From Microgenomates group bacterium (GTDB lineage: Bacteria > Patescibacteriota > Microgenomatia > UBA1400 > MFAQ01): a DNA stretch of 64,000 nt. The DNA is taken from assembly GCA_049303575.1 (NCBI GenBank), contig JBAQNH010000002.1, positions 180,717-244,716 on the forward strand, read 5' to 3'. The translations under genes were made by a program, and so were the position numbers. This document shows, one piece after another, positions 1-64,000 of this stretch. Under the pieces are notes generated by a model, which was given only the letters and a program-made list of their open reading frames with translations, was not told the DNA's origin and did no database searches. Position 1 is the first letter of the stretch, and each line of letters begins with the position of its first letter.

Positions 1-2
1 GC

Positions 3-620
3 GTCATTCCCGCCAATCTTTTTGGAAAAACCATCGAAAGCCAATCCATTCAGGTCAATGGTGTTGAATTCAATCGTATTTATAAAGAGGCCGGTGAAAC
101 CAGTCTTATTTACGTCAATGTCGAAGGTGAAGACAAAGAGCGACCCACCCTTGTTACCTCCGTTCACTTCAACCCCATTACCGGAGATAAACTCCACATC
201 GATTTTCACCAGGTTAATCTTAAAGAAAAAGTTACCGCCAACGTTCCGGTCGAAATTATTGGTGAATCAGAACTCGTCAACTCCAACGAAGCCGTTCTCT
301 CTCAATCTCTCAACGAAATTGAAATTGAGGCTCTACCTACCGAGATTCCTGAAAGTATTACCTTCGACATTAGTTCACTCAAAGCCATTGGTGATCACCT
401 CTTGGTCTCCGATGCCAAAGTGTCTGCCGATGTCGAAATTAAAACAGATCCAGAACAAATGGTTGTCTCTCTCCAAGAACCTATGAAAGAGGAAGTCATT
501 CCTGTCGAAGAAGTTCCTGAGGATGCCACCGGAGCAGAAACACCTGCCGAAGGTGAAGCCGTGGAAGGCGAGAAACCTGCCGAAGGTGAAGCCAAACAAG
601 AGGAACCATCCAAAGAATAA
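3..620 (+). CDS. rplY: 50S ribosomal protein L25 / general stress protein Ctc, 5'-partial (runs off window start)
   Basis: In-frame translation from nt 3 gives ...GKTIESQSIQVNGVEFNRIYKEAGETSLIYVNVEGEDKERPTLVTSVHFNPITGDKLHIDFHQVNL..., a typical L25/Ctc beta-barrel sequence, followed by an acidic E/P/A-rich tail. Stop at 618-620. Confidence 0.8.
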   Translation, partial: VIPANLFGKTIESQSIQVNGVEFNRIYKEAGETSLIYVNVEGEDKERPTLVTSVHFNPITGDKLHIDFHQVNLKEKVTANVPVEIIGESELVNSNEAVLSQSLNEIEIEALPTEIPESITFDISSLKAIGDHLLVSDAKVSADVEIKTDPEQMVVSLQEPMKEEVIPVEEVPEDATGAETPAEGEAVEGEKPAEGEAKQEEPSKE

Positions 621-643
621 GAATAATAATATTATTGAACTAG

Positions 644-668
644 AAAAGGCGCCCCTCGGCGCCTTTTT
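644..668. terminator. Bidirectional rho-independent terminator between rplY (+) and valS (-)
   Basis: aaaaGGCGCCcctcGGCGCCttttt: 6-bp GC stem, 4-nt loop, A-run on one side and T-run on the other, between two convergent genes. Confidence 0.7.
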
Positions 669-684
669 AGTATCTGTCAAATTT

Positions 685-2736
685 TTATTTCGGCCACGAA
701 TAGGAAATCAGTGGTCCTTCATCTTCAAACATCTCCTGCCAGATTGCTTCAGTGACAAAAGGTACGAAAGGATGTAGCAGGGTGAGCATTGTTTTATATC
801 CTTCTTTCAATACCACGTCACTCACTCTTTTTTGTTTATTCATTTCGATACCCTCATCACAAAACCAATGCCAGAACTCGTTGTATACCGTCTCAGACGC
901 CAACCCCACCTTCATCTGGTCAAGGAGCTTAGTCACTTCTTTTGAAACCGTAGAAAGCTTATTTTTAAAATCATCATCACCCTCGCTCTTTGCCACAACC
1001 TCCTCTTTTGGTTTTTCTGTTATATACCTTCCCGCATTCCAGATTTTATTACCAAAGTTTCTCATTCCTCGCACTTTGTTTTCTCCGGTATTACTATCCT
1101 GTCCGGCAGTCGTGCTCATCACCAAAGCCATACGCAGAGAATCAGTCCCATACTTTGTGCACAGTTCAAGGGGATTAATGGCATTTCCTACACTTTTGCT
1201 CATTTTTCTTCCCTGCTCATCACGCACTAGTCCGTGCAAATAAACATATTTAAAAGGTGATTTTCCTGTTAAATAAATTGACAACAACATCATTCTCATT
1301 ACCCAGAAGGGGAGAATATCATATGCCGTTTCCATTACACTGGTTGGATAATAAGCTTCAAAGTCTTTTGACTTGTTTGTTTTAAGCGTTACCACCGGCC
1401 ATTGCCCGGAAGAAAACCAGGTATCAAAAGTATCTGTTTCTTGAATATATCCCTCGCCAGGAGAAGACTCCGCTACTACATAGTCGGTTTTATTTTCATC
1501 TTTATACCAAACTGGGATTCTAATGCCCCAAACAATCTGTCGACTAATATTCCAGTCACGAAGATTTAAAAGCCAATGGCGCAAAATTTTATCCCTTCCG
1601 GCTCCCAAAATTACTGTTTCTTTCGAGTCCAGAGCCTTCAGAGCTTTGTCGGCCAAAGGTTTAACTTTAATAAAGAACTGTTTGATTGGTAGAGGTTCAA
1701 TAACCCGATGGCAACGGTAACAAATGCCGACGCTGTGAATATATGGTTTTACTTCAACTAATTTATCTCCCAAATCGGCAATTATTTTTTCTCTTGCGGC
1801 ACTCGTCGACATCCCCGCAAATTCTCCGGCCGCATCCGTAATTTTTCCATTTGTACCAATTACGGTAATCACTTCTAATTTATGTTTTACTCCCACTTCC
1901 CAATCATTAGGATCATGTGCCGGGGTAATTTTTACCGCTCCGGTACCAAACTCCATGTCTACCATTTCATCTCCAACTATCGGAATTTCTCGGTTAATCA
2001 ATGGTACGATTACGGATTTTCCAATCAAGTGACTATATCTTTTATCCTTTGGATTCACCGCTACCGCCGTGTCTCCAAGCATTGTCTCTGGTCTGGTAGT
2101 TGCCACCTTCAACAAACCATAATCTATGGTATATAGCTTATCTTCTCTCTCTTCATGTTCCACTTCCAACTCGGAATAAGCCGTGCCACATCTCGTACAA
2201 TAATTCACCAATTTTTCGGCTCGATAAACTAAACCATCCTCATGTAACTTTTTAAAAGTCTTTATTACTTCCTCAACAATTTCCGGATCCAGTGTAAATT
2301 TATATCTACTCCAGTCCGCACTAGCTCCCAGTTTTTTCATCTGGTTCAGGGCCACTCCGGTATTTTCTTGAACATAATCCCAGATCATTTTGTACAAAGT
2401 CTCGCGATCAAAATCAAATCTACTTTTACCTTCTTTAGACAGCTTCTTCTCAAATACAAACTGAGTTTCAACGCCCGCATGATCTGTTCCGGGAAGCCAC
2501 AAAGCCGCCTCACCTTTCATTCGGTGATAGCGAATGAAAATATCTTCCACCGTTACAAACATCGCGTGTCCAATGTGCAAAGGATCATTTGCATTCGGGG
2601 GAGGCATAATAATAGTAAATGGCTTCTTGCCACTCTTAATTAATTCTTCTCCTGTCGGGGGAGTAAAGACACCACTTTCCTCCCAAGTTTTGTAGATTTT
2701 ATCTTCGAACTGTGTATGATCGTAATTTTTCTGCAT
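685..2736 (-). CDS. valS: Valyl-tRNA synthetase (compact, 683 aa)
   Basis: HIGH-type motif PPPNANDPLHIGHA, KMSKS motif (KMSKSVGN), ValRS-like TPAHDPNDWEVG and the anticodon-binding region. It lacks the long C-terminal coiled coil of canonical ValRS. Confidence 0.85.
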   Translation of the reverse strand: MQKNYDHTQFEDKIYKTWEESGVFTPPTGEELIKSGKKPFTIIMPPPNANDPLHIGHAMFVTVEDIFIRYHRMKGEAALWLPGTDHAGVETQFVFEKKLSKEGKSRFDFDRETLYKMIWDYVQENTGVALNQMKKLGASADWSRYKFTLDPEIVEEVIKTFKKLHEDGLVYRAEKLVNYCTRCGTAYSELEVEHEEREDKLYTIDYGLLKVATTRPETMLGDTAVAVNPKDKRYSHLIGKSVIVPLINREIPIVGDEMVDMEFGTGAVKITPAHDPNDWEVGVKHKLEVITVIGTNGKITDAAGEFAGMSTSAAREKIIADLGDKLVEVKPYIHSVGICYRCHRVIEPLPIKQFFIKVKPLADKALKALDSKETVILGAGRDKILRHWLLNLRDWNISRQIVWGIRIPVWYKDENKTDYVVAESSPGEGYIQETDTFDTWFSSGQWPVVTLKTNKSKDFEAYYPTSVMETAYDILPFWVMRMMLLSIYLTGKSPFKYVYLHGLVRDEQGRKMSKSVGNAINPLELCTKYGTDSLRMALVMSTTAGQDSNTGENKVRGMRNFGNKIWNAGRYITEKPKEEVVAKSEGDDDFKNKLSTVSKEVTKLLDQMKVGLASETVYNEFWHWFCDEGIEMNKQKRVSDVVLKEGYKTMLTLLHPFVPFVTEAIWQEMFEDEGPLISYSWPK

Positions 2737-2804
2737 TTACTCCTTGATTTTATCATCACTCACGCTACATTCAGCCCCTTTATTTGTTCTTTCGTAGAAA
2801 ATCC

Positions 2805-3836
2805 TTAAACCGTCGCCACACTTGGGTCTGGCCTTAAACTTACTGGTTTTACCTCGCGAGGAGCAATTATCGCGGCTACCCCCACCATTGCCGCGTTGTC
2901 TCCACAATATCTAAGTTCCGGACAAAAGAATTTAACCCCCTCAACTCCTTCAACTGCCATTTTTAAACCTTCTCTCAGCTGTTTATTTGCTGCTACTCCA
3001 CCAGCCATCAGTACACTTTTTGGTTTGTACTTCTCCACCGCCATCATTGTTTTTTTAACTAATATCTCAATTACAGCTTCCGAAAACTCCCACGCCAACA
3101 TATCACGTGTTTCTTCTTCAACAGTCCCCAAAGCCGTGATTGTTTTGGAAATTGCCGCTTTCAGACCAGAAAAACTCATATCTAAATTATTTTCATTAAG
3201 AAGTGGTCTGGGTAATTTAAATTTTGTTCCAAATTTTTCTTTCATTTGCACCGTCACTCTTTCTACTGCCTTGGAAATCTCTGGCCCACCAGGATAGGGA
3301 AGACCCAATAATCTCGCCGCTTTATCAAAAGCTTCTCCGACAGCATCATCACGAGTTCCCCCAATCCACTCCCAGTCTTTAGTATTTTTCATCAATATCA
3401 AGTCGGTGTGTCCACCACTCACCACTAACCCTACCGCGGGGAACATCGGTACTTCGGTCGTTTTATCTTCGACTATCCAGTTGGCAAAAACATGTGCCGC
3501 CATGTGATTCACCGAGTAAAGTGGCTTCTTCCACGCCCAAGACAAAGCCTTTGCCGACTCTACCCCCACCAACAGACTCCCCATTAATCCTGGACCAAAA
3601 CTAACCGCAATCCCTTGAATTGAGTCTTTATTTTCTCCGACGGACTCGGTAACTACTGGAATTATACTTTTGATCTGTTCGCGTGCCGCCACCTCCGGTA
3701 CAATACCACCATATTTTTGGTGCATCAATACCGAGCTTGCCACCACACTATTAAGTATTTTTACTCCTCCTCCACAGTTTTCCACGACCGCCGCCGCCGT
3801 TTCGTCACAAGTACTTTCGATAGCTAAAACTTTCAT
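2805..3836 (-). CDS. tsaD: tRNA N6-adenosine threonylcarbamoyltransferase TsaD (Kae1/YgjD family)
   Basis: MKVLAIESTCDETAAAV..., GGHTDL, SFSGLK and ...AGGVAAN motifs typical of TsaD. Confidence 0.9.
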   Translation of the reverse strand: MKVLAIESTCDETAAAVVENCGGGVKILNSVVASSVLMHQKYGGIVPEVAAREQIKSIIPVVTESVGENKDSIQGIAVSFGPGLMGSLLVGVESAKALSWAWKKPLYSVNHMAAHVFANWIVEDKTTEVPMFPAVGLVVSGGHTDLILMKNTKDWEWIGGTRDDAVGEAFDKAARLLGLPYPGGPEISKAVERVTVQMKEKFGTKFKLPRPLLNENNLDMSFSGLKAAISKTITALGTVEEETRDMLAWEFSEAVIEILVKKTMMAVEKYKPKSVLMAGGVAANKQLREGLKMAVEGVEGVKFFCPELRYCGDNAAMVGVAAIIAPREVKPVSLRPDPSVATV

Positions 3837-3887
3837 CCCCTTATTTTAACCCAGATTGAAGCAAATTAAATCAAAATTAATCAAACC

Positions 3888-5603
3888 TTAAATTCTTGTC
3901 CCCTTAAGATATATTGCCCGCCAAGGTTGATAGTTACTATAAAAAGTCTTTTCAAATAATGTTTCGTCTCCCTTAGTCACCTTGTAATTAAAAGACACTT
4001 TTGCTCCCCAAGCTGACCAGTCAATTTGTTTCATTTGTCCAAGGGGAAGAGTAGGGTCATCAACATACAGAGTTGCCGGTGGCGGAGTTTGTGAGGAAAT
4101 TTTTGGAACGGAAATACTCGCCACCCTACCATCTTTTGTTCCATAAATCTGCACACTCATATTCATATTTTTTGTGTCAACTTTGGTTTGTATTAGGATA
4201 TGATTTCCTGTATCATTCAAAAACTTTAAATCTGCGGTAGGGTTGTACACCGTTGCATCAATTCCCGGCTTACTATCTTGTTCATAATAACCTACTCGAT
4301 AAGCATGCGCCTTTCTCTCAGTGATTGTGAGCCCTGCATTAAGAGCTGCTCTAAACACCGTTGTCGATACTTGACACACCCCACCTCCATCACCTAACAC
4401 CGTTTTTCCTCCACTGATAATGTACGCTGACTGATATCCCGATGCCTTTGAAATATCCCCGACAGCACTATTAAACGAAAATTCTTCACCCGGAGCAACT
4501 ATCGTGCTATTTATTCTCGACGCTGCCAAATTAACATTAAATACTCTTCCTGGAATTGAATGAGAAAACAACGATTTACCCTCTCCAATTAACTCTTTAA
4601 TGCCTAGATTATTTATATCCCCGGCCTTAATTTTTGGGTAAGAAAGAATTACTGGAATTTCTAAAGTCTCACTACTAGCCGTCAGCAAAATCTCAGCCAG
4701 CTTCTCATTGAAAGCAGGAACATCAATTACTCTTCCCACGACTTCGGGTTTAAACTCTAGAACCTTTCCCTCTTCAAATCTAAAAACTGCGTCCTTGGAC
4801 TCTGTTTCCACCAACTGTTGTATTCTTGCTAATAAATTTCCAAACTGATCTTTATTCACAGTCTCTCTTGTCAGTCCATAAAGAGCCACCATCTCCTCTC
4901 GACTAAGACTTGTTTCAAAACTTTCCTGTTTCAGTATTAATTTCTTCTCCCCCCACTTGTTTATAGAATCAATTGCCTTGTCCACCAACTCTTTGTTTTC
5001 CTTTGCTGAAATGACCACTTTGGGTACATCAATAATCTGTTTATCCGGCAGCGACCAACCCTCAACGATCTTACCTATAAGCTGGAGTTTATCTATCTCC
5101 AAGCCATCTTTACCTGATACAGCAACTATTTTATCTTTTTCGACGACTAATTTTGGCCAAACAGGTTTCTGATTAAAGTCAGTTGCCAGTTGATCGACAT
5201 ATCCCTCCAAATCATCTTTTTCATAACTAATCGGCACCGAAATATTTCTTGGAGAATAAATTGTTTTTAACTGTTCGGATACCTGAGTTAATATATTTCC
5301 GTTTCTTCCCACCGAATATGCTTGTTCGACTGCCCAATTGAAGTCTCGTTCCACCTTGATCTCATCTAATTTATTAATCTCTTTTTCATTAACTCTTAAG
5401 ATCACACTATTGGGATTTGTTGAAAAATATTTACTAACAAGTTTTAGAGCCGTTATTTTATCCATTCCACCCACTCCGATACCGGCTACGGACACTTTGG
5501 GGAAAATTAAATTTCTGAAAGCCAGTCTATACCCCGTAAAAGCGGCACTAATTACTAAAATACATATCGCAAAAATCCAGATGATGTTTTTAAATTTATT
5601 CAT
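3888..5603 (-). CDS. VanW-family protein with N-terminal TM anchor
   Basis: N-terminal hydrophobic helix. C-terminal block GGGVCQVSTTVFRAALNAGLTITERKAHAYRVGYY is the VanW signature. Confidence 0.7.
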   Translation of the reverse strand: MNKFKNIIWIFAICILVISAAFTGYRLAFRNLIFPKVSVAGIGVGGMDKITALKLVSKYFSTNPNSVILRVNEKEINKLDEIKVERDFNWAVEQAYSVGRNGNILTQVSEQLKTIYSPRNISVPISYEKDDLEGYVDQLATDFNQKPVWPKLVVEKDKIVAVSGKDGLEIDKLQLIGKIVEGWSLPDKQIIDVPKVVISAKENKELVDKAIDSINKWGEKKLILKQESFETSLSREEMVALYGLTRETVNKDQFGNLLARIQQLVETESKDAVFRFEEGKVLEFKPEVVGRVIDVPAFNEKLAEILLTASSETLEIPVILSYPKIKAGDINNLGIKELIGEGKSLFSHSIPGRVFNVNLAASRINSTIVAPGEEFSFNSAVGDISKASGYQSAYIISGGKTVLGDGGGVCQVSTTVFRAALNAGLTITERKAHAYRVGYYEQDSKPGIDATVYNPTADLKFLNDTGNHILIQTKVDTKNMNMSVQIYGTKDGRVASISVPKISSQTPPPATLYVDDPTLPLGQMKQIDWSAWGAKVSFNYKVTKGDETLFEKTFYSNYQPWRAIYLKGTRI

Positions 5604-5668
5604 TCTTGCTATACTCTAATACAGTGTCATTCGTAATCCAACTCTACTATTTTAGCTGATATTTTTAT

Positions 5669-7138
5669 ATGGACAACCAATTTCCAATTCCAGGCCCATC
5701 TGTACCAGGGGAAACCACTCCACTACCCACCCCCGAAGAAGCTGCTCCAACACCCCCAAGCTATCAAGCCCCAGTCTCTGTCAAGCCTCCTGTAGTCAAA
5801 CCCTCACCTCTTAAAATTATTCTTCCTCTTCTCGCGGGAATTCTTGTTATTGGTTTAATTGTCTATGGCCTAACCAAATTTATCGGTTCTAGAGCACCTT
5901 CGGAGTCTATTACCACGGGACAAACCGTTACCTTGACATACTACGGACTTTGGGAACCATCTTCCGTGATGAAACCACTAATTGATGAATTTGAAACTCA
6001 AAATCCCGGTATCAAAATTAGTTACCAGCTTCAGTCGCCTCAAGACTACCAAGATCGCCTCAAAACAGCCCTTGAAGGCCAAAACTCTCCTGATATTGTC
6101 AGGCTGCACTCTACCTGGCTTCCTCTTTTTGCAAAAAATCTTTTTCCTGCTCCTGCCAACTCTGTCTCAGCCACCGAAATCTCCACCAATTTTTACCCCA
6201 TCGTTGCCAAGATGTTAGTTTCCGGCACACAGGTTTATGGAGTTCCCCTGACCATGGACGGACTGGTGCTTTTTATGAACAACTCCATGTTTCAACAAAA
6301 ATCTCTCCTACCCCCCAAAACCTGGGAAGATGTTTTGTCTGCCGCCAAATCTCTCAAGGAAGTTGATCCTCTTACCGGCAAGTTAAATCGTGCCGGAATT
6401 GCCCTTGGTAATACCGGAAATGTTGATCACTGGCCGGATATTGTTAGTCTTATGCTCCTTCAGGCAGGAGTCAAACTAACCGACATCAAGGGTGCGGAGG
6501 CTTCCGCCACTCTAACTTACTACACCGATTTTGTTACCAAACACCGTGTTTGGGACGACACCCTGCCTCCTTCCACCGTTGCCTTTGCCAACGAAAAGGT
6601 TGCCATGATTATCGCCCCTCTTTGGAGGGCTCCTGAAATAAAAGCCATCAACCCCTCCCTTTCTTGGCAAACGGTTACCGTTCCCCAGCTTCCGGACTCG
6701 GATATTGTCAACTGGACCTCTTTTTGGTTTGAAGCCGTTGCTAAAAATAGCAAGCACCCTCAAGAGGCCTGGAAATTTATTAGTTTCTTAGCTTCGGCCA
6801 AAGCCCAACAACTTCTCTTCGATGCCGCAGCTACAGATAGAGAGTATCCCCAAGCCCCTGCCAATAAAGCCGTTGCTTCACTTGCCCAAAACAATCCCGT
6901 TGTTTCTCCCTTTGTCACTAGTCTTGAAACTGCTCATACTTTTTATACCGCCAGTAATACCAGAGACGCCAAAACGGCACTTAACTCTCGCCTAATTAAA
7001 TACCTGGAAGATGCTGTTAATGCCGTCTCTCAGAACCAAGATGTAGCCAAGGCTCTGATAACTCTAAACAGTGGCTTTGCTCAGGTTTTATCCCAGTATG
7101 GTTTAGTTGCAGCCCCCGTTGCCACCACCACTCCCTAA
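5669..7138 (+). CDS. Extracellular solute-binding protein (ABC transporter family 1 SBP-like), membrane-anchored with Pro-rich cytoplasmic N-terminus
   Basis: About 45 aa P/T-rich leader, then a TM helix (ILPLLAGILVIGLIVYGL), then an SBP-like domain (YYGLWEP..., GVPLTMDGLVLFMN...). Confidence 0.55.
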   Translation: MDNQFPIPGPSVPGETTPLPTPEEAAPTPPSYQAPVSVKPPVVKPSPLKIILPLLAGILVIGLIVYGLTKFIGSRAPSESITTGQTVTLTYYGLWEPSSVMKPLIDEFETQNPGIKISYQLQSPQDYQDRLKTALEGQNSPDIVRLHSTWLPLFAKNLFPAPANSVSATEISTNFYPIVAKMLVSGTQVYGVPLTMDGLVLFMNNSMFQQKSLLPPKTWEDVLSAAKSLKEVDPLTGKLNRAGIALGNTGNVDHWPDIVSLMLLQAGVKLTDIKGAEASATLTYYTDFVTKHRVWDDTLPPSTVAFANEKVAMIIAPLWRAPEIKAINPSLSWQTVTVPQLPDSDIVNWTSFWFEAVAKNSKHPQEAWKFISFLASAKAQQLLFDAAATDREYPQAPANKAVASLAQNNPVVSPFVTSLETAHTFYTASNTRDAKTALNSRLIKYLEDAVNAVSQNQDVAKALITLNSGFAQVLSQYGLVAAPVATTTP

Positions 7139-7141
7139 GTC

Positions 7142-7960
7142 ATGAATTTAGCCGCCGCCGTTGCTAAAACCATTGCCTACGGAGGTTATTTCAATTTCCC
7201 CCTTTCTCTCGAGGAAATTCACTTTTGGTTAATTTCTCCTCGTTTGGTACCCAAATCATTAATCAAAAAATACATAACCACCCTCAAGCCCAAGGACATA
7301 AAACTTAAAAAAAATCTTTTGGCAAACACCAAACAAAAGGAAATAATTGCACTCAAGCTTCTCAAATTTATCCGCCTATTTCCCTTCATTCGCCTCATTG
7401 CTTTTACCGGTTCTGTTGCCGCCAATAATACTAAAAAAAACGACGACCTTGATTTATTAATCATTACGGAACCAAATACCCTTTGGTTTACCCGACCCCT
7501 ACTTCTACTTCTTCTTTCCTTAGTTTTTAATCGTCGTCACCCGGGGGATAACTCTTCAAAAAAAACAAAAAATGCTTTCTGCCCCAATCTTTGGCTTGAC
7601 ACGCTTTCTCTTACCGTGCCCAAAAAACGCCAAAATATTTACACTGCCCATGAAGTTCTCCAGGTGAGACCTTTGTTTGACAGGGGAGATACCTATCAGA
7701 ACTTTATTAGGTCCAATCGCTGGACCAGTCGCTATTTAGCCAATGCCTACCACAAACTGTCTGCTGGAAAATACCCCAAAAAGAACTCGAGTCCTTTATT
7801 TTTTTTCATCGCCTCTCTTAATTACCTGTTGTTTATACTTCAATACCTCTACATGCTTCCCAAAAAAACCACCGAATCTGTTTCCCTTCATGCAGCCTAC
7901 TTCCACAAGAATGATCTTTCACTTGTCCTGACCAATTATCTCAAAACCAACTCGTTATAA
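7142..7960 (+). CDS. Hypothetical protein with nucleotidyltransferase-like motif
   Basis: Segment FTGSVAANNTKKNDDLDLLII resembles the GS...DxD motif of Pol-beta-superfamily nucleotidyltransferases. The rest is unassigned. Confidence 0.35.
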   Translation: MNLAAAVAKTIAYGGYFNFPLSLEEIHFWLISPRLVPKSLIKKYITTLKPKDIKLKKNLLANTKQKEIIALKLLKFIRLFPFIRLIAFTGSVAANNTKKNDDLDLLIITEPNTLWFTRPLLLLLLSLVFNRRHPGDNSSKKTKNAFCPNLWLDTLSLTVPKKRQNIYTAHEVLQVRPLFDRGDTYQNFIRSNRWTSRYLANAYHKLSAGKYPKKNSSPLFFFIASLNYLLFILQYLYMLPKKTTESVSLHAAYFHKNDLSLVLTNYLKTNSL

Positions 7961-7971
7961 TTACCTTAATA

Positions 7972-8778
7972 ATGGAAATCTTTACCACTTACTTCTACCA
8001 ACCATTTTTCAATATTTTAGTTGGTCTTTACTGGCTAGTTGGACAAGTTTTACCCAATCCGGACATGGGCATCGCCGTTATTTTATTTGCCGTTTCCGTT
8101 CGCCTCATTCTCTTGCCTGTTGATCTGGCCGGCGACCGCTCCGCCGAGGACAAGTACGAAATTGCCAAAAAGATAAAACAATTAAAAAAGGATTTGGCTT
8201 CTGATCCAATTCGTCTTAAAGCCGAAACTCGTCGGATTATGCGTACTCGCCCCGGCGCCATTATCTCGGAAATCATCAATGTCGTCATCCAAGTCATGGT
8301 CATTCTCATGCTTTATCGTATTTTTACCACCGGCCTAGAAGGTGCCGATCTCCACTTGCTCTACAAATTCATGCCCAAGATTCAAACACCCATCGACCTT
8401 ATGTTTCTGGGAATATATGACCTATCTCACACCAATAGTTCCCTAAACGTCCTTCAGAGTTTAATGATTGCCGCCAACGAAGCTATGCACCTTTATTTTT
8501 CTCCGGTTAAACCCGACAAAAAAGACTTCGTTTCCCTGGTTATCATTTTTCCCATTTTTTGTTTTATCATTTTTATGTTCCTCCCTGCCGGCAAAAAGGT
8601 CTATATCATTACTTCAATTGCCTTCACGATGGTTGTCCGTTTAGTCAGACAGCTTCTCTATCTTTACTACTCTCTCTCCAAAAAAACAGCCCTCGAAACT
8701 GCCACGGACTCGTCTCCTGAGGCAGGAACCCCTCTTTCTTCATTGCCGACTCCAACTTCACCTGAAAAGACGATATAA
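7972..8778 (+). CDS. yidC: YidC/Oxa1-family membrane protein insertase (short Gram-positive type)
   Basis: FFNILVGLYWLVG...GIAVILFAVSVRLILLPV core and multiple TM segments, with a Ser/Pro/Thr-rich C-terminal tail. Confidence 0.75.
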   Translation: MEIFTTYFYQPFFNILVGLYWLVGQVLPNPDMGIAVILFAVSVRLILLPVDLAGDRSAEDKYEIAKKIKQLKKDLASDPIRLKAETRRIMRTRPGAIISEIINVVIQVMVILMLYRIFTTGLEGADLHLLYKFMPKIQTPIDLMFLGIYDLSHTNSSLNVLQSLMIAANEAMHLYFSPVKPDKKDFVSLVIIFPIFCFIIFMFLPAGKKVYIITSIAFTMVVRLVRQLLYLYYSLSKKTALETATDSSPEAGTPLSSLPTPTSPEKTI

Positions 8779-8789
8779 TATGGAAAGCT

Positions 8790-9401
8790 ATGGCAGATTT
8801 TGATAAATTGGTTGTTTCCTTCCTCGTTGACGAAATCGTCGGCGGTTTTTTCATTTCCGTTCCTCCAGGACACGTTGCCTGTGTTTATGATCGCGGACTC
8901 GGTGTTCTCAAGCGCGTTTGGGGTCCCGGACTTCATCTTAAGATTCCTTTTTGGCAAATAGCCAAACTTTTTAATGCTCAAATTCTTGAGTACACCATTC
9001 GCCACGGCTTTGATCTTTCTCAAAAAGAGTCTCTCGGTGATGAACCTATTACCGCTAACACCAAGGACAATAAAACCATCTCCATCGAAGGCTCGGTTCT
9101 TTTTAAGCTCGATAAAGCCAACGCCCCAGAGCTCTGGGAAAACATCGGCGACAACTTCATTTCCAAAGTTGTCCGTCCCTATTCCAGAAGTCGTATTTCT
9201 TCTGCTTTTAGTCAGTTTGATCACACCGAAATTGGTCCGGAACGAACTCAAATTGAAAACACCATCAAAAACGAACTGAACAAACTTTTTGAAGACAAAG
9301 GTCTCATCATTGAGAATGTTCTTTTTTCCGAAGTAAAAATTGTTGATACAGGCTCCAAACAGCCAGTTCAAACCATACTTTCTACCCCCGCGACCGTCTA
9401 G
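8790..9401 (+). CDS. SPFH/band-7 (prohibitin/stomatin-like) domain protein
   Basis: VPPGHVACVYDRGLGVLKRVWGPGLHLKIPFWQ is a typical SPFH-domain start. Confidence 0.6.
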   Translation: MADFDKLVVSFLVDEIVGGFFISVPPGHVACVYDRGLGVLKRVWGPGLHLKIPFWQIAKLFNAQILEYTIRHGFDLSQKESLGDEPITANTKDNKTISIEGSVLFKLDKANAPELWENIGDNFISKVVRPYSRSRISSAFSQFDHTEIGPERTQIENTIKNELNKLFEDKGLIIENVLFSEVKIVDTGSKQPVQTILSTPATV

Positions 9402-9420
9402 TTTTGTATATACTTATCCT

Positions 9421-12400
9421 ATGGCCTTGCCCAAATATTCGGTACTGCAGATTCGTCCTGCCAAAGACTCACTCACTGGTCAGGCTGCCTTTGTTGAGTT
9501 TTTAGCCTCGATCAAGTCTTCTCTCAAGGCTGGTTTTATGGATAGGCTTCTCAGCTCCTACGAAACCATTACCTTAGAAATCGCCAATCTTAGTCAAACC
9601 ACTTACTTCATTATTGCTTGTCCGGAACGTCTGGAACACCTTGTTCGTTCTCAAATTGCCGCCCAGTATCCCACGGCTCTCATTACCCCCATGAAAGACT
9701 ATCTCGTCGACTGGTTGTCTCATGGTCAGCCTCAAATAGGTCAGTTGGTGCTCTCATCTCCCTCCCAACTTCCCCTCAACGTCACCGAAGATGAAAAAGT
9801 TGACCAAATGACCGCCATTCTCGGTAGTCTCTCACGTATTCCGTCAGGTCAGGCTGCCGTAATCCAAATTTGTCTCTTCGCCGCCCCTGGAAACTGGCAA
9901 AAATCTCTTCGTAAATCGCTCGAGCCTAGACCGGTTGCCGAAGGTGAAAAATCCCAACCTAGTGCCCAAAAACCCTTCATTGAAAAAAAACTTGCCTATC
10001 AAGCCTTTGGCTGTGATATTCGCCTTGCCGCCATTTCCCAGAATGAATCGAGTTCCAGACAACTTCTTTCTCAAATTTCTGCCGCTTTCGGTACCTATTC
10101 TCTTTCCGAAGGGAATAGCTTTAAGCTCAAAGTTGTCAAACCCTCCTCTCATAAAAAACTAAAAGAAATGATTGTCGAGCGTTCGGCTAAGTACTCTAAT
10201 CAGTACCAATATCTAAACTACGCCGAAATAGCCGCCATTTATCACTTGCCTGGTGTAAATCTCGCCAACATCAAAGGTATCGCTTGGGGAAAGACCTTAA
10301 GAGGGGAGCCACCAGCAAATCTCCCCATCGCCGAAGATCTTTCTGAAGAAGAGAAGCAAGATATTAATTTCTTTGCTAAAACGGAATACAAAAACAGAAT
10401 TGTCTCCTTTGGTATGAAAAAGGGGGAGGATCGTCGTCGTCACGTATATATCTTGGGTAAATCCGGTACTGGTAAATCAACCCTCCTGTCCAACATGGCC
10501 ATCAACGATATTCGTCATGGTGAAGGCATGGCATTAGTCGATCCTCACGGGGACACCGCCGAGCATCTCTTAGACTACATCCCCTCAGACAGAATTAATG
10601 ACGTCGCCTACCTCGATCCCTCCGTCGTTGGCAAATCTTTTCATCTCAATCCTCTCTATGTTAAAAATCCGGCTTACTCGGAACTAGTCGCCTCGGGCAT
10701 AGTTTCTATTTTTAGTAAACTCTACGGCAACTCCTGGGGTCCTCGTCTGGAATATATTTTAAGAAACACTCTCCTTACTCTCGTTGGTAAGCCGGGAGCG
10801 ACCCTTCTCGATGTTCCTCGACTCCTTACTAACAAGCCCTTTAGAGAAGAATATCTTTTGGCGGTTCAGGATCCGGTTCTCCATAACTTCTGGCACGACG
10901 AATACGACAAATACTCAGAAAAATTCCAATCCGAGGCTATTTCTCCCATTTTAAATAAAGTTGGCCAGTTCATTACCTCACCCACGATTAGAGATATCAT
11001 CAGCCATCCTACTTCTACCGTCGATTTTGAAGATCTCATGAACAACGGCAAAATTATTATTCTCAATCTTCCCCAAGGCAAGATTGGTGAAGATAATGCC
11101 GCTCTCCTGGGAGCCATGTTTATTTCCCAAATTCAGATCGCCGCCATGAATCGTGCCAATATGGCCGAGACGGAGCGTAAAGACTTCTTTCTTTATGTCG
11201 ATGAGTTTCAAAACTTTGCCACCACCTCTTTTATAAAAATTCTTTCCGAAGCTCGTAAATATCGTCTTAACCTTATTCTTGCTAATCAATACACCGCCCA
11301 GCTTCCGATAGAAATTCAAGACGCTATTTTTGGTAATGCTGGCACTCTCATAAGCTTTGTCGTTGGTGCTGCTGATGCTAATCGTCTCATGAATGAACTG
11401 GGAAACTTCTACACCCAAGATGATCTCGTTGGTCTTGCTCGTTACCAAATCATCGTCAAAATTTCTGTCAACGCCTCCATTTCCAATCCTTTCTCGGCCA
11501 CGACACTACCCCTTCCGGAAAACAAAGATAACAGCCGTCAAAAAATTGTCGCGGCCAGCGAAGAACAATACTATCGTAAAACCGAGGCTCTCGACATGGC
11601 TCAAGCCTCAATTTATGCTCCCAGTGCACCCCCCAAACCCCGCTCCTATTCTCCAACCACTCCTTATCGACCTCAGCAACAAACACCCTCTTCCTCTATT
11701 AATAAAAATGAAACAATAAAACCAAGCCCAACAGTTTTTTCAAAAGAACCCTCTTTGGAAGAACTGGACAAAGACAGAAGTGAAGGTCTTCGCCCTAGTG
11801 TTGTTGGTTGTTTCTTAAACTCCGGCAAAATTCTTTTCGTTTACCAAAAAATTCATCAACTCTGGCAACTACCGCAAGGGGGAGTGGATAATCGCGAGAC
11901 CACAATCGACGCTTTCAAACGTGAAATGACTGAAGAACTAGGTGAAGATTTTGTTAAACAGTCAAGTTTCAAACCCACTTTTTTTTCTGCCGACAAAATT
12001 GAGTTTCCTCCTGACAAACAGGGTTTGCGAGAACTTAAACTCGACTCCGGTAATCCGGTCAAAATGAAAGGTAAAAAATATTATTTTCTCTACGCCACTT
12101 CTTCATCTACCGATTTGAAATTTCCTTCAGATGAAGAATATAATGATTTCAAATGGGCAAATTACAGTGAAGCTTTGGAGCTAGCAAAAACTTCTACCCA
12201 AGGAGGTAAGCTTAGAATTACAACATCAGCACTAGATATTTTAAAAAACAAAGGCCTTCTTATTTCCGGAACCAATATTAATAATCAAAGCAACAACAAT
12301 GGATCCAGATCAAACTCCAAACCTCCAACCCAACCCACTCCCATCCGACGCCCCCCAAAACCAGACGTCAACCCCATTTTCTTCCCCGATAAGTCAGGAG

Positions 12401-12552
12401 ATAACCCCACCAGCAGCTTGGAGCAGCGACCAGACTCCACCGTTAGTGTCCTCGACACCCCCGACGAGTCCGGAGCCAATCTCCCCGCCAATGTACCAGG
12501 AGATACCCCCAAAATCACCCCTCCCGGTCAAGGGAATTCCCTCATCGTCTAA
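9421..12552 (+). CDS. TraD/VirD4-like (FtsK/HerA-superfamily) ATPase fused to a C-terminal NUDIX hydrolase domain, ending in a Pro/Ser-rich tail
   Basis: Walker A YILGKSGTGKSTLL followed by ALVDPHGD. Walker B FLYVDEFQNF and ARKYRLNLILANQ are coupling-protein-like. After a P/S linker comes the Nudix box GGVDNRETTIDAFKREMTEELGE. The start was moved to ATG 9421 (MALPKYSVLQ...); the track ORF began at 9340 with a non-ATG codon. Confidence 0.7.
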   Translation: MALPKYSVLQIRPAKDSLTGQAAFVEFLASIKSSLKAGFMDRLLSSYETITLEIANLSQTTYFIIACPERLEHLVRSQIAAQYPTALITPMKDYLVDWLSHGQPQIGQLVLSSPSQLPLNVTEDEKVDQMTAILGSLSRIPSGQAAVIQICLFAAPGNWQKSLRKSLEPRPVAEGEKSQPSAQKPFIEKKLAYQAFGCDIRLAAISQNESSSRQLLSQISAAFGTYSLSEGNSFKLKVVKPSSHKKLKEMIVERSAKYSNQYQYLNYAEIAAIYHLPGVNLANIKGIAWGKTLRGEPPANLPIAEDLSEEEKQDINFFAKTEYKNRIVSFGMKKGEDRRRHVYILGKSGTGKSTLLSNMAINDIRHGEGMALVDPHGDTAEHLLDYIPSDRINDVAYLDPSVVGKSFHLNPLYVKNPAYSELVASGIVSIFSKLYGNSWGPRLEYILRNTLLTLVGKPGATLLDVPRLLTNKPFREEYLLAVQDPVLHNFWHDEYDKYSEKFQSEAISPILNKVGQFITSPTIRDIISHPTSTVDFEDLMNNGKIIILNLPQGKIGEDNAALLGAMFISQIQIAAMNRANMAETERKDFFLYVDEFQNFATTSFIKILSEARKYRLNLILANQYTAQLPIEIQDAIFGNAGTLISFVVGAADANRLMNELGNFYTQDDLVGLARYQIIVKISVNASISNPFSATTLPLPENKDNSRQKIVAASEEQYYRKTEALDMAQASIYAPSAPPKPRSYSPTTPYRPQQQTPSSSINKNETIKPSPTVFSKEPSLEELDKDRSEGLRPSVVGCFLNSGKILFVYQKIHQLWQLPQGGVDNRETTIDAFKREMTEELGEDFVKQSSFKPTFFSADKIEFPPDKQGLRELKLDSGNPVKMKGKKYYFLYATSSSTDLKFPSDEEYNDFKWANYSEALELAKTSTQGGKLRITTSALDILKNKGLLISGTNINNQSNNNGSRSNSKPPTQPTPIRRPPKPDVNPIFFPDKSGDNPTSSLEQRPDSTVSVLDTPDESGANLPANVPGDTPKITPPGQGNSLIV

Positions 12553-12877
12553 AAAGTCTGGTTTTCTAAAAACTTTCTTTATTGTTATAGCCCTCGTTCT
12601 TTTCGGCATCTTCATCGGTGTTGTTGCCGCCCGTTTTCTCCCTATGCCTGGGACGGAAGTTCCCGTTGTTACCCCAACTCCGATAATTACTGTTACTCCC
12701 TCTCTTACTCCGGAGGTTACCCCAGTCTCTACCGCTTCGGCTAACTTTATTTGTCCAGCAAATGGCTGGGTAGACTGTATGCCAATACTTGACGAGGCAA
12801 AAACAATCTCTTGTTCTGCTGAAGCTATGGCTTGGTACAAAGTCAACTGTCCCAATTTTCAGGGAGCAGCTCTCTAG
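12299..12877 (+). CDS. Membrane-anchored hypothetical protein (Pro-rich N-terminus, one TM, Cys-containing ectodomain). Start uncertain; the 5' part overlaps the previous gene in another frame.
   Basis: LKTFFIVIALVLFGIFIGVVAARF TM helix, with 4 Cys in the C-terminal domain. An alternative start is ATG 12491 (MYQEIPPK...). Confidence 0.4.
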   Translation: MDPDQTPNLQPNPLPSDAPQNQTSTPFSSPISQEITPPAAWSSDQTPPLVSSTPPTSPEPISPPMYQEIPPKSPLPVKGIPSSSKKSGFLKTFFIVIALVLFGIFIGVVAARFLPMPGTEVPVVTPTPIITVTPSLTPEVTPVSTASANFICPANGWVDCMPILDEAKTISCSAEAMAWYKVNCPNFQGAAL

Positions 12878-12880
12878 GTC

Positions 12881-12909
12881 TTGACAATAGGTCAAATTAT
12901 AAGTAAAAA
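12881..12909 (+). promoter_or_regulatory. Sigma70-like promoter of groES-groEL (TTGACA -17- TAAAAT)
   Basis: TTGACA at 12881-12886, 17-nt spacer, TAAAAT at 12904-12909, immediately followed by CIRCE. Confidence 0.6.
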
Positions 12910-12934
12910 TAGCACTCGAGGAGTATGAGTGCTA
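12910..12934 (+). promoter_or_regulatory. CIRCE operator (HrcA binding site) upstream of groES
   Basis: TAGCACTC-gaggagtat-GAGTGCTA: perfect 8-bp inverted arms with a 9-nt spacer, matching the consensus TTAGCACTC-N9-GAGTGCTAA. Confidence 0.85.
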
Positions 12935-12984
12935 TTTAGTGTATACTCAACTCCTAAGCCTTATCAATTATCTACAAACAAAGC

Positions 12985-14915
<1,931 letters not shown>

Positions 14916-14944
14916 TTAAAAGGTACTAAAGGTATAAACACAAA

Positions 14945-14967
14945 AGACCCCTTACGGGGTCTTTTCT
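14945..14967 (+). terminator. Rho-independent terminator of groESL
   Basis: AGACCCC-ttac-GGGGTCT followed by TTTTCT. Confidence 0.75.
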
Positions 14968-14978
14968 ACATCCGAAGA

Positions 14979-15541
14979 ACCCCGTACAACCTACAACTGG
15001 AGCGAAGCGAAGTTGTACGGGGGTGAAGAGCACAGACTAACACACGAAGTGTGTTAATCTGTCATCATGGAAGCCAGAAGTTTGAATCACTCGGTTTACT
15101 ACCATCAGTATCACGTTGTGTGGGGTACGAAGTACAGGAGACAGTATCTCCAGGAGTACGTAAAGAAAGCCTTTGAAATATATGTCAAACGAGTAATATC
15201 TAAGTACCCCACAATTCAACTAATCAAGGTCAATACGGATATTGATCATGTTCATCTACAACTTTCAATACCGCCTAACATGGCTGTCTCACGGGTGGTG
15301 CAGAAGGTGAAACAGGAGACAAGTAAACTCCTCAAGAAAAGATTTAAGTTCATTCGAGAAATCTATCCCTTCGAGGGTATCTGGAGTGTTGGGTACTTCT
15401 CCTCAACCATCGGGCTGAATGAGGAAACTGTCACGCGGTATATCGACAGTCAAGGGAAGAGAGACAAGGGGAGACAGTACAAACTCTGGCTCCCATGATG
15501 CCGCCAAAGGAAACCCCGTACAAGCAAAGCGTAGTGCGGGG
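14979..15541 (+). mobile_element. IS200/IS605-family insertion sequence (tnpA only) with subterminal hairpins; boundaries approximate
   Basis: Left hairpin CCCCGTACAAC-(21 nt)-GTTGTACGGGG (14980-15022) and a second hairpin AACACAC-gaa-GTGTGTT (15038-15056) upstream of tnpA. Right hairpin CCCCGTAC-(9 nt)-GTAGTGCGGGG (15514-15541) downstream. Both ends share the CCCCGTACA arm, the arrangement expected for Y1-transposase IS. Confidence 0.65.
15067..15498 (+). CDS. tnpA: IS200/IS605-family Y1 (HUH) transposase TnpA
   Basis: 143 aa; YHQYHVVWGTKYRRQYL (IS200 N-terminal signature), HUH motif HVHLQLSIPP, catalytic-Tyr region GYFSSTIGLNEETVTRYIDSQ. Confidence 0.85.
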   Translation: MEARSLNHSVYYHQYHVVWGTKYRRQYLQEYVKKAFEIYVKRVISKYPTIQLIKVNTDIDHVHLQLSIPPNMAVSRVVQKVKQETSKLLKKRFKFIREIYPFEGIWSVGYFSSTIGLNEETVTRYIDSQGKRDKGRQYKLWLP

Positions 15542-15702
15542 AGGAGGTCATTTGTTGACTAAATTATTCTTATTCTTGCCATCACGTTGAAACTAGGGAA
15601 CTTAACCATCGATAATATTATCCACAAAATAAACAAGTTTTCCACACAGCACAAACAATTGATGAATCAATCAAATTATTATCTCAATCAGTTGAAAACT
15701 AT

Positions 15703-16299
15703 TTATCTCTTGTTTACCCTGCCCAAAGCCAAGTAAGGCTGAGGGTTAATATTTTTTTCGTTTTTGATCACTTCAAGATGAAGGTGGGGTCCGGTAGTTT
15801 TTCCTGTCAAACCAACCTCACCAATAGGCTTATCGGTTGTTACGGCGTCTCCCTCGTTAACGAAGACCTTACCCATGTGTGCATATAAAGAAACAGTATC
15901 ATTTCCATTATCAATCCACACGGCTCTACCATAGTCGTACCTAAGGTATTGAACCTTAATAACGACACCTTCTCTAATAGGGTAGATCTCAGACCCCAAA
16001 GGAGCTGTTAGGTCGATTCCGGGATGTCCGAAACGGAAACCCTGAGAAACGCCTGTATAAGCAGGAAGAACGTTGGCATAACTCTTACGGGTCTCAATAG
16101 GAATCTCCGTATTAAGAGTTTGTACATTTGCAGCGACCACAGACTGGTCGATTGGGAGGAATACTAGTCCGGAAGCCAAGGAGGTCATTGAAATGACTCC
16201 ACCTAAGGCGGCCTTAATAGTTTTTCCTTCGAACATCGGTCTGATGAGTTTTGAAACAGGGTTTGATGTTCTGGTTTTTGGTAGTATGTTTAGTATCAT
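15703..16299 (-). CDS. M23-family peptidase (LytM domain) with N-terminal TM
   Basis: HPGIDL..., YAHMGKV..., GLTGKTTGPHLHLEV motifs of M23 metallopeptidases. Confidence 0.85.
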   Translation of the reverse strand: MILNILPKTRTSNPVSKLIRPMFEGKTIKAALGGVISMTSLASGLVFLPIDQSVVAANVQTLNTEIPIETRKSYANVLPAYTGVSQGFRFGHPGIDLTAPLGSEIYPIREGVVIKVQYLRYDYGRAVWIDNGNDTVSLYAHMGKVFVNEGDAVTTDKPIGEVGLTGKTTGPHLHLEVIKNEKNINPQPYLALGRVNKR

Positions 16300-16426
16300 A
16301 AACGCGGGTATTGCCCCGCATCAGGTACAAAAAATGCTTGAATTTCTCAAGCGAACGGTATCATACCATATCAAATTGCCAATGTCAAACCTACAGCCCC
16401 TGACTTGGTATATCCTTAATCTAGAT

Positions 16427-17407
16427 ATGTTGACCAAAGAACAAATTCAAAACAAAAATGTCTTACTTCGAGCTGATCTAGACGTGCCTATACGCCAAGA
16501 CGGCAGGGTCGAAAACGACTACCGTCTCCTGGCTCTTCTACCCACGATAAAGCTTTGCCTTGAGTACGCCAAAAAAACGGTTATTATTGGCCACCTTGGC
16601 CGTCCAGCGGGGGAGGATTCATCTTTAAGCCTGGCTCCTGTAAGAGATAGCCTAAATAGATTGCTAAATCAATCTATTTTGCTTCTTCCTTCGGGTATTT
16701 CTCCAGGGGAGAGATGGAAGGGGGAATCTCCCTTAGTCCTCATGGAAAACTTAAGGTTTGATCCTCGAGAAGAAAAATTAGATAGGGGATTTGCCAGTGA
16801 ATTAGCCATCGGCGCTGATATTTACATTTATGAAGCCTTTGCTACATATCGTGACTCGACTAGTTTAACCTTAATACCCGAAATTTTACCAACCTTGACT
16901 GGTTTTAGGTTTGATGAGGAAGTCCAAACCCTCCAAAAGGTGCTTAATAATCCCCTTCACCCGACTCTTCTTTTAGCTTCAGGAGCGAAGCAAGACAAGC
17001 TGGAAATAATCAATAAAATAAGTCAAAAGTTCGATCAAGTCCTGCTCGGCGGGGTATTTGCCAAGCGGGAAGACAGAACTCCGGACGGGTTTGACCTTAA
17101 CGAAATAACTACTTCCCGGTTCGTAAGCTCGATTCTTGAGGCTAAAACCATTGTTCTTAATGGCCCCGTCGGCGCATATGAAGATGGTATCCACATCCAA
17201 GCTACCAAAGCCGTTTTTCAAGCCATTATAGACTCCCAAGCCTACTCCATTTTAGGTGGTGGCGATACTCTCGCCGCCATATCTACTCTGGGCTTCTCCC
17301 ATGCCTCCTTCAGCTTCGTTAGCACCGGAGGTGGAGCAATGCTCGAGTTTTTAGCTAATGGCACCCACCCTATGCTGGAAACCCTTAAAAATGCTAAACT
17401 GATTTAG
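16427..17407 (+). CDS. pgk: Phosphoglycerate kinase (compact, about 326 aa)
   Basis: NVLLRADLDVP, IIGHLGRP, LENLRFDPREE, GGGDT, STGGGAMLEFL motifs. Start set at ATG 16427; the track ORF start at 16193 would overlap the convergent peptidase gene. Confidence 0.8.
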   Translation: MLTKEQIQNKNVLLRADLDVPIRQDGRVENDYRLLALLPTIKLCLEYAKKTVIIGHLGRPAGEDSSLSLAPVRDSLNRLLNQSILLLPSGISPGERWKGESPLVLMENLRFDPREEKLDRGFASELAIGADIYIYEAFATYRDSTSLTLIPEILPTLTGFRFDEEVQTLQKVLNNPLHPTLLLASGAKQDKLEIINKISQKFDQVLLGGVFAKREDRTPDGFDLNEITTSRFVSSILEAKTIVLNGPVGAYEDGIHIQATKAVFQAIIDSQAYSILGGGDTLAAISTLGFSHASFSFVSTGGGAMLEFLANGTHPMLETLKNAKLI

Positions 17408-17427
17408 TTATATCTATAACCTGCCCT

Positions 17428-18513
17428 ATGGTTAATTTTTCGATTAATGGTTTTGGAAGGATCGGACGCTCCGCCATGCGTGTTTGGCTTCATAATCACC
17501 TTGAAGATGCCAATCTTGTCGCCATCAATACTTCCGGTTCCCAAAACGTCGCCAGTTGGGCTTATCTTCTCCGTCACGACACTGCCTACGGCACCCTTCC
17601 CTATTCCGTCTCCTCGGAGGAAGTTCAAGACCCCAAGGATGCTTCGGATGCCAAACCAATCATTGGCTATATCACAATTGAACACCCCAAAAAAACGCTT
17701 AAAATCCCTGTTCTTGCTCAGCGTGACCCAGCCAAAATTCCCTGGGTTCAATTTGGCGTCGAGGTCGTTATCGAGTCTACCGGAGCCTTTACCAGTCTAG
17801 ACAAAGCCATTCTTCATCTCCAGGGAGGCGCCAGATTCGTTGTTCTTTCTGCTCCGGCCAAAGGTGGAGGTGTGCCTACGGCTGTTTTAGGTGTCAACGA
17901 CCAAGACGTTATTACCAAAGATCGCACCGGCACACTTTCTGTGATTAGCAACGCTTCATGCACCACTAACAGTGTTGCCCCCGTAGCCGACATCCTTCAC
18001 TCCAAGATTGGCATTCTCAAGGCTATGCTCACCACAGTTCATGGCTACACCGATGACCAAAACCTCCAAGATAACTCTCATCGTGATCTTCGCCGTGCTC
18101 GTGCCGCCGCCCAAAATATTGTGCCTACTTCCACCGGAGCTGCCGTTGCTGCCACTCAGGCCATTCCCGAACTCCAGGGACTTTTTGATGGTATCTCCCT
18201 TCGCGTTCCTGTCATCACCGGTTCTATCACCGACTTTACCTTTGTCACTCGTCGCTCCACTTCCATTGAAGAAGTAAACCAAATTTTTATGGATGCCGCC
18301 AATGATCCCAGATATCGTGGTATTTTAGCCGTGACCGACGAACCCTTGGTTTCCTCCGATATTATTGGCCGTTCGGAATCTAGTATCGTTGATCTCGAAA
18401 TGACTCGTGTCGTCGACGGTACCTTAGTGAAAGTTCTCGCTTGGTATGACAACGAATGGGGTTATGCCAATCGTCTTATTGAGGAAGTCATTAAGGCTGG
18501 CGATCTCTACTAA
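17428..18513 (+). CDS. gap: Glyceraldehyde-3-phosphate dehydrogenase
   Basis: INGFGRIGR, ASCTTN active site, WYDNEWGY. Confidence 0.95.
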   Translation: MVNFSINGFGRIGRSAMRVWLHNHLEDANLVAINTSGSQNVASWAYLLRHDTAYGTLPYSVSSEEVQDPKDASDAKPIIGYITIEHPKKTLKIPVLAQRDPAKIPWVQFGVEVVIESTGAFTSLDKAILHLQGGARFVVLSAPAKGGGVPTAVLGVNDQDVITKDRTGTLSVISNASCTTNSVAPVADILHSKIGILKAMLTTVHGYTDDQNLQDNSHRDLRRARAAAQNIVPTSTGAAVAATQAIPELQGLFDGISLRVPVITGSITDFTFVTRRSTSIEEVNQIFMDAANDPRYRGILAVTDEPLVSSDIIGRSESSIVDLEMTRVVDGTLVKVLAWYDNEWGYANRLIEEVIKAGDLY

Positions 18514-18517
18514 AATT

Positions 18518-18548
18518 AAGGACGGAGAGGGAATCGAACCCTCGCGTG
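18518..18548 (-). pseudogene. Inverted partial copy (T-arm plus 3' acceptor, roughly 30-50 nt) of the tRNA-Cys gene. On the + strand it folds as a hairpin with a T-run directly after the gap stop codon.
   Basis: Minus-strand reading ...cacGCGAGGGTTCGATTCCCTCTCCGtcct matches 19396-19422 of tRNA-Cys with 2-3 mismatches. The + strand reads GAGGG-aatcgaa-CCCTC ... TTTTT. Confidence 0.55.
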
Positions 18549-18567
18549 GAGGTTTTTGCGGATAACA

Positions 18568-19269
18568 TTATCCATTTCTATCAAGATATGCAGAATATTT
18601 ATCACATTTGTATTTCAAGAATGGGGCATGGATAATGTCTCGGTAAATAAATTCTGAAACCATGATCGCATTTCTCCAGTTATATCTCAGTTTATAGGCC
18701 CCGTATCCATAAGAGATCGAACTCTTGATTTCTGGAAAAACACTCATAATTTTTGTTGTTAATTGTTCAAGAAACATTTTACTTCCACTCGTAAAAATAA
18801 TATTCATCCTATTCTTCTTGTTTTTCTCAATGTTGATACACCCATCTCCGTCAAAATAGCCTCGAAGGAAATATTCAAAATATTTGTTAGGTATTTCCGG
18901 TAATTTGATGACTAACGATTTTCTTGGACACAATCCTATTTTAACCAGGTCATCATAAATTTTTTTGTTTCCTATTCTGACACGATACGATGTCTTACAC
19001 CAATATTCTTTCTCTCGAATTTTAATTTTTCGAGGACCTCTTTTCTGGATTATTTGCTTAGTAGACATGGCGGCCATCATATCTTTAAGAATATCTAAGT
19101 CGTTATTTGCTAACAATATATAGCATGCCCTCGAAGATTCTCTACAATCTTCAACTGCTCCATCAGCATAAATAAATCCCAAAACGTAAGCCATTTTTGG
19201 TGACCACTTTTTAAAAAAGTTTTCATCAACCTTTTTTCTGTTATATCCACCTCTTTTGTCTTGTTCCAC
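18568..19269 (-). CDS. LAGLIDADG-family homing endonuclease (two LAGLIDADG motifs), free-standing
   Basis: Motif 1 YVLGFIYADGAV and motif 2 FLRGYFDGDGCI. GTG start at 19269. Confidence 0.8.
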   Translation of the reverse strand: MEQDKRGGYNRKKVDENFFKKWSPKMAYVLGFIYADGAVEDCRESSRACYILLANNDLDILKDMMAAMSTKQIIQKRGPRKIKIREKEYWCKTSYRVRIGNKKIYDDLVKIGLCPRKSLVIKLPEIPNKYFEYFLRGYFDGDGCINIEKNKKNRMNIIFTSGSKMFLEQLTTKIMSVFPEIKSSISYGYGAYKLRYNWRNAIMVSEFIYRDIIHAPFLKYKCDKYSAYLDRNG

Positions 19270-19274
19270 AATTT

Positions 19275-19303
19275 ATTATTACCAAACAAAACCCAAATGT
19301 CAA
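19275..19303 (-). promoter_or_regulatory. Putative promoter of the homing endonuclease gene (TTGACA -17- AATAAT), giving a leaderless transcript
   Basis: Minus-strand TTGACA (rc of 19298-19303), 17-nt spacer, AATAAT (rc of 19275-19280), start codon 5 nt downstream. Confidence 0.45.
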
Positions 19304-19350
19304 TGATTTATATCAACCCTTTTGATAAATGATAAAATAGTGCCTGAAGT

Positions 19351-19422
19351 GGCCGGATGGTGAAGAGGAAACACGATTGTCTGCAAAACAATCATGCGAG
19401 GGTTCGATTCCCTCTCCGGCCT
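19351..19422 (+). tRNA. tRNA-Cys (anticodon GCA)
   Basis: Manual cloverleaf: acceptor GGCCGGA/TCCGGCC, U8, D-arm GTG-AAGAGGAAA-CAC, anticodon stem ATTGT/ACAAT with loop CTGCAAA (GCA), T-arm GAGGG-TTCGATT-CCCTC, discriminator U73 (a Cys identity element). CCA is not encoded. Confidence 0.8.
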
Positions 19423-19471
19423 CAATATTTCATGTTCGACATCTTGACATAATCTGCTATCATAGACACAA

Positions 19472-20353
19472 ATGAAGACAAACTTATTCAAGCTCTTTGC
19501 TCTCCTTATTTTTTCTGTTTTTCTTGCCGGATGCAATCTTAATCCCTTCGCCAAAAAAGCCGGTATTCAAGTTACCTCTAGTCCCGAAGCTAATGTGATG
19601 ATAAACGGCGAGTCCGTAGGCAAAACTCCCGTATATATCGACAACAAAAAACCAGGTTCCTACACTGTCCAAATGACGGCTGTTGATAGCGGTCAAACCT
19701 GGGAAACCAAAGTTGATCTTCTTGGTGGTACTTTGACTACTGTTCACCGTGAATTTGGTGAAACTCTGGACAAATCTCACAGCTATACTCTTTCCTTTGA
19801 AAAACTCAGTAACAATAAAGCTGCCGCAGTCAGTATCGTTAGTCTCCCCGCCAGTGCCACAATAAGTATCGACGGCAAACCGGAAGGCTTTTCCCCTAGA
19901 AGTATTGATATTGAACCAGGTCCTCACGTCTTTACTTTTACCAACCCCGGCTATCAAGATAAAATAGTTAATGCTTCAGTTCAGGCTGGATATCGTCTAG
20001 TTTTAAACTTCACCATGTCTGCTCTCGACATAACTCCAACGCCCACTCCTACCATTGCCACTCCCTCGGCAGCCCTTGTTACCCCCACCCCCGCCAAAAC
20101 TGTTACCCCTCTTCCCAAGCAAGCAACTTCTTCAGCAACCATAGCTAAACCCTACGTTGAGATTCTCTCAACCCCAACAGGTTGGTTAAAGGTTCGCGAA
20201 ACAGCTTCAACAGAAAGTAATGAGTTGGCTAAGGTCAACCCCGGTGATGTTTTCCCCTACAAAGAATCCACAACCTCAGGCTGGTATCAAATTGAATACA
20301 TCAAAGGCTCTTGGGGATTTGTCTCCTCCACTTACGCCAAGCTGGTTAAGTAA
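19472..20353 (+). CDS. Lipoprotein with PEGA-like repeats and C-terminal SH3b domain
   Basis: Signal peptide with lipobox LAGC, two PEGA-like segments, a Thr/Pro linker, and C-terminal GWLKVRETAS...GWYQIEY (bacterial SH3-like). Confidence 0.55.
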   Translation: MKTNLFKLFALLIFSVFLAGCNLNPFAKKAGIQVTSSPEANVMINGESVGKTPVYIDNKKPGSYTVQMTAVDSGQTWETKVDLLGGTLTTVHREFGETLDKSHSYTLSFEKLSNNKAAAVSIVSLPASATISIDGKPEGFSPRSIDIEPGPHVFTFTNPGYQDKIVNASVQAGYRLVLNFTMSALDITPTPTPTIATPSAALVTPTPAKTVTPLPKQATSSATIAKPYVEILSTPTGWLKVRETASTESNELAKVNPGDVFPYKESTTSGWYQIEYIKGSWGFVSSTYAKLVK

Positions 20354-20355
20354 TT

Positions 20356-21288
20356 CTAGGCGATATAGTACAAAACGCCGATTATCACCACCACCCACAA
20401 GCCGACGGTGATGATTAAAGGTTTGTCCGAAAATATCACTCTCTCTGGGCTTTCTCCTTCATTTTTCTCGTAGATAAGCTGCAAATATCTCATGATGCCA
20501 TAAACCACAAAGGGAATTGTAATCATCATCCACTTCTCGGAGATTAGAGTCTTTGGTAGTATCGAAATTAAGGACAATGCTCTACCATCTGGCACAATCC
20601 TGGGATGATTAAAGGTAAACAAAGAATAGGTAATCCAAGTTGCCGTTGCAAACATAGCCGTGTAAATATCCAAAAGTTTCTCGGTATAGTGCTTCAGAGT
20701 TTCTCTCGTCGAAGCACCACTTCCTCGTGACATCATTAGTGTCATCTCTCCTCTTCGTTTTCCCACAGCTAAAAACAGAGAAGCTGAAATCACAGTCAGC
20801 AAAAACCACACATCCATGTGTGCTGAAATTACGAAAGCTCCTGCATAAACTCGAATTAGATAGCCTAAGGCAATTACAATTACATCAATAATTGCCACCT
20901 TTTTCAAAAACCCGGTATACAAAACCTGAACAAAAAGGTACACCAAACAGCTAATAAAGAAAAACAGATTTAAGGTATACGCCCAAGTCAGGCCAATAAT
21001 TACTCCGGCAATTAATGCAAAAAGAGCTACCGATATAGGTAAAGCACCGGAAGCAATCGGTCTATTTTTTTTAAATGGGTGCAATCGGTCGGTACCAACA
21101 TCCAAAAGATCGTTAAAAATATAAGTCGCGCTGGATAAAATCGTAAAAACAAAAAAGGCCTGTGTTACTAATCCAAATGCTCCTTTTTGATAAAGCAGAC
21201 CCGTAAATATCAAAGCTCCAAATAAAGCGAAATTTTTCAGCCACTGTCTTGGTCTTACTGTTTTGAGTAACGCAATGAGTATTGCCAT
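20356..21288 (-). CDS. UbiA-family prenyltransferase (decaprenyl-phosphate phosphoribosyltransferase-like)
   Basis: RPRQWLKNFALFGALIF...NDLLDVGTDRLHPFKKNRPIASG (UbiA Asp-rich motif), 8-9 TM helices. Start adjusted to ATG 21288 to avoid overlap with the upstream gene. Confidence 0.7.
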   Translation of the reverse strand: MAILIALLKTVRPRQWLKNFALFGALIFTGLLYQKGAFGLVTQAFFVFTILSSATYIFNDLLDVGTDRLHPFKKNRPIASGALPISVALFALIAGVIIGLTWAYTLNLFFFISCLVYLFVQVLYTGFLKKVAIIDVIVIALGYLIRVYAGAFVISAHMDVWFLLTVISASLFLAVGKRRGEMTLMMSRGSGASTRETLKHYTEKLLDIYTAMFATATWITYSLFTFNHPRIVPDGRALSLISILPKTLISEKWMMITIPFVVYGIMRYLQLIYEKNEGESPERVIFSDKPLIITVGLWVVVIIGVLYYIA

Positions 21289-22328
21289 ACGATAAATACG
21301 GTCATTAATATTACCAATCCTATCATAATTATAAGTTTTGTCCGAGCTTCGAAGCTCAAAGCTGCGACTCCGAGAACCACTGCCGCAAACCAATAAAACA
21401 GAGCTACTCTTCTTTTTCCCCAGCCCATAGCCAGTAGTTTGTGATGCAAATGGCTCTTATCTCCCCACACCGGCGACTTTCCCGACACCAATCTTTTAAT
21501 CATAATATATAAAAAGTCAATTAATGGGATCCCCAAGACAATTATCAAGGCTCCCACCTTGGCCGTTGCTAAAATAGATATTACCCCCAGAAGTAAACCA
21601 GCCAAAGAAGTCGCCGAGTACCCCGGCATAATTTTTTGCGGATAAAAGTGAAAAACCGTCAGCCCAGCGAAAGCTCCTGCCGTCGCAAACGCGAGTATAG
21701 CCACCGGCCACTGCGTAATATCTGCACTAAAGTTCAAAGAAATGAGCCCCAAAACTATGGCCGCAATTGTAATTACCCCGCTAATTTGTCCGTCTACCCC
21801 AGATGACCAGTTAATGGCATTCATAAGGGACGGAATCCAAAGTAGGGCAAACAAATCAGCGAGGAGCCAAATCTCATGATGTTCTCCTAGCAAATCAAAG
21901 CCCAGTTTGGGAGTCGATAAGTCAATCACCCCCCCCAAAGGATTACTTATAAATGCGATTCCAATTCCGGAACCGACAATAATAGCCGTTACCAAAAAAT
22001 TCATTCCCAATCTGAGGTATGGACTCGAGCCTCTGATATCGTCTATAAGTCCCACCATCAAAGTTAACAATCCTGCCACGCCAATTGCCAGTAAGTGGCT
22101 ATCCGGTTTTAACAAAAGCATTATCGTCACCAACACTGCAAAAAAGATCGGAAGTCCTCCACCTTTGGGCACCGGGGTTTTATGAATATGTGCAGGGTGA
22201 GGAGTTTTGGTTGGGTCAATCACCCACCCCATTTTTTTAAAAAATATAATCGTCAAAGGCGTTACTACCAGGCTGATTATCAAAGCCAAGAAAAAAGGAA
22301 TTACCGTAATCACCATTGCTGGATTCAT
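21255..22328 (-). CDS. Glycosyltransferase family 4 (MraY/WecA-like polyprenyl-phosphate sugar-1-phosphate transferase)
   Basis: Multi-TM; GLIDDIRG, NAINWSSGVDG and other MraY/WecA-type motifs. Confidence 0.65.
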   Translation of the reverse strand: MNPAMVITVIPFFLALIISLVVTPLTIIFFKKMGWVIDPTKTPHPAHIHKTPVPKGGGLPIFFAVLVTIMLLLKPDSHLLAIGVAGLLTLMVGLIDDIRGSSPYLRLGMNFLVTAIIVGSGIGIAFISNPLGGVIDLSTPKLGFDLLGEHHEIWLLADLFALLWIPSLMNAINWSSGVDGQISGVITIAAIVLGLISLNFSADITQWPVAILAFATAGAFAGLTVFHFYPQKIMPGYSATSLAGLLLGVISILATAKVGALIIVLGIPLIDFLYIMIKRLVSGKSPVWGDKSHLHHKLLAMGWGKRRVALFYWFAAVVLGVAALSFEARTKLIIMIGLVILMTVFIVWQYSLRYSKQ

Positions 22329-22672
22329 ACGTTTAGAAAGATCATCATAACTCGGAAAAAACTCGCTGCCATCAAAAATACTGCCGTCACTACCCCGATC
22401 ATAATCGTGTTTTGCACGGTGACGTCATCTTTACCTGCCCAATTAGCCAAAAGCCTTGTCAAAAACAAAACTCCTTCCATGCCAGCAAAAATCCAAACAA
22501 ACCACACCTTTTCGATTAACTGTCTTTCACCCAAAGGAAAAGAATAAAGCCAGGGTAATTGGGGTGGTAACTTACTCCAAAACAAAGCCATTACTCCAGC
22601 CATAATTAATACCACGATCACTCCTATCCAAAATAACGTTACCGAGGTAGTATTTTTTTGTCTTTCTGCCAC
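22325..22672 (-). CDS. Small hypothetical membrane protein (3-4 TM)
   Basis: Hydrophobic ORF in an operon position between the GT4 and GT2 genes. Confidence 0.35.
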   Translation of the reverse strand: MAERQKNTTSVTLFWIGVIVVLIMAGVMALFWSKLPPQLPWLYSFPLGERQLIEKVWFVWIFAGMEGVLFLTRLLANWAGKDDVTVQNTIMIGVVTAVFLMAASFFRVMMIFLNV

Positions 22673-22700
22673 AACTTGAGTATATATCAGGCAAGTATTG

Positions 22701-24206
22701 TTATGCCTTTTTTTCTGTTACTCGATACTCCATGTATCTTCCCATCATCAAGCGAGTGTGAGCGTCCAGTCCCGGCAAGGCCGAGAAAAAGAAGCCTACT
22801 ACGGGCAATAAGACAAATTCAAAAGGGGACGCAATTTTTCTCCACCAGGGTAGATCTTTTACTTTAGGTCGAGCTTTTAGATCGATGAGAATCATCGCAA
22901 TCATACTAACAAGAGATAAAGTCAAAATAGCCGAAGACACCTGGGGAAGGGTTTTTCCCATCACCGTTCTGGAAAATGTCGGGTTCAAAAGTGGTGGTAG
23001 GTTAGCCGCGACCGTAATAATAAACCAGTTTACAGGCCACATAAAGTGATCCTCAATTACCTTAAATACTCTAATGGTTTTATCCCAAAACGGAGCTTTA
23101 GTGTCCAAAATATATCGTTTGATGATATAAGAATCATCCGAAGCTCCCCATGCCCAACGTTTTACCTGCTCGTACGTATTGGTGTAAGTACTCCAGAAAC
23201 CATCGGCTTCGGCAGCATCGGCAAACACCGAAATATACAAAGGCTCTACCTCTACTTTTCCTTCGGTGGCAAAATATGTCTTAAAGAAAATACGATAATC
23301 CTCGGGAATAACATCGGTATCCCAGTAATCAATGTCGTCCATCAACCTCAAACTCATTGAATAAGTCGAGAAGTTTATCAAACGGTCCGGTCGTGACAAC
23401 TGTGCCATATTAATTACACTACTCATGCGGTTAAACACTCTCATCGGCCATGGGATACGCTCAATATTATTGTAAAAAACAATTGCTCCCTGCCAAATCT
23501 TGTGGTATCTATTTGGATCATCAAGGAACATGTAGGTTAGGGCCGCCAAGTGATTTGGGTGTAGTGCTACGTCACAATCGACCGATGAAATGGTCATCTT
23601 GTCCATATCCCAGTCTTTGTGTTTTTTTAACTCTTTTCTAAACTCTTTTCCTGCCCAAGCAGCATTTGAAGATTTCCCAACAACTTCTCCCGTTAGATTG
23701 GCGGGGTGATAAGTAAAGAGTAGTTCTGCAAATTTTCCTTTAAATTTATCTCGAAGTTGTCTCTCTCTACTTCCGTTAATTTCTTCTCCCGCTCTTGCTT
23801 CCATTGCAATTAAAGGGATTATTTGTTTTGCTCCAAGAGTTTGTTTTTCCAAAGCATCCAAAGTACGTACCAAAATATCTCCCGGTTCCTTATATGTAGG
23901 CAACACAATCACATGTTTAACCTCCATCCAGTCTGCAAATCCTTTTACATCTCCCATCCAGTCATACTTTTCTGCCGCTTTAATTCTAAAATATGACATC
24001 ACCGAAGCAACCGATAAAGTTAGCGATCTGTAAAGCCAGTAAACATTAAAACTGATGATGAAATAAGCAACTCCCACGGGCCAAAAAATTGATCCCCATA
24101 CCGGAAAAAGAATAAATGACCAGCTCACAAATCCGGGCAAAATTTCAAGTACCCTTTGACTTTGGTGGGGATATTTATTGATTAGATATCTAAGGAATAC
24201 AAACAT
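22701..24206 (-). CDS. Membrane glycosyltransferase family 2 (processive, cellulose-synthase-like fold)
   Basis: N- and C-terminal TM segments. GT2 catalytic domain with DxD region (VDCDVALHPNH) and QxxRW-like motif (EQVKRWAWG). Confidence 0.65.
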   Translation of the reverse strand: MFVFLRYLINKYPHQSQRVLEILPGFVSWSFILFPVWGSIFWPVGVAYFIISFNVYWLYRSLTLSVASVMSYFRIKAAEKYDWMGDVKGFADWMEVKHVIVLPTYKEPGDILVRTLDALEKQTLGAKQIIPLIAMEARAGEEINGSRERQLRDKFKGKFAELLFTYHPANLTGEVVGKSSNAAWAGKEFRKELKKHKDWDMDKMTISSVDCDVALHPNHLAALTYMFLDDPNRYHKIWQGAIVFYNNIERIPWPMRVFNRMSSVINMAQLSRPDRLINFSTYSMSLRLMDDIDYWDTDVIPEDYRIFFKTYFATEGKVEVEPLYISVFADAAEADGFWSTYTNTYEQVKRWAWGASDDSYIIKRYILDTKAPFWDKTIRVFKVIEDHFMWPVNWFIITVAANLPPLLNPTFSRTVMGKTLPQVSSAILTLSLVSMIAMILIDLKARPKVKDLPWWRKIASPFEFVLLPVVGFFFSALPGLDAHTRLMMGRYMEYRVTEKKA

Positions 24207-24958
24207 AAGGCATTATTTCCGGTTTGTTCAACTATTGTTTCATCATCTAAATGTAGCTCTTGGGCAATTGCTGTAGCTACTATTTTAACATTCGCAGGGG
24301 TATTTACCGTTCCACGAACAGGTTCCGGGGCAAGATAGGGGCTATCCGTTTCCAAAAGGAGCCTCGAAAGAGGCACTAAAGCCAAAAGTCTGCGCAGTTC
24401 CGATGCCGATTTATAGGTAATATTTCCGGCAAAACTCACATAAAAACCCTTACCCAGGATATATTTTAGAAAATCTTCACTTCCTGCAAAACAATGAAAT
24501 TGACCCCTTGGGAGCTTCTCCATTTTTTCCAAAATAGCTTTCATCTCCACCTCTGCCTCTCTCATGTGAATCACTACCGGCAGCCGTAACCTTACTGCCA
24601 GCTCCATCTGAGCTACAAATATCTCCGTCTGTTTTTCTTCAGTCTTTTTTTCTTTGTCGTAATAGAAGTCCAGGCCAATCTCTCCAATTCCAATCACCCT
24701 ATCCGACTTACTATTTATCTCTTCCAATTCATAAATCATTTTCTCAACGTCCGTTACATCCTCAATATTTTCAGGGTGAACTCCCACCATCGCATACAAC
24801 TTCTCTTGTTCGGCAACAATAACCGTTCTCTTTGCATTTTCAATACTCCCCGACGGCATAAATATTTTTTCCACACCGGTTTTACGGGCATCCGCAATCA
24901 CTTCTTTTACATCCGTAAATTTCTCGTCTGTCAGATGACAATGTGTGTCGATTAACAT
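24182..24958 (-). CDS. tatD: TatD-family metal-dependent DNase
   Basis: MLIDTHCHL..., ...IGEIGLDFYY..., ...LLLETDSPYL. Confidence 0.9.
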   Translation of the reverse strand: MLIDTHCHLTDEKFTDVKEVIADARKTGVEKIFMPSGSIENAKRTVIVAEQEKLYAMVGVHPENIEDVTDVEKMIYELEEINSKSDRVIGIGEIGLDFYYDKEKKTEEKQTEIFVAQMELAVRLRLPVVIHMREAEVEMKAILEKMEKLPRGQFHCFAGSEDFLKYILGKGFYVSFAGNITYKSASELRRLLALVPLSRLLLETDSPYLAPEPVRGTVNTPANVKIVATAIAQELHLDDETIVEQTGNNALCLYSLDI

Positions 24959-26370
24959 TAAGGTAGTCTTTGAAACAGGTTTTCCGCTTTTTTAATTTCC
25001 TCAACGCCATACTGCGCCAGAATTTTCTCGGCGGTAATCGGCATAAAAGGCACAAGGTCTGTCCCAATCTGGCGAATCATTTTTACGAGCTCGGCCAATG
25101 CGACACCCTTTTCTTCTCCTTCTAGTTTCCAAACCTGTCTTTGATTAATTAAAGCGTCGGCATTTCTTATATCTTCCCAAATCAAAGCCACTGCCTCGTC
25201 AAACTTGTATCCTGAAAGTTTTTCCACCACTTCTTTTCGAATCGATAATTTTTCGGGAGTCACTTTCAAGTTTTCTTTTTCCGACATCGCCGCCACGCGG
25301 GCACACAAGTTACCGATACCATTGGCGAGATTTGCTTGGAAAGCTTCTTCAAATCGCTCCTTCGTCATATCCGAGTCCTCAAAAACAGACAACTCGGCCG
25401 TTAGGAAATATCGTACGGCATCTGTGCCATATTTTTTCGCGTATTCCAGGGGGTCAATTACATTTCCCAAACTCTTACTCATCTTCGTTCCACCGGAAGT
25501 AATAAAACCTTCAACAAGTATTTGTTTCGAAGTTGGCAAACCGGCTGACATTAGCATTGCCTGCCACATCGCTGTTTGCTGCCTTAGGTTGTCTTTTCCG
25601 CAAATCTGTACTCCAGGCCAGTATTCTTTAAATTTAACTTCATTTTCCGGCCAGCCAAGACAAGAAATATAGTTGACCAAAGCGTCAAACCAAACAAACA
25701 TCACTTGTTCAGAATCTCCGGGAACATCTACTCCCCAAGGCATCTTTGATTTCAAACGGGAAATACTAAAGTCCTGCAATCCACCTTCCACAAAAATTTT
25801 CATCTCATTCTGACGGAAAGACGGTTGCACAAAATCCGGCTGATTTTCGTAAAGCGCCAAAAGTTTTTCCTGATAGTTAGAGAATTTAAAGAAATAATTT
25901 TCTTCCTCGCGAATCTCCAGTTCCATTTGAGGATGAATCGGACATTTACCATTCACCAGATCGGAGTCCGTTTTTTCCAGCTCACATCCCACGCAGTATT
26001 TAATTTTGTAGTTCTTTTTGTAAATATCTCCTTTGGCATCACAAAGTTTCCAAAACTCCTGTGCCGCTTTAACGTGGTGTTCATCGGTAGTACGAACAAA
26101 ACTGTTGTAAGACAAATTTAATGCTTCTTTTAAAACAGAAAACTTTGCCGCACTTTCATCGCAGTATTTTTGTGGATCAATTCCTAGTTCAACAGCCTTT
26201 TGATAAATTTTCTGCCCATGTTCATCTGTACCGGTATTAAAGAAGACGTCATCCCCTAAAACTCGGTGTAATCTCGCCATCACATCCGCGCGCACTATCT
26301 CCATGGCAAAGCCAATATGTGGCTCCGCATTAACGTAAGGTAATGTTGTGGTGATGTAATACTTTCCCAT
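24958..26370 (-). CDS. metG: Methionyl-tRNA synthetase (minimal form)
   Basis: YVNAEPHIGFA (HIGH-type), KMSKSLGN, Zn-knuckle CVGCE...C. Confidence 0.9.
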   Translation of the reverse strand: MGKYYITTTLPYVNAEPHIGFAMEIVRADVMARLHRVLGDDVFFNTGTDEHGQKIYQKAVELGIDPQKYCDESAAKFSVLKEALNLSYNSFVRTTDEHHVKAAQEFWKLCDAKGDIYKKNYKIKYCVGCELEKTDSDLVNGKCPIHPQMELEIREEENYFFKFSNYQEKLLALYENQPDFVQPSFRQNEMKIFVEGGLQDFSISRLKSKMPWGVDVPGDSEQVMFVWFDALVNYISCLGWPENEVKFKEYWPGVQICGKDNLRQQTAMWQAMLMSAGLPTSKQILVEGFITSGGTKMSKSLGNVIDPLEYAKKYGTDAVRYFLTAELSVFEDSDMTKERFEEAFQANLANGIGNLCARVAAMSEKENLKVTPEKLSIRKEVVEKLSGYKFDEAVALIWEDIRNADALINQRQVWKLEGEEKGVALAELVKMIRQIGTDLVPFMPITAEKILAQYGVEEIKKAENLFQRLP

Positions 26371-26384
26371 GCCTCAATTGTAGC

Positions 26385-26747
26385 TCATCCAAAAATCCTC
26401 TTTATTCCTCCGGAAATCTTATTTGTCCACCCGGATGCCCATTCTTCGGCCTTAATTCTTTTAATCATCTCCTGCCATCCGGAATTGCCCAAATTTTCGG
26501 CGACGGAAGCAATCGTTGCCGAACTCACCTTAATATTATTTTTTATATCTTCGTAATTTCTTCCCTTATCAAGATACACGGCAATTCCTAATCTTTTCAA
26601 AATTGCTATTCTTTCGCCATCGGTTAGGACATCATTCATTACCATTTTGACATCCTCAGGGGTCTTGAGCTCCGCCAAGATTCCATACATCATCTCTGAT
26701 AATTGTTTCTCAATTGTTTTGTTAAGGGGGTTATTTGAAAGTTGCAT
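26385..26747 (-). CDS. TrpR-like YerC/YecD-family protein
   Basis: Around 100-120 aa helical protein with ...TDGERIAILKRLGIA..., characteristic of the YerC/YecD Trp-repressor-like family. Confidence 0.55.
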   Translation of the reverse strand: MQLSNNPLNKTIEKQLSEMMYGILAELKTPEDVKMVMNDVLTDGERIAILKRLGIAVYLDKGRNYEDIKNNIKVSSATIASVAENLGNSGWQEMIKRIKAEEWASGWTNKISGGIKRIFG

Positions 26748-26772
26748 ATTCTGTCCTAAATAATAACTTTAA

Positions 26773-27141
26773 TTAATCAAAGTGTAACACATCTTTTGGT
26801 TTTTTCTTGTAGATATATACCTCCCATACCGAAAGTAATCCAAGAATCAAAATGCCATTTAAGACAGACCCCAACCCCCAAATCCGTAAATAAATATAGA
26901 TAATAATTCCCAGAGTCCAACGCAAAGCTCTAATCGATGACATTGTTAGTATCGATAACAACCAAAAAATTCCTCCCATCAACAACAATCCCATTGGCAG
27001 ATAGCTTCCTGGAAAAAGGAAGTTGGCCATATTATCAGGATCTATTTTCCACACGGCCAAGGCAATTACCAGCCAGTTAACAACGGCAAAAAAAACTAGC
27101 CATCCATATTTCTTATTTCTTTCGTGTTTGTTTCGTTCCAT
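26773..27141 (-). CDS. Hypothetical membrane protein (4 TM)
   Basis: Hydrophobicity pattern only. Confidence 0.35.
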   Translation of the reverse strand: MERNKHERNKKYGWLVFFAVVNWLVIALAVWKIDPDNMANFLFPGSYLPMGLLLMGGIFWLLSILTMSSIRALRWTLGIIIYIYLRIWGLGSVLNGILILGLLSVWEVYIYKKKPKDVLHFD

Positions 27142-27158
27142 TAATGTAAAATGAATCT

Positions 27159-28148
27159 ATGTCAACTGATACCTTAATTGTAATAGCATTTCTCTTCTTC
27201 GGCTTATTAATTCTTTATTTTCTTCTGAAGTCCCAACTTCAAAAACCAAACACCGATCCCACACTTAATGCTTGGCTCAAATCTCTCCAGCAATCTTTTG
27301 ATACTACAAACAGAACTACAACCGCCTCTCTCCAACAAAACTATCGTGAACTTTTCTCCCGTCTCGATCAAGCGACGGCCGTCATCGGTGATCTCAAAAA
27401 AGAAGCCGGTGCTTTTGGTGAAGTTAGTCGCTCCATGAAAGATCTCCAAGACTATTTAAAATCTCCCAAACTAAGAGGCAACATCGGCGAACAAGTCCTC
27501 ACCGACTTGATTGGTCAGATGTTCCCCAAAACTGGTTATGTCTTGCAACACCATTTCAAAGACGGTCAGATAGTTGACGCTGCCATCAAAACCCAAGCCG
27601 GTATTCTCCCCATAGACTCCAAGTTTCCTATGGAAAATTTCCAAAAAATATATCAAGCCACCTCTCCTTCGGAAAAATCTCTAGCCAAATCAAGCTTTAT
27701 TCGCGACGTCAAAAGACATTTGAAGGATATCTCCAGCAAATATATTCTTCCCGATGAGGGCACTCTCGATTTTGCCCTCATGTATATTCCTTCAGAATCC
27801 GTCTACTACGAAATAGTAAATGAGGAAGAAATAATGAACCTTAGTCGCGACGCACGCGTCTTCCCTGTTTCCCCAACTACTCTCTACGCCAACCTGCAAA
27901 CAATTCTCCTTTCCCTGGAAGGTCAAAAAATTGCGGGCAAAACTGCCGAAGTCTTTACCCTTTTAAGAGCTGTCCAAAAAGACTACGAAAAATTAAATGA
28001 GAACTTCACTCTTCTGGGTAAGCACTTAACCAATGCTTACAACTCCATGAACTCCACCGCCCAAACCATGAATCAGATAGGTAACAAGCTCGAGTCTTCT
28101 CATAGTCTCAAGTCTGGCTTAGATTCCGACAAAAATAAAATAGAATAA
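27159..28148 (+). CDS. rmuC: DNA recombination protein RmuC
   Basis: N-terminal TM/coiled coil and a conserved RmuC core (...LRGNIGEQVLTDLIG..., ...LPIDSKFPMENF...). Confidence 0.8.
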   Translation: MSTDTLIVIAFLFFGLLILYFLLKSQLQKPNTDPTLNAWLKSLQQSFDTTNRTTTASLQQNYRELFSRLDQATAVIGDLKKEAGAFGEVSRSMKDLQDYLKSPKLRGNIGEQVLTDLIGQMFPKTGYVLQHHFKDGQIVDAAIKTQAGILPIDSKFPMENFQKIYQATSPSEKSLAKSSFIRDVKRHLKDISSKYILPDEGTLDFALMYIPSESVYYEIVNEEEIMNLSRDARVFPVSPTTLYANLQTILLSLEGQKIAGKTAEVFTLLRAVQKDYEKLNENFTLLGKHLTNAYNSMNSTAQTMNQIGNKLESSHSLKSGLDSDKNKIE

Positions 28149-28152
28149 CTAA

Positions 28153-31100
28153 ATGCCGAAGACCACTCCTGAATTTGATCAAGCATACAAAAAATTAAAC
28201 GACGCCCAACGCCAAGCCGTCGATACTACCGAAGGCCCTGTTTTGGTTCTTGCTGGACCGGGTACAGGCAAAACTCAAGTTCTGGCGACAAGAATAGCCA
28301 ACATTCTTAAAGAAACCGATGCTGCTCCGGAGTCCATTCTTGCACTAACTTACACCGACGCTGCCACTCGTGAGATGAAAGAACGCCTTATAAAATTAAT
28401 CGGCAAAGATGGCTACTACGTCAAAGTCACCTCCTATCACTCCTTCTGTTCCGACATCATCTCCGAAAACCCAGAAAGATTTAGCCGACCCAAGGGTCTA
28501 AGTATTGCCACAGACCTTGAAAAAATTCAATTAATTAAAGATATTTTGGAAGGAGATACTTTTCCTCTTTTAAAACCGGCAGGTGACCCCACTTACTATC
28601 TCAAATATATTCTTGGTGCCATTGCCGATCTCAAGCGCGAAGGCTACCCCATCGATAAATACAAACAGATGGTTAATCTCCTAAAAGAAGAATTTGAAAT
28701 TGAAAAAGGGGATTTAAAAAAAGTTGCTCTCAAAGAAAAAGAAACTCTCGTCGGTAAAAATACCGACCTTCTCAAAATTTACGAAAAATATCAGGAAAAA
28801 TTGGTCGAACTTGGCCGCTACGATTTTGAAGACATGATTAACTGGGTGGTCGACGCCTTTGAAAAAGACTCCGATTTTCTCCTCACCTATCAAGAAAAAT
28901 TTCAGTACATTCTGGGAGACGAATATCAAGATACCAATAACTCCCAAAACCGCCTCATCTTTTCTCTCGCGAACTTCTGGGGTGAAGAAGCCAATGTTTT
29001 TGTTGTCGGCGACCCTAATCAAAGTATTTTTAGATTTCAGGGCGCCTCCAAAGAAAATGTACTAGAGTTCCAAAAAAGATTTCCTAATCTCAAGAAAATT
29101 GTCCTCGAACAAAACTATCGTTCCACCAAAAATCTTCTTACCGCCTCTGCTGGCTTAATCAGCGAAAGCCCTCTCCACCACACCGTCAAATTCCAAGATC
29201 TACCCATCAAGGTTGCCAAATTTAGCTCTCCTCTTTTTGAAGATGAGTTTATAACAGACACCATCAAAAGAAAAATAAGAGCAGGGGCTAAAGCCGCCGA
29301 CTTTGCCGTCATCACCAAAGACAACGCTGACATCGAAAATCTGGTGAACCTTTTCAAATCCAAAGGACTTCCATATCGCCTTGAAGGAGGTGTCGACATC
29401 CTCTCTACCCCGCTCATTTCTCAGCTCCTTAAGATTATTTCTCTCGTCACTACTTTCCAAAGCAAAACTGACGACCTCGATCTCTTTTTAGTTCTCAACT
29501 TTCCTTACTTTAAATTAAACCCGCTTTCTATTCTCAAAATTTCCCGTTACGCCCACGAAAAACACGAATCCCTTATGGACACCCTTTTCGATGCCCACCC
29601 CGAGATAAATCCAGCTGTCATTGATGTTTTCCATTTACTTCTCAGCTGGAATTCTAAAGCCTCCACTCACACTGTCCCTGAGATGTTTCAGATGATATTT
29701 CAAGAATCAGGACTCCTGGATTACATTCTTGCTCTACCCCAACCAATTCAACAGTTAAACCGTTTCGGTACTCTTTTTGAAGATGTCAAAAAACAGGCCG
29801 AAGCTTTTCCCGGTCTCGACCTATTCGGTTACGTCATTAATCTCAAAACTATGGCCGAGAATGGTTTGAAACTAGAGGAAATGGCTCTCATTGGCGACAA
29901 AAATGCCGTTACCCTCACCACCGTTTATAAAGCCAAAGGTTTGGAATGGAAAACAGTTTTCATTTATCGTTTTGCCGACACTCACTGGGGTAATCACACC
30001 AAAAGACAAATGATTAAGCTTCCTCCCGGAATTTTATCTCTCGAAGATGTAGACAAAGAAGACAAAAATGCTGAGGAACGTCGCGTCTTTTATGTCGCAC
30101 TTACCCGAGCCAAAAAAAATCTCTACCTCACCGGCTCCACCCAATATCCGTCTGCTCAAAAAATGGTTTTTCCTTCTATGTTTCTTGAGGAAATTCCCAA
30201 AAACACTCGCCAACTTATCAAAGTCAGTAAGTACCAAAAAAATGCTGAAAAAATTCTAGGCAAGCTCATGTCTGTCTCGACAACCCCGGTTCTCCATGAT
30301 GGCGAAAAAGAATACCTCAAGGAAATTATCAAAGACCTCAAACTTTCCCCAACCGCTTTAAATAAATACTTAGAATGTCACTACAAATTCAAGCTGGATA
30401 ATCTCTATCGCATTCCCCGAACTACCCCTCCATCTGCGAGTTTTGGTACCGCCGTTCACACCGCTCTTCAGTATCTCTATCTCAATTTGGAAAACACCAA
30501 AAAAGTCGAGCCGTTAAAAGTTTTTTTAAGCGACTTTGAAGTTGCCCTTCGCCGTGAAATTCTTTCAGACAGTGACTTTAAAAACTACTTGGAAAAAGGT
30601 AAAAAAGTTCTCTCCGCTTACTACGATTTTTATAAAGAAAGTTTTACTCCCGCTCTCTTCACCGAGAAAAAGTTTGGCTCCTCTCTCACTTCTCAAATTG
30701 TTCTCGATGACATTCCTCTCACCGGCAAGGCCGACAGAATTGATTTAGTGAGCAAAGCAGACAAACATGTCCGTTTCGTCGACTACAAAACCGGTCAACC
30801 AAAATCTAGAAACGACATTGAGGGTTTAAACAAAAACACGAACGGCGACTACAAACGCCAGCTGGTTTTTTACCAGCTCCTAGCCGACCTCGACAGATCC
30901 TTCTCCTACAAAGTAACCCAAAATGAACTTCAATTTATTGAAACCGACAAGGGCGGCAATTTTCACCAAGAGAGATTCAACATCACCAAAGAAGAAGTTA
31001 ATGATTTAAAGAAATTAATCAGGGAAACCATGGCCAGCATTCGTGCCCTCAACTTTGACCGCACTACAGAGTATCGTCACTGCGAACGCTGTGATTTCCG

Positions 31101-31158
31101 ATCTCACTGTTGGCCGGAAGGCTTACCGGTCACTACATCAGGATTCGAAGAGGAATAA
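28153..31158 (+). CDS. UvrD/PcrA-type SF1 helicase fused to a C-terminal Cas4/AddB-like PD-(D/E)XK Fe-S nuclease domain (AddA-like single-chain helicase-nuclease)
   Basis: Helicase motifs LNDAQRQAVD...LAGPGTGKTQVL, DEYQDTN. Nuclease motifs GKADRIDLV, VDYKTG, QLVFYQLL. Cys cluster C...C-x2-C-x5-C (HCERCDFRSHC). Confidence 0.8.
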   Translation: MPKTTPEFDQAYKKLNDAQRQAVDTTEGPVLVLAGPGTGKTQVLATRIANILKETDAAPESILALTYTDAATREMKERLIKLIGKDGYYVKVTSYHSFCSDIISENPERFSRPKGLSIATDLEKIQLIKDILEGDTFPLLKPAGDPTYYLKYILGAIADLKREGYPIDKYKQMVNLLKEEFEIEKGDLKKVALKEKETLVGKNTDLLKIYEKYQEKLVELGRYDFEDMINWVVDAFEKDSDFLLTYQEKFQYILGDEYQDTNNSQNRLIFSLANFWGEEANVFVVGDPNQSIFRFQGASKENVLEFQKRFPNLKKIVLEQNYRSTKNLLTASAGLISESPLHHTVKFQDLPIKVAKFSSPLFEDEFITDTIKRKIRAGAKAADFAVITKDNADIENLVNLFKSKGLPYRLEGGVDILSTPLISQLLKIISLVTTFQSKTDDLDLFLVLNFPYFKLNPLSILKISRYAHEKHESLMDTLFDAHPEINPAVIDVFHLLLSWNSKASTHTVPEMFQMIFQESGLLDYILALPQPIQQLNRFGTLFEDVKKQAEAFPGLDLFGYVINLKTMAENGLKLEEMALIGDKNAVTLTTVYKAKGLEWKTVFIYRFADTHWGNHTKRQMIKLPPGILSLEDVDKEDKNAEERRVFYVALTRAKKNLYLTGSTQYPSAQKMVFPSMFLEEIPKNTRQLIKVSKYQKNAEKILGKLMSVSTTPVLHDGEKEYLKEIIKDLKLSPTALNKYLECHYKFKLDNLYRIPRTTPPSASFGTAVHTALQYLYLNLENTKKVEPLKVFLSDFEVALRREILSDSDFKNYLEKGKKVLSAYYDFYKESFTPALFTEKKFGSSLTSQIVLDDIPLTGKADRIDLVSKADKHVRFVDYKTGQPKSRNDIEGLNKNTNGDYKRQLVFYQLLADLDRSFSYKVTQNELQFIETDKGGNFHQERFNITKEEVNDLKKLIRETMASIRALNFDRTTEYRHCERCDFRSHCWPEGLPVTTSGFEEE

Positions 31159-31169
31159 TATATAAATAT

Positions 31170-31853
31170 ATGCCCTTACTTTTTGTTATCCTTAGTCTCC
31201 TCGGACTCCTTCTTACCAAAAAGAAAATGACCATTGATCTATCACGTCTCGTTCATCGTTTTGGTGGTAGTCAACACTCCGCCATTATTGTTTGGAGTAT
31301 TATTTTTCTTCCGGGCACTATTGTTCATGAAATTTCCCATTTTCTTTTTGCTGCTCTTACCGGTGCCCGCACCGGTAAAGTAGAAATCTTTCCTGAGTAT
31401 TTGGAAGAAGAATTAGATGAAAAGAAAAACACACGAGTAACTCTAGGCTCCGTCCGAACTCAAAAGTTAAATCCCCTTCAGGGCTTCCTCGTCGGCATCG
31501 CCCCTTTTATTTCCGGTATGGCGCTACTCATCTGGTTAGCATCACTGCTCCAAACCAGTTATTACGCAGGCAACACCTGGATTCTTGTTTTAGAGGGATA
31601 TCTCTTCTTCACCATTGCCAACTCCTTCTTTCCTAGCTGGACGGATATTAAACAAACACTTCCTTTCGTAGTCATTTCCCTCGTCGTTGCTCTTCTTGCC
31701 TGGTATTTTGGTTTCCAAATTTTCCTCGACTCTAGCTCCTATGTTTGGACAGTTCTTGACGCTCTCTGGAAAGCTGTCTTAATCAGTATTTTCTTCAATC
31801 TTGCCATAGTTGGTATACTCTTCTTTCTACGTAAACTCTTTGAGAAAAAATAA
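31170..31853 (+). CDS. Hypothetical polytopic membrane protein with HExxH motif (putative zincin-like membrane metalloprotease)
   Basis: VHEISHFLFAALTG within a TM region, about 6 TM helices. Start set at ATG 31170. Confidence 0.45.
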   Translation: MPLLFVILSLLGLLLTKKKMTIDLSRLVHRFGGSQHSAIIVWSIIFLPGTIVHEISHFLFAALTGARTGKVEIFPEYLEEELDEKKNTRVTLGSVRTQKLNPLQGFLVGIAPFISGMALLIWLASLLQTSYYAGNTWILVLEGYLFFTIANSFFPSWTDIKQTLPFVVISLVVALLAWYFGFQIFLDSSSYVWTVLDALWKAVLISIFFNLAIVGILFFLRKLFEKK

Positions 31854-31917
31854 AAGCAAATCTTGATTTCGGGTAATATATGGTATTAAATGATATATAG
31901 ATAAACTTAATTCAACG

Positions 31918-32871
31918 ATGAATTCAATTCAGACTATTCAAGATACCTTCGATGTAAATGCAATTTATGCACATAAATTGCATAGTCTCACCAAAGGTGA
32001 TAATTATATTGAGGAAGTTAGAAGGACCATTAGCGAAAAACCAAAACCAATCGTCAAATGGGTCGGGGGAAAACGACAGTTATTGTCGCAATTTCGATTA
32101 TTAAACCTCTATCCCCCAAGTGGTTTCAACCCAAATAAATCTACATATTACGAACCGTTTGTTGGAGGCGCCGCCGTTTTTTTTGATCTTCTTCCAGAAA
32201 AAGCTTTCTTGTCAGATCTAAACAATGATCTAGTGATAACTTACAACGTAATAAAAAACGATGTTGATGAGCTGATCGATTCACTTAAAAAACACGTCTA
32301 TGAAAAAGAATATTTTCTTAGAGTTAGAAAACTCGACCCAAGGAAGCTATCGAAGATTGAAATTGCATCTCGTTTTATCTACTTAAATCGCACGTGTTTC
32401 AACGGTATGTATAGAGTAAACAAAAGTGGACAATTCAACGTTCCCTTCGGAAGATATTCAAACCCACAAATTTGTGATGAGCTCAATTTACGCAGGGCTT
32501 CAAAAGCTTTAAAAAACATTGAAATAAACTGTGAGGATTATAAAGAAGTATTAAATAAAGCCAAAAAAGGTGATTTTATTTATTTTGATCCACCATATTA
32601 CCCAATTAATTCCACGTCGTCATTTACTTCTTACACCCCTAACGCCTTTTTAGATAAAGAACAAATTGAGCTTCGGGAGACATTTGCACAGCTCAGCGAT
32701 AGAGGGTGTTACGTAATGCTTTCAAACTCAGACACTCCATTTATCAACAAAATATATTCTGAATTAAAAAATAAAGGAGTCAAAATAACAAAGATTCTAG
32801 CCGGAAGGGCAATCAACTCAAAGGCTTCGAGAAGAGGTAAAATTACCGAAGTGTTAATAACAAATTACTAA
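31918..32871 (+). CDS. Dam-family DNA N6-adenine methyltransferase (alpha class)
   Basis: KWVGGKRQLL (Dam motif I), PFVGGAAVFF, FIYFDPPYY (motif IV DPPY). It lies in an AT-rich block distinct from the flanks. Confidence 0.85.
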   Translation: MNSIQTIQDTFDVNAIYAHKLHSLTKGDNYIEEVRRTISEKPKPIVKWVGGKRQLLSQFRLLNLYPPSGFNPNKSTYYEPFVGGAAVFFDLLPEKAFLSDLNNDLVITYNVIKNDVDELIDSLKKHVYEKEYFLRVRKLDPRKLSKIEIASRFIYLNRTCFNGMYRVNKSGQFNVPFGRYSNPQICDELNLRRASKALKNIEINCEDYKEVLNKAKKGDFIYFDPPYYPINSTSSFTSYTPNAFLDKEQIELRETFAQLSDRGCYVMLSNSDTPFINKIYSELKNKGVKITKILAGRAINSKASRRGKITEVLITNY

Positions 32872-32884
32872 AAATACAAAATAA

Positions 32885-33406
32885 ATGATTACAAACGGAT
32901 TTGGAGGAGGAAATACAATTACCGGTTTAAACTTCGAAAAAGAAACAGACATACTTAGTTTGTTGAAAACTAAGAGAGACTACTCCGTTGCCGACAATAT
33001 TATTTATTTTAAAAAGAAAGAAGTAGCAAAAAGTTTCAAAAAGCATGCATTGTATCCTTTTTTAAAAACAAAAGGTGTCGATTATAAGAAAATAATTTCA
33101 AAAAAATTATTACCTGATGAAGCAATTTATGTAATTGTGAACAACACACTTTTTGTAATTGAAGTAAAGTTTCAAAAAGTCGCAGGGTCAGTCGATGAAA
33201 AATTACAAACATGTGACTTTAAAAGGAAGCAGTATGCAAAACTGATGGCACCATTAAATATTGAGGTTGAATATATCTATATTCTTAGCGATTGGTTTAG
33301 AAAATCAGAATACAAAGATGTGTTGGATTATATAATTTCAGTTGGCTGTCAGTATTATTTTCAATATCTACCATTACAAAAGTTGGGACTTCCTATCCCT
33401 GAATAA
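32885..33406 (+). CDS. Small PD-(D/E)XK nuclease-fold protein (candidate restriction endonuclease subunit)
   Basis: ...KGVDYKKIISKKLLPDEAIYVIVNNTLFVIEVKFQK...: a D...(D/E)-x-K arrangement like Hjc/REase catalytic cores. 173 aa. Confidence 0.45.
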   Translation: MITNGFGGGNTITGLNFEKETDILSLLKTKRDYSVADNIIYFKKKEVAKSFKKHALYPFLKTKGVDYKKIISKKLLPDEAIYVIVNNTLFVIEVKFQKVAGSVDEKLQTCDFKRKQYAKLMAPLNIEVEYIYILSDWFRKSEYKDVLDYIISVGCQYYFQYLPLQKLGLPIPE

Positions 33407-33431
33407 AGTCAGATTACTATTATTATCAGTA

Positions 33432-34190
33432 TTGATTAAAAAAGACATTGTACTTAATCCAGATGAGTTTGAATTGGAATGCACATCTGTGTGGGCATTC
33501 CCTCGAAGAGGAAATTGGGCAACACACACTTCTGACTGGCGAGGAAATTGGGCTCCAGAAGTAGCTAGAAATTTAATACTACGCTACACATCAGAAAATG
33601 ATTGGTTGCTTGATCCGATGGTGGGAGGTGGTACTTCCGCGATAGAAGCCAAGATTCTTAATAGACACATTATTTGCACGGATATTAACGAATTAGCTCT
33701 TATAAGAACAAAGAAATCGCTTGAATTTGATGCAAAAAACAATGCAGAGCAAAGGTTATATAAGTGTGATGCTCGAGACCTGAAAAAAATAAGTAACGGG
33801 AAAATTGACTTTGTATTAACCCATCCACCTTACGTTGATATCATCAAATACAGTGAAGGAAACATAGAAGAAGATCTTTCAAATATCCACGACTTAGATA
33901 TTTTCGCAAATGAAATGAAAAAAGTTGCAGATGAACTTTATAGGGTCCTTAAAAATGGAAAATACTGTGCAATTTTAATCGGTGATACTAGAAGAAATAA
34001 AATGTATCAACCCCTTGCCTTTAAGGTTATGGAAAGATTTATTAATGCCGGTTTTGTATTGAAAGAAGACATAATAAAAAGGCAGTTTAATTGCAAAGCA
34101 ACTGGGTTTTGGGTAAACAAATCAAAACTAAACAACTTCCTGTTAATTATGCACGAACATTTATTCGTATTTCAAAAACCTACTGTTTAG
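33432..34190 (+). CDS. SAM-dependent DNA methyltransferase (N6-adenine/N4-cytosine type; motif I before motif IV). Start uncertain: TTG 33432 or TTG 33342.
   Basis: Motif I LDPMVGGGTSAIEAKILNRHIICTDINE and motif IV FVLTHPPYVD. No in-frame ATG near the 5' end; the track ORF begins at TTG 33342 and would overlap the upstream gene by 64 nt. Confidence 0.6.
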   Translation: MIKKDIVLNPDEFELECTSVWAFPRRGNWATHTSDWRGNWAPEVARNLILRYTSENDWLLDPMVGGGTSAIEAKILNRHIICTDINELALIRTKKSLEFDAKNNAEQRLYKCDARDLKKISNGKIDFVLTHPPYVDIIKYSEGNIEEDLSNIHDLDIFANEMKKVADELYRVLKNGKYCAILIGDTRRNKMYQPLAFKVMERFINAGFVLKEDIIKRQFNCKATGFWVNKSKLNNFLLIMHEHLFVFQKPTV

Positions 34191-34194
34191 AAAA

Positions 34195-34647
34195 ATGAAT
34201 AAGCTGTTAACAGAAGATTTTGTCCAAAATAATATAATTAAATATCTTTCCAGAACTGGATGGAGTAAAAGCTTGAAATCGAAAACACTTAAGGAACACG
34301 GAGTTGATATTAAGGTCAGGAACAACAATTTTGCAAGATATTGGCTGATCGAAGTCAAGGGTGATGCAAGCGAAACAGCGAAATATCCTAGATCTCATAG
34401 AGAAGTAAACTTTAATCTCGCCTTGGGGCAAATTATCACCCGTATGCAATCGAACGGAACAAGGGGTTATAAATACAGGTATAAATATGGTGTGGGGTAC
34501 CCAACTTCATTTAAAAATCTAATTGTTCGAAGATTACCTTATGATGTGTGCGACAAACTAAATCTTTATATATTTTTAGTTGACGAAACTGGAGAAGTTG
34601 AGCTGCTCGATTGGAAAGGATTAAAGAAAATCCAATCTTCTCATTAG
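34195..34647 (+). CDS. Small Hjc-like PD-(D/E)XK nuclease-fold protein (candidate second restriction endonuclease subunit)
   Basis: ...LKEHGVDIKVRNNNFARYWLIEVKGD... closely resembles the Hjc/archaeal-resolvase and REase core (VDxx...IEVK). 150 aa. Confidence 0.45.
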   Translation: MNKLLTEDFVQNNIIKYLSRTGWSKSLKSKTLKEHGVDIKVRNNNFARYWLIEVKGDASETAKYPRSHREVNFNLALGQIITRMQSNGTRGYKYRYKYGVGYPTSFKNLIVRRLPYDVCDKLNLYIFLVDETGEVELLDWKGLKKIQSSH

Positions 34648-34661
34648 CAAAATCAATTTTA

Positions 34662-34689
34662 TTATTCCTTCACAACCTTTTTCTTAGCC
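34662..34689 (+). repeat. Imperfect direct repeat (28 nt) copying the 3' end of the zinc-ribbon gene; partner at 35147-35174
   Basis: TTATTCCTTCACAACCTTTTTCTTAGCC versus TTATTCTTTTACAACCTTCTTCTTAGCC (25/28 identical), with similarity extending about 15 nt further with an indel. Confidence 0.6.
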
Positions 34690-34904
34690 CCTTCTTTTTC
34701 TAAATTGTTCGCATACAACTTTTCCAAATGGTCACCGACAAACCTGGAAACAAATTTCTTGATACATAAATAAAATACTAATAATTTGCCCCTTTTTTCC
34801 GCAAAATTTGCTGGTTGTATTTTTGTTTTTAACAGCATAGGATTAAGGTGTAAAAAATAAAAAGGCCCCCTACAGGGAGCTCTTTAACAGAATAATGGTT
34901 TTGC

Positions 34905-34916
34905 TCTGAATAGCGC
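34905..34916 (+). repeat. 12-bp inverted repeat arm flanking the tRNA-like gene (partner 35015-35026)
   Basis: TCTGAATAGCGC ... GCGCTATTCAGA, perfect complement, 98 nt apart, enclosing the tRNA-like sequence. Confidence 0.7.
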
Positions 34917-34927
34917 ACCCGTCATTA

Positions 34928-35001
34928 CCGGGTGTAGCTCAATTGGTTAGAGCAGCTGCCTATTAAGCAGAGCGTTGGGAGATCATTCCTCCCCACCCGG
35001 A
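34928..35001 (+). tRNA. tRNA-like gene with noncanonical anticodon loop (CUAUUAA, formal anticodon AUU) and noncanonical T-loop; possible pseudo- or specialised tRNA
   Basis: Acceptor CCGGGTG/CACCCGG (7 bp), U8-A9, canonical D-arm GCTC-AATTGGTTA-GAGC, anticodon stem GCTGC/GCAGA (one G.A mismatch) with loop CTATTAA, T-stem GGGAG/CTCCC with loop ATCATTC (not TTCRANN), discriminator A. Confidence 0.45.
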
Positions 35002-35146
35002 CACCAATTAAGTCGCGCTATTCAGAACAAAGCCATCATTCAATGTACTAATTAACTATATTGACATGGTACACCCAATGTCAAGTCATAGTTCGACGAG
35101 ATTCTAGCATTTATATCAAAATGTTTCAATAAAGGATATTAATGCC

Positions 35147-35785
35147 TTATTCTTTTACAACCTTCTTCTTAGCCACTTTAGCCTTTTTAGGCTTAGCTAC
35201 TTCTTTTCCGGAAGTCATTTCAATAGTCTCAAGAATTTTTTCCGTCATATTCTTCGGTTCGGTAGGAGTCAAAAGCTTTATGATTTTGTCCAGTTTGGCG
35301 TTTAGTTCACTCAAATCCATATTTCCGGCTGCCGGTCTTTGGGAAGGAGCAAAAGATCTGGACTCACCTCTTCCACCGTCTTTTTTGGCAAAACAATCAC
35401 TACAAAGTACCGGTTTACCGTTTCTTGGTTCAAAAGGAACCTGACAATTGTCTCCACACTCATCACAAATAGCACTAAACATGGGTTTATCAAATCTGTT
35501 TCTGTCTCCAAACCCTCTGTCATTGCCTCTACTTTCGAATCTGTTTCCGCCTCTGGGTTCTTCGCCATTCATTTCACCAAAACACTTACTGCAGAAAACT
35601 TCTTTTCTACCATTAGGCTTGAAAGGAACCTGGCAACTGGAACCACATTTGGCGCACACGGCGTCAAACATTTCCTTTCGCTCGGAACCTCTGTCGTTTC
35701 CGCCTCTTGAGCCGAAACTACCCTCTCTTGGGCTGTAATACTGGCTTCTACTGTCTCCACTTCCACCTCGGTTAAAATATGTCAT
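35147..35785 (-). CDS. Protein with two CxxC-x17-CxxC zinc-ribbon repeats, an RGG/Gly-Arg-rich N-terminus and a Lys-rich C-terminus
   Basis: Repeat 1 CAKCGSSCQVPFKPNGRKEVFCSKCF and repeat 2 CDECGDNCQVPFEPRNGKPVLCSDCF. N-terminal ...NRGGSGDSRSQYYSPREGSFGSRGGNDRGSERK..., C-terminal ...KPKKAKVAKKKVVKE. Confidence 0.6.
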   Translation of the reverse strand: MTYFNRGGSGDSRSQYYSPREGSFGSRGGNDRGSERKEMFDAVCAKCGSSCQVPFKPNGRKEVFCSKCFGEMNGEEPRGGNRFESRGNDRGFGDRNRFDKPMFSAICDECGDNCQVPFEPRNGKPVLCSDCFAKKDGGRGESRSFAPSQRPAAGNMDLSELNAKLDKIIKLLTPTEPKNMTEKILETIEMTSGKEVAKPKKAKVAKKKVVKE

Positions 35786-35857
35786 ATCCTATATTATAAC
35801 ACGCTTCTCGTTTCTCACACCACTGTGTCGCGCGAGCACAGTGGACTGAGTCTCTTA

Positions 35858-35911
35858 ACAACAACTACCACCGCCACAACATCCTCCTCCGCAACATGTT
35901 TCGTTCTTCAT
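35858..35911 (-). CDS. 18-codon Cys-rich peptide ORF (MKNETCCGGGCCGGGSCC), translationally coupled to the upstream MerR-family gene; putative
   Basis: ATG lies 1 nt after the merR TAA stop. The SD-like GAGGTGA sits 6 nt upstream, inside the merR 3' end. It encodes 6 Cys in three CC pairs separated by GGG and ends TAA at 35855-35857. Downstream hairpin CCACTGTG-(9 nt)-CACAGTGG at 35819-35843. Confidence 0.4.
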
Positions 35912-35912
35912 A

Positions 35913-36323
35913 TTATTCACCTCGCCTTCCGTCGTTAATTGATAATTGATGAAGTATTTCACAGCAATAAGGCCCGTTTGCCATTAGTTTTTTCAGGCGC
36001 GATTTCAATTTTTCCATCTGAGTGATACGCTCGGTCAATAGACCCAAATACCCCTCAATCGTCTTTTGAACATACTCCTTTGAGTGTGAACAGTCTCCCT
36101 TTTCGCAACCAACAGTCAGTTTTTTAATCTCGCTCAAAGGCAACCCGAGATCTCTAGCATTCTTTATCAGCTTAATTTCTCCCAAATTTTCCTCACTATA
36201 AAATCTATACCCGTTTTCCTCCCGTGAAGGGCTTTCGATCACCCCTTGTTCTTCGTAAAATCGGATAGTTTTCGCCGGCAACCCGGTAATTTTTGCCACT
36301 TGTCCTATTGAATATTTGCTCAC
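35913..36323 (-). CDS. MerR-family transcriptional regulator with C-terminal Cys cluster (metal-sensor type, CueR/ZntR-like)
   Basis: N-terminal HTH (YSIGQVAKITGLPAKTIRFYEEQGVI...), dimerisation helix, and C-terminal cysteines (GCEKGDCSHS ... GPYCCE). GTG start at 36323. Confidence 0.8.
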   Translation of the reverse strand: MSKYSIGQVAKITGLPAKTIRFYEEQGVIESPSREENGYRFYSEENLGEIKLIKNARDLGLPLSEIKKLTVGCEKGDCSHSKEYVQKTIEGYLGLLTERITQMEKLKSRLKKLMANGPYCCEILHQLSINDGRRGE

Positions 36324-36330
36324 TTAGAAG

Positions 36331-36361
36331 ACTATACACCTTCCAGTAACTAGAAGGTCAA
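36331..36361 (-). promoter_or_regulatory. MerR-type promoter with 19-bp spacer containing a CueR-box-like palindrome (ACCTTC-N9-GAAGGT)
   Basis: Minus strand reads TTGACC (-35, rc of 36356-36361), a 19-nt spacer containing CCTTCTAGTTACTGGAAGG, then TATAGT (-10, rc of 36331-36336). The dyad ACCTTCCAGTAACTAGAAGGT spans 36338-36358. This is the same architecture as E. coli PcopA. The start codon of the MerR gene is 7 nt downstream of the -10. Confidence 0.6.
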
Positions 36362-36382
36362 TAGATAGATATAATCAAACTA

Positions 36383-36982
36383 ATGGAAAACACTCAAGCC
36401 GTTTCTCACCTTAGAAAAGACAAGGTTCTTAATTTGATTATCGACAAATACAAGGTTTCTTCTCCAAAAATTTCTGTCAATCTTTTCCAAGATCTCTTAG
36501 AGTCCATTATTAGTCAACAACTCTCCAATAAAGCTGCCACCACAATTTTCAATCGTTTTCTTAGTCTATTTCCTAAAGAACAAGTTCCCCAGCCAGAAGA
36601 AATTTTAAAACTTAACGAAGAAACCCTTCGCTCTTGCGGTGTCTCACACCAAAAAGCCTCATATCTTAAATCTCTTGCCGAGGAAATAGCTTCTCAAAAA
36701 TTAGTTTTGGATAATTTACACCTTTTAGAAGATGAAGAGGTCATTTTGGAACTTACCAAAGTCAAAGGAATTGGTCGTTGGACGGCTGAAATGTTCCTCA
36801 TTTTTTCTCTCGGTAGGCAAAATATTTTTTCGGTCGGAGACCTTGGACTTCGTTCCGCAGTTGCCAAACTTTATGGAGTAAATAGGGAAGATAAAATAAA
36901 AATTGAAGAAATTTCAAAAAGTTGGAGTCCGTATCGATCTCTTGCCAGTCTTTACCTTTGGAAAAGTCTTGAAAACAGTTAG
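36383..36982 (+). CDS. HhH-GPD superfamily DNA glycosylase (AlkA-like 3-methyladenine DNA glycosylase II)
   Basis: ...VKGIGRWTAEMFLIF... HhH-GPD motif with catalytic Asp region (SVGDLGLR). Confidence 0.75.
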   Translation: MENTQAVSHLRKDKVLNLIIDKYKVSSPKISVNLFQDLLESIISQQLSNKAATTIFNRFLSLFPKEQVPQPEEILKLNEETLRSCGVSHQKASYLKSLAEEIASQKLVLDNLHLLEDEEVILELTKVKGIGRWTAEMFLIFSLGRQNIFSVGDLGLRSAVAKLYGVNREDKIKIEEISKSWSPYRSLASLYLWKSLENS

Positions 36983-36991
36983 AATAGTCCT

Positions 36992-37654
36992 ATGGCAGTT
37001 CGTCTGGAAAAATCATGGAAGGAATTACTTAAAAACGAGTTTGATAAACCATATTTCAAATCGTTAAGTGAGTTTGTTCACAACGAATACAAAACAAACA
37101 CCGTTTATCCTCCCGCCAAATTTATTTTCAACGCCCTCGATAGTCTTCCTGTTGACAAAGTCAAAGTAGTAATCATCGGCCAAGATCCATATCACGGTGA
37201 AGGCCAAGCCCATGGACTTTCTTTTTCCGTTCCCGACGGTATTTCTCTGCCTCCCTCGTTGCAAAATATATATAAAGAACTCGGTACAGACCTTGGTAAA
37301 AACCACTCCCAGTCTGGAAATCTTGAACGCTGGGTCAAAGAGGGGGTTTTACTTCTCAACGCTACTCTCACGGTAAGAGCTCACCAGGCCGGTAGTCATC
37401 AAAATAAAGGTTGGGAACAGTTTACCGACGCCATCATCCATCACCTTGCTGACAGCAAAGAAAACTTGGTTTTCATTCTCTGGGGTAACTATGCTCAACG
37501 AAAGGGTGCCTTTATCGACACACAAAAACACCTGGTTATCAAATCCGCCCATCCCTCACCGCTTTCTGCCCACAATGGCTTCTTTGGTAGCCAGCCTTTC
37601 AGCAAAACCAACAAATATTTAGAAGCTCACGGTCGCTCCTCCATAAATTGGTAA
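36992..37654 (+). CDS. ung: Uracil-DNA glycosylase (family 1)
   Basis: GQDPYH, LLLNATLTV, HPSPLSA motifs. Confidence 0.9.
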   Translation: MAVRLEKSWKELLKNEFDKPYFKSLSEFVHNEYKTNTVYPPAKFIFNALDSLPVDKVKVVIIGQDPYHGEGQAHGLSFSVPDGISLPPSLQNIYKELGTDLGKNHSQSGNLERWVKEGVLLLNATLTVRAHQAGSHQNKGWEQFTDAIIHHLADSKENLVFILWGNYAQRKGAFIDTQKHLVIKSAHPSPLSAHNGFFGSQPFSKTNKYLEAHGRSSINW

Positions 37655-37655
37655 C

Positions 37656-37922
37656 ATGCATCTCACTATCGTCGCCAAAGCAAAAAAGAAACAAGAAAAG
37701 GTAGTCCAAATTAACTCCGACACCTACGCTGTTTCGGTGAAAGAACCTCCCTCCGAAGGGCGAGCTAACGGTGCCATTATCAAATCTCTGGCCAAATATT
37801 TCTCTATTTCTCCCTCTCAAATTACTCTCGTCTCTGGTCATACAACCAAAATAAAGGTTGTCGAGGTACCAGACCACCTCGTCGACTTTGAGCTACTTCC
37901 CAAGCAAAAACCTCTTTTTTAA
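37656..37922 (+). CDS. DUF167/YggU-family protein
   Basis: 88 aa; ...AVSVKEPPSEGRANGAIIKSLAKYFSI...ITLVSGHTTKIKVVEV is the YggU-like pattern. Confidence 0.55.
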   Translation: MHLTIVAKAKKKQEKVVQINSDTYAVSVKEPPSEGRANGAIIKSLAKYFSISPSQITLVSGHTTKIKVVEVPDHLVDFELLPKQKPLF

Positions 37923-38016
37923 CCCTATATTCAGGCACAATCTTTTTCTTTTGTCCTATAACTAAAATATTTGCTATAATACCCCCAAACACTCGTACTT
38001 TAATAAGGAGGATAAA

Positions 38017-38667
38017 ATGGAAGATAAAGAAGCTTTTGACAATACCTGGATTGAAATTGGTGGTAATATCGCCAACGGTGATCGCCGACTTAGCCTGGGT
38101 AATCTTCTGGCTATCCATCACAATCTCGAACTTGAAAAAATAGACCTGCTTTTTCTACCTGATATCCAAACTGTCACCGGCACGGTGAAGCAACGGCGAG
38201 AAGCTATTTTCTACACGGCCGAAACTCTTTGGGGCAAAACTCCAGAAGAATGGCAGGAGATGGAGATTGGCTGGCTTGCCGTAGCCCGTAGTATCTACTC
38301 ACTTCCAAGATCTTCGGGAAAACACAGATTAAGTGAAGTTGTCTCGGCTGAAATTCTTGTCCGCATTGTCGCCGCCGCCAACCTGGCCATCAAGGTGGTA
38401 AACAAAAATCATTCCCATCTGACTGGTCTCTACCGTGAAGCTCTTTGGAGCATTAATATCATCCTGATGGAAGTCTGTGCCAAGGGGCGCACTCGAACAC
38501 AACGAATGAGTGATATGAGTGATACCACAGTCTTTGATATCCTCAAGGGGGGTGGTTTAATGATCGGCACTGGTGAAAAATATCTACCCAATCCGTCATA
38601 CGCCCTCCCCAAGCTGCTGATGATGCTCCACCGCGACTATCTTCGCCCTGAGGTCTATCTGTCATAA
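38017..38667 (+). CDS. Hypothetical protein (strong SD, own terminator, higher GC than its neighbours)
   Basis: AAGGAGGATAAAATG, 216 aa, no recognisable family; followed by the terminator at 38677-38701. Confidence 0.5.
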   Translation: MEDKEAFDNTWIEIGGNIANGDRRLSLGNLLAIHHNLELEKIDLLFLPDIQTVTGTVKQRREAIFYTAETLWGKTPEEWQEMEIGWLAVARSIYSLPRSSGKHRLSEVVSAEILVRIVAAANLAIKVVNKNHSHLTGLYREALWSINIILMEVCAKGRTRTQRMSDMSDTTVFDILKGGGLMIGTGEKYLPNPSYALPKLLMMLHRDYLRPEVYLS

Positions 38668-38676
38668 CAGCTACCT

Positions 38677-38701
38677 AACCCACTCACCCGAGTGGGTTTT
38701 T
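38677..38701. terminator. Bidirectional rho-independent terminator
   Basis: aaCCCACTC-accc-GAGTGGGttttt between convergent genes. Confidence 0.75.
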
Positions 38702-38714
38702 AAACCTAAAATGT

Positions 38715-39536
38715 TCAAAGCCAACGAAAAAATCCTCCTGGAAACTGGACTAGTTTCCCTCCGAATCTTCTCTTAAACTCAGTAAAACCTCTCCATCTTT
38801 TTTGTGGCCAGCGCGGATCAAATACTCCTTCAAAATCCCAGTACTTCAAACCCATTTTTTTTGACCTAAGCATCTCGTCCCAGACCAGTTTGTAGTGCGC
38901 TCCGGACTTTCTTCCCTCTTCACTCGTCCAAGTCATGTAATAGTTGGCGGTGTCTTTGGAGTAAACAATCATCAATCCGGAATGATATTCATCGCCCACC
39001 CGACTCACTACCAACCGTACCTTTCCCTTAAAACTTTTTATCAAATTCTCTACCTCATCGGATTTCATAATCCAAATTTTTGACGATTTTTTCCACAGCT
39101 CACAAAATTTTTTTGGTTCGGCGTCCTCAATTATTACTCCCACGTTTTTGTTAATTAATCTTTTGGCATTATCCGACAGACCACCCCACAACTCCTTTTC
39201 ACTTTTAGTCAAGTCGTTAATATATGAACTCATTGCCAAATAGGGAAAACGAGTCAAATAATAACCCGCTTGTCTAAAGGCCTCCGGGTTTTGCACTCTT
39301 TGCGGCTCGATAATTGAATTTGCCACCCAGTACTTTCTTTTGAGTCTCCTCAACTCTTTAAAGTCTGGATCATAGTTTGACCTTTGGATTTTCATCATCG
39401 AAAAAGGCCACCAGCCAAGACGTAAAATAAAAGCCTGCATTGTATGTCTCCCGTCGGACGCTTTTAACTGCACCGTTTTCCAACCACGGTGTTTTAGATG
39501 TCCTTCCCACCCTTTATTTTGGCGAATATCTTCCAT
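38715..39536 (-). CDS. FemAB-family peptidoglycan interpeptide-bridge aminoacyltransferase (paralog 2)
   Basis: ...YYMTWTSEEGRKSGAHYKLVWDEMLRSKKMGLKYWDFEGV... is the FemAB C-terminal domain. Start set at ATG 39536, overlapping the upstream stop as TAATG. Confidence 0.65.
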   Translation of the reverse strand: MEDIRQNKGWEGHLKHRGWKTVQLKASDGRHTMQAFILRLGWWPFSMMKIQRSNYDPDFKELRRLKRKYWVANSIIEPQRVQNPEAFRQAGYYLTRFPYLAMSSYINDLTKSEKELWGGLSDNAKRLINKNVGVIIEDAEPKKFCELWKKSSKIWIMKSDEVENLIKSFKGKVRLVVSRVGDEYHSGLMIVYSKDTANYYMTWTSEEGRKSGAHYKLVWDEMLRSKKMGLKYWDFEGVFDPRWPQKRWRGFTEFKRRFGGKLVQFPGGFFRWL

Positions 39537-40552
39537 TATTTTCTCAGCCCTGCCAGTAATTTTAGTCCCACCCATCGTAAACTATCTGTTAGTCCATAAA
39601 GCTTATACAAGGTTGGCTTAACTACCAAATCAAAACTTCCCAAAAACTCGACCAACTCCGCGCCATATCCCTGCTTAAATTTATGGAAGCCATACCATGG
39701 ATCCTTTAAATCTGGTGTCGGTCCCAAACTTCCCCACATATCAAACAAACGGCAACCCTGTTTTTTTCCAAAGCGAATCACTTCCCACATCATCAAGTTA
39801 CTCGCCATCACCTCTCTGTTTTCATTACTTGAAGCTCCATATGGATAATAGATTGTGTCATTGAGAATAAAAACCATCCACGCCGTCAACGTTTTTCCCT
39901 CATAAATAGCTTTAAACAAATGCCCCATTCCGGACTCGGTCATTGTTTGCCACATTTTATAGTGATAACTTTTTCCATGAGCAAAAAAACCCTGTCGTCT
40001 AGTTGTTTCTTCCATCAATTTCCAATAGTCTTCAAATCCAGTTTCGCTGTTATCTTCAATTATTTGTACTCCTCTTTTTTCTGCCAATCTTAAGTTGTAT
40101 CTCGTTTTTTGGTGCATGTTTTTCAACAATTCTTCCTCACTTTTGGAAATATCTAGTTGGAAAGTGAATTTTGTGAACAATGGTTTACCCTTTACCCAGT
40201 TAAAATCCTTTTCCAACTCTGTAATTTTCTTTTCCGTTTTGGCATTTATCTTTTCGTTCGGTTCAAACTTTACAAAAATTGCTCTTTTTTTCTCCGCCTC
40301 TTTTTTTATAGCTTCGATTTCTTCCTTGTTTGGCACTGTTGATTTTGGACAATACCCGATACAAAACTTGGTGTAGGGGATCCGGTGCCAGGTAATCTGA
40401 AAAACTTTATCAATATTTTTTTCTCCAAAACCAAGTCGGGACAAACCCACACCAGTTTTTTTGCGGAACTCACCCCACGCCCACGACTGCAACGGATGTT
40501 TTGCCGCTTTGTCAAAATTTCGTTTCTCAATTTCGGAAATTTCTTTAATCAC
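39536..40552 (-). CDS. FemAB-family peptidoglycan interpeptide-bridge aminoacyltransferase (paralog 1)
   Basis: ...QSWAWGEF..., ...YYPYGASSNENREVMASNLMMWEVIRFGKKQGCRLFDMWG... Confidence 0.7.
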   Translation of the reverse strand: MIKEISEIEKRNFDKAAKHPLQSWAWGEFRKKTGVGLSRLGFGEKNIDKVFQITWHRIPYTKFCIGYCPKSTVPNKEEIEAIKKEAEKKRAIFVKFEPNEKINAKTEKKITELEKDFNWVKGKPLFTKFTFQLDISKSEEELLKNMHQKTRYNLRLAEKRGVQIIEDNSETGFEDYWKLMEETTRRQGFFAHGKSYHYKMWQTMTESGMGHLFKAIYEGKTLTAWMVFILNDTIYYPYGASSNENREVMASNLMMWEVIRFGKKQGCRLFDMWGSLGPTPDLKDPWYGFHKFKQGYGAELVEFLGSFDLVVKPTLYKLYGLTDSLRWVGLKLLAGLRK

Positions 40553-40578
40553 CTTTCTATTTTATCCCTTTTTTATGC

Positions 40579-42495
40579 TTACCAATTATCAATCTCGGCA
40601 AAATCGTCCTTTGTTGCTTCCGCAATCTCCCAGTCTTGGATAATAATTCTTTTCTTCTCTCCAAACTCATCCGTCTCCGCTAAAGGTTTAGTCATTTTTC
40701 GCTCGACTTCTCGTACCCCACCCACTCTTTTTAACAGCCTCTCCGGTATCTCGGACAAAAATCTTGATGGTATCGAAGAATGGCGTCCGCCAAAAACCAA
40801 TCTATTCCTTGCCCAAGACAAGGTCAATTTTCTTTTTGCTCGTGTCATGGCTACATAAATAAGGCGTCGTTCTTCTTCAATCTGTTCCTTCTCTCCGGAA
40901 AGCATTGATCGTGAATGGGGGAACAGTCCCTCTTCCAACCCCACCACAAACACGTTTTCAAACTCTAGTCCTTTGGCGGCATGCACTGTCATCAAAGTAA
41001 TTTTTGCATTTGATTTATGTTGTTTAATTTCCGATTCGGACAAAGCCGCACTCTCCAAAAATTTCTCCACATTTTTGTAATCAGAGGCCACAGCCAAAAG
41101 TTCGTTGATGTTTTCAATTCGTGCCACATCATCATCGTCCCGTTCATCAAATCTCTCCAAAAAACCAACGGCGTTAATAATCTCCTCCAAAAGTTTTCCC
41201 GGATTTTCCTGTTTTTCCTCGTCCGTTTTTTGCTCAAGCCACCTGTCAAAAACATCAGCCCTTCTTTTTCCTAGCTTTTCAATTCTTGTTCGGCTAATTT
41301 CCTCCTCCGGATTATTCAGTACCCGTAAATAGGCAATTAAATCTTTAATCTCGGCTCGGTTATAAAATCGTAAACCACCCACCAACTTGTAGGGAATATC
41401 TCGCCGCATTAGTTCGTCCTCAAAAGCACGTGACTGAGCGTTTGTCCTATAAAGTATGGCCACGGCACCATCTTCTTCTGCGGTTTTTCTCCCCTGCTCC
41501 ACCACATATTTTGCTTCATCTCGCTCATCACCCGCCTCAAAAAAATTCACCATTTCACCCGATCCTTCCACTGTTTCCAAATGTAAAGTTGGGTGTGTCG
41601 TGTTGTGGCTGATTACGCCATAGGCGGTATCCAGAATATTTTGAGTGCTTCGATAATTCATTGGCAAACTTACCATTGCTGCTTTAGGGTACTCTGTTTT
41701 AAACAAAACTAAGTTTCGGTAATCGGCTCCACGGAAAGAATAAATTGCCTGAGCCGCATCTCCCACGGCTGTAATATTTTGTTTTTCTCCTGCCAGCAGT
41801 CTGGTTATTTCAAACTGCGCTCTATTGGTATCTTGATACTCATCCACCAAAATCCATTCCAACTTTTTATTTACATCTTCTCTGATTCGGTTGTTTTTCA
41901 AAAGTTCTACCGCCTTAACTAATAGATCATCAAAATCTACCGCATTATTTTTCTTCAGTTTGTCTTGATAGGCTTTCCACACCTTCACCACCAATCGGCG
42001 AAAATAGTCACCAGCCTTAGTTTCTGCCTCGGTTACACTCACCAAATCGTTTTTCATTTTACTGATTATGGCCAAAAACATTGCCGGCTTAGACTCCTTT
42101 GGGTCCATGTCTAACTCTTTAAGAACCTTTTTCATTGTTGCTTCAGAGTCATCGCTATCAAATATGACATAATTTGGCATTACTGCCACATTTTGACCAT
42201 ACTCTCGCAACAGTTTGGCGCAAAAAGTGTGGAATGTTCCCGCAAAACCCAACGATCCAGCTTCTCCACCTAAATTCTTTACTCTTTGTCTCATCTCTTC
42301 AGCCGCCTTGTTTGTAAAAGTTAGTAAAGCAATTTTTTCTGCACCAATACCCATTTTCTGAATCAAATATGCCGCTCTATATGTTAGTACTCTCGTCTTT
42401 CCGGAACCAGCTCCAGCCAAAATTAGAAGAGGCCCCTTTCCATAAGTCACCGCCTCCTTTTGTTCTTTGTTTAGTCCTTTTAAAAAATCATCCAT
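40579..42495 (-). CDS. pcrA: ATP-dependent DNA helicase PcrA/UvrD
   Basis: LNKEQKEAV...LAGAGSGKTRVLT, DEYQDTN, ...VHAAKGLEF.... Start set at ATG 42495 (MDDFLKGLN...). Confidence 0.9.
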   Translation of the reverse strand: MDDFLKGLNKEQKEAVTYGKGPLLILAGAGSGKTRVLTYRAAYLIQKMGIGAEKIALLTFTNKAAEEMRQRVKNLGGEAGSLGFAGTFHTFCAKLLREYGQNVAVMPNYVIFDSDDSEATMKKVLKELDMDPKESKPAMFLAIISKMKNDLVSVTEAETKAGDYFRRLVVKVWKAYQDKLKKNNAVDFDDLLVKAVELLKNNRIREDVNKKLEWILVDEYQDTNRAQFEITRLLAGEKQNITAVGDAAQAIYSFRGADYRNLVLFKTEYPKAAMVSLPMNYRSTQNILDTAYGVISHNTTHPTLHLETVEGSGEMVNFFEAGDERDEAKYVVEQGRKTAEEDGAVAILYRTNAQSRAFEDELMRRDIPYKLVGGLRFYNRAEIKDLIAYLRVLNNPEEEISRTRIEKLGKRRADVFDRWLEQKTDEEKQENPGKLLEEIINAVGFLERFDERDDDDVARIENINELLAVASDYKNVEKFLESAALSESEIKQHKSNAKITLMTVHAAKGLEFENVFVVGLEEGLFPHSRSMLSGEKEQIEEERRLIYVAMTRAKRKLTLSWARNRLVFGGRHSSIPSRFLSEIPERLLKRVGGVREVERKMTKPLAETDEFGEKKRIIIQDWEIAEATKDDFAEIDNW

Positions 42496-42528
42496 GCCAA
42501 TATATTGTAGTAGAAAGTTAGCATATAA

Positions 42529-43233
42529 TTGACTCAAACCATGAAGTACGTTATTGGCAACTGGAAAAGTAATCAAAACCTCACCGAGTCCTTAATTTGG
42601 ATTGACGGAATTCATGCCCTTAAGCCAAAATTTCCTGCCGACATCGCCATTATTCTTTGTCTTCCCTTTACCGACATCGCCGCTTTTAATCACAAAATTG
42701 CCGATCTTAATATCCCTATTATTACCGGTGCCCAAGACGTTTCCCATCTTGCTCCTGGAAAACACACCGGCGAAATTACCGCTAACATGCTTGGGGAACT
42801 TGTCAGTTACTGTATCGTTGGGCACTCGGAACGCCGTCGTGATTTTAACGAGACAAGTCAGATGGTAGCCGAAAAAGCCAAGCTTCTTCTGGAAAACTCC
42901 ATTACTCCCATAGTTTGTCTTGATCTACCGTACTTAGATGAACAAATCAAAGAACTTTTTCAAAGAAACGTCGACGTTTCTCGCTGTTTCTTCGTGTACG
43001 AACCGATAGCCGCCATTGGTACTGGCCATCCTCTGGATCCAATCGAAGCCAATCACACCACCAACCAGATTGGTTTCTTGCTAGACAACGTCGCCCCGGT
43101 TCTTTACGGCGGTTCGGTCACCGCCGACAACGTCAAATCTTTTGTGGATCAAAGTCGTATCGACGGAGTCCTGGTAGGTACCGATAGTCTTGAACCGACT
43201 CTTTTTGCCGGAATCATCAACAGTCTTACCTAA
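42529..43233 (+). CDS. tpiA: Triosephosphate isomerase
   Basis: GNWK, GHSERR, YEPIAAIGTG motifs. Confidence 0.9.
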   Translation: MTQTMKYVIGNWKSNQNLTESLIWIDGIHALKPKFPADIAIILCLPFTDIAAFNHKIADLNIPIITGAQDVSHLAPGKHTGEITANMLGELVSYCIVGHSERRRDFNETSQMVAEKAKLLLENSITPIVCLDLPYLDEQIKELFQRNVDVSRCFFVYEPIAAIGTGHPLDPIEANHTTNQIGFLLDNVAPVLYGGSVTADNVKSFVDQSRIDGVLVGTDSLEPTLFAGIINSLT

Positions 43234-44304
43234 ATGAAATTAATCCACATCAGACCTGCCAGAGTTTTCATTCGCCTCGTTTCCTTTATCAGGCGTCATC
43301 TTGTAATTATTTTTGCTGCTCTTCTTATTACCGGACTGGGATTTCTGGGTGCACAAGGACTGAGTCTCCTTTCAAGATTTCACATCAAACCCCAAGACCT
43401 TTTAAGTTTTTTTGGTACACCGTCAGAAAATCTCGATAACACCAATGGGGTTACTAATTTTTTGATTCTCGGCATCAGAGGAGAAGGTACTGACTCACCA
43501 AACCTTGCCGACACCATCATCGTTGTTTCCTACAATCACGAAACCAAAACCCCAACCATGATTAGTGTTCCTCGTGATCTTTGGGTGCCTTCAATTCAAG
43601 CAAAGATAAACACTGCCTATTACTACGGTGAACAAAAGGACCCTCCCGCTGGAATTCAAATGGCCGAAGCTGCCATTCTCGAAGATCTGGGTACTCCAAT
43701 TCATTACACCGCCATCATAAACTTCACCATTTTTAAGGAAACAATTGATCTTCTCGACGGCATTGATGTTGATATTAATCCGGGGTTTTCTGACACCGAA
43801 TTTCCCGTCCTCGGCAAGGAAAATGCAATACCAATCTCTGACCGATACGAAACCATTACCTTTGCTACTGGCTCGGCTCATCTAAATGGCGAAATGGCCC
43901 TCAAGTTTGTCCGCTCCCGTCACTCGGTAGGGGACGAGGGTACCGATTTTGCCCGTTCTCGTCGTCAACAGTCAGTCATCTCCGCTCTTCGCCAAAAAAT
44001 GCTCACCCCAGCCTTTCTCTTGGATAAAAATAAGCTAGATGCCTTCTTTGAAATTCTCGACCGTAATCTCATCACCAATCTGGATAACAAACTCTATCCA
44101 ACTTTAGCAAAAATTGCTCTCGACACTAGAAATAATCCTGTTAAATCGGTCACCTTTTCCGACCAGCCAGATGAAAACGGCATCACCATTTTATATAACC
44201 CACCCGTCAATCAGTTCAAAGGTGAGTGGGTTCTTATTCCTAAAGATAACAACTGGTCTGCCCTCAAAAAATATCTGGATAATCTCCTCAAAGGTAAGCA
44301 ATAG
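43234..44304 (+). CDS. LytR-CpsA-Psr (LCP) family cell-envelope glycopolymer transferase
   Basis: N-terminal TM, then ...FLILGIRGEG...LADTIIVVSYN...MISVPRDLWV.... Confidence 0.8.
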   Translation: MKLIHIRPARVFIRLVSFIRRHLVIIFAALLITGLGFLGAQGLSLLSRFHIKPQDLLSFFGTPSENLDNTNGVTNFLILGIRGEGTDSPNLADTIIVVSYNHETKTPTMISVPRDLWVPSIQAKINTAYYYGEQKDPPAGIQMAEAAILEDLGTPIHYTAIINFTIFKETIDLLDGIDVDINPGFSDTEFPVLGKENAIPISDRYETITFATGSAHLNGEMALKFVRSRHSVGDEGTDFARSRRQQSVISALRQKMLTPAFLLDKNKLDAFFEILDRNLITNLDNKLYPTLAKIALDTRNNPVKSVTFSDQPDENGITILYNPPVNQFKGEWVLIPKDNNWSALKKYLDNLLKGKQ

Positions 44305-46260
44305 CTAATCGACCTTGATTAAGTAAGTGTCGCCTTCTTTCCAAACCATTTCTCCAAGTTGCCATATTTTTTCTTCATTAACCTTGTAGGTTATTTTTTC
44401 GTCAAGACCAACCAGTATCCAGCCTATGTTGTACTTATCAAGTATTTCTTTTGTTTTCTCAATACTCGCTCCCTGGTATATCTCCTTAACTTCGGTTTCT
44501 CGGGAAGCCACCGCACTATAACCACCCCTCCACAACCACTCGTGTACCCGCCAACCTTGAATTGTTGGCACTCCGGAAAATACCGACACGGCATTAAATA
44601 GGGTATAGCTGTCACCGACCGCCTCAACCATATTTTTCCCGTCCATATTTTTTCTCAGATATTTCACTGCTCCATAATTTTCCGGGACTTTAGTCTGCAT
44701 CCATTTTTCACCATCCAAACCATAATAATTCGAAAAATTATCATAGTAAGTGGTGAAGGCTATAAACGAGAAGTTCATCGTTCCTACAAAGATAAAGAAA
44801 ATAATAAATGTTGCCGCGACTCTCAAACCTAAAACAATTTTTTTACCTCTATCTAATAAATTTCCCAAAGTCACTCCCAATAAAATTCCCATCAGAATAA
44901 ACGCTTGATAAGTTAGTTTGAACATTGTATTTGCCCTTGGATGGTTTGGGTAAATGTCTCGGGCGAAGACAAACTCTGGAATCGCTATCAAAAACACGGC
45001 ACTTAGAGCCAGTGTTCGAATAACTATTTTTTTCTCACCTCTCCCCTCGATAATCATTGCCAAAATATTAACCACCATTCCTCCGCTCCACAGAACTAAT
45101 AACTGCCAAAAAGGCGATCTTTCCGTTACCACCTCTACCCCGCTTGAAATCGAAGTAAACGACAGCCACCAGGGTAAAGCCACCAATAAAAACGATACCA
45201 ACATTATTCCCGCCGTTTCCAAAAGCTTTTTCAATTCCCCGGTGTTCGCCACAATCATCTGTATCCCCAAAACCAAAAGTACCAAACCATAAACCGCTAC
45301 ATCCCAGGTATTGGTCATCATCATTACTCCAAACAAAACTCCCATTACTATCTCGTAAACTCTTTTTTTATTTTCAACCCAGGAAAACAGTACTACTAAA
45401 AAAGTCAGAATAATTGGCAAATCCAATACGTGGCCATGCAAATCGGAAACCACAAAACTATAGCTAGGAAACTCATGAATGGTATTGTGGATGAATCTGG
45501 TGGCTTCAGCATACCAATAATTGTCAAGACTCCTGTTCTTAATTAGATACCAGATTACATGACTATTCCCGGCTACCATCACCGCCAGGGCGCCAACTAT
45601 TCCCCCAATTGTGGATGCTCTGGAATTTTTGTTTCCGGCGAGCATTACACATACCAAAAATACCAAACTCATCGAAGTACCAAAGATAAAAGCTAACATC
45701 AAGTTATAACCTACTGCCGGTGTCACCCCCCAAACTCTTACCCAAATACTGGCCCAAAAATGTCCAAAGGAATAGTAATTAATTGTTTGCCCTGCTTGCC
45801 ACATATCCGGAGCCGGTAATGTGGGTGACAATAAATATTGTTTTAGAAAACCGAAGTCCATAAATTTTTCCAAGCTATCCAAATTTGGCGCGTGTGCTCG
45901 AATCAAAGCCATCACTCCAAATCCGACTAAAAAAAGATATTCTTCAATGGCGATTATTTTGGCCGTCGTTCTTGCTACGGTAAAAGCTTTTACTCCGTGA
46001 GTAATAATTTGCCACAAACTTAATAGACCAAACAAAGCTAGAATTGCGAACAGTTTTCCGCTATTATTTTCCGCAATACCCAAGTAGCTCAACTGCCAAA
46101 TTAAAAGAGCTGCCACCAAGGTGGCCATCACCCTCCCCAAAGCCCAACCCTGATCCGGTAGTTTAGAAAAATACTTTTTAATTAAAGGCCAAACTAAAAA
46201 TTGCAAGCCAAGACTGATGACATATGTCCTAAGGATCGTTATCAAGTCAACACTCCACAT
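44305..46260 (-). CDS. Large polytopic membrane protein (DUF2298/YYY-family-like, putative glycosyltransferase) with C-terminal soluble domain
   Basis: At least 12 TM helices followed by about 150 aa of soluble C-terminus. Family assignment is tentative. Confidence 0.45.
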   Translation of the reverse strand: MWSVDLITILRTYVISLGLQFLVWPLIKKYFSKLPDQGWALGRVMATLVAALLIWQLSYLGIAENNSGKLFAILALFGLLSLWQIITHGVKAFTVARTTAKIIAIEEYLFLVGFGVMALIRAHAPNLDSLEKFMDFGFLKQYLLSPTLPAPDMWQAGQTINYYSFGHFWASIWVRVWGVTPAVGYNLMLAFIFGTSMSLVFLVCVMLAGNKNSRASTIGGIVGALAVMVAGNSHVIWYLIKNRSLDNYWYAEATRFIHNTIHEFPSYSFVVSDLHGHVLDLPIILTFLVVLFSWVENKKRVYEIVMGVLFGVMMMTNTWDVAVYGLVLLVLGIQMIVANTGELKKLLETAGIMLVSFLLVALPWWLSFTSISSGVEVVTERSPFWQLLVLWSGGMVVNILAMIIEGRGEKKIVIRTLALSAVFLIAIPEFVFARDIYPNHPRANTMFKLTYQAFILMGILLGVTLGNLLDRGKKIVLGLRVAATFIIFFIFVGTMNFSFIAFTTYYDNFSNYYGLDGEKWMQTKVPENYGAVKYLRKNMDGKNMVEAVGDSYTLFNAVSVFSGVPTIQGWRVHEWLWRGGYSAVASRETEVKEIYQGASIEKTKEILDKYNIGWILVGLDEKITYKVNEEKIWQLGEMVWKEGDTYLIKVD

Positions 46261-46267
46261 ACTACTA

Positions 46268-47518
46268 TCATAAGTCCCTTTCTATCATTTTGGCGACATC
46301 GTTCCCCATCTTCACAGCATAATTTGTTCCTCGGTCAAACGGGTAAACCATACTCATGTTGGCCAAATATAAACCTTTATGTTTAGTCTTTATCTTGGGT
46401 AATTCTTTTGAGTAGTTCACCGGGAAAACCGGCTGAGCAAAAGGTTTTCGGAAAACGGCCGCACCCTTAATCCACTTTTTTCTGAAAAGTCGATTCACTT
46501 TCCGTAGATAAGGAAGATACATCGTAATCAGCTCTTCTTGAGTCATCTTTAGTTGTTTACTGTCTTCCGGTAAATAATTTCCTAGGTATAAAACCCTGTT
46601 GTTTCCATAATATTTTTTATCAATCATATTAGTATGTTCCACTACCACTAAAAACGGCCAATTCTTTTCCAAAATATTCATCCAATAGCCTCTTATAAGT
46701 TTTTTATTAAGTTTCAACATCACTGTCTGTCCCCATAGATACGAAATCTTCGGGAAGGGATCCATTTCAACGTCTAATATTTTTTCCATCACTGGTGCGG
46801 GCACCGTCACCACCACTCCATCAAAATCAGCATCGTCAACAAGCCACTTACCGTCCTCTCTTTTTTTAATCTGATTGATTTTTCTTCCCAGTATGATTTT
46901 TCCACCCAGTCTGATGATTTTTTCGCCGGTTTTTTCTGCCAATTTTTGGAAACCTTCTTCAAAATATCCCAAATTTTTGGTTCTTTTAGCAACTCTGGTC
47001 CAAAACCAAGACATATTTACAGTAGAGGCAAAAGGTCCAAACTTTGCTTTCAGAAGTTTTTCCCAAATAATTCGATATCCTTCTTTCCCGATTAATCGAG
47101 GTAACATCTCTACCACTTTATATTTCTCAAAAAACAAACCATTTGGAATAAGCTTCAATATCGCCAGCCCGATACCCATTTGTACTCGACTAAAAATACT
47201 CAACCCGGAAAACTTTAACAGTGAAACAGGAGAGTCGAGCTGGACCTCTTTTTTGTTAAGAAAGCTTGTGGTTACCGGGTTTTTAACCAACGTCTTAGCT
47301 CCGACATCTTTAGCCAGCTCCAGAATATCTCTGTCGTTTGTAAAAACGTGATGATAAAAATACTCCAAACTCCACTTCCAATTCTTCTCGCGTACCCCTC
47401 CGGCCAATCCTCCCAAAGTATTTGCCTCTTCATACAAAACAACATCAACATTTTTTTTCACTAGAGCAAGAGCACAAGCAAGTCCGGTAAAACCACCCCC
47501 AATTACGGCAATCTTCAT
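46268..47518 (-). CDS. FAD/NAD(P)-binding oxidoreductase (amine-oxidase/desaturase-like)
   Basis: N-terminal Rossmann dinucleotide-binding MKIAVIGGGFTGLACALAL...LYEEANTLGG. Confidence 0.6.
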   Translation of the reverse strand: MKIAVIGGGFTGLACALALVKKNVDVVLYEEANTLGGLAGGVREKNWKWSLEYFYHHVFTNDRDILELAKDVGAKTLVKNPVTTSFLNKKEVQLDSPVSLLKFSGLSIFSRVQMGIGLAILKLIPNGLFFEKYKVVEMLPRLIGKEGYRIIWEKLLKAKFGPFASTVNMSWFWTRVAKRTKNLGYFEEGFQKLAEKTGEKIIRLGGKIILGRKINQIKKREDGKWLVDDADFDGVVVTVPAPVMEKILDVEMDPFPKISYLWGQTVMLKLNKKLIRGYWMNILEKNWPFLVVVEHTNMIDKKYYGNNRVLYLGNYLPEDSKQLKMTQEELITMYLPYLRKVNRLFRKKWIKGAAVFRKPFAQPVFPVNYSKELPKIKTKHKGLYLANMSMVYPFDRGTNYAVKMGNDVAKMIERDL

Positions 47519-47520
47519 GT

Positions 47521-48897
47521 TTACAAGGCTAACAAGATTCCTACAATCGCGAGTAATAGTCCTCCACCAAAGGCTGCGATCCCGGGAAGATCAAAGATAC
47601 CAGCTTCTGGAAGAATTGTCGGTGTGGGTGTTGTTGTTACCACCGCTACAACTGTTTGCGTCGGTGTTGGTACGGATACCGTCGGCGCGGAAGTGACCAC
47701 AACTGTTTGCGTCGTGGCTGCACAGGTACAATCATCTTCAGCTGTACAGGCTGCGGTTCGACATTTACTCGTTGTAGTGTCACAGGTTAGTCCGGTTGTA
47801 CACTCGGCGTTGGTGGTACAGGTATTGTTACATCCAACTACTGTGCTCACAGTTAGATCCTTAACGAGACTCAGTGTTCCACCCGGGAATGTCACTTTTC
47901 CCGTATTAGTAATTACCGTACCGTTAGCAACTCCCTCACTAGCCTTTACTCTGAAGTTAAACTTCTTTGTTTCAGCAGGACTAATTGTTGTATTACATGT
48001 TAGTTCCGTATCTGTTGCACTCCAAGTACATCCGGCACTGGCGTCCATAAATGTGACCGGCATATCTTTCAACGAGTCTTTAATCACGACACTGGTAGCA
48101 TTTGCCGTACCCGTATTTGTCAGTGAAATTGAATAAACGTATATTTGGCTCTTAGACACGGTACTCATCTCGGACGTCAGTGTATAAGTTCCAGCCACAT
48201 TTTCCGTCTCGTTTTTAAAGGCGGTCTTGCTTCCTGAGAGAGTTATGACAACCGGAGGTTCAACCCTTAAGCTATTTAGCCCTGTAAAAGTCTGGCTACC
48301 CAAAGTAGCAATCGCCGCGTTATCAATAGTAGAAGCTAGTGTAAAATCACCCGTTACCTTTACCCTGAAATACTTTTCTATACTTTGTCCGGCTGTAAGG
48401 TTGAAAGCGGTGCAACTATATTTTCTTGTCGCAGCATCAAAACTACAACTTTGATTGGCTGGTGAGTCAACGAAAGTTAGCTTGTCTAAGTTTCCCCCCA
48501 TCAGAGTATCACTCAAAACCACCCCACTTACAGGATCAGCTCCGATGTTTTTTACTTGAATTCGGTATACAAAAGTAGCTCCCATCGTCGCCATATCTGT
48601 GTCAGTTCTTATGGTGTAACCTTCAGTTTTTGCAGCATCATCTACGTATGTCGAGGCTTTCTTCACCACGGTTACGTTCGTCTCTGCTGCCGTTGCTGTT
48701 CCGGTCACTGTACAGGCAGGGTCACCAACCCACTGAGTTCCGATTGGTGTTATTTCTGCTGCTGCGGGTTCACTCTCTGGCGCAGTCGGAGCCACGGCTT
48801 CTCGAGTAGAAAGCTGAGTTGCCACGTAAATCGAAGCGCCTCCAAGAAGAATCACAATTAGTACAAGGGCAATGGCTAGTATTTTTTTCTTATTCAT
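47521..48897 (-). CDS. Cell-surface protein with N-terminal TM anchor, DUF11-like beta domains, Cys-rich region and C-terminal LPEAG + TM sorting-like signal
   Basis: N-terminal ILAIALVLIVILLGG then YVATQLSTREAVAPTAPESEP. C-terminal ...TPTILPEAGIFDLPGIAAFGGGLLLAIVGILLAL. Confidence 0.6.
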   Translation of the reverse strand: MNKKKILAIALVLIVILLGGASIYVATQLSTREAVAPTAPESEPAAAEITPIGTQWVGDPACTVTGTATAAETNVTVVKKASTYVDDAAKTEGYTIRTDTDMATMGATFVYRIQVKNIGADPVSGVVLSDTLMGGNLDKLTFVDSPANQSCSFDAATRKYSCTAFNLTAGQSIEKYFRVKVTGDFTLASTIDNAAIATLGSQTFTGLNSLRVEPPVVITLSGSKTAFKNETENVAGTYTLTSEMSTVSKSQIYVYSISLTNTGTANATSVVIKDSLKDMPVTFMDASAGCTWSATDTELTCNTTISPAETKKFNFRVKASEGVANGTVITNTGKVTFPGGTLSLVKDLTVSTVVGCNNTCTTNAECTTGLTCDTTTSKCRTAACTAEDDCTCAATTQTVVVTSAPTVSVPTPTQTVVAVVTTTPTPTILPEAGIFDLPGIAAFGGGLLLAIVGILLAL

Positions 48898-48902
48898 TTA
48901 TC

Positions 48903-50795
48903 TTATGGTGTGGTACTAACTTGTGCTTCAAACTGATAACTTCCGGGTGATCCAACTAGATAATCTGAGTAACTTGATACCTTTGCTACGGTTGAACTTG
49001 CAGACATCCAGTTTCCAGGAATGTTATTTACATGTACTCTAAACTGTGCCCTCAAATTATCAAGACTTCCTGTTACTGAGAATTTGAGCAAGTCACCCAC
49101 CTTTAAACTTTGTAGTTGAGTCGCGGTTAGTGGTGTGGCTGGATATACTCCGTTTACGGCCTTGTAAATCTTGACATTTACACACGCTCCTACAACTGGT
49201 GTTGTTGGCGTTGTCGCTTTATATCCAACTACGACGTCAAAATCGTTAAAGTCATAGTTTGCATCCAACTGTCCTCTGGTATCGTTGTCAGCTCCTTGAA
49301 TTGTATCCGCCCAACACTGGAATGGTGAACTAATTCCTGCTGTCGTAGAAATTCCAAAGCTGCTTAATGCCGATGGTGTTATCCTCGAACTGATATCTCT
49401 TAACTCGCCATATCTTCGACAACTTCCTCCAGAAGGATTAATATAGCCCAAGGAGTTTGTTGTTTCGTTTCCCAACTTTATGGTAACTGTATAAGTTCCC
49501 GGTTGGATCACTGCATCAAAATTATTGTCGTCAACTTTTGTTATGGCTGCACTGGTTCCGGTTCCAGCCAAGGTAACCGTTGTTCCGGCACTTGCTCCTG
49601 TAAGGTGAATACGTACTGTTCCTGCCGTTGTGAAGTTTATGGTGTTAATTTTGCTTCTGTCTGGATTACAAATCAGCTGGTTCTCTTGGCTACTCGTTGC
49701 CCCCGCTATATATGTATATGACACACACACATCAGTTCCACCAACAGGAGCTGTTGGTGCTGCTGTCGTGGTTGGAGCAGCCGTTGGAGCAGCTGTTGGT
49801 GCTGCTGTCGTGGTTGGAGCAGCCGTTGCTGTTGGCACTACCGGAGTACACGAACCCCATTCTCCGCAAGCTGGCTTTGATGCAATTCCTAATGAAATAC
49901 AAGTTCTTGTACCAGCCACTCCCGCGATACCGGAAGTACAACCAGATGTCTGAGCGGTTACACACTCACAAGCTTGTGTCGGTGTTGGTGTTGATGCGGC
50001 AGCACAGCTACTATTGTCTACACAATTTGAAGAGGGACAAGCTTGGGTATAACCAACTGTTGTCGTTGTTGTAGCACAAACGCTTCCGGAACAATTACGA
50101 ACGGTACAAGTTTTTGTAGTAGGAGTAGCTGTTGGTGTTGGTTGGGTAGTACAAGTCGCATCTGGAGTACAGTAATAACCTGCAAAAGAAGTCCCTGGAG
50201 CCTGAACTTTACACCTTTCACCTGTTTGACAGCCTGCTGCAACTCCACACGTTCCCTCTTTGTCGGCGGCACATCTACTGCCAGCCAAAGGTTCACTCTC
50301 TGGTGCTGTTGGAGCTATTGCCTGCCTTGTCGATAATTGATTGGAAACATAGTAAGCCGCTCCGGCTACACCAACAACCAGTAGCAAAGCCACAATACCT
50401 CCAATAATTGGAAACATCTTTTTCTTGGGGCTTTCTGCCGGCATTGATACTTCTTCTGGAGCAGGTGTCGGTGCCGAAAAAGGTTCCGGTGAAGGAATGG
50501 TTGTTGTTGTGGTCGTGGTTGTAATTGGTTCCGATTGGGGAGTAGGTGTGGGCAAAGATTCTGGACTTGGCCACGGCGTTATTGGAGCCGTTTCGGCTGG
50601 TGGGGTCATCGTTTCGGCGGGAGTTACTGCAGTTTGTTCAACGGGAGTAACTGGTTCAGTATAAGTTGTTGTCGTTGTCGTCGTTACTGGAGTCGGGGTC
50701 GGGGATTCGACGGGAGTTATGTCTTCGGCCACCTCGGGGGTAACCGGAGTCGTACCCGAAACCAAAGGCTGATTAATTTTATTTTGATCGTCCAT
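48903..50795 (-). CDS. Thr/Pro-rich, Cys-rich cell-surface protein with internal TM anchor
   Basis: About 130-aa T/P-rich N-terminus, TM (MFPIIGGIVALLLVVGVAGAAYYV), then SNQLSTRQAIAPTAPESEP (shared with the previous gene), a Cys-rich module, TAAPT tandem repeats and beta-rich C-terminal domains. Confidence 0.6.
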   Translation of the reverse strand: MDDQNKINQPLVSGTTPVTPEVAEDITPVESPTPTPVTTTTTTTYTEPVTPVEQTAVTPAETMTPPAETAPITPWPSPESLPTPTPQSEPITTTTTTTTIPSPEPFSAPTPAPEEVSMPAESPKKKMFPIIGGIVALLLVVGVAGAAYYVSNQLSTRQAIAPTAPESEPLAGSRCAADKEGTCGVAAGCQTGERCKVQAPGTSFAGYYCTPDATCTTQPTPTATPTTKTCTVRNCSGSVCATTTTTVGYTQACPSSNCVDNSSCAAASTPTPTQACECVTAQTSGCTSGIAGVAGTRTCISLGIASKPACGEWGSCTPVVPTATAAPTTTAAPTAAPTAAPTTTAAPTAPVGGTDVCVSYTYIAGATSSQENQLICNPDRSKINTINFTTAGTVRIHLTGASAGTTVTLAGTGTSAAITKVDDNNFDAVIQPGTYTVTIKLGNETTNSLGYINPSGGSCRRYGELRDISSRITPSALSSFGISTTAGISSPFQCWADTIQGADNDTRGQLDANYDFNDFDVVVGYKATTPTTPVVGACVNVKIYKAVNGVYPATPLTATQLQSLKVGDLLKFSVTGSLDNLRAQFRVHVNNIPGNWMSASSTVAKVSSYSDYLVGSPGSYQFEAQVSTTP

Positions 50796-50857
50796 GCGTT
50801 TAAGTACGGTCCATTAAAGAGGGCCTGTCTACACTATAAAGAAGTTTTGGTAATTTA

Positions 50858-52243
50858 TCAATCTCTCCACCATTTTTTTGATGTTCGTCCAAAAATAAAT
50901 AATATAATTCCCAGTATTCCCATTAAAATAGTAAAGTCCAAAGCTCCGGCTTCTTCCAACGTCCCCGAGCTGGTTGCGGGCATACTTGGTTCCTCAGTTG
51001 GTGTTGCCGACACGGGTGCCGACACCGTTGCTGTCGGTGAAATTGGTGAAACAGTAACCGTCGCCGAAGGTGTCGCTGTAAATGCCGGCAATCCTGCCGT
51101 ACTGTCCGACGCCAAAACGGTAAAGGTTCTGATTACTTTCTGGAAGATATTGTTTTCATCGGTGTACTCCAATGTCAGAGTATGTACTCCCGGTTCTAAA
51201 TTTTGAGGAGGAGTCCACTTCCAAACGCCATCTTTATCAGCCTTAATAATCTGTGTCAATTCAATCGGAGAGTTTACTGTAACTCTGATGGTTGTTCCGG
51301 GGGTCGCTTTTCCCGCAAACTCCGGTGAACTAGTGGCTATCATTTCTCCGTTTATTGCCGGATTCATAATTATCATCGAACCAGCCGCCTCGGTCGCTTC
51401 TGGTGCGAGAACGGGAGCCGCTTCTTCGGTGATATTTTTAAAACCACCACTTTTTATATCGGACTCGACCAATGTTCCCGAACCTGTTGCCACAGTTGTC
51501 TCCACAAAACTTTGATTTTTTCCTAATACAATGTCGGGTACCGGTTTGGTTTTTTCGGTATTAGTAATCGCCGTTGCGGTTCCCGAGATGCCCGCCTGAA
51601 CAAAAATTGAGACAAGTGACGTCTTGGGATCATACGTCAAAACCGCTCCGTCTTTGTCCCGCGATAAAGCCAAGTTTAGTCTCCAAGATCCATTGTTTGT
51701 CATCGCCGACAAAGTCTCTCCCCCCTGAACCTCGACATAAACAATCGCGTTGTTTATGGGACTAGAATCAGCGCCAATTACTTTTCCGCTTATGACGTCT
51801 TCAGGAGGTGCAATCACTTGTTGCCCCGTTCGTACCTCAAAAGGTTTTCCGGAGTCATCGTATGTCTGGGATCCTGATCCAATCATAAAATAAATAGTCT
51901 TGTCCGGATTTAATCCAGTTACTTTTACATAGTGATTGGTATAGCCCTGAGAACTTCCCGATATTTGATCACGGATATCACCCGCAGGTGTTGTGATTTT
52001 TGCTGGATTTTCCGAGTAACTTAGATATCCCGTTACTGGTGTATCGGTTGTCCAGCTAACGGTGAAGGTATTTGCTCCTCTATCGGATATCTTTACATTT
52101 TTTGGAGCTTCCGTCGGCCCGGCTTTGGTTAAAAGACCTTGGCGGTTATTTACGAGAACCACACCCGCAACCAAGCCTCCTAATAATATTAGGACTCCGA
52201 GGGCTGTTGGTATTTTCTTGGCCATCAGGCCTGTTTTATTCAC
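50858..52243 (-). CDS. Cell-surface protein with FN3-like and Ig-like domains and C-terminal LEEAG + TM + basic-tail sorting-like signal
   Basis: Signal/TM, FN3-like (NVKISDRGANTFTVSWTTDTPVTGYLSYSEN...YVKVTGLNPDKTIYFMI). C-terminal ...SSGTLEEAGALDFTILMGILGIILFIFGRTSKKWWRD. Confidence 0.6.
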   Translation of the reverse strand: MNKTGLMAKKIPTALGVLILLGGLVAGVVLVNNRQGLLTKAGPTEAPKNVKISDRGANTFTVSWTTDTPVTGYLSYSENPAKITTPAGDIRDQISGSSQGYTNHYVKVTGLNPDKTIYFMIGSGSQTYDDSGKPFEVRTGQQVIAPPEDVISGKVIGADSSPINNAIVYVEVQGGETLSAMTNNGSWRLNLALSRDKDGAVLTYDPKTSLVSIFVQAGISGTATAITNTEKTKPVPDIVLGKNQSFVETTVATGSGTLVESDIKSGGFKNITEEAAPVLAPEATEAAGSMIIMNPAINGEMIATSSPEFAGKATPGTTIRVTVNSPIELTQIIKADKDGVWKWTPPQNLEPGVHTLTLEYTDENNIFQKVIRTFTVLASDSTAGLPAFTATPSATVTVSPISPTATVSAPVSATPTEEPSMPATSSGTLEEAGALDFTILMGILGIILFIFGRTSKKWWRD

Positions 52244-52562
52244 TTATTTGTATTTGTGTTGTTGCCGAACCTGTAGACTCCGGTACTACTGGTTCGGTTG
52301 TCTCGGTTATCTCGGGCGTTGGGGTAGTAATCAATAGTAACCCCATCTCGGCTTCGGTATATACAGTTCTCTTTTCGAGATTGTCGATTACTGTTTGGTT
52401 GATTGCACCATCTAAAGATTTAATTGCTTTTGCTTGCTGTGTTGTCGTCTGACTTTTTACTGAGGCGGAGTAGATCTGGTAAGCCACTATTCCACCCACA
52501 ATAGATAGTCCCATTACTCCTACCAATAATATATAAGAAGATAGCGTTCTGGTTGCTTTCAT
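52236..52562 (-). CDS. Small membrane-anchored hypothetical protein in the pilNO operon
   Basis: N-terminal TM (YILLVGVMGLSIVGGIVAY) and a Thr/Pro-rich C-terminus. Confidence 0.4.
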   Translation of the reverse strand: MKATRTLSSYILLVGVMGLSIVGGIVAYQIYSASVKSQTTTQQAKAIKSLDGAINQTVIDNLEKRTVYTEAEMGLLLITTPTPEITETTEPVVPESTGSATTQIQISE

Positions 52563-53218
52563 TGTTTGTCGGTATAGAAGTAAAAGGTCATTTGTCCGGT
52601 AGCATTAAGTGAATCTTCTGTCCTAGTCAAACCAACTTGTTTAGTAAGAGAGACACTATTAAGTAAAACCAACCGATCCATATTTTCAACATCTTTAAGA
52701 AAAACAATCACATCTTGCGGTTTTCCTCTCACAGAAAACGTTAACTGATTAGACAAAATGTTTGCACTCGGTTTAATTAATTTTGTAGCCCATTCACCTC
52801 CAGTTTTTCCCTCACCAAGAAGAGAAATTCCTGGAAAAGCCAACGAATCGAGAACCAAATTATTTTTTTTTGCCACATATTCCAATCTAAGAGAACTATC
52901 AATATAGGAGAAGTTATCCGGAACAGCCTCGTCAAAAAGTCTCAACTTGCCTCTGAACGTATTTAGTTGATTCTGTGCATTCAAGAGTTGGACAATTTTA
53001 TTGTCGGCCTTTTTATTAATTACTTCTTGATCCTCAATTTTTTTCTGTAGGGAGACAATGTTGGTAAGTGTTGGTCTTATCGCGGCAAATATCAATATCG
53101 CTATGGTAAATACCGACAAAATTACTTCCAAAGATGCTCGTATCTCCGGACGTTTATACATCAGACTCACCCTTTGAAAGTAAAGAGAGTATTTTTCGTT
53201 GTTTAGTATGCTTGCCAT
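52559..53218 (-). CDS. pilO: Type IV pilus assembly protein PilO-like
   Basis: N-terminal TM followed by a coiled coil and a C-terminal ferredoxin-like region; positioned directly after pilN with a 1-nt overlap. Confidence 0.45.
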   Translation of the reverse strand: MASILNNEKYSLYFQRVSLMYKRPEIRASLEVILSVFTIAILIFAAIRPTLTNIVSLQKKIEDQEVINKKADNKIVQLLNAQNQLNTFRGKLRLFDEAVPDNFSYIDSSLRLEYVAKKNNLVLDSLAFPGISLLGEGKTGGEWATKLIKPSANILSNQLTFSVRGKPQDVIVFLKDVENMDRLVLLNSVSLTKQVGLTRTEDSLNATGQMTFYFYTDKQ

Positions 53219-53763
53219 TATTTAAAAGTAATTTGAACACCAAACTTCACTCCTCCGGTTGTTTGATCAAAGCTGGTTTCTTTCATGGTAATTGTTGCCA
53301 CCCCGGGCATTCTCTTGATCCCGCTAATAAACTGGGCAAATCCATACTCCGATTGTGCTTTTCCTACAACCATCAGACCGTCTTTATCAAGAGATAGACT
53401 GTCAAGGGAAGTTCCCACGGGTAAAATCTGTGTCAGGCCATCAATTTTTGATGCAAAAACAAGACCACTTCTTTGTGAAGTCTCCACCGGAAGTTGTTTG
53501 GCCAAAACCTTTCGCATCTCTACTTCCACCTCGGCATAAGCCGCAATCTGAGCTTCTTTTTGTATCAAAACTTCTCCCAAGTCGTCAAGTTTTTTATCAA
53601 AATAAAACCGAGATGCAAATGCCAGCAACACCACGAACTCAGTTAAGACCACCAAAACCCTGCCTGCTGTTGTAATCCACTTTAAAGTTTTCCCTGCAGT
53701 AGAGAACTCGAAACTATCCTTTGGCAATAAGTTAATACTAGAAACACTATGAGCAGTAGCCAC
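53218..53763 (-). CDS. pilN: Type IV pilus assembly protein PilN-like
   Basis: N-terminal INLLP motif (characteristic of PilN), then a single TM and coiled coil. Confidence 0.5.
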   Translation of the reverse strand: MATAHSVSSINLLPKDSFEFSTAGKTLKWITTAGRVLVVLTEFVVLLAFASRFYFDKKLDDLGEVLIQKEAQIAAYAEVEVEMRKVLAKQLPVETSQRSGLVFASKIDGLTQILPVGTSLDSLSLDKDGLMVVGKAQSEYGFAQFISGIKRMPGVATITMKETSFDQTTGGVKFGVQITFK

Positions 53764-53785
53764 ACCTTCAGTGTACCAAAAATCC

Positions 53786-54028
53786 TTACTTTTTGGGGGA
53801 GATTTTCTTGGACAAACGAGCCTTTATTCTGTCGGCCTTACCTTTTTTTAAAACACCCTTTTTTGCGGCTTTATCTACCATTGAGAAAGCAACAGACAGC
53901 GTTTCGATGGAGAGAACTTTCTTAAATGTATCGATGGCCGACTTTGCCTTAGTCTTAGTGGCTTTGTTAAATCCGGCCTTTTTTACGTCGGATCTGAGTT
54001 TTTTTATTGCTGATTTTGTTATTGGCAT
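53786..54028 (-). CDS. rpsT: 30S ribosomal protein S20
   Basis: 80 aa, very basic helical protein: MPITKSAIKKLRSDVKKAGFNKATKTKAKSAI.... Confidence 0.85.
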   Translation of the reverse strand: MPITKSAIKKLRSDVKKAGFNKATKTKAKSAIDTFKKVLSIETLSVAFSMVDKAAKKGVLKKGKADRIKARLSKKISPKK

Positions 54029-54090
54029 GCGCTAATTTTACCACGAGCTCCACCTAGCGCAAGTGAAGCTCATGAATTAAAATAACGACA

Positions 54091-55737
54091 GTGGTTCAAA
54101 AACTGTTAACTAAGTCGCAAGCAATACTAAATCGCAAGAGTTCAAGTATTCTTTCGGCCGCTACTATTATTGCTGCTTCCTTTCTCCTTTCAGCCTTTTT
54201 AGGGCTGGTCAGGAATCGTTTGCTTGCCGCCAGATTTTTTGGTGGTCTCGAAGGGGATCTCGATGTTTACTTTGCTGCCTTCATTGTCCCGGACACTATT
54301 TTTCAGCTTTTGGTTGTTGGTGCTGTTTCGGCCGCCTTCATTCCCATTTACCAAGGCTATCTTAAAAAATCGGTCAGGAAAGCCAATTTTATGGCCAACG
54401 TTGCCCTCACTCTCGTTACCACTACTCTTTTTATTTTATCAATCATCATTGCCATTTTTGCGCGCCCGTTTTCTCAAGTACTTTCGCATTACACCGGTTC
54501 ACAGCTTGACTTAATGGTTAATCTAATTCGACTTATGTCGATTGCCCAGATGTTTTTTTCGATTTCCTCTTTCCTTACAGGTATTCTTCAGGCCCATCGT
54601 CGTTTTTTAATACCCGCTGTTGCTCCTCTTTTTTATAATCTCGGCACGATTCTCGGAATTCTGATTCTGACCCCCTACATTGGCATTTACGCCGCTGCCA
54701 TTGGTGTCATTTTTGGTTCCTTTCTTCACGTTATCGTTCAGCTACCCGCCGCCCTCCATACCGGTTATCTTCTCAAATTCCACCTTCGGTTTAACCACAA
54801 AGGTGTTCGTCGGATGCTTCGTCTTATGCCACCCCGCTCTTTTTCTCTTGCTCTTGTTCAAGTTGAACGCATTGTTTCTTTAAATATTGCCTCCGCCTTG
54901 TCCGCCGGATCCTTTACTATTTTCAACTTCGCTCGTCAGGTTTATGTTCTGCCCATCTCTCTTTTTGGTGTTTCACTGGGACAGGCTTCTTTTCCGACCC
55001 TAGCCGAAGAAGCACTCAACAAGGATAAAACCAAGTTTGCCGATACTCTCGGAAAAACAATTTTGCAGATCTTTTTCTTCTGTCTTCCGGCCGCCATTCT
55101 CATTCTTATCTTGAGAATCCCTATTGTTCGTATTATTTTTGGTGCCAGAAATTTCCCTTGGGAAGCGACTCTTCTGACTGGTAAGGCTCTTGCTATTTTT
55201 TCCCTTTCCATCGCCCCCCAAGCCGCCGTTCAGCTACTCACTCGCGCTTTCTATGCCCAAAAAAACACTCGCACTCCCCTCATCGTCAACGTTGCCACTT
55301 TGATACTTTTTATCCTCACTTCCTATCTTTTTACCCACACTTTTTCTTGGGGAATTTTGGGACTGAGTACCGCTATGAGTCTTAGTAACGCTCTCAACTT
55401 TTTGATACTTTATCTTACGATTCGTGCCACTCTACCCAGTCTTGGAATTACTCTGGAAATTATTAAAATGCTTTTTGTCAGCGTCCTTACCTCCTTTGCT
55501 CTCTGGATACCCATGAGGCTTCTCGATCAGTTTGTTTTTGACACCACTCGTACCGTACCCCTTCTCATTCTTACGGTAATCGTCAGCCTTATTGGTCTCG
55601 TTGTTTATTTTGGTCTTGCCAATCTTCTCAAGGTTAAACAGTACGCCGATGTTAGAAGACTCTTTGTTAAGCTCGGCAACTGGCGTCAGGTGCTCGGAGA
55701 AACCGATGAGGTTATCGAGACACCGATTGTCGGTTAA
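54091..55737 (+). CDS. murJ: Lipid II flippase MurJ (MviN)
   Basis: 14-TM MOP-superfamily pattern with MurJ-like conserved N-terminal half (...AAFIPIY..., ...FYNLGTILGIL...). Confidence 0.8.
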   Translation: MVQKLLTKSQAILNRKSSSILSAATIIAASFLLSAFLGLVRNRLLAARFFGGLEGDLDVYFAAFIVPDTIFQLLVVGAVSAAFIPIYQGYLKKSVRKANFMANVALTLVTTTLFILSIIIAIFARPFSQVLSHYTGSQLDLMVNLIRLMSIAQMFFSISSFLTGILQAHRRFLIPAVAPLFYNLGTILGILILTPYIGIYAAAIGVIFGSFLHVIVQLPAALHTGYLLKFHLRFNHKGVRRMLRLMPPRSFSLALVQVERIVSLNIASALSAGSFTIFNFARQVYVLPISLFGVSLGQASFPTLAEEALNKDKTKFADTLGKTILQIFFFCLPAAILILILRIPIVRIIFGARNFPWEATLLTGKALAIFSLSIAPQAAVQLLTRAFYAQKNTRTPLIVNVATLILFILTSYLFTHTFSWGILGLSTAMSLSNALNFLILYLTIRATLPSLGITLEIIKMLFVSVLTSFALWIPMRLLDQFVFDTTRTVPLLILTVIVSLIGLVVYFGLANLLKVKQYADVRRLFVKLGNWRQVLGETDEVIETPIVG

Positions 55738-55743
55738 ACTCAC

Positions 55744-57513
55744 ATGGAAAACAAAATCAGAAACTTTTCGATTATCGCCCATATAGATGCTGGCAAGTCC
55801 ACTCTGGCCGATCGTATGTTGGAAATCACCGGTACCGTCCAAAAGGACAAGATGACTCCTCAGCTTCTGGACAGCAACCCAATTGAACGCGAAAGGGGAA
55901 TCACCATCAAGCTTGCTCCCGTCACCATGAACTACCATGGATACACCCTAAATCTTATCGACACTCCTGGTCACGTGGATTTCAACTACGAGGTTGAACG
56001 CGCCCTGGAAGCTTGCGACGGCGCCGTTCTTCTTGTCGACGCCACTAAAGGAGTCCAGGCCCAAACGGTCGCCAATCTTAGACTTGCTCGAAATCTCGGA
56101 CTTACCATCATTCCCGTCATCAATAAAATTGATGCTCCTCTTGCTGACATTTCTGCCGCCACGAGGCAGATTAAACAACTTCTCAACATTTCTTCCGAAC
56201 CCTTTTTTATCTCTGCCAAAACCGGCGAGGGAGTCGCTAATCTTCTCGATAAAATAATCTTCGACTTGCCCTCTCCCAAAATCGAAGACAAACCACTTCA
56301 AGCCCTCGTTTTTAACTCTGTTTTTGACACTCACCTTGGCGTTATTACCTTTGTTCGCGTTATTACCGGGGACCTGCACACCGGTGACAAGCTGGAGTTT
56401 CTTAACTCCGGCCAAGTTTTAACCGCTTCAGAAATTGGTGTTTTTAGTCCCAAACGTGAGGAGAAAAAAGTCATCACAGCTGGCAACGTCGGCTACATCA
56501 TCACCGGACTCAAAGACATCCATCGCATTTTGGTCGGGGACACTCTCTGTCTTGCCACCCAAAGCAAAGAAGTTACTCCCTTGCCAGGCTTCCGCAAAAT
56601 TCACCCCAATGTTTTCTTGGATATGTATCCGGCTGATGGTTCTCAGTATCGCGATCTTGTTGATGCTCTGGAAAAACTCAAACTCAACGACTCTGCCCTA
56701 ACCACACAGGGTATTAACTCTCCCATTCTTGGTCAGGGTGTAAAAGTGGGTTTCTTGGGGTTACTTCACTCCGAGGTTGTTGGGGAACGTTTGGAGCGAG
56801 AGTTCGGCCTTCCCGTTATTGCCGTTTCTCCTTCCGTTGAGTACAAGGTTAAACTCAGAAATGGCACCGAAAAAATCTTTAGCTCAGCCAGTGATTTTCC
56901 GGACCCAGCCATCATTGCCCAAGGTTTCGAACCCATGGCGACAGTCAAGATTGTTGTTACCGATAAATATGTTGGCGCTGTCATGCAACTTTGTCAGGAT
57001 CTCCGTGGCAACCTGGTGAACGTTTCATACCTTGACCAACTTGTCGAAATCGACTACTTGCTTCCCCTTATTGAAGTAATTACCGCTCTCCACGACAGTC
57101 TCAAAAGCGTCTCCCAAGGGTTTGCTTCTCTGGATTACGAACTTACCGGCTGGCACGAAGCCGAATTGGTACGTCTTGATGTACTTCTTAATCACGAAGT
57201 CTTTACACCAATGAGTATCATCACGGTCAAAGAAAAGTCGCCGTTTAAAGCCAAAGCTATCGCCGAAAAACTAAAGGAAGCCATTCCCCGTCAACAATTT
57301 GAAATTCCCATTCAAGTTGCCATTGGTGGCCAGATCATTGCCAGAGAAACAATTACCGCCTACAGAAAAGATGTCGACGCCAAACTCCACGGGGGCGACT
57401 TTACCAGAAATCTAAAACTCCTCCAAAAACAGAAAAAGGGTAAGGCTCGTATGAAACAGTTTGGCAAAGTCCAGCTTCCTCAGTCCGCTTTCCTCGCCGT
57501 CGTCAAGGCATAA
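55744..57513 (+). CDS. lepA: Translation elongation factor 4 (LepA)
   Basis: IRNFSIIAHIDAGKSTLADR, DTPGHVDF, NKID, LepA-specific C-terminal domain. Confidence 0.9.
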   Translation: MENKIRNFSIIAHIDAGKSTLADRMLEITGTVQKDKMTPQLLDSNPIERERGITIKLAPVTMNYHGYTLNLIDTPGHVDFNYEVERALEACDGAVLLVDATKGVQAQTVANLRLARNLGLTIIPVINKIDAPLADISAATRQIKQLLNISSEPFFISAKTGEGVANLLDKIIFDLPSPKIEDKPLQALVFNSVFDTHLGVITFVRVITGDLHTGDKLEFLNSGQVLTASEIGVFSPKREEKKVITAGNVGYIITGLKDIHRILVGDTLCLATQSKEVTPLPGFRKIHPNVFLDMYPADGSQYRDLVDALEKLKLNDSALTTQGINSPILGQGVKVGFLGLLHSEVVGERLEREFGLPVIAVSPSVEYKVKLRNGTEKIFSSASDFPDPAIIAQGFEPMATVKIVVTDKYVGAVMQLCQDLRGNLVNVSYLDQLVEIDYLLPLIEVITALHDSLKSVSQGFASLDYELTGWHEAELVRLDVLLNHEVFTPMSIITVKEKSPFKAKAIAEKLKEAIPRQQFEIPIQVAIGGQIIARETITAYRKDVDAKLHGGDFTRNLKLLQKQKKGKARMKQFGKVQLPQSAFLAVVKA

Positions 57514-57558
57514 AATTGCCCGCTTGACTCCCCATTATCACTCATGCTATATTACTGC

Positions 57559-57585
57559 TAATCACTGTCTTAATGAGAGTGATAA
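57559..57585 (+). promoter_or_regulatory. Degenerate CIRCE-like operator upstream of hrcA (TAATCACTG-N9-GAGTGATAA)
   Basis: 9-nt spacer as in CIRCE, arms 7/9 complementary, C-to-A variant of the GCACTC core. An extra perfect-complement half-site TTATCACTC lies at 57535-57543; TTGACT (-35-like) at 57523-57528. Confidence 0.5.
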
Positions 57586-57591
57586 AAAATT

Positions 57592-58317
57592 ATGGATCTA
57601 ACCGAAAGACAGACTCAAATAATTAAAACGATAGTCGAAGAGTTTACCGAAACGGCGGAAGCAGTTGGTTCGGTTACTCTGGAAAACAAATATCGCCTCG
57701 GTGTTTCTCCTGCCACTCTCCGAAATGAGATGGCTGTTCTTGAGGAAAAAGGTTTTCTTACTCAACCTCACACTTCAGCTGGCCGCATTCCTACTCCCAT
57801 GGCCATCAAGTTTTATGTCAACGAACTGATGAAAGAAAAAGATCTGTCTGTTGCCGAAGAAGTTAATGTCAAATCTCGTGTTTGGGACCACCGTTATAAC
57901 CGCGACGACCTACTTCGTGAAGCCACCAAGGTTCTTTCTGAAAGAACCAAGTCTCTCTGTATTGCGACCACCGAAGAAGGCCAAATGTATCACGCTGGTT
58001 ACGCCAACATTTTCAACGAAATTGAATTTCAAGATTTTGAAACCGCTAAAGAAGTTTTTTTCCTTCTCGACCAACATCAACGCCTTCTAGATATTTTTAA
58101 TCGCGCCGGAAACAACTCCCCAATCCACATTCTAGTCGGTGACGAAATGGGTGTTACTCTTCTCCGTCCCGCCAGCTGTGTCTTTGCTGATTTAAATATT
58201 GGAGGTCATCGCGGCAGTCTCGGTATCATTGGTTCCAGTCGTCAGGAATATGACCGCAACATTCCCTTTGTTCGTTACATTGCCAATTTAGTTAATCAAA
58301 TAGCTCAAGAATGGTAA
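57592..58317 (+). CDS. hrcA: Heat-inducible transcription repressor HrcA
   Basis: N-terminal winged HTH (LTERQTQIIKTIVEEF...VGSVTL...LGVSPATLRNEMAVLEEKGFL) and a C-terminal HrcA domain. Confidence 0.85.
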   Translation: MDLTERQTQIIKTIVEEFTETAEAVGSVTLENKYRLGVSPATLRNEMAVLEEKGFLTQPHTSAGRIPTPMAIKFYVNELMKEKDLSVAEEVNVKSRVWDHRYNRDDLLREATKVLSERTKSLCIATTEEGQMYHAGYANIFNEIEFQDFETAKEVFFLLDQHQRLLDIFNRAGNNSPIHILVGDEMGVTLLRPASCVFADLNIGGHRGSLGIIGSSRQEYDRNIPFVRYIANLVNQIAQEW

Positions 58318-58760
58318 AAAAAATTCAATCATCCAAAAAAGAAATTGAAAATCTCAATTTCCAAGTTAACGAACTGGAAGGTAACTATCGCCGCGCTTTG
58401 GCCGATTACCAAAACCAGGAACGTCGCTTCAGAGAGACCCAAAGTCAAATCGTCAAATTTGCCAATGCCACTCTTCTTGAAAAAATTGTTCTCAATCTTG
58501 ACTCACTCGAAATGGCTCAAAACCACCTCAAAAATGCCGGCTTGGAAATTGTTATCAAACAACTTTTGGAAACATTGAAAAATGAAGGACTTCAATTAAT
58601 TGAATCGGACGACAAACTATTTGACCCTTTAACCATGGACTGCATTGAAGTTGTTCCTGGCAAAAAAAATCACGTTGTTTCTACTCTTACCAAAGGTTAT
58701 TACCTTTTTGACAAAGTTCTCCGCCCCGCCAAAGTTAAGGTCGGTTCGGGAACAAAATAA
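58311..58760 (+). CDS. grpE: Nucleotide exchange factor GrpE
   Basis: 149 aa; coiled-coil N-terminus (...YRRALADYQNQERRFRE...) and C-terminal beta domain. Sits between hrcA and dnaK. Confidence 0.85.
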   Translation: MVKKIQSSKKEIENLNFQVNELEGNYRRALADYQNQERRFRETQSQIVKFANATLLEKIVLNLDSLEMAQNHLKNAGLEIVIKQLLETLKNEGLQLIESDDKLFDPLTMDCIEVVPGKKNHVVSTLTKGYYLFDKVLRPAKVKVGSGTK

Positions 58761-58791
58761 CTAGCATTTATAAATTAATTAAACAAAACAT

Positions 58792-60693
58792 ATGTCCAAA
58801 ATAATCGGCATCGATCTCGGAACCACCAACAGCGCTATTGCTGTTATGGAGGGAGGAAAAGCCAAAATTATTCCTACCTCTGAAGGCAGAAATACTTTCC
58901 CTTCAATCGTAGAACCAATTAAAAATTTAGTTGGTGACGTTGCCAAACGTCAAATGGTTCTCAACTCTGAAAACACTGTCTTTAGTGTCAAGAGATTAAT
59001 GGGCCAAAAATTTTCCGGCAAACAAGCTCAAAAAACCAAAGAAATTTCTCCTTACGATATTGAAGCCGGCAAAGATGGTTTGGCCATCATTAAAATTGGA
59101 GGTAAAACCTATACTCCTCAAGAAATCTCCGCCAAAATATTGCAAAAGGCCAAAGCTGACGCTGAAGCCTATCTTGGTCAGACAGTTACCGACGCCGTTA
59201 TCACAGTTCCCGCCTACTTTGATGACTCTCAACGTCAGGCCACTAAACAAGCCGGTGAAATCGCCGGACTCAATGTCCAACGTATCGTCAACGAACCAAC
59301 TGCGGCCGCCCTTGCTTATGGTTTAGACAAAGGTAAAAACGAAACCGTCGTTGTCTACGACTTAGGTGGTGGAACTTTTGACGTTTCTATTCTCGAGTTG
59401 GGCGATGGTGTTTTTGAAGTTAAATCTACCAATGGAGACACTTTCCTCGGAGGAGATGACTTTGACCACAAAATCATCGAGTACATCGTTTCCGAGTTCA
59501 AAAAAGAAAACGGAGTCGATCTTTCTCTTGATAAACAAGCGCTTCAGCGTATCAAAGACGCAGCCGAAAAAGCCAAAATCGAACTTTCCAGTACCACCGA
59601 AACAGAGATCAACCAACCCTTCATTACCCAGCGTGATGGTCAACCTCTTCACTTAACCATGAAGATTACCAGAGCCAAACTTGAGGAACTTGTTGATGAT
59701 CTGATTCAAAAAACTATCGAACCCATGAAAAAGGCTCTTGCTGACGCCAAGATTGAAAAATCGACCATTGCCGAAATAATCTTGGTCGGTGGTATGACTC
59801 GTATGCCCAAAGTTCAGCAAGTAGTCAAAGACTTCTTTGGCAAAGAGCCCAACAAGTCCGTTAACCCCGACGAAGCTGTTGCCCTCGGTGCCGCTATCCA
59901 AGGAGGCGTTATCTCTGGTGACGTCAAAGACGTTTTACTTCTCGATGTCACTCCTCTTACTCTTGGTATTGAAACTATGGGTAGTATCATGACCCCTCTT
60001 ATCGAGCGCAATACTACTGTTCCTTCCAGTAAGTCTCAAGTCTTCTCTACCGCGAGCGATAATCAACCCCAGGTGGAAATTCACATTCTTCAGGGAGAAC
60101 GTCCTATGGCCGCTGACAACAAGACACTAGGTAGCTTCGTCCTCGATGGTATTCCCGCCGCTCCTCGTGGTATTCCTCAAATTGAAGTCACCTTTGACAT
60201 CGATGCCAACGGTATCTTAAATGTACAAGCCAAAGACAAAGCCACTGGTAAAGAGCAAAAGATTACCATTAAAAACGCTACCAACCTTTCGGACGAAGAA
60301 GTTGAAAGAATGAAACAAGAGGCCGAAAAATTCGCCGAAGACGACAAGAAGAAAAAAGAACTTGTCGACAAGAAAAACGAGGCCGATACTCTAATCATTC
60401 AAACTCGTAAAGTTCTCAAAGACTCCGGTGATAAATTTGACACCGCCGCCAAAGAAGAAATTGAAAAGTCTCTCAACGAGTTGGAAGAGGAGATTAAGAA
60501 GACCGACACAACCACCGAGTCTGTTGATACCAAACTAAAAGCTGCCACCGAACTTGTCCAAAAACACGCCGAAGCTTTATACAAAGCCGCCGGTGAAAAG
60601 GACAAGAAAGAAGAACCAAAATCCGAAGACTCAAAAGGCGAAGAAACCAAGGCCGACACAAAACAAGCGGAGGAAGGCGAAGTCGTTGAATAG
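58792..60693 (+). CDS. dnaK: Molecular chaperone DnaK (Hsp70)
   Basis: [33 protein letters not shown]-like acidic C-terminus. Confidence 0.95.
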
Positions 60694-60700
60694 GAAATTT

Positions 60701-60725
60701 CAGGGGCTGAAAGCGTCAGCCCCTG
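60701..60725 (+). terminator. Stable hairpin (attenuator/partial terminator) between dnaK and dnaJ
   Basis: CAGGGGCTGA-aagcg-TCAGCCCCTG, a 10-bp stem. It is followed by ATAAAAT rather than a clean U-tract, so it is probably an RNA-processing or partial termination site. Confidence 0.5.
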
Positions 60726-60745
60726 ATAAAATGGTTTGATCCAAT

Positions 60746-61603
60746 ATGGCCACAACTCGCGACTACTACGATATTTTAGGTGTTTCCAAGTCTGCCACAG
60801 CCGCGGAGATAAAGTCGGCCTACAGAAAACTTGCTCTTAAGTGGCACCCGGACAGAAATAAAGAAAAGGATGCCCACGAAAAATTCAAAGAAATAAACGA
60901 AGCCTACGAGGTCTTAAGTAACTCCGAGAAAAAAAGCAAATACGACCAGTTCGGTCACGCTGCTTTCGGCGGCGGTACAGGTTTCAATCCAAGTGGCGGT
61001 GCTTCAGGAAATCCTTTTGCCGGTTATTACAGTTCGGGTGGCAACATCAATTTTGAAGACCTATTCGGCGGAGCCGGTGGTTTTTCCGACCCGTTTGATA
61101 TTTTTAGTAACTTCTTTGGTGGGGGATTTGGAGCACAAAGACGGCCCCAAAAAACCCACTACTCCCTAAAGATTGATTTTGACGAAGCCATTCACGGAGC
61201 CGAAAAAACTATTGTTCATCAAGGAAAAGAATACACTGTAAAAATCCCAGCCGGCGCCAACGAGGGCACTCAAATCCGTTACTCCGATTTTGATATTAGC
61301 TTCGACGTCAAACCCAGTAAAATTTTCAAACGTGAAGGCGATGATGTTATTGTCAACCATGAAATTCCCTTCACTCTCGCCATGCTTGGTGGAGACACAG
61401 TAGTTCCGACACTCGATGGTGACTTAAAAATAAAAGTCCGATCTGGCACCCAGCCGGAAACTGTTATTCGCCTCACCGGCAAAGGCGTAAAACACCTACA
61501 AAGCAATCAGCATGGAGACCTGTATATTCGATACATCATCAAGTTTCCAACCCGTCTCTCCGGCAGACAAAAGGACTTTTTACGGGAGTTTGAACAGGAA
61601 TAG
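60746..61603 (+). CDS. dnaJ: DnaJ-family co-chaperone lacking the zinc-finger (CxxCxGxG) domain (type II/CbpA-like)
   Basis: J-domain with HPD (YYDILGVSKSA...KWHPDRN), Gly/Phe-rich region, C-terminal substrate-binding domains. No Cys repeats. Confidence 0.85.
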   Translation: MATTRDYYDILGVSKSATAAEIKSAYRKLALKWHPDRNKEKDAHEKFKEINEAYEVLSNSEKKSKYDQFGHAAFGGGTGFNPSGGASGNPFAGYYSSGGNINFEDLFGGAGGFSDPFDIFSNFFGGGFGAQRRPQKTHYSLKIDFDEAIHGAEKTIVHQGKEYTVKIPAGANEGTQIRYSDFDISFDVKPSKIFKREGDDVIVNHEIPFTLAMLGGDTVVPTLDGDLKIKVRSGTQPETVIRLTGKGVKHLQSNQHGDLYIRYIIKFPTRLSGRQKDFLREFEQE

Positions 61604-62090
61604 CCAAGTTCACTATCTCAGCAAGAACAATTTTTTCTTCAATTGTCATCATTCTTGGGTGGTGAGCCACCACCACGTTTCCAATTACCCTACCTAAAAC
61701 ATCGGCAAACTTCATCCCCGTCACTGCTTCCGCCGCCTTTTCCCCAAGACACAAAACGATTTCCGGTTGAATATTTTTGATCTGATCTAAAATATTTATG
61801 GCACACATTGAGAACTCTCTCGTATTCGGTTTTCTTTTTCCTCCATCAAATAAACACTTGGCAGCATTGGTAATAATTGTTTGTTCAAATCTATCCCCAA
61901 TTATATTTTTTAATACTTGTCCGGTTCTCGACTCAAACAAACCTTTTTCATAATCTATCCCAATTGCCCTAAAATCTGAACACTCCAAGACAACCATAAT
62001 GGTTTTCCTTTTCGCTTCACCTTCTATACCCCAGTTGGGATGTTCTGCTCCCTGACATCTCAAGCAATCCGGGATCTCAACACTTCTCAT
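61539..62090 (-). CDS. Uracil-DNA glycosylase superfamily protein (family 4/5-like)
   Basis: ...GIEGEAKRKT... (GEx motif region), ...NAAKC..., ...VAHHPRM... . The 3' end overlaps the dnaJ 3' end by 65 nt (convergent). Confidence 0.5.
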   Translation of the reverse strand: MRSVEIPDCLRCQGAEHPNWGIEGEAKRKTIMVVLECSDFRAIGIDYEKGLFESRTGQVLKNIIGDRFEQTIITNAAKCLFDGGKRKPNTREFSMCAINILDQIKNIQPEIVLCLGEKAAEAVTGMKFADVLGRVIGNVVVAHHPRMMTIEEKIVLAEIVNLAIPVQTPVKSPFVCRRDGLET

Positions 62091-62746
62091 GCTTCACTCG
62101 ACTGTCGTTTCATTATCTCCCTCATCGCTTTTACGTATGATTTCTTTTCCGGTGGGTCAATACCGATTACCTTCTCCAAGATAATTTTTATATTTGGATT
62201 TTGGATCATCTGCCCTAATGCCAAACCCAAATAAATCCTCTGCCACTCTTGCATCTCACTTTTCATTTCCATATCCCAATCAACTATTACTCGGTCACAA
62301 TTTCGCATGTTTTCAATGGTTTTTTTTATTACATCGCCATGTAAACCTGCCAGTATCTGCATACACAATGTGGGACCGGTCTTATTTTCGGCATTAAAGA
62401 TATCCACAATGTTCGTTTCCAGTCCTAAAGACCACGCTATTCCCATATCTACCCTCGACCCTTCCGACGGAGTGCCTCCCGAATTCCACAAAATATCCAC
62501 CCGTCCTCCATTTTTAGCCGCCTCGTGTAAAAAATTTAGCTCCTTCATCACAATGTTGTACCCGGTCGGGTCTTCTTGGGGTGCATCATCTACCGGATTA
62601 AATAAAACTGCCCCCGCCTCTTCCAACTTTTTGGCATGCTCGGCAATTACTATCTTCTGATCGTCTGTGACGTAGCGCACGGGGGATAACAGATATACGT
62701 ATCGTCCTTGCAAATTCTCAAAGTTCCCTCCTTGTTCTGTTTTCAT
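62087..62746 (-). CDS. Hypothetical protein (possible nucleoside 2-deoxyribosyltransferase-like Rossmann fold)
   Basis: 219 aa, no secure family assignment; co-oriented with the UDG-like gene with a 4-nt overlap. Confidence 0.4.
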   Translation of the reverse strand: MKTEQGGNFENLQGRYVYLLSPVRYVTDDQKIVIAEHAKKLEEAGAVLFNPVDDAPQEDPTGYNIVMKELNFLHEAAKNGGRVDILWNSGGTPSEGSRVDMGIAWSLGLETNIVDIFNAENKTGPTLCMQILAGLHGDVIKKTIENMRNCDRVIVDWDMEMKSEMQEWQRIYLGLALGQMIQNPNIKIILEKVIGIDPPEKKSYVKAMREIMKRQSSEA

Positions 62747-62838
62747 ATTTTGGATTGTAACATGTTATAATAAGCTCGATTAAGTGAGTTAGGGCGGCGT
62801 AGGTCGTCCTTTTTTAAACAAACAAATAAAAAACAAAA

Positions 62839-64000
62839 ATGGATACACAAACCCTTTCGGCCAGAACCGAGTTTGCCGCTGCGATTAACCAAATTTGTTC
62901 CGAACGTGGAATCGCCCCGGAAACAGTTCTTGCAGCCATCAACACCGCCCTTATTGCTTCTTTCAAAAAAGACTACCCCGAACAATCTCTAAAACTTGAA
63001 GAAGAAGGCAAAATCATCACTGCTGACGTCGACTCCGATAACGGCCAGTTCCGTTTATTCGTCGGAGAAGAAGGCGCTAAGAAAAAAGATCTTAAAGAAA
63101 TTACCCCTCCAGGTTTTGGTCGTATCGCCGCTCAAGCCGCCAAGCAGGTAATTTTACAAACCATTCGTGAGGCCGAACGTGATTCCGTTCTTGCCGATTA
63201 CCAGGACCACATTGGCGAAGTCATGACCGGTATGGTTCAGCGTATGGACGGCAGAAATGTCATCATTGACCTTGGTCGCGGACAGGCAGTCATGCCTCCG
63301 GAAGAGCAATCACCCACCGAGTTCTATCGTCTCAACTCTCGTCTCAGCGTTTACCTAAAAGAAATAGCCGACACCGTCAAAGGTCGTCAAATTATTGTTT
63401 CTAGAGCCGACGACAGACTCTTGTCTGGTCTTTTCCAAAGAGAAGTTCCTGAAGTCAGTGCCGGAAGTGTCGTCATCAAGGGTGTCGCTCGTGAACCGGG
63501 AAGCCGTTCCAAGGTTTCCGTCGAGTCCACTCAACCCGGAGTTGACCCAGTTGGTTCTTGCGTCGGTCAAAAAGGTGTTCGTGTTCAGGCTGTCATCAAC
63601 GAACTAAACAACGAAAAAATCGATATCATCCAGTACTCCGAGGATAAAGACAAATACATTAAGGCAGCTTTGGCTCCGGCCGAAGGCCTTGATATCAGCT
63701 ACGACAAAACCACTGGTGAAACCATTGTTACTGTTCCTTCCGATCAACTTTCTCTAGCCATCGGTCGTGGAGGTCAAAACGTCAAACTCGCCGCCAAACT
63801 AACTCAGACCAAACTTCGTATCATCTCGGATGAGACCAAAGACATCCAAACCGGTATCGTCGCTACGGGGACAGAAGAGTTTGAGATCGATCAACTCGGT
63901 CTAGACACCAAAACCAGAAATCTTCTTGTCGAAGCGGAGCTAACTCATATCGAGGATCTCACATCTGATAAACTCGACTCAGTCAAAGGCCTCGGCCCCA
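62839..64000 (+). CDS. nusA: Transcription termination/antitermination factor NusA, 3'-partial (runs off window end)
   Basis: Translation from ATG 62839: N-terminal domain (MDTQTLSARTEFAAAINQICSERGI...), S1 domain (IGEVMTGMVQRMDGRNVIIDLGRGQAVMPP), KH domains (GSCVGQKGVRVQAVINELNNEKIDII, AIGRGGQNVKLAAKLT). No stop before nt 64000. Confidence 0.85.
   Translation, partial: MDTQTLSARTEFAAAINQICSERGIAPETVLAAINTALIASFKKDYPEQSLKLEEEGKIITADVDSDNGQFRLFVGEEGAKKKDLKEITPPGFGRIAAQAAKQVILQTIREAERDSVLADYQDHIGEVMTGMVQRMDGRNVIIDLGRGQAVMPPEEQSPTEFYRLNSRLSVYLKEIADTVKGRQIIVSRADDRLLSGLFQREVPEVSAGSVVIKGVAREPGSRSKVSVESTQPGVDPVGSCVGQKGVRVQAVINELNNEKIDIIQYSEDKDKYIKAALAPAEGLDISYDKTTGETIVTVPSDQLSLAIGRGGQNVKLAAKLTQTKLRIISDETKDIQTGIVATGTEEFEIDQLGLDTKTRNLLVEAELTHIEDLTSDKLDSVKGLGP

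What the first reader, a model, noticed from the sequence alone, without database searches (positions are those of the whole stretch)
9421..12552. In-frame fusion of a TraD/VirD4-like coupling-type ATPase with a NUDIX hydrolase domain, next to an SPFH protein
One uninterrupted 1043-codon ORF combines three parts. The first is an unassigned roughly 330-aa N-terminal domain. The second is a conjugative coupling-protein-like P-loop ATPase with Walker A GKSGTGKST followed by ALVDPHGD, Walker B FLYVDEFQNF, and ARKYRLNLILANQ. The third, after a Pro/Ser-rich linker, is a complete Nudix box, GGVDNRETTIDAFKREMTEELGE, within a roughly 150-aa NUDIX fold. The ORF ends in a P/S/T-rich tail. DNA or nucleoprotein translocase ATPases fused to a nucleotide-pyrophosphatase domain are not a standard architecture. 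NUDIX domains occur in some anti-phage and NAD/nucleotide-signalling contexts, and the gene sits beside an SPFH/band-7 scaffold gene and yidC, so this protein plausibly acts at the membrane. The function is open; candidates include DNA uptake or secretion, nucleotide second-messenger turnover, or defence.
Basis: partly seen in the sequence, partly recalled or inferred. Interest (0 to 1): 0.65.

Follow-up and report, generated by a model that had tools for sequence, protein, structure and literature searches.

The report
Secretion-type ATPase fused to NUDIX hydrolase
A Collierbacteria (candidate phyla radiation) chromosome encodes a real, conserved 1043-residue protein that joins a type IV secretion-style motor ATPase to an RppH-like NUDIX hydrolase on a flexible leash, which gives a testable hint that the thousands of "orphan" coupling-protein ATPases of these bacteria handle nucleic acids.

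Summary
ORF 9421-12552(+) is uninterrupted, and every quoted motif is present.

The fusion is not an assembly artefact. The exact protein is in NCBI. About 100 sequence clusters from independent assemblies keep the same architecture down to 48% identity. The NUDIX domain is conserved like a folded domain, while the linker and tail are not.

Anatomy:
- **aa 1-310:** DUF8128. Two fold-search methods match it to the N-terminal domain of VirB4/TrwK.
- **aa 336-728:** a VirD4/TrwB-type P-loop ATPase with an all-alpha insert. No transmembrane helix is predicted.
- **aa 729-772:** disordered linker.
- **aa 775-950:** NUDIX domain with a canonical Nudix box. Its best structural match is E. coli RppH.
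- **aa 951-1043:** disordered tail.

The protein belongs to the very large family of Patescibacteria "orphan" T4CP-like ATPases, whose function is unknown in the literature. Orthologues at the same locus carry an S1 RNA-binding domain or nothing in place of NUDIX. More distant relatives carry treble-clef zinc fingers in long disordered tails.

The YidC/SPFH adjacency is real but limited to the Collierbacteria clade. No T4SS, relaxase or defence genes lie in the window.

My best reading is a ring motor for single-stranded nucleic acid with a tethered 5'-end or nucleotide pyrophosphohydrolase. The architecture is shown; the mechanism is inferred. I rate it a new variant of a known kind.

The parts
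9421..12552 (+). Whole gene: 1043-aa DUF8128 / T4CP-like ATPase / NUDIX fusion protein
   Evidence: The identical protein, P0001, is in NCBI as 'NUDIX domain-containing protein [Microgenomates group bacterium]'.
9421..10350 (+). aa 1-310: DUF8128 (PF26449), an alpha/beta N-terminal domain with a VirB4 N-terminal-domain-like fold
10351..10425 (+). aa 311-335: neck beta-hairpin joining the N-terminal domain to the ATPase. Just upstream lie the family-invariant HLP (275-277) and EPPxNLP (296-302) motifs.
   Evidence: Alignment A2 invariant columns; secondary structure.
10426..11604 (+). aa 336-728: VirD4/TrwB-type (FtsK-HerA superfamily) P-loop ATPase domain
10456..10482 (+). Walker A motif GKSGTGKST (aa 346-354). 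K352 is invariant in 150 family representatives.
10669..11043 (+). aa 417-541: all-alpha insertion in the ATPase domain, in the position of the AAD of coupling proteins
   Evidence: Eight helices in the AF2 model. The TrwB alignment covers 360 of 420 residues.
11185..11217 (+). Walker B motif FFLYVDEFQNF (aa 589-599). D594 and E595 are nearly invariant.
11251..11289 (+). ARKYRLNLILANQ (aa 611-623). R612 and Q623 are nearly invariant. This is a T4CP-type motif shared with F TraD (EARKFGG...GIQSYAQL).
11605..11736 (+). aa 729-772: disordered Pro/Ser/Thr-rich linker
   Evidence: pLDDT below 50; composition; 21% mean identity among homologues. This is the site of the frameshift in allele L087.
11743..12270 (+). 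aa 775-950: NUDIX hydrolase domain, NudH/RppH-like
11878..11946 (+). Nudix box GGVDNRETTIDAFKREMTEELGE (aa 820-842), a full match to GX5EX7REUXEEXGU
   Evidence: It is strictly canonical in most of the nearest relatives (32 of P0001-P0032, 75-100% identity; P0022 and P0026 carry substitutions in the EE pair). The EE pair is kept in most others, and the box is degenerate in a few.
12271..12549 (+). aa 951-1043: disordered Pro/Ser/Asn/Thr-rich C-terminal tail ending ...PPGQGNSLIV
   Evidence: pLDDT about 30; 13% mean identity. Distant relatives end their tails with PG[QE]x[IV]x[FL] (19 of 88) or PEDLLxxIL (5 of 88).
8790..9401 (+). Upstream SPFH/Band_7 gene (203 aa), 19 nt from the target. The adjacency is specific to the clade.
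   Evidence: Pfam 8e-25; neighbourhood test.
7972..8778 (+). YidC (60KD_IMP) gene in the same tightly spaced gene string (gaps of 3, 11, 11 and 19 nt from the SBP gene onward)
12299..12877 (+). Downstream ORF for a small protein with one hydrophobic helix and a Cys-rich C-terminus. As listed, it overlaps the 3' end of the target. Its true start is uncertain, and whether it belongs to the system is unknown.
   Evidence: sequence; no Pfam hit.

Best explanation
**Identity (shown).** This is a chromosomal, Collierbacteria-clade member of the very large Patescibacteria family of "orphan" type IV coupling-protein-like ATPases.
- The N-terminal DUF8128 domain has the fold of the VirB4 N-terminal domain.
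- The engine is a VirD4/TrwB-type P-loop ATPase with intact Walker A, Walker B, arginine and glutamine motifs and an all-alpha insert.
- No transmembrane anchor is predicted.
- A linker of about 45 disordered residues tethers a complete NudH/RppH-like NUDIX hydrolase.
- A disordered tail of about 90 residues follows.

**Mechanism (inferred).** Like its relatives, the ATPase probably forms a ring that uses ATP to engage or thread a single-stranded nucleic acid or a nucleoprotein substrate.

The C-terminal extension probably serves as the substrate-handling arm, as the C-terminal tails of TraD, VirD4 and DotL do. In this family the arm carries interchangeable nucleic-acid modules: S1, treble-clef zinc fingers, and here NUDIX.

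The tethered NUDIX would hydrolyse a pyrophosphate linkage at the 5' end of the engaged strand. That could be 5'-triphosphate to monophosphate, or removal of an NpnN-type cap, as RppH does. Alternatively it could act on a nucleotide released at or bound to the motor.

The gene sits among housekeeping genes and is probably co-transcribed with yidC and an SPFH gene. It therefore looks like a cellular function, not a mobile-element or defence function.
For: **Fusion real and conserved:**

**N-terminal domain matches the VirB4 NTD:**

**ATPase is T4CP-type:**
- Family and sequence hits.
- Relatives pass the TrwB_AAD_bind, TraG-D_C and T4SS-DNA_transf gathering cut-offs.
- Catalytic residues are nearly invariant across 150 representatives.

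**NUDIX looks active and RppH-like:**
- The Nudix box is canonical.
- The best sequence models are RppH and Ap4A hydrolase.
- It is conserved at 56% mean identity, against 13-21% for the flanking disordered segments.

**The tail acts as a modular nucleic-acid arm:**
- The orthologue at the same locus (YidC, Band_7, gene, GroES/EL) carries an S1 RNA-binding domain in place of NUDIX (P0116; S1 confirmed on P0121 and P0219).
- Another orthologue carries nothing (P0106).
- Of 88 tails from family representatives, 13 hold a zf_Tbcl_2 zinc finger and one holds a PD-(D/E)xK-like segment. The rest are long disordered tails.
- The same zinc finger occurs twice in an RGG-rich, Lys-rich small protein of this window.

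**Housekeeping context, with no T4SS, relaxase or ATPase paralogue in the 64 kb:**

**Literature:** 5,713 VirD4-type homologues were found in 2,918 Patescibacteria genomes, and only 148 lie near virB4. The gene was non-essential in S. epibionticum, and the authors say exaptation "cannot be ruled out" (PMC12102498).
Against: - No biochemical data exist for any member of the family.
- The nucleic-acid substrate is inferred only from homology and from the tail modules of relatives.
- S1 and zinc-finger modules do not discriminate between RNA and ssDNA.
- The NUDIX domain scores far below every RppH equivalog cut-off (35 bits against 116-259), so its substrate is open.
- Many orthologues lack any module. 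Some NUDIX copies have degenerate boxes (P0091, P0101, P0103, P0105), so the module is dispensable for the core function.
- The AF2 model gives no reliable inter-domain geometry (pTM 0.54).
- DUF8128 shows no sequence-level similarity to F TraC, a VirB4 homologue (hhalign probability 0.1). Common descent with the VirB4 N-terminal domain therefore rests on fold and domain order.
Confidence: 0.5

Rival explanations
1. It is a genuine type IV coupling protein. It works in trans with the Patescibacteria T4SS, which is encoded elsewhere on the 704-kb contig, and delivers substrates to the host bacterium. The VirB4-like N-terminal domain replaces the usual transmembrane anchor by docking on VirB3/VirB8-like partners. 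The NUDIX domain prepares the cargo or is itself delivered.
For: - The ATPase is T4CP-type by sequence.
- The N-terminal domain has the fold that VirB4 uses to sit on the inner-membrane complex.
- About 7 of 46 relatives carry a hydrophobic insertion in DUF8128, near query positions 170-185, which could bind the membrane.
- t4cp genes are often encoded far from virB4 (PMC12102498).
Against: - No T4SS gene is present in the window.
- None appeared among the recurrent neighbours of 80 related loci.
- Only 148 of 5,713 Patescibacteria t4cp homologues lie near virB4. The t4cp of S. epibionticum is not essential, although the T4SS is.
- The query lacks both the transmembrane helices and the hydrophobic insertion.
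- The tail modules are nucleic-acid binders, not effector-recognition modules.
Confidence: 0.2
2. The NUDIX domain is a free-nucleotide enzyme. Candidate activities are Ap4A or NpnN hydrolase, house-cleaning NTP pyrophosphatase, or an alarmone or second-messenger hydrolase. It would be fused to the motor only for co-localisation or regulation, and would not act on the translocated polymer. For example, it could clear an inhibitory nucleotide near the ATPase or tune ATPase activity.
For: - The best PDB sequence hit is a plant Ap4A hydrolase.
- Ap4A hydrolases, NudI and DDP1 are close structural matches.
- The RppH equivalog cut-offs are not met.
- The fusion is restricted to one clade and has been lost repeatedly, as expected for an accessory regulator.
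Against: - At the orthologous position the module is replaced by S1, a polymer-binding domain.
- The top structural match is RppH, with almost full-length coverage.
- A long flexible tether is more typical of an enzyme that reaches a substrate held by the core.
Confidence: 0.2
3. It is an immunity or defence device: either an anti-phage system, or a Pif-like conjugal-immunity function that pairs a NUDIX hydrolase with an FtsK/HerA-type translocase.
For: - PADLOC mad8 (MADS system) matches the ATPase region at E 5e-18, and HerA defence models match weakly.
- Actinomycete ICEs pair NUDIX proteins (Pif of pSAM2, conjugal immunity) with FtsK-like transfer ATPases (PMC3218068).
- Homologues occur in Bacillus phages.
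Against: - The strong hits cover only the shared P-loop domain; the one other PADLOC hit, NUDIX region to candidate family PDC-S07, is weak (E 2.4e-5).
- No other MADS, Dnd or defence component lies nearby.
- The gene sits in a conserved housekeeping string (ValRS, TsaD..., YidC..., GroES/EL) in every Collierbacteria-level locus examined. It is not in a variable island.
- The family is near-universal in Patescibacteria, unlike patchy defence genes.
Confidence: 0.07
4. The fusion is an assembly or frameshift artefact that joins two separate genes.
For: One 97%-identical contig (L087, P0031) has the reading frame broken in the linker, with the NUDIX part continuing in the +1 frame.
Against: 102 of the 120 nearest clusters, from independent projects and assemblers, keep the in-frame fusion across 48-100% identity. 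Three GTDB species representatives (L007-L009) also encode it in one frame.
Confidence: 0.02

Closest known systems
Type IV coupling proteins (VirD4/TrwB/TraD; Pfam TrwB_AAD_bind, T4SS-DNA_transf, TraG-D_C)
   Different: There is no N-terminal transmembrane domain; a 310-aa soluble VirB4-NTD-like domain takes its place. The gene is not linked to a relaxase or T4SS genes. It is chromosomal and sits among housekeeping genes. The C-terminal arm carries an enzyme.
VirB4/TrwK/TraC ATPases of type IV secretion systems
   Different: There is no sequence-level match to VirB4 models (TIGR00929 scores 15 bits against a 643-bit cut-off; not found; hhalign to F TraC is negative). No VirB3, VirB6 or VirB8 neighbours are present.
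Patescibacteria 'orphan' T4CP homologues (Quinonero-Coronel et al. 2025, PMC12102498)
   Same: This is the same family. It is widespread in Patescibacteria, rarely lies next to virB4, and has no known function.
   Different: Within the passages I read (text search for VirD4, coupling protein, T4CP and Microgenomat-, plus section 14), that paper does not describe the DUF8128/VirB4-like N-terminal domain, the disordered modular tails, or the NUDIX fusion of the Collierbacteria clade.
RppH/NudH RNA pyrophosphohydrolases and Ap4A hydrolases (NUDIX)
   Same: The Nudix fold and canonical box are present. E. coli RppH is the best structural match, with 147 of 158 residues aligned. RppH and Ap4A hydrolase are the best sequence matches.
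   Different: It is fused to a motor ATPase. It scores far below the RppH equivalog cut-offs. Its substrate has not been tested.
Pif NUDIX protein plus TraSA FtsK-like translocase of actinomycete ICE pSAM2
   Same: A NUDIX hydrolase is functionally associated with an FtsK-HerA-superfamily DNA-transfer ATPase (PMC3218068).
   Different: There the two are separate genes on a mobile element, the ATPase branch is different (FtsK/SpoIIIE), and the role is conjugal immunity. Here it is a single polypeptide in a core chromosomal locus.
Bacillus phage proteins of phrog_5156 (phage G gp156; 0105phi7-2 gp32 'DNA helicase or translocase'; D6E ORF23)
   Same: They share the DUF8128-like region plus the T4CP-like ATPase. 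phrog_5156 matches aa 188-722 at E 1e-77. tblastn to phage G covers aa 49-725 at 24.7% identity.
   Different: They are phage-encoded and lie near partition and lysogeny genes. They have no NUDIX domain, and their function is also unknown.

Membership tests
Type IV coupling protein (VirD4/TrwB/TraD) | FtsK-HerA-type nucleotide-binding domain with Walker A, Walker B and the T4CP-type EARK...Q motif | tested here: met
   [not shown]
Type IV coupling protein (VirD4/TrwB/TraD) | All-alpha domain inserted in the nucleotide-binding domain | tested here: met
   A helical block spans aa 417-541 in the AF2 model. 360 of 420 residues of TrwB-deltaN70 align.
Type IV coupling protein (VirD4/TrwB/TraD) | N-terminal transmembrane anchor | tested here: not met
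   The maximum 19-residue Kyte-Doolittle hydropathy is 1.37, and that window lies inside the ATPase. The N-terminus is a soluble alpha/beta domain.
Type IV coupling protein (VirD4/TrwB/TraD) | Curated profile cut-offs (Pfam TrwB_AAD_bind, T4SS-DNA_transf; NCBIfam TraD/VirD4 models) | tested here: inconclusive
   The query scores 20.3 against 20.5 for TrwB_AAD_bind and 20.9 against 22 for TraG-D_C. NCBIfam T4CP models are far below their cut-offs. Family relatives pass the Pfam cut-offs.
Type IV coupling protein (VirD4/TrwB/TraD) | Genetic linkage to a relaxase and/or mating-pair-formation genes | tested here: not met
   None are present in the 64-kb window, and none appear among recurrent neighbours of 80 related loci. 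The rest of the genome was not seen.
VirB4 (TrwK/TraC/CagE) | VirB4-type N-terminal domain followed by a TrwB-like C-terminal ATPase domain | tested here: met
   [not shown]
VirB4 (TrwK/TraC/CagE) | Sequence membership (TIGR00929 / CagE_TrbE_VirB profiles) | tested here: not met
   TIGR00929 scores 15.4 bits against a 643-bit cut-off. No VirB4 chain appears in the profile search of PDB sequences. hhalign of DUF8128 against F TraC gives probability 0.1.
NUDIX hydrolase superfamily | Nudix fold with the GX5EX7REUXEEXGU box | tested here: met
   [not shown]
RppH (RNA pyrophosphohydrolase) orthologue | Equivalog-level sequence score; RNA 5'-end pyrophosphohydrolase activity | tested here: not met
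   NCBIfam RppH models are the best hits but score 27-35 bits against cut-offs of 116-259. Enzymatic activity cannot be tested with these tools. The structural resemblance is the highest among NUDIX structures.
Anti-phage defence system (MADS mad8, HerA-based systems, Dnd/Dpt) | Presence of the other system components in the neighbourhood | tested here: not met
   The strong PADLOC hits (mad8, HerA) cover only the ATPase region, and the NUDIX region hits candidate family PDC-S07 only weakly. The neighbours are SBP, YidC, SPFH, GroES/EL and similar genes.
SPFH-associated membrane complex | Conserved adjacency of the ATPase gene to the SPFH gene across lineages | tested here: not met
   The adjacency occurs only in Collierbacteria-level loci L001-L009. 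It is absent in L010 (Shapirobacteria) and in the other loci, apart from a truncated weak SPFH hit at the edge of L032.

The most novel reading that the evidence does not exclude
The DUF8128/T4CP-like ATPases could be a Patescibacteria-wide housekeeping motor, exapted from type IV secretion ATPases, that acts on RNA or on imported single-stranded nucleic acid. It could be a degradosome-like or salvage machine in organisms that cannot synthesise nucleotides. On this reading the disordered C-terminal arm recruits or processes the polymer, and the Collierbacteria version has built in its own RppH-type 5'-end pyrophosphohydrolase. That would be the first RNA-directed, or housekeeping, role for the VirB4/VirD4 ATPase clade.
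Probability: 0.2. Interest if true: 0.85.

Novelty: new variant of a known kind. Interest (0 to 1): 0.55.

Why it matters
Patescibacteria genomes hold thousands of VirD4-like ATPase genes, about two per genome, that are unlinked to secretion systems and have no known role (PMC12102498).

This locus gives that question experimental handles:
- **Architecture.** These proteins pair a VirB4-like N-terminal domain with a coupling-protein engine.
- **Variable arm.** Their long disordered C-terminal arms carry interchangeable nucleic-acid modules.
- **A known enzyme class.** In one clade the module is an enzyme of a well-studied class with simple assays.

If the NUDIX domain acts on the 5' end of RNA or DNA held by the motor, it would identify the substrate class for the whole family. 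It would also link the secretion-ATPase lineage to nucleic-acid handling in ultra-small symbiotic bacteria.

If the NUDIX domain is instead only a co-localised nucleotide hydrolase, the finding is a curiosity of domain shuffling.

Tried and rejected
- **Frameshift artefact:** rejected on conservation. The one broken allele is noted.
- **SPFH/YidC functional linkage:** the neighbourhood test across 86 loci shows clade-restricted synteny.
- **Universal neighbour:** all-vs-all clustering of ORFs from 80 loci gave only lineage synteny, such as a TopA-like gene in 20 loci.
- **Is the stand-alone DUF8128 gene adjacent to an NTD-less ATPase?** Not in L005/L006.
- **Sequence-level link of DUF8128 to VirB4:** hhalign against F TraC was negative. 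The R388 record was not in the collections.
- **Profile search with the DUF8128 alignment:** it returned only 32 proteins because of the word index.
- **Promoter and terminator scan of 5.5-13.4 kb:** not above shuffled expectation.
- **Zinc-finger module against PDB sequences:** no meaningful hit.
- **afdb50 fold library:** unavailable.
- **Literature searches:** PF26449 and DUF8128 returned nothing. 'Nudix' plus 'VirD4' found no description of such a fusion.
- **Second NUDIX gene or ATPase paralogue in the window:** none found.
- **Not used:** the third large protein search and the metagenome scan, because they would not have changed the verdict.

Full report
**1. Observation.**

The ORF at 9421-12552(+) is real and uninterrupted, with 1043 codons.

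Pfam places a NUDIX domain at aa 792-921, scoring 41.2 bits against a gathering score of 21.1. It places a DUF87/HerA-type P-loop region at aa 339-552, scoring 24.7 against 23.2. TrwB_AAD_bind and TraG-D_C fall just under threshold. NCBIfam's best models are RppH for the C-terminal part and VirD4/TraD-like models for the middle, all far below equivalog cut-offs.

The upstream genes are a solute-binding protein, a weak nucleotidyltransferase-like ORF, YidC and a 203-aa SPFH/Band_7 protein. GroES and GroEL lie downstream. Composition and gene content, together with the names attached to identical and near-identical proteins, place the window in a Microgenomates/Collierbacteria (Patescibacteria, CPR) chromosome.

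**2. The fusion is genuine.**

The exact protein is in NCBI on a 704-kb contig. 102 of the 120 nearest 90%-identity clusters carry the NUDIX region in frame, at 48-100% identity. These come from NCBI, JGI, ENA and Logan assemblies.

Region by region, mean identity to the query is 80% for the ATPase, 65% for the N-terminal domain and 56% for NUDIX. It is only 21% for the linker and 13% for the tail. The NUDIX part therefore evolves as a constrained folded domain between two fast-evolving disordered segments.

The Nudix box is strictly canonical in most of the query's nearest relatives. The catalytic EE pair is kept in most others, and the box is degenerate in a few.

One 97%-identical contig (L087) has a frameshift inside the linker, with the NUDIX part continuing in the +1 frame. 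That is either a sequencing error or a rare split allele. Reads for the present window could not be checked.

**3. Anatomy.**

A full-length AlphaFold2 model has mean pLDDT 81.5. It is confident for aa 1-728 and 775-950, and disordered (pLDDT about 30) for aa 729-772 and 951-1043.

*N-terminal domain (aa 1-310).* Precomputed annotations call it PF26449/DUF8128. Modelled alone it has pLDDT 89.8 and pTM 0.83.
- No TrwB, HerA or VirB4-CTD-only chain appears in that list, so the match is to the VirB4 N-terminal domain.
- Foldseek agrees independently: its top nine hits are all TrwK chains, with E from 9e-8 to 1e-4.
- At sequence level the similarity is not detectable (hhalign against F TraC).

*ATPase (aa 336-728).*
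- By sequence it is closest to coupling proteins. TrwB and DotL are the only strong PDB hits for the family profile, and VirB4 is absent.
- hhalign aligns it to F TraD from the Walker A motif to the characteristic EARK(Y/F)...Q..AQL motif.
- Relatives pass the TrwB_AAD_bind, TraG-D_C and T4SS-DNA_transf cut-offs.
- K352, D594, E595, R612 and Q623 are invariant or nearly so in 150 representatives.
- No transmembrane helix is predicted.

**4. The family.**

A full scan of 1.84 billion representatives with aa 1-760 finds 21,735 hits at E of 1e-3 or better, and 6,114 at 1e-30 or better. A scan of GTDB species genomes returned at least 600 loci. These span Collier-, Shapiro-, Roizman-, Ames-, Dojka-, Peregrini-, Magasanik-, Doudna-, Nomura- and Falkowbacteria as well as Saccharibacteria.

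This matches the literature. Quinonero-Coronel et al. [quoted passage not shown] The gene was non-essential in S. epibionticum, and the authors state that exaptation cannot be ruled out.

Two architectures occur among representatives:
- DUF8128 plus ATPase.
- ATPase-only proteins with long tails, alongside stand-alone DUF8128 proteins of 410-474 aa.

In one case the stand-alone DUF8128 gene is not next to an ATPase gene. Many relatives carry a 40-70 aa hydrophobic or amphipathic insertion in DUF8128 that the query clade lacks.

Related proteins also occur in Bacillus phages. phrog_5156 matches at E 1e-77, and other examples are phage G gp156, 0105phi7-2 gp32 and D6E ORF23. These genes lie near partition and lysogeny genes.

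**5. The C-terminal arm is modular.**

Among the 88 tails of at least 80 aa that lack the query-type NUDIX module (85 family representatives plus four near homologues), most are long, low-complexity and disordered. Several carry small embedded modules:
- S1 RNA-binding domains.
- The treble-clef zinc finger zf_Tbcl_2, in 13 tails.
- A Y[KR]E..GG.KWY motif, in 7 tails.
- One PD-(D/E)xK-like segment.
- Conserved extreme C-terminal peptides: PG[QE]x[IV]x[FL] in 19 tails and PEDLLxxIL in 5.

Only the query's own cluster among these representatives has NUDIX. Only three GTDB loci, L007-L009, match beyond residue 950.

At the orthologous locus (YidC, Band_7, gene, GroES/EL), different Collierbacteria-level genomes carry NUDIX, S1 or nothing. 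A neighbour-joining tree of the core shows NUDIX throughout the crown clade, and a basal grade that mixes NUDIX, S1 and no module.

The same zinc finger occurs twice in an RGG- and Lys-rich small protein elsewhere in this window. That fits a nucleic-acid-binding role for the module.

**6. Neighbourhood.**

The YidC and SPFH adjacency, with its tight spacing of 3, 11, 11 and 19 nt, holds in all Collierbacteria-level loci. It disappears in Shapirobacteria, which keep ValRS, TsaD, SBP, the gene and GroES/EL. It is absent in about 70 other loci. No other neighbour is universal.

The window contains no virB4, relaxase, second copy of the ATPase, second NUDIX gene or defence cluster. The promoter and terminator scans were uninformative.

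**7. Interpretation.**

*Shown:* the protein is a conserved single polypeptide. It combines a VirB4-NTD-like domain, a T4CP-type ATPase with an all-alpha insert, and an RppH-like NUDIX domain on a disordered tether. It is encoded in a housekeeping context.

*Inferred:*
- It forms a ring like its relatives.
- It engages a single-stranded nucleic acid or a nucleoprotein.
- The C-terminal arm is the substrate-handling element, by analogy with the tails of TraD, VirD4 and DotL and from the S1 and zinc-finger modules of orthologues.
- The NUDIX domain cleaves a 5' pyrophosphate linkage of that substrate.

*Rivals:*
- A true coupling protein acting in trans with the T4SS.
- A free-nucleotide NUDIX fused for regulation.
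- A defence or conjugal-immunity role. The Pif/TraSA precedent in actinomycete ICEs is relevant here.
- An assembly artefact.

The data cannot distinguish RNA from ssDNA, nor polymer ends from free nucleotides.

**8. Novelty and score.**

The family and its puzzling abundance are known, and the fused protein is already deposited under a generic name. I found none of the following in the searched literature:
- The NUDIX fusion.
- The VirB4-like nature of DUF8128.
- The interchangeable nucleic-acid modules on the disordered arm.

I rate it a new variant of a known kind, with interest 0.55. It is not categorically new, but it turns an open question, what the orphan T4CP-like ATPases of CPR bacteria do, into a set of simple assays.

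Noticed in passing
window 35147-35785 (-): A 212-aa protein with an RGG/GSRGG-rich N-terminus, two copies of the treble-clef zinc finger PF23477 (E 8e-32) and a Lys-rich C-terminus. The same zinc-finger type is embedded in the disordered tails of distant relatives of the target ATPase. It is likely a nucleic-acid-binding module.
   Followed up: partly
window 31918-34647 (+): A low-GC island (GC 0.34 against about 0.42). It holds a D12-class N6-adenine methyltransferase (31918-32871), a second DNA methylase (33342-34190, N6_N4_Mtase) and a small ORF with a weak NOV_C hit. It is probably an acquired restriction-modification island.
   Followed up: partly
window 15067-15498 (+): An IS200/IS605-type Y1 transposase lies between groEL and the M23 peptidase gene. 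It is absent at this position in the syntenic locus L001.
   Followed up: partly
window 18568-19269 (-): A free-standing LAGLIDADG homing-endonuclease-like ORF (PF14528, 2e-12) lies just after the GAPDH gene.
   Followed up: partly
window 47521-53763 (-): A string of genes: a PilN-like protein, two small membrane proteins, and three large surface-type proteins (DUF11/DUF7619, Big_13/fn3). It looks like a type IV pilus-associated or cell-surface cluster. It is not a T4SS.
   Followed up: partly
L087 6100-6938 (relative of the target, 97% identical): The reading frame of the orthologue is broken inside the disordered linker, and the NUDIX part continues in the +1 frame. This is either a sequencing error or a natural split allele.
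   Followed up: yes
L005 7001-8329 and L006 3569-4897 (Paceibacteria-type contigs): Stand-alone DUF8128 proteins of about 440 aa are encoded between a sigma-70 gene and yceG/mltG, with no ATPase gene within 7 kb. The VirB4-NTD-like domain therefore also exists as a separate protein, possibly analogous to TrsD.
   Followed up: partly
Relatives P0133-P0265 (alignment A2, columns about 215-290): Many DUF8128 domains carry a 40-70 aa hydrophobic or amphipathic insertion at the position of the query's hydrophilic loop (aa about 165-185). It may be a membrane-binding element that was lost in the Collierbacteria clade.
   Followed up: partly
Tails of family representatives (e.g. P0175, P0194, P0212, P0253): The disordered tails end in conserved short peptides at the extreme C-terminus: PG[QE]x[IV]x[FL] in 19 of 88 and PEDLLxxIL in 5 of 88. 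These look like docking motifs for an unknown partner.
   Followed up: no
[not shown]
   Followed up: no
window 12299-12877 (+): The downstream ORF overlaps the last 254 nt of the target in another frame. It has a Pro-rich N-terminus, one hydrophobic helix and a Cys-rich C-terminus, with no Pfam hit. Its true start and its relation to the target are unknown.
   Followed up: no

What the first reader, a model, noticed from the sequence alone, without database searches (positions are those of the whole stretch)
14979..15541. IS200/IS605-type element inserted directly after the groEL terminator
A 143-aa Y1/HUH transposase (YHQYHVVWGTKYRR..., HVHLQLSIPP, catalytic Tyr region) is bracketed by imperfect hairpins that share a CCCCGTACA arm (left 14980-15022, right 15514-15541). 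There is a second small hairpin just before the start codon. This is the subterminal-hairpin organisation of IS200/IS605 rather than terminal inverted repeats. No tnpB is present, so it is a minimal IS200. Insertion sequences are scarce in small streamlined genomes, and this one sits in a highly expressed chaperone locus, 20 nt after the groEL terminator. The surrounding 200 bp also contain two DnaA-box-like 9-mers (TTATCCACA at 15618-15626 and TTTTCCACA at 15639-15647).
Basis: partly seen in the sequence, partly recalled or inferred. Interest (0 to 1): 0.5.

Follow-up and report, generated by a model that had tools for sequence, protein, structure and literature searches.

The report
Terminator-homing IS200 element after groEL
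This is a genuine 588-bp IS200-type jumping gene that landed recently on the T-run of the groEL transcription terminator, and its relatives in many tiny-genome bacteria nearly always sit directly behind terminators; it is an ordinary kind of element with an unusually tidy choice of landing site.

Summary
ORF 15067-15498 is a full-length Y1/HUH transposase (IS200 equivalog; His61, His63, Tyr125 and Gln129 intact), flanked by subterminal hairpins, with no tnpB.

Its ends are fixed by six ~91-97% identical copies in other contexts and by an empty site in a relative whose flanks are 92-93% identical. It therefore inserted recently and is not domesticated.

The target is not TTAC. It is the TTTT tract that follows the groEL terminator hairpin, and there is no target duplication.

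This holds across the clade. In 40 of 50 independent insertion contexts (full elements and 60-260-bp miniature derivatives, mostly in Patescibacteria), the left end follows a host terminator-like hairpin plus T-tail. The rate is 6.8% for T-run-matched positions and 14.7% for T-runs outside ORFs. Whether the hairpin is recognised or merely survives selection is unresolved.

Two further conserved features emerged:
- an extended -10-like motif ending 6-7 nt before the ATG, with no Shine-Dalgarno sequence, which suggests a leaderless mRNA;
- a covarying long-range helix that pairs the start-codon and stop-codon regions and is kept as a local hairpin in the miniatures.

The DnaA-box-like 9-mers are conserved host spacer, not part of the IS. 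Verdict: a new member of a known family, of moderate interest.

The parts
14942..14965 (+). Host groEL intrinsic terminator, AAAAGACCCC-TTAC-GGGGTCTTTT. It reads as a hairpin plus T-run on both strands. It is not part of the IS; its last four T (14962-14965) are the insertion target.
   Evidence: (I11). The same hairpin and T-run are present in the empty-site relatives L133 and L134.
14966..15553 (+). The complete insertion sequence, 588 bp, an IS200 group member (tnpA only).
   Evidence: Homology with independent copies L144 and L145 spans positions 1-588 and 1-587 of this interval at 91.5% identity. Seven insertions share ...C-TTTT|CTACATCCGAAG. Conservation among relatives stops at ...GGAGGTCATTT|. 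The net insertion relative to the empty site L133 is 588 nt.
14966..14979 (+). Left-end leader CTACATCCGAAGAA between the cleavage point and the hairpin foot. Its last 4 nt, AGAA (14976-14979), occupy the position of the IS608 'guide' tetranucleotide.
   Evidence: The positional analogy with IS608 comes from PMC3201880. Guide/target pairing was not established here.
14980..15022 (+). Left subterminal hairpin, 11-bp perfect stem and 21-nt loop; presumed TnpA binding site.
   Evidence: (I6). Conserved with compensatory changes in relatives (CCCCGCAC...GTGCGGGG).
15032..15062 (+). Second hairpin, ending 4 nt before the ATG. Its 3' arm carries an extended -10-like motif TGTTAATCT (15052-15060), 6 nt upstream of the ATG.
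   Evidence: (I3). TGnTAnnnT ends 6-7 nt before the ATG in 16 of 18 distinct full elements, and none has a Shine-Dalgarno-like motif. Promoter function is inferred.
15067..15498 (+). tnpA, a 143-aa Y1/HUH transposase with HUH = His61-Val-His63, catalytic Tyr125 and Gln129.
   Evidence: The alignment to ISHp608 TnpA (2a6m, E 1.2e-17) aligns the IS608 DHIHI segment with DHVHL and QYIENQ with RYIDSQ.
15063..15084 (+). 5' arm of a long-range helix; it covers the start codon and the first codons.
   Evidence: (I1).
15480..15500 (+). 3' arm of the long-range helix; it covers the last five codons and the stop codon.
   Evidence: Across 15 distinct elements, 92.8% of cells pair in register against 29-46% when slid by 1-3 nt. 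Several Watson-Crick pair types occur at positions 6-11. The helix is present in the MFE and centroid ssDNA folds and is kept as a local hairpin in the miniature derivatives.
15510..15541 (+). Right-end 'guide'-position GAAA (15510-15513) plus the right subterminal hairpin CCCCGTAC...GTGCGGGG (15514-15541). The T.G pair exists only on the top strand.
15542..15553 (+). Right-end tail AGGAGGTCATTT. The presumed right cleavage site ATTT| ends the element 12 nt 3' of the hairpin.
   Evidence: The tail is invariant in relatives and followed by unrelated flanks.

Best explanation
Positions 14966-15553 are an intact, autonomous 588-bp insertion sequence of the IS200 group of the IS200/IS605 family.

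Shown here:
- It encodes a complete Y1/HUH transposase.
- It has subterminal hairpins rather than terminal inverted repeats.
- It makes no target duplication.
- It is absent from the same locus in close relatives.
- Copies 91-97% identical lie in at least six other contexts.

Inferred, by homology with IS608 and ISDra2: it moves by single-strand 'peel and paste'. A TnpA dimer binds the two top-strand hairpins. It cuts 5' of the leader (after the host TTTT) and after the terminal ATTT, releases a single-stranded circle, and pastes it 3' of a T-tract in single-stranded target DNA.

Shown for the clade: the chosen T-tract is almost always the one directly after a host intrinsic-terminator hairpin. 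The element is co-oriented with the terminated gene, so it splits the T-rich terminator tail. In the window the target was the groEL terminator (GGGGTC-TTTT|). The hairpin and four proximal T stay with groEL.

Inferred: I favour the view that a T-tract at the foot of a folded hairpin is a preferred substrate (an accessible single strand next to a duplex). Selection then reinforces this, because the site is harmless to the host and shields tnpA from read-through.

Inferred: tnpA is expressed from an extended -10 promoter in the second hairpin as a leaderless mRNA. Its 5' AUG can be closed off by pairing with the stop-codon region. The same helix may also bring the two ends together in single-stranded DNA.
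For: Protein:
- Pfam and NCBIfam matches are full length and well above cutoff.
- The catalytic residues align with the ISHp608 TnpA structure.

Ends and mobility:
- Relatives at 75% TnpA identity lie in different contexts, and conservation stops at the same two points.
- Six copies of the same IS type (LE 97% identical; two full copies 91.5% over 1-588) lie behind six different hairpins, all with C-TTTT|CTACATCC.
- Empty sites exist in L133 (flanks 92-93% identical) and L134 (79-81%), with terminator and T-run intact.
- L001 and L002 from two other samples are 100% identical and occupied.

Terminator association:
- 40 of 50 independent contexts (44 by eye) have a terminator-like hairpin plus T-tail.
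- The comparison rates are 2.0% at random positions, 6.8% at T4-run-matched positions and 14.7% at T4 runs outside ORFs of at least 100 aa (binomial p 1e-37 and 1e-24).
- Hairpin sequences differ between copies of one element, so they are host DNA.
- Right flanks are T-enriched at +1 to +4 (45-54% against 28% background, 127 flanks).
- The association is clade-specific: IS1541A-like copies in a Rickettsia-endosymbiont plasmid (44.5% TnpA identity) are not behind terminators.

Single-strand logic:
- T.G and G.T pairs occur on the top strand only.
- The top strand lies on the locally G-rich strand in 67 of 93 loci (p 2.5e-5), as expected for lagging-strand-template targeting described in PMC5027513.

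Architecture: LE cleavage 5' of its hairpin and outside the IS, RE cleavage 3' of its hairpin and inside the IS, as in IS608 (PMC3201880).

Expression features.
Against: - No transposition or cleavage was observed; activity is inferred from intactness and presence/absence polymorphism.
- Only one copy lies in the 64-kb window, and only one context was found for the exact protein. The rest of the 704-kb contig could not be scanned.
- The window copy sits on the C-rich strand (skew -0.165 with genes on both strands). That is the minority orientation for the clade and not the one expected for lagging-strand-template insertion.
- Guide/target base pairing of the IS608 type could not be demonstrated. 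Elements with different 4-nt 'guides' (GAAA, AGAA, ACAA, TAAA) mostly have the same TTTT flank.
- The six bases to the right of the IS (GTTGAC) differ at 4 of 6 positions from the empty-site allele (TATTAT), although the next 60 nt are about 90% identical. This is unexplained.
- Hairpin recognition is not separated from a sequence-only target plus purifying selection.
- The helix statistics chose the best gapless partner within a region, and the sequences are related, so they overstate independence.
Confidence: 0.85

Rival explanations
1. Same IS, but the terminator association is not recognition. The transposase needs only a short sequence target ((C)TTTT). Insertions elsewhere (in genes, promoters or operons) are purged in these compact genomes, so the survivors pile up at terminator tails, where C-TTTT is naturally common.
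For: - The 7 window-type insertions all have C-TTTT|, which is simply the last stem base plus the T-run of a terminator.
- About 87% of the control loci is inside ORFs, so purging would be strong.
- A minority of elements (6-10 of 50) are not behind recognisable terminators.
- IS608 needs only a tetranucleotide (PMC3201880).
Against: - Only 14.7% of T4 runs outside ORFs have such a hairpin, against 80% of insertions.
- Small non-coding miniatures, which should be less harmful elsewhere, show the same rule.
- The hairpin-to-junction distance is a constant 4 nt in 7 of 7 window-type insertions.
Confidence: 0.4
2. A fossil or domesticated tnpA: a single-copy Y1 transposase gene fixed at this locus that no longer moves, perhaps co-opted by the host.
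For: - One copy in the window, and one context for the exact protein.
- The copy is identical in three samples.
- Canonical IS200 is notoriously dormant (PMC4513863).
Against: - There is an empty site in a relative with 92-93% identical flanks.
- The ORF, catalytic residues and both ends are intact.
- Copies 91.5% identical lie at six other sites, several at contig ends, which is typical of multi-copy repeats.
Confidence: 0.07
3. A REP-associated tyrosine transposase (RAYT) with its REP-like repeats, rather than an IS.
For: - The Pfam family is the same (PF01797).
- The gene is single-copy.
- The clade has many short hairpin-bearing miniature repeats in intergenic DNA.
Against: - The best NCBIfam model is the IS200 equivalog.
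- There are no dispersed REP-like copies in the 64-kb window.
- The miniatures are internally deleted copies carrying both IS ends.
- The gene itself is mobile together with its ends.
Confidence: 0.02
4. The flanking hairpins and the shared arm are coincidental.
For: The RE hairpin is not significant by folding energy alone (z -1.5).
Against: - The 12-mer repeat exceeds all 100 shuffles.
- Both hairpins are conserved, with compensatory changes, in every relative examined, and the RE motif recurs at least 119 times in public genomes.
Confidence: 0.01

Closest known systems
IS200 of Salmonella and IS1541 of Yersinia (IS200 group, IS200/IS605 family)
   Same: - A single tnpA gene for a ~140-150-aa Y1/HUH transposase, with no tnpB.
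- A left end with two inverted repeats, the second lying just before the start codon. In canonical IS200 these are at nt 12-34 and nt 69-138 of 707 bp (PMC4513863). Here they are at nt 15-57 and 67-97 of 588 bp.
   Different: - TnpA is less than 45% identical to anything in the plasmid collection, including 'IS1541A family' genes.
- The element is shorter.
- There is no Shine-Dalgarno sequence to sequester (canonical IS200 has AAGGGGGU); instead there is an extended -10-like motif 6 nt before the ATG.
- The left hairpin is not followed by a T-run, so the terminator in front of tnpA is the host's, not the element's.
- No Rfam family matched the region (E-value up to 1).
- IS1541A-like copies that I checked are not behind terminators.
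IS608 of Helicobacter pylori (mechanistic paradigm; TnpA structures 2a6m, 2vjv)
   Same: - TnpA aligns at E 1e-17 with HUH, Tyr and Gln conserved.
- Left cleavage lies 5' of the left hairpin and outside the element; right cleavage lies 3' of the right hairpin and inside it.
- There is an A-rich tetranucleotide just 5' of each hairpin foot.
- There is no target duplication.
- The top strand shows a bias towards the G-rich (lagging-template) strand.
   Different: - No tnpB.
- The target is a T-tract, not TTAC.
- The leader is 14 nt rather than 19 nt, and the right cleavage falls 12 nt 3' of the right hairpin; in IS608 the TCAA site lies 10 nt from the hairpin foot (PMC3201880).
- Guide/target pairing was not demonstrable here.
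- IS608 is not known to require or prefer a hairpin next to its target.
Bacterial class C group II introns (own knowledge, not tested here)
   Same: Mobile elements that home to the T-rich sequence just after intrinsic-terminator hairpins, a site that is harmless to the host and structurally recognisable.
   Different: An unrelated mechanism (ribozyme and reverse transcriptase retrohoming) with no homology; this is an analogy only.
Palindrome-associated transposable elements / MITEs derived from IS200/IS605 (own knowledge)
   Same: The clade has 60-260-bp non-autonomous derivatives that keep both ends and lose tnpA. The same miniature is found at several sites (L048/L099/L123, L075/L100, L120/L129).
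   Different: - Here the deletion leaves the start/stop helix as a local hairpin, giving a regular four-hairpin layout.
- One-hairpin versions of about 60 nt also exist (L017, L029, L132).

Membership tests
IS200/IS605 family | Encodes a Y1 (HUH plus single catalytic Tyr) transposase of the PF01797 type | tested here: met
   PF01797 E 1.2e-28 over profile positions 1-121 of 121. NF033573 scores 107 bits against a cutoff of 55. His61/His63, Tyr125 and Gln129 align with ISHp608 TnpA.
IS200/IS605 family | Subterminal imperfect palindromes at both ends instead of terminal inverted repeats | tested here: met
   Hairpins at 14980-15022 and 15514-15541 share their 5' arm as a direct repeat, not an inverted one. 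They are conserved in relatives.
IS200/IS605 family | Insertion 3' of a short specific sequence without target-site duplication; left cleavage site outside the element, right cleavage site inside | tested here: met
   Seven insertions have C-TTTT|CTACA.... The element ends in an invariant ...TCATTT| followed by unrelated flanks. The empty site L133 shows no duplicated bases.
IS200/IS605 family | Mobility: the same element in different genomic contexts, with occupied and empty alleles | tested here: met
   Six other contexts for the same IS type. Empty sites in L133 and L134.
IS200/IS605 family | Cleavage sites read by base pairing with a 4-nt guide 5' of each hairpin foot | tested here: inconclusive
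   A-rich tetranucleotides (AGAA, GAAA) sit at the guide position and the cleavage sites are T-rich (TTTT, ATTT), which is compatible. However, guide variants (ACAA, TAAA, GAGAA) do not show matching flank changes.
IS200/IS605 family | Strand-specific single-strand excision as a circle and integration into single-stranded DNA | not testable with these tools
   Only indirect evidence is available: wobble pairs occur on the top strand only, and the top strand is on the G-rich strand in 67 of 93 loci.
IS200 group (tnpA only) | No tnpB or iscB accessory gene within the element | tested here: met
   In the 588-bp element, the 432-nt tnpA ORF plus 101 nt of left end and 55 nt of right end fill it entirely.
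Isoform of canonical IS200 or IS1541 | High identity to the named element (ISfinder practice, own knowledge: about 95% amino-acid or 90% DNA identity) | tested here: not met
   The best match in 72,556 plasmid records is 44.5% identity; all 2633 matching records are below 60%.
RAYT/REP system | Single-copy Y1 gene flanked by inverted REP sequences, with many dispersed REPs in the genome | tested here: not met
   There are no other copies of either end motif in the 64-kb window. The best family model is the IS200 equivalog. The rest of the genome was not available.

The most novel reading that the evidence does not exclude
This IS200 clade is a structure-guided 'terminator-homing' single-strand transposon. 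The integration complex prefers a T-tract at the foot of a folded hairpin, a target defined by shape as well as sequence, unlike IS608. The element also depends in cis on a covarying helix that closes the whole tnpA ORF. That helix would bring the two ends together in single-stranded DNA, which is why the miniatures keep it, and would switch off the leaderless mRNA once it is fully transcribed.
Probability: 0.3. Interest if true: 0.55.

Novelty: new member of a known kind. Interest (0 to 1): 0.35.

Why it matters
For the window itself, this is routine annotation. It gives an exactly delimited, recently inserted IS200 in a ~0.7-Mb Microgenomates genome, with groESL and its terminator hairpin left intact.

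The wider pattern is more useful.
- A well-defined IS200 lineage and its miniature derivatives are widespread in Patescibacteria and sit almost exclusively on terminator tails.
[quoted passage not shown] In this clade the terminators are host ones, not part of the IS.
- It offers a simple system for asking whether a Y1 transposase can read a hairpin-adjacent target.
- It suggests a safe-harbour strategy that lets an IS persist in gene-dense genomes.
- It flags that short-read CPR assemblies break at these copies.
- The leaderless-mRNA and start/stop-helix arrangement would be a new variant of IS200 self-restraint, if confirmed.

Tried and rejected
- Further copies or miniatures in the window: none found by blastn, tblastn or end-motif searches.
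- Left end at 14968 with a TTCT target complementary to the AGAA 'guide': rejected. All seven copies share CT after the T-run, and the net insertion is 588 nt, not 586.
- IS608-style guide/target covariation across the clade: inconclusive.
- My impression that the element always sits at the 3' edge of the T-tract: rejected. 127 right flanks are T-enriched at +1 to +4.
- Replication origin at the DnaA-box-like 9-mers: no GC-skew switch anywhere in the window. Only one perfect box is present, and near-matches are spread along the window. The boxes are host spacer, conserved in empty-site relatives.
- Known RNA families such as the IS200 antisense RNA: no Rfam match at E <= 1.
- A sigma-70 -35/-10 promoter inside the left end: none from the consensus scan.
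- Terminator association as a general property of the IS200 group: not seen in IS1541A-like copies of a Rickettsia-endosymbiont plasmid.
- My first terminator detector missed obvious cases, including the window, and one run timed out; both were rewritten.
- Literature: I found no paper describing terminator targeting by a specific IS200 lineage or IS200 in Patescibacteria. The nearest is the 2026 survey.

Full report
WHAT IS IN THE SEQUENCE

The window carries groES (12985-13293) and groEL (13296-14915) on the + strand. After groEL comes a hairpin, AAAAGACCCC-TTAC-GGGGTCTTTT (14942-14965).

Downstream lies a 143-aa ORF (15067-15498). It matches Pfam Y1_Tnp over the full profile (E 1.2e-28) and the NCBIfam IS200/IS605 equivalog at 107 bits against a cutoff of 55. 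Aligned with the solved ISHp608 TnpA (2a6m, E 1.2e-17), the HUH histidines (His61, His63), the catalytic tyrosine (Tyr125) and the neighbouring glutamine (Gln129) are in place.

- 14980-15022, an 11-bp perfect stem;
- 15032-15062, just before the ATG;
- 15514-15541, with one T.G pair.

The two outer hairpins share a 12-nt direct repeat, AACCCCGTACAA, more often than any of 100 shuffles. NCBI already annotates the identical protein as an IS200/IS605 family transposase in a 'Microgenomates group bacterium' MAG, on a 704-kb contig.

EXACT ENDS, EMPTY SITE AND MOBILITY

The closest other proteins (75-76% identity) lie in unrelated contexts. Alignment shows conservation stopping at ...GGAGGTCATTT| on the right and near the T-run on the left.

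A scan of JGI metagenomes with the left-end pattern found six loci (L143-L148) carrying the same IS type.
- Their left ends are 97% identical to the window's.
- Two full copies are 91.5% identical over positions 1-588 of my interval.
- Each copy sits behind a different hairpin.
- All share ...C-TTTT|CTACATCCGAAG.

The M23 peptidase gene downstream of the element (15703-16299, - strand) led to two contigs from close relatives.
- L133 has flanks 92-93% identical to the window; L134 has flanks 79-81% identical.
- In both, the groEL terminator and its T-run are followed directly by the ~190-nt spacer and the peptidase gene, with no IS.
- The window has 588 nt more than L133 between conserved anchors.

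The element is therefore 14966-15553 (588 bp). It inserted after TTTT (14962-14965) without a target duplication, after these lineages diverged. Two Logan assemblies from other samples are 100% identical to the window and occupied. Within the 64-kb window it is single copy.

THE TERMINATOR POSITION IS THE RULE FOR THIS CLADE

Most are in Patescibacteria MAGs, with a few labelled Bradyrhizobium, Gammaproteobacteria, Bdellovibrionales or Nitrospirales. Many lie at contig ends, and several genomes hold three to eight hits.

Of the 58 matches in all loci fetched up to then that had a full 800 nt of upstream sequence, half have tnpA. The other half are miniature derivatives of 60-260 bp that keep both ends.

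I curated 50 independent left junctions and applied one detector to cases and controls. The criterion was a terminator-like hairpin plus T-rich tail ending 8-40 nt upstream of the left hairpin foot.

| Set | Positive | Rate |
|---|---|---|
| Insertion contexts | 40 of 50 (44 by eye) | 80% |
| Random positions in the same loci | 106 of 5235 | 2.0% |
| T4-run-matched positions | 344 of 5059 | 6.8% |
| T4 runs outside ORFs of at least 100 aa | 284 of 1930 | 14.7% |

The binomial p-values are 1e-37 against the T4-run-matched rate and 1e-24 against the rate for T4 runs outside ORFs.

The hairpins differ between copies of the same element and are present in the empty site, so they are host terminators, not IS sequence. 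Right flanks are T-enriched at +1 to +4 (45-54% T against 28% background, 127 distinct flanks). The element therefore splits the T-rich tail.

The rule does not hold for the whole IS200 group. Six IS1541A-like copies on a Rickettsia-endosymbiont plasmid (44.5% TnpA identity, the best match in the plasmid collection) lie in AT-rich DNA without terminators.

A 2026 survey reported terminator-like sequences over-represented immediately upstream of ISs, most strongly for IS200/IS605, and explained this by the internal terminator of Salmonella IS200 (PMC13548323). In the clade studied here the terminators belong to the host.

HOW IT MOST LIKELY WORKS

The layout matches the IS608 paradigm (PMC3201880).
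- The left cleavage point is outside the element, 14 nt 5' of the left hairpin.
- The right cleavage point is inside the element, 12 nt 3' of the right hairpin.
- An A-rich tetranucleotide (AGAA on the left, GAAA on the right) sits at the 'guide' position.
- Wobble pairs exist only on the top strand.
- Over 93 loci the top strand lies on the locally G-rich strand in 67 (p 2.5e-5). This direction is expected if the lagging-strand template is the substrate (PMC5027513).

I therefore infer single-strand peel-and-paste transposition. I could not show guide/target covariation.

Whether the hairpin is part of target recognition is open.
- For recognition: the excess over neutral-looking T-runs, the same rule in the tiny miniatures, and the constant 4-nt spacing in the seven window-type insertions.
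- For sequence plus selection: C-TTTT is what a terminator tail looks like anyway, these genomes are about 87% ORF, and 6-10 of the 50 junctions lack a terminator.

The window copy lies on the C-rich strand, which is the minority orientation.

EXPRESSION AND STRUCTURE FEATURES

Sixteen of 18 distinct full elements have TGnTAnnnT ending 6-7 nt before the ATG, and none has a Shine-Dalgarno-like motif. This suggests an extended -10 promoter in the 3' arm of the second hairpin and a leaderless tnpA mRNA. That is inference only.

Every full element also has a helix between the start-codon region and the stop-codon region; in the window these are 15063-15084 and 15480-15500. In 15 distinct elements:
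- 92.8% of cells pair in register, against 29-46% when slid by 1-3 nt;
- positions 5-13 pair at 91%, against a partner-shuffled mean of 68.5% and a maximum of 81% in 1000 shuffles;
- several Watson-Crick pair types occur at positions 6-11.

The helix appears in both the MFE and the centroid single-strand folds of the whole element (z = -5.1). In most of the 18 miniatures I folded it survives as a local hairpin, giving the layout LE hairpin, second hairpin, third hairpin, RE hairpin.

The helix could hide the 5' AUG once the transcript is complete, bring the ends together in single-stranded DNA, or simply be the site where replication slippage deletes the ORF. The partner search and the relatedness of the sequences mean these statistics are indicative, not proof.

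COMPARISON AND VERDICT

The element meets every testable defining feature of the IS200/IS605 family and of its tnpA-only IS200 group. It is not an isoform of named IS200 or IS1541 (below 45% identity), and it is not a RAYT/REP system.

- the ends are 14966 and 15553;
- the target is a T-tract, not TTAC-like;
- the terminator position is a target preference of the clade;
- this clade is common, not scarce, in streamlined Patescibacteria genomes.

It is a new member of a known kind. Interest is moderate, carried by the terminator-homing pattern and the start/stop helix rather than by the insertion itself.

Noticed in passing
window 15610-15650: The DnaA-box-like pair (TTATCCACA 15618-15626, TTTTCCACA 15638-15646) lies in the spacer between the convergent groEL and M23-peptidase genes. 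It is the best-conserved part of that spacer in relatives L133, L134 and L135, all of which lack the IS. There is no GC-skew switch in the window, so nothing points to an origin. The function of this conserved block is unknown.
   Followed up: partly
window 15554-15559: The six bases immediately right of the IS (GTTGAC) differ at 4 of 6 positions from the empty-site allele of L133 (TATTAT), while the following ~60 nt are about 90% identical. This may be local hypervariability or a trace of the insertion event; it is unexplained.
   Followed up: no
window 18568-19269 (- strand): A free-standing 233-aa LAGLIDADG-type ORF (PF14528, E 2e-12) lies next to the GAPDH gene. A 234-aa LAGLIDADG-like ORF is also present in L135. 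It is a second gene of a mobile-element type in the window.
   Followed up: partly
window 9340-12552 (+ strand): A 1070-aa ORF upstream of groES combines a HerA/DUF87-like ATPase region with a C-terminal NUDIX domain. The Logan and NCBI relatives carry it in the same position (called DUF8128 + NUDIX).
   Followed up: no
L135 4598-5093 (NCBI GCA_035477615.1): In this relative (85% peptidase identity) the groEL-peptidase spacer is 497 nt and holds a 96-aa ORF with no Pfam hit, instead of an IS or the short spacer. Something else has been inserted or retained there.
   Followed up: no
L017, L029, L132 (also L105): Some elements of about 60 nt have a single hairpin: left-end leader, one hairpin, then the right-end tail AGGAGGTCATTT. 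They again sit directly after terminator T-runs. They look like the product of recombination between the similar 5' arms of the two hairpins, which form a 12-nt direct repeat in the window copy.
   Followed up: partly
window 30000-36000: GC content drops to 0.36-0.37 against 0.42 for the window, and the GC skew is much weaker than in the flanking DNA. This may be a compositionally foreign segment.
   Followed up: no
whole window: The + strand is C-rich throughout (GC skew -0.02 to -0.28) although long ORFs are split about evenly between the strands. The whole window therefore lies on one replichore arm, and groESL is probably on the lagging strand.
   Followed up: partly

Follow-up and report, generated by a model that had tools for sequence, protein, structure and literature searches.

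Most known free-standing homing endonucleases come from phages and organelles, whereas LAGLIDADG enzymes of bacteria are known from introns and inteins. The enzyme SegB of phages T4/T6 is a free-standing GIY-YIG homing endonuclease encoded within a phage tRNA gene cluster. It recognises a site that includes the conserved T-psi-C stem-loop of tRNA genes and causes the linked tRNA region to be inherited preferentially, replaced and amplified (PMC2330249, PMC13096335). Intronless homing has also been described for SegF, SegG, MobE and F-CphI, which are free-standing phage endonucleases (PMC2988022, PMC2790892, PMC6083498). The LAGLIDADG endonucleases described in CPR bacteria reside in insertions of 16S or 23S rRNA genes, mostly group I introns, and are mostly single-domain proteins of the LAGLIDADG_1 or _2 type; the paper makes no mention of tRNA (PMC11270868). 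A survey of tRNA introns in Patescibacteria reported HNH rather than LAGLIDADG genes, and these only inside introns (PMC13011429). Full-text searches of the searchable literature returned no description of tRNA-linked free-standing LAGLIDADG genes in bacteria.

The window (the whole stretch of 64,000 nucleotides analysed here) originates from an uncultured groundwater bacterium of Candidatus Collierbacteria (Microgenomates, CPR). It contains a homing endonuclease gene (HEG) beside a tRNA-Cys gene, in the following arrangement (window coordinates, strand and supporting evidence):

17428..18513, plus strand: gap (GAPDH), the conserved right-hand flank (ORF and synteny in L002, L004, L009 to L039)
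18512..18556, minus strand: relic of the resident tRNA-Cys gene, from the anticodon loop to the 3' end plus a 6-nt trailer (inverted repeat, synteny, allele)
18568..19269, minus strand: free-standing monomeric two-motif LAGLIDADG homing endonuclease gene, 233 aa (Pfam, alignment, AlphaFold2, dN/dS)
19275..19303, minus strand: HEG promoter TTGACA-17-AATAAT (11/12 consensus, conserved in relatives)
19324..19350, plus strand: GATAAATGATAAAATAGTGCCTGAAGT, a block ahead of the tRNA gene that includes the -10-like box TAAAAT (conservation in relatives)
19351..19423, plus strand: intact tRNA-Cys(GCA) with U73 (ARAGORN, Rfam, cloverleaf fold, allele comparison)
19472..20353, plus strand: PEGA/SH3 lipoprotein gene, the conserved left-hand flank (Pfam PEGA and SH3_3), which adjoins tRNA-Cys syntenically in Collierbacteria and Woesebacteria

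The HEG ORF starts with GTG, encodes 233 aa and contains the motifs MAYVLGFIYADGAV and YFLRGYFDGDGCI, as is characteristic of a monomeric two-motif LAGLIDADG homing endonuclease. It matched Pfam LAGLIDADG_3 with 47.6 bits (cut-off 22.5), while NCBIfam gave no meaningful match and the sequence likeness to any solved enzyme was marginal (profile E 0.003). The AlphaFold2 model (pLDDT 89.6, pTM 0.88) showed an order of secondary structure elements that fits two tandem alpha-beta-beta-alpha-beta-beta-alpha domains. Its best PDB matches were I-Tsp061I, I-DmoI and I-SceI, and the top matches were all LAGLIDADG enzymes (Foldseek E 3e-9 for I-Tsp061I and ~6e-7 for I-DmoI; TM-scores of 0.62-0.69, normalised to target length). 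The protein is thus predicted to adopt the two-domain DNA-binding saddle fold. In an alignment of 35 homologues with 41-80% identity, the catalytic residues D36 (YVLGFIYADG) and D142 (LRGYFDGDG) were invariant. Pairwise dN/dS values against relatives of 0.07-0.21 indicate that the HEG is under purifying selection; UbiA values were set aside from this comparison as alignment artefacts. Among ~92 complete copies (96 loci with a relative), only that of L129 was degenerate (truncated). Neither of the defects named in the initial annotation as counter-evidence, a degenerate ORF or the loss of a catalytic Asp, was found in this intact and selectively constrained gene. The exact HEG of the window was encountered elsewhere only on a contig of 916 nt (L001).

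The gene had been annotated as lying outside any intron or intein, and this was borne out: Rfam searches detected no group I or II intron around the ORF, either at the gathering threshold or at E<=1, and no host protein is interrupted. The HEG possesses its own promoter and start codon and is bordered by a tRNA gene on one side and by the end of gap on the other. The promoter (19303-19275, minus strand) agrees with the consensus at 11/12 positions and is followed 5 nt past the -10 box by the GTG codon, so that the HEG mRNA is probably leaderless. Both hexamers and the distance to the ATG or GTG codon are kept in relatives down to 45% protein identity, in line with the near-consensus promoter and leaderless transcript proposed previously. 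The spacer TTTGGGTTTTGTTTGG (19281-19297, minus strand) is conserved in relatives down to about 45-55% protein identity, which exceeds the need of a spacer; it could represent an operator, for instance for autorepression by the endonuclease.

The tRNA-Cys(GCA) gene at 19351-19422/3 (plus strand) was called by ARAGORN, scored 63.7 bits in Rfam and yielded a cloverleaf as centroid fold (z = -2.9). The T directly after the acceptor stem gives rise to U73, in agreement with the initial annotation. It is a non-canonical allele, with GTGA/CAC as D stem and GATTG/CAATC as anticodon stem, and is inverted relative to the ancestral orientation. The block GATAAATGATAAAATAGTGCCTGAAGT was inverted jointly with it and precedes the tRNA in both orientations among relatives; this block, which the promoter scan did not report, presumably acts as the tRNA promoter.

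The tRNA gene and the sequence following gap form an inverted repeat with arms at 18512-18556 and 19385-19429 (45 nt, 84% complementary), including a perfect 23-nt core. A chance origin of the core was rejected (~1e-8 expected in 1.4 kb), which confirms the inverted partial tRNA-Cys copy noticed after the gap stop. On the minus strand, the copy begins 6 nt past the HEG stop, covers the tRNA from its anticodon loop to the 3' end together with the next 6 nt, and finishes 3-4 nt from the gap stop. It sits at the position and in the orientation of the intact tRNA-Cys gene of HEG-less relatives. Moreover, the 3' strand of its anticodon stem reads CCTCC, as in the HEG-less alleles L012 and L032, whereas the adjacent tRNA has CAATC. 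By its position, orientation and allele, the copy is therefore a relic of the resident tRNA-Cys gene. The initial annotation had regarded it as a partial duplicate of the neighbouring tRNA and as the scar of a homing or recombination event; it does mark an insertion, but allele and ancestral position contradict a duplication of the neighbour. The additional role assigned to it, that of a hairpin plus T5 terminator for pgk-gap, lacks support, as the terminator scan found none at the copy on the plus strand and its fold was no better than that of shuffled sequence (z = -0.42).

For comparison with relatives, 62 loci were retrieved from species-representative genomes, using a conserved glycosyltransferase gene 3 kb away as anchor. 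Twenty-five of them, including every Woesebacteria outgroup, contain a PEGA gene, tRNA-Cys and gap or M23 without a HEG (type A), with the tRNA-Cys gene in the orientation of the window's partial copy and likewise abutting gap. The empty sites whose search had been suggested earlier hence exist in many relatives, and the order PEGA / tRNA-Cys / gap without HEG is the ancestral state. The window and 10 further loci carry an inverted tRNA and the HEG (type B), six loci an inverted tRNA without HEG (type C), and L013 and probably L010 a tRNA in the ancestral orientation followed by the HEG (type D). One type C locus, L012, retains the DNA that elsewhere precedes the HEG, with a decayed -35 box in it, and thus reflects a secondary loss of the gene. 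A neighbour-joining tree built from three proteins of the flanks showed the four types interspersed among close relatives, amounting to a presence/absence polymorphism at one homologous site. The HEG is cleanly absent from at least 13 related species, and its presence is patchy in sister lineages. Inverted-repeat recombination was rejected as the source of the two arrangements, since the predicted isomer, with the HEG reversed and the tRNA beside gap, occurred in no locus.

The interval between tRNA-Cys and gap is a general hot spot for small gene insertions. The larger spacers of HEG-less relatives were inspected for HEG pseudogenes, but their inserts proved to be unrelated genes (YkuD-type transpeptidase, LigT-like, Ham1-like and others). 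A decayed ORF for a 2H-phosphoesterase (LigT-like) lies between HEG and gap at 4706-5321 of L004 (= L011), and an intact copy occupies the spacer of the HEG-less locus L018 (9546-10104). L030 and L039 contain a gene for a YkuD-type transpeptidase there, and L032 one that is Ham1-like. In L005 (4749-6296, minus strand) and also in L006-L008, the tRNA relic behind the HEG is directly adjoined by a gene for a large serine recombinase; the gap-pgk synteny beyond it is replaced by unrelated genes, so that an integrated element probably used the same spot. L023 (15057-15196) and L155 (~2185-2333) share an insert of ~140-150 nt with the T-arm-like sequence GTTCGATTCCC and a strong terminator hairpin, bordered by direct repeats that correspond to the terminal 19-20 nt of tRNA-Cys and start in the T loop. 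The insert had no match in Rfam and is a second kind of insertion at tRNA-Cys. Several assemblies break in or beside the tRNA-Cys/HEG unit (L010 at 14304-14316; contig ends in L016, L017, L021 and L026), as would be expected if repeats or allele mixtures confuse assemblers.

Elsewhere in the window, an IS200-like Y1 transposase gene (15067-15498, plus strand; Pfam Y1_Tnp, E 1e-28) marks the end of synteny with the closest genomes (L033, L009). A tRNA called as Asn with the unusual anticodon ATT (34928-35002, plus strand; ARAGORN, Rfam 54.8 bits) has an atypical T arm, GGGAGATCATTCCTCCC, and is bordered by the 11-nt inverted repeats CTGAATAGCGC and GCGCTATTCAG.

Relics of tRNA 3' ends, co-oriented with the HEG, follow its stop codon in at least five lineages (WIN/L033, L005-8, L074, L153 and L155) and probably also in L078, at a distance of 0-6 nt in most lineages and ~75 nt in L155. 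In all five clear lineages, the relic differs from the adjacent intact tRNA. The relics of four lineages start at A58 in the T loop (ATTCC...), whereas that of the window reaches back to the anticodon loop. Upstream of the HEG, no 5' tRNA relic was found, and the sister subfamilies described below lacked relics except for an inverted 3' relic in L098. The alleles of the intact genes also varied with the presence of the HEG: the canonical D stem GCGA occurred in none of 20 HEG-linked tRNA-Cys genes but in 13 of 17 HEG-less Collierbacteria (Fisher p = 7e-7, without correction for phylogeny). This pattern fits linked tRNA alleles that are resistant to cleavage, short of proof, while L012, which lacks the HEG yet carries a canonical tRNA allele, does not conform to a simple model of this kind. 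The pointers to a target site also diverge, in that the relic boundaries point to the T loop (four lineages) or the anticodon loop (window) and the alleles to the D and anticodon stems.

Two close relatives document that the HEG has a history of its own. Compared with the window, L009 (Collierbacteria GW2011_GWA2_42_17) has flanks of ~90% nucleotide identity, while the body of its HEG is only 54-72% identical (64% at the protein level) and the D and anticodon stems of its tRNA-Cys differ. Conversely, L033 has flanks that are ~91% identical to those of the window, but the 3' two-thirds of the HEG and the relic are 98-100% identical, with a dS of 0.078 for the HEG versus 0.20-0.47 for neighbouring genes. 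HEG alleles have consequently been exchanged or replaced independently of their flanks, and the history of the gene is discordant with that of its neighbours at both loci. Over longer distances, HEG identity mostly tracks host identity, so that much of the inheritance is vertical. Identical tRNA alleles accompany HEGs of only 67-78% identity in the pairs L016/L017 and L011/L015, which shows that the two are not always transferred jointly and rules out strict co-transfer. Phage relatives reach at most 32% identity, leaving no evident phage vector.

Scanning metagenomes with the protein alignment yielded 80 loci with 32-62% identity, and in 72 of these a tRNA gene lies within 200 nt of the HEG. 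In the subfamily of the window, the HEG is located just downstream of tRNA-Cys, in either orientation. Every member with readable upstream DNA (41-100% identity) abuts tRNA-Cys, and the PEGA/tRNA-Cys/gap locus is occupied down to 43% identity. In a second subfamily, the HEG precedes tRNA-Cys by 14-120 nt, and tRNA-Leu comes next; in a third, it lies between tRNA-Met and tRNA-Asp. The eight exceptions include two genes that precede a group I intron and one that precedes an archaeal SRP RNA and a tRNA. In the former (L144 and L147, 3684-3894), the intron (Rfam 57.8 bits) is located directly downstream of the HEG relative and probably belongs to an intron-bearing tRNA-Asp; in the latter (L128, 3711-4136, an archaeal contig), the relative lies upstream of the SRP RNA and an intron-bearing tRNA. 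None of the sampled relatives is situated inside an rRNA gene or an intron. The close paralogues in rRNA introns for which a search had been suggested were thus not encountered, and nearly all sampled relatives are free-standing and tRNA-adjacent. The HEG belongs to a large and apparently undescribed family tied to particular tRNA genes.

Taken at the level of sequence, these comparisons establish that the gene is functional and mobile, that empty sites exist and that the relic stems from a resident gene of another allele. We consider it probable that, in Candidatus Collierbacteria and their relatives among the Microgenomates, the gene is a functional free-standing LAGLIDADG HEG of the single-copy tRNA-Cys locus, where it would spread as follows. 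The endonuclease would be produced from its own leaderless promoter and would cut HEG-less tRNA-Cys genes; the relics and allele patterns point to the tRNA-Cys gene as its target. Repair from an occupied allele would then introduce the HEG along with the tRNA-Cys gene closely linked to it, so that the cell would stay supplied with this essential tRNA. In the lineage of the window, the incoming block would have inserted into the resident tRNA-Cys gene, at that time convergent with gap, and its right-hand junction would have formed non-homologously at approximately the anticodon loop. A junction inside the resident gene would leave the 3' part of the latter as a relic right after the HEG stop. 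The inversion of the intact tRNA relative to the relic would remove a direct repeat able to delete the HEG, a possible advantage.

Domestication, a decayed tRNA intron and an integrase footprint were weighed as alternatives to homing, and all are weaker. A domesticated LAGLIDADG protein that no longer homes but serves the host, for instance as a DNA-binding regulator of the tRNA-Cys locus or as a repair or recombination factor, would be inherited vertically beside the tRNA gene. The low dN/dS of the HEG (0.07-0.21), the intactness of 91 of the ~92 complete copies, the conservation of promoter and spacer to 45% identity, the use of the same syntenic locus from 43% to 100% identity and a divergence that roughly follows that of the neighbouring genes would all suit such a protein; a single degenerate copy is also fewer than predicted by a purely selfish cycle of gain, decay and loss. 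Domestication is nevertheless unlikely, given that the HEG is dispensable (absent from at least 13 related species and patchy in sister lineages), that its alleles are replaced and exchanged independently of the flanks, that both catalytic Asp residues are invariant and that relics of a different tRNA allele mark insertion events.

A very unlikely origin is a group I intron in the anticodon loop of tRNA-Cys that once contained the HEG and whose ribozyme decayed, together with the 5' exon, after a second tRNA-Cys gene had taken over. Group I introns are common in the anticodon loops of Patescibacteria tRNAs (PMC13011429), the distant relatives L144 and L147 adjoin an intron-bearing tRNA, and the HEG does lie directly 5' of a co-oriented tRNA 3' part, which in the window starts at the anticodon loop. 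However, intron RNA was undetectable even at E<=1, a 5'-exon relic is absent, and only 6 nt separate the HEG stop from the relic, with ~80 nt upstream of the HEG. The HEG also has its own conserved promoter, the relics of other lineages start in the T loop instead of the anticodon loop, and no sampled relative is located inside an intron. Integrated elements typically leave 3' tRNA duplications, and the partial tRNA could in principle be the att-site duplicate of an element integrated at tRNA-Cys, with the HEG as cargo or bystander. The serine recombinase gene that abuts the relic in L005-L008, where the downstream synteny is replaced, and the small insert of L023 and L155, whose direct repeats match the terminal 19-20 nt of the tRNA, are in keeping with integration at this site. 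For the window, this explanation is the most improbable of all. There is no recombinase gene in or near its tRNA-Cys/gap interval, where gap follows directly, and the HEG is the only inserted gene. An att duplicate would form a direct repeat with the intact tRNA, but the copy is inverted, and the relic is a different allele at the ancestral position. Among all 13 Collierbacteria HEG loci, an att-like HEG-relic unit with a recombinase is absent except in L005-8.

Beyond homing as such, we tentatively propose that these elements act as 'tRNA replacement cassettes', in which a LAGLIDADG HEG and its own cleavage-resistant essential tRNA overwrite the resident gene. They might then constitute a natural gene drive of tRNA alleles in CPR bacteria, with sister subfamilies specialised on other tRNAs (upstream of tRNA-Cys/Leu and between tRNA-Met and tRNA-Asp). 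Such cassettes, although somewhat less probable than not, would explain why the stems and the orientation of tRNA-Cys vary among close relatives. If homing at tRNA-Cys takes place as outlined, the cellular chromosomes of genome-reduced CPR bacteria would harbour a large family of tRNA-specific HEGs, and an essential single-copy tRNA gene could be overwritten without an intron, because the element brings the replacement. It would also account for the diversity of tRNA alleles, the gene inversions and the assembly breaks at the tRNA-Cys locus, and it would open up a pool of meganucleases that are compact, monomeric and directed at new, naturally conserved targets.

Among the described enzymes, I-Tsp061I and I-DmoI, which are monomeric and archaeal, share the two-motif single-chain architecture and the Pfam LAGLIDADG_3 domain with the HEG of the window. 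The identity to them is only 15-18%, and both are encoded by introns in rRNA genes, whereas the HEG is free-standing, has its own promoter and lies beside a tRNA gene. The endonucleases of CPR rRNA-gene insertions stem from the same host radiation and enzyme superfamily and have highly conserved stable-RNA genes as targets, as is proposed for the HEG; the HEG differs from them in being two-domain, outside any intron and tRNA-linked. As an intergenic HEG next to a conserved, putative target gene, it resembles SegF, SegG, MobE and F-CphI, which spread by break repair with co-conversion of flanking markers. These are phage enzymes of other families; in the window, it is an essential cellular tRNA gene that would be co-converted, and a relic of the putative target persists. 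Functionally, the HEG comes closest to SegB: it too is free-standing and tRNA-linked, replacement of the resident tRNA allele is proposed for it as well, and several of the relic boundaries in its family fall in the T loop. The HEG does not belong to the SegB type, since its catalytic domain is different (LAGLIDADG only in Pfam, as opposed to GIY-YIG). Furthermore, SegB acts in a phage genome and shows no isotype preference, whereas the HEG resides in a bacterial chromosome and its family is strictly associated with tRNA-Cys (sister subfamilies with tRNA-Met/Asp). By analogy, the HEG of the window may work like SegB and, if so, would be its cellular LAGLIDADG counterpart.
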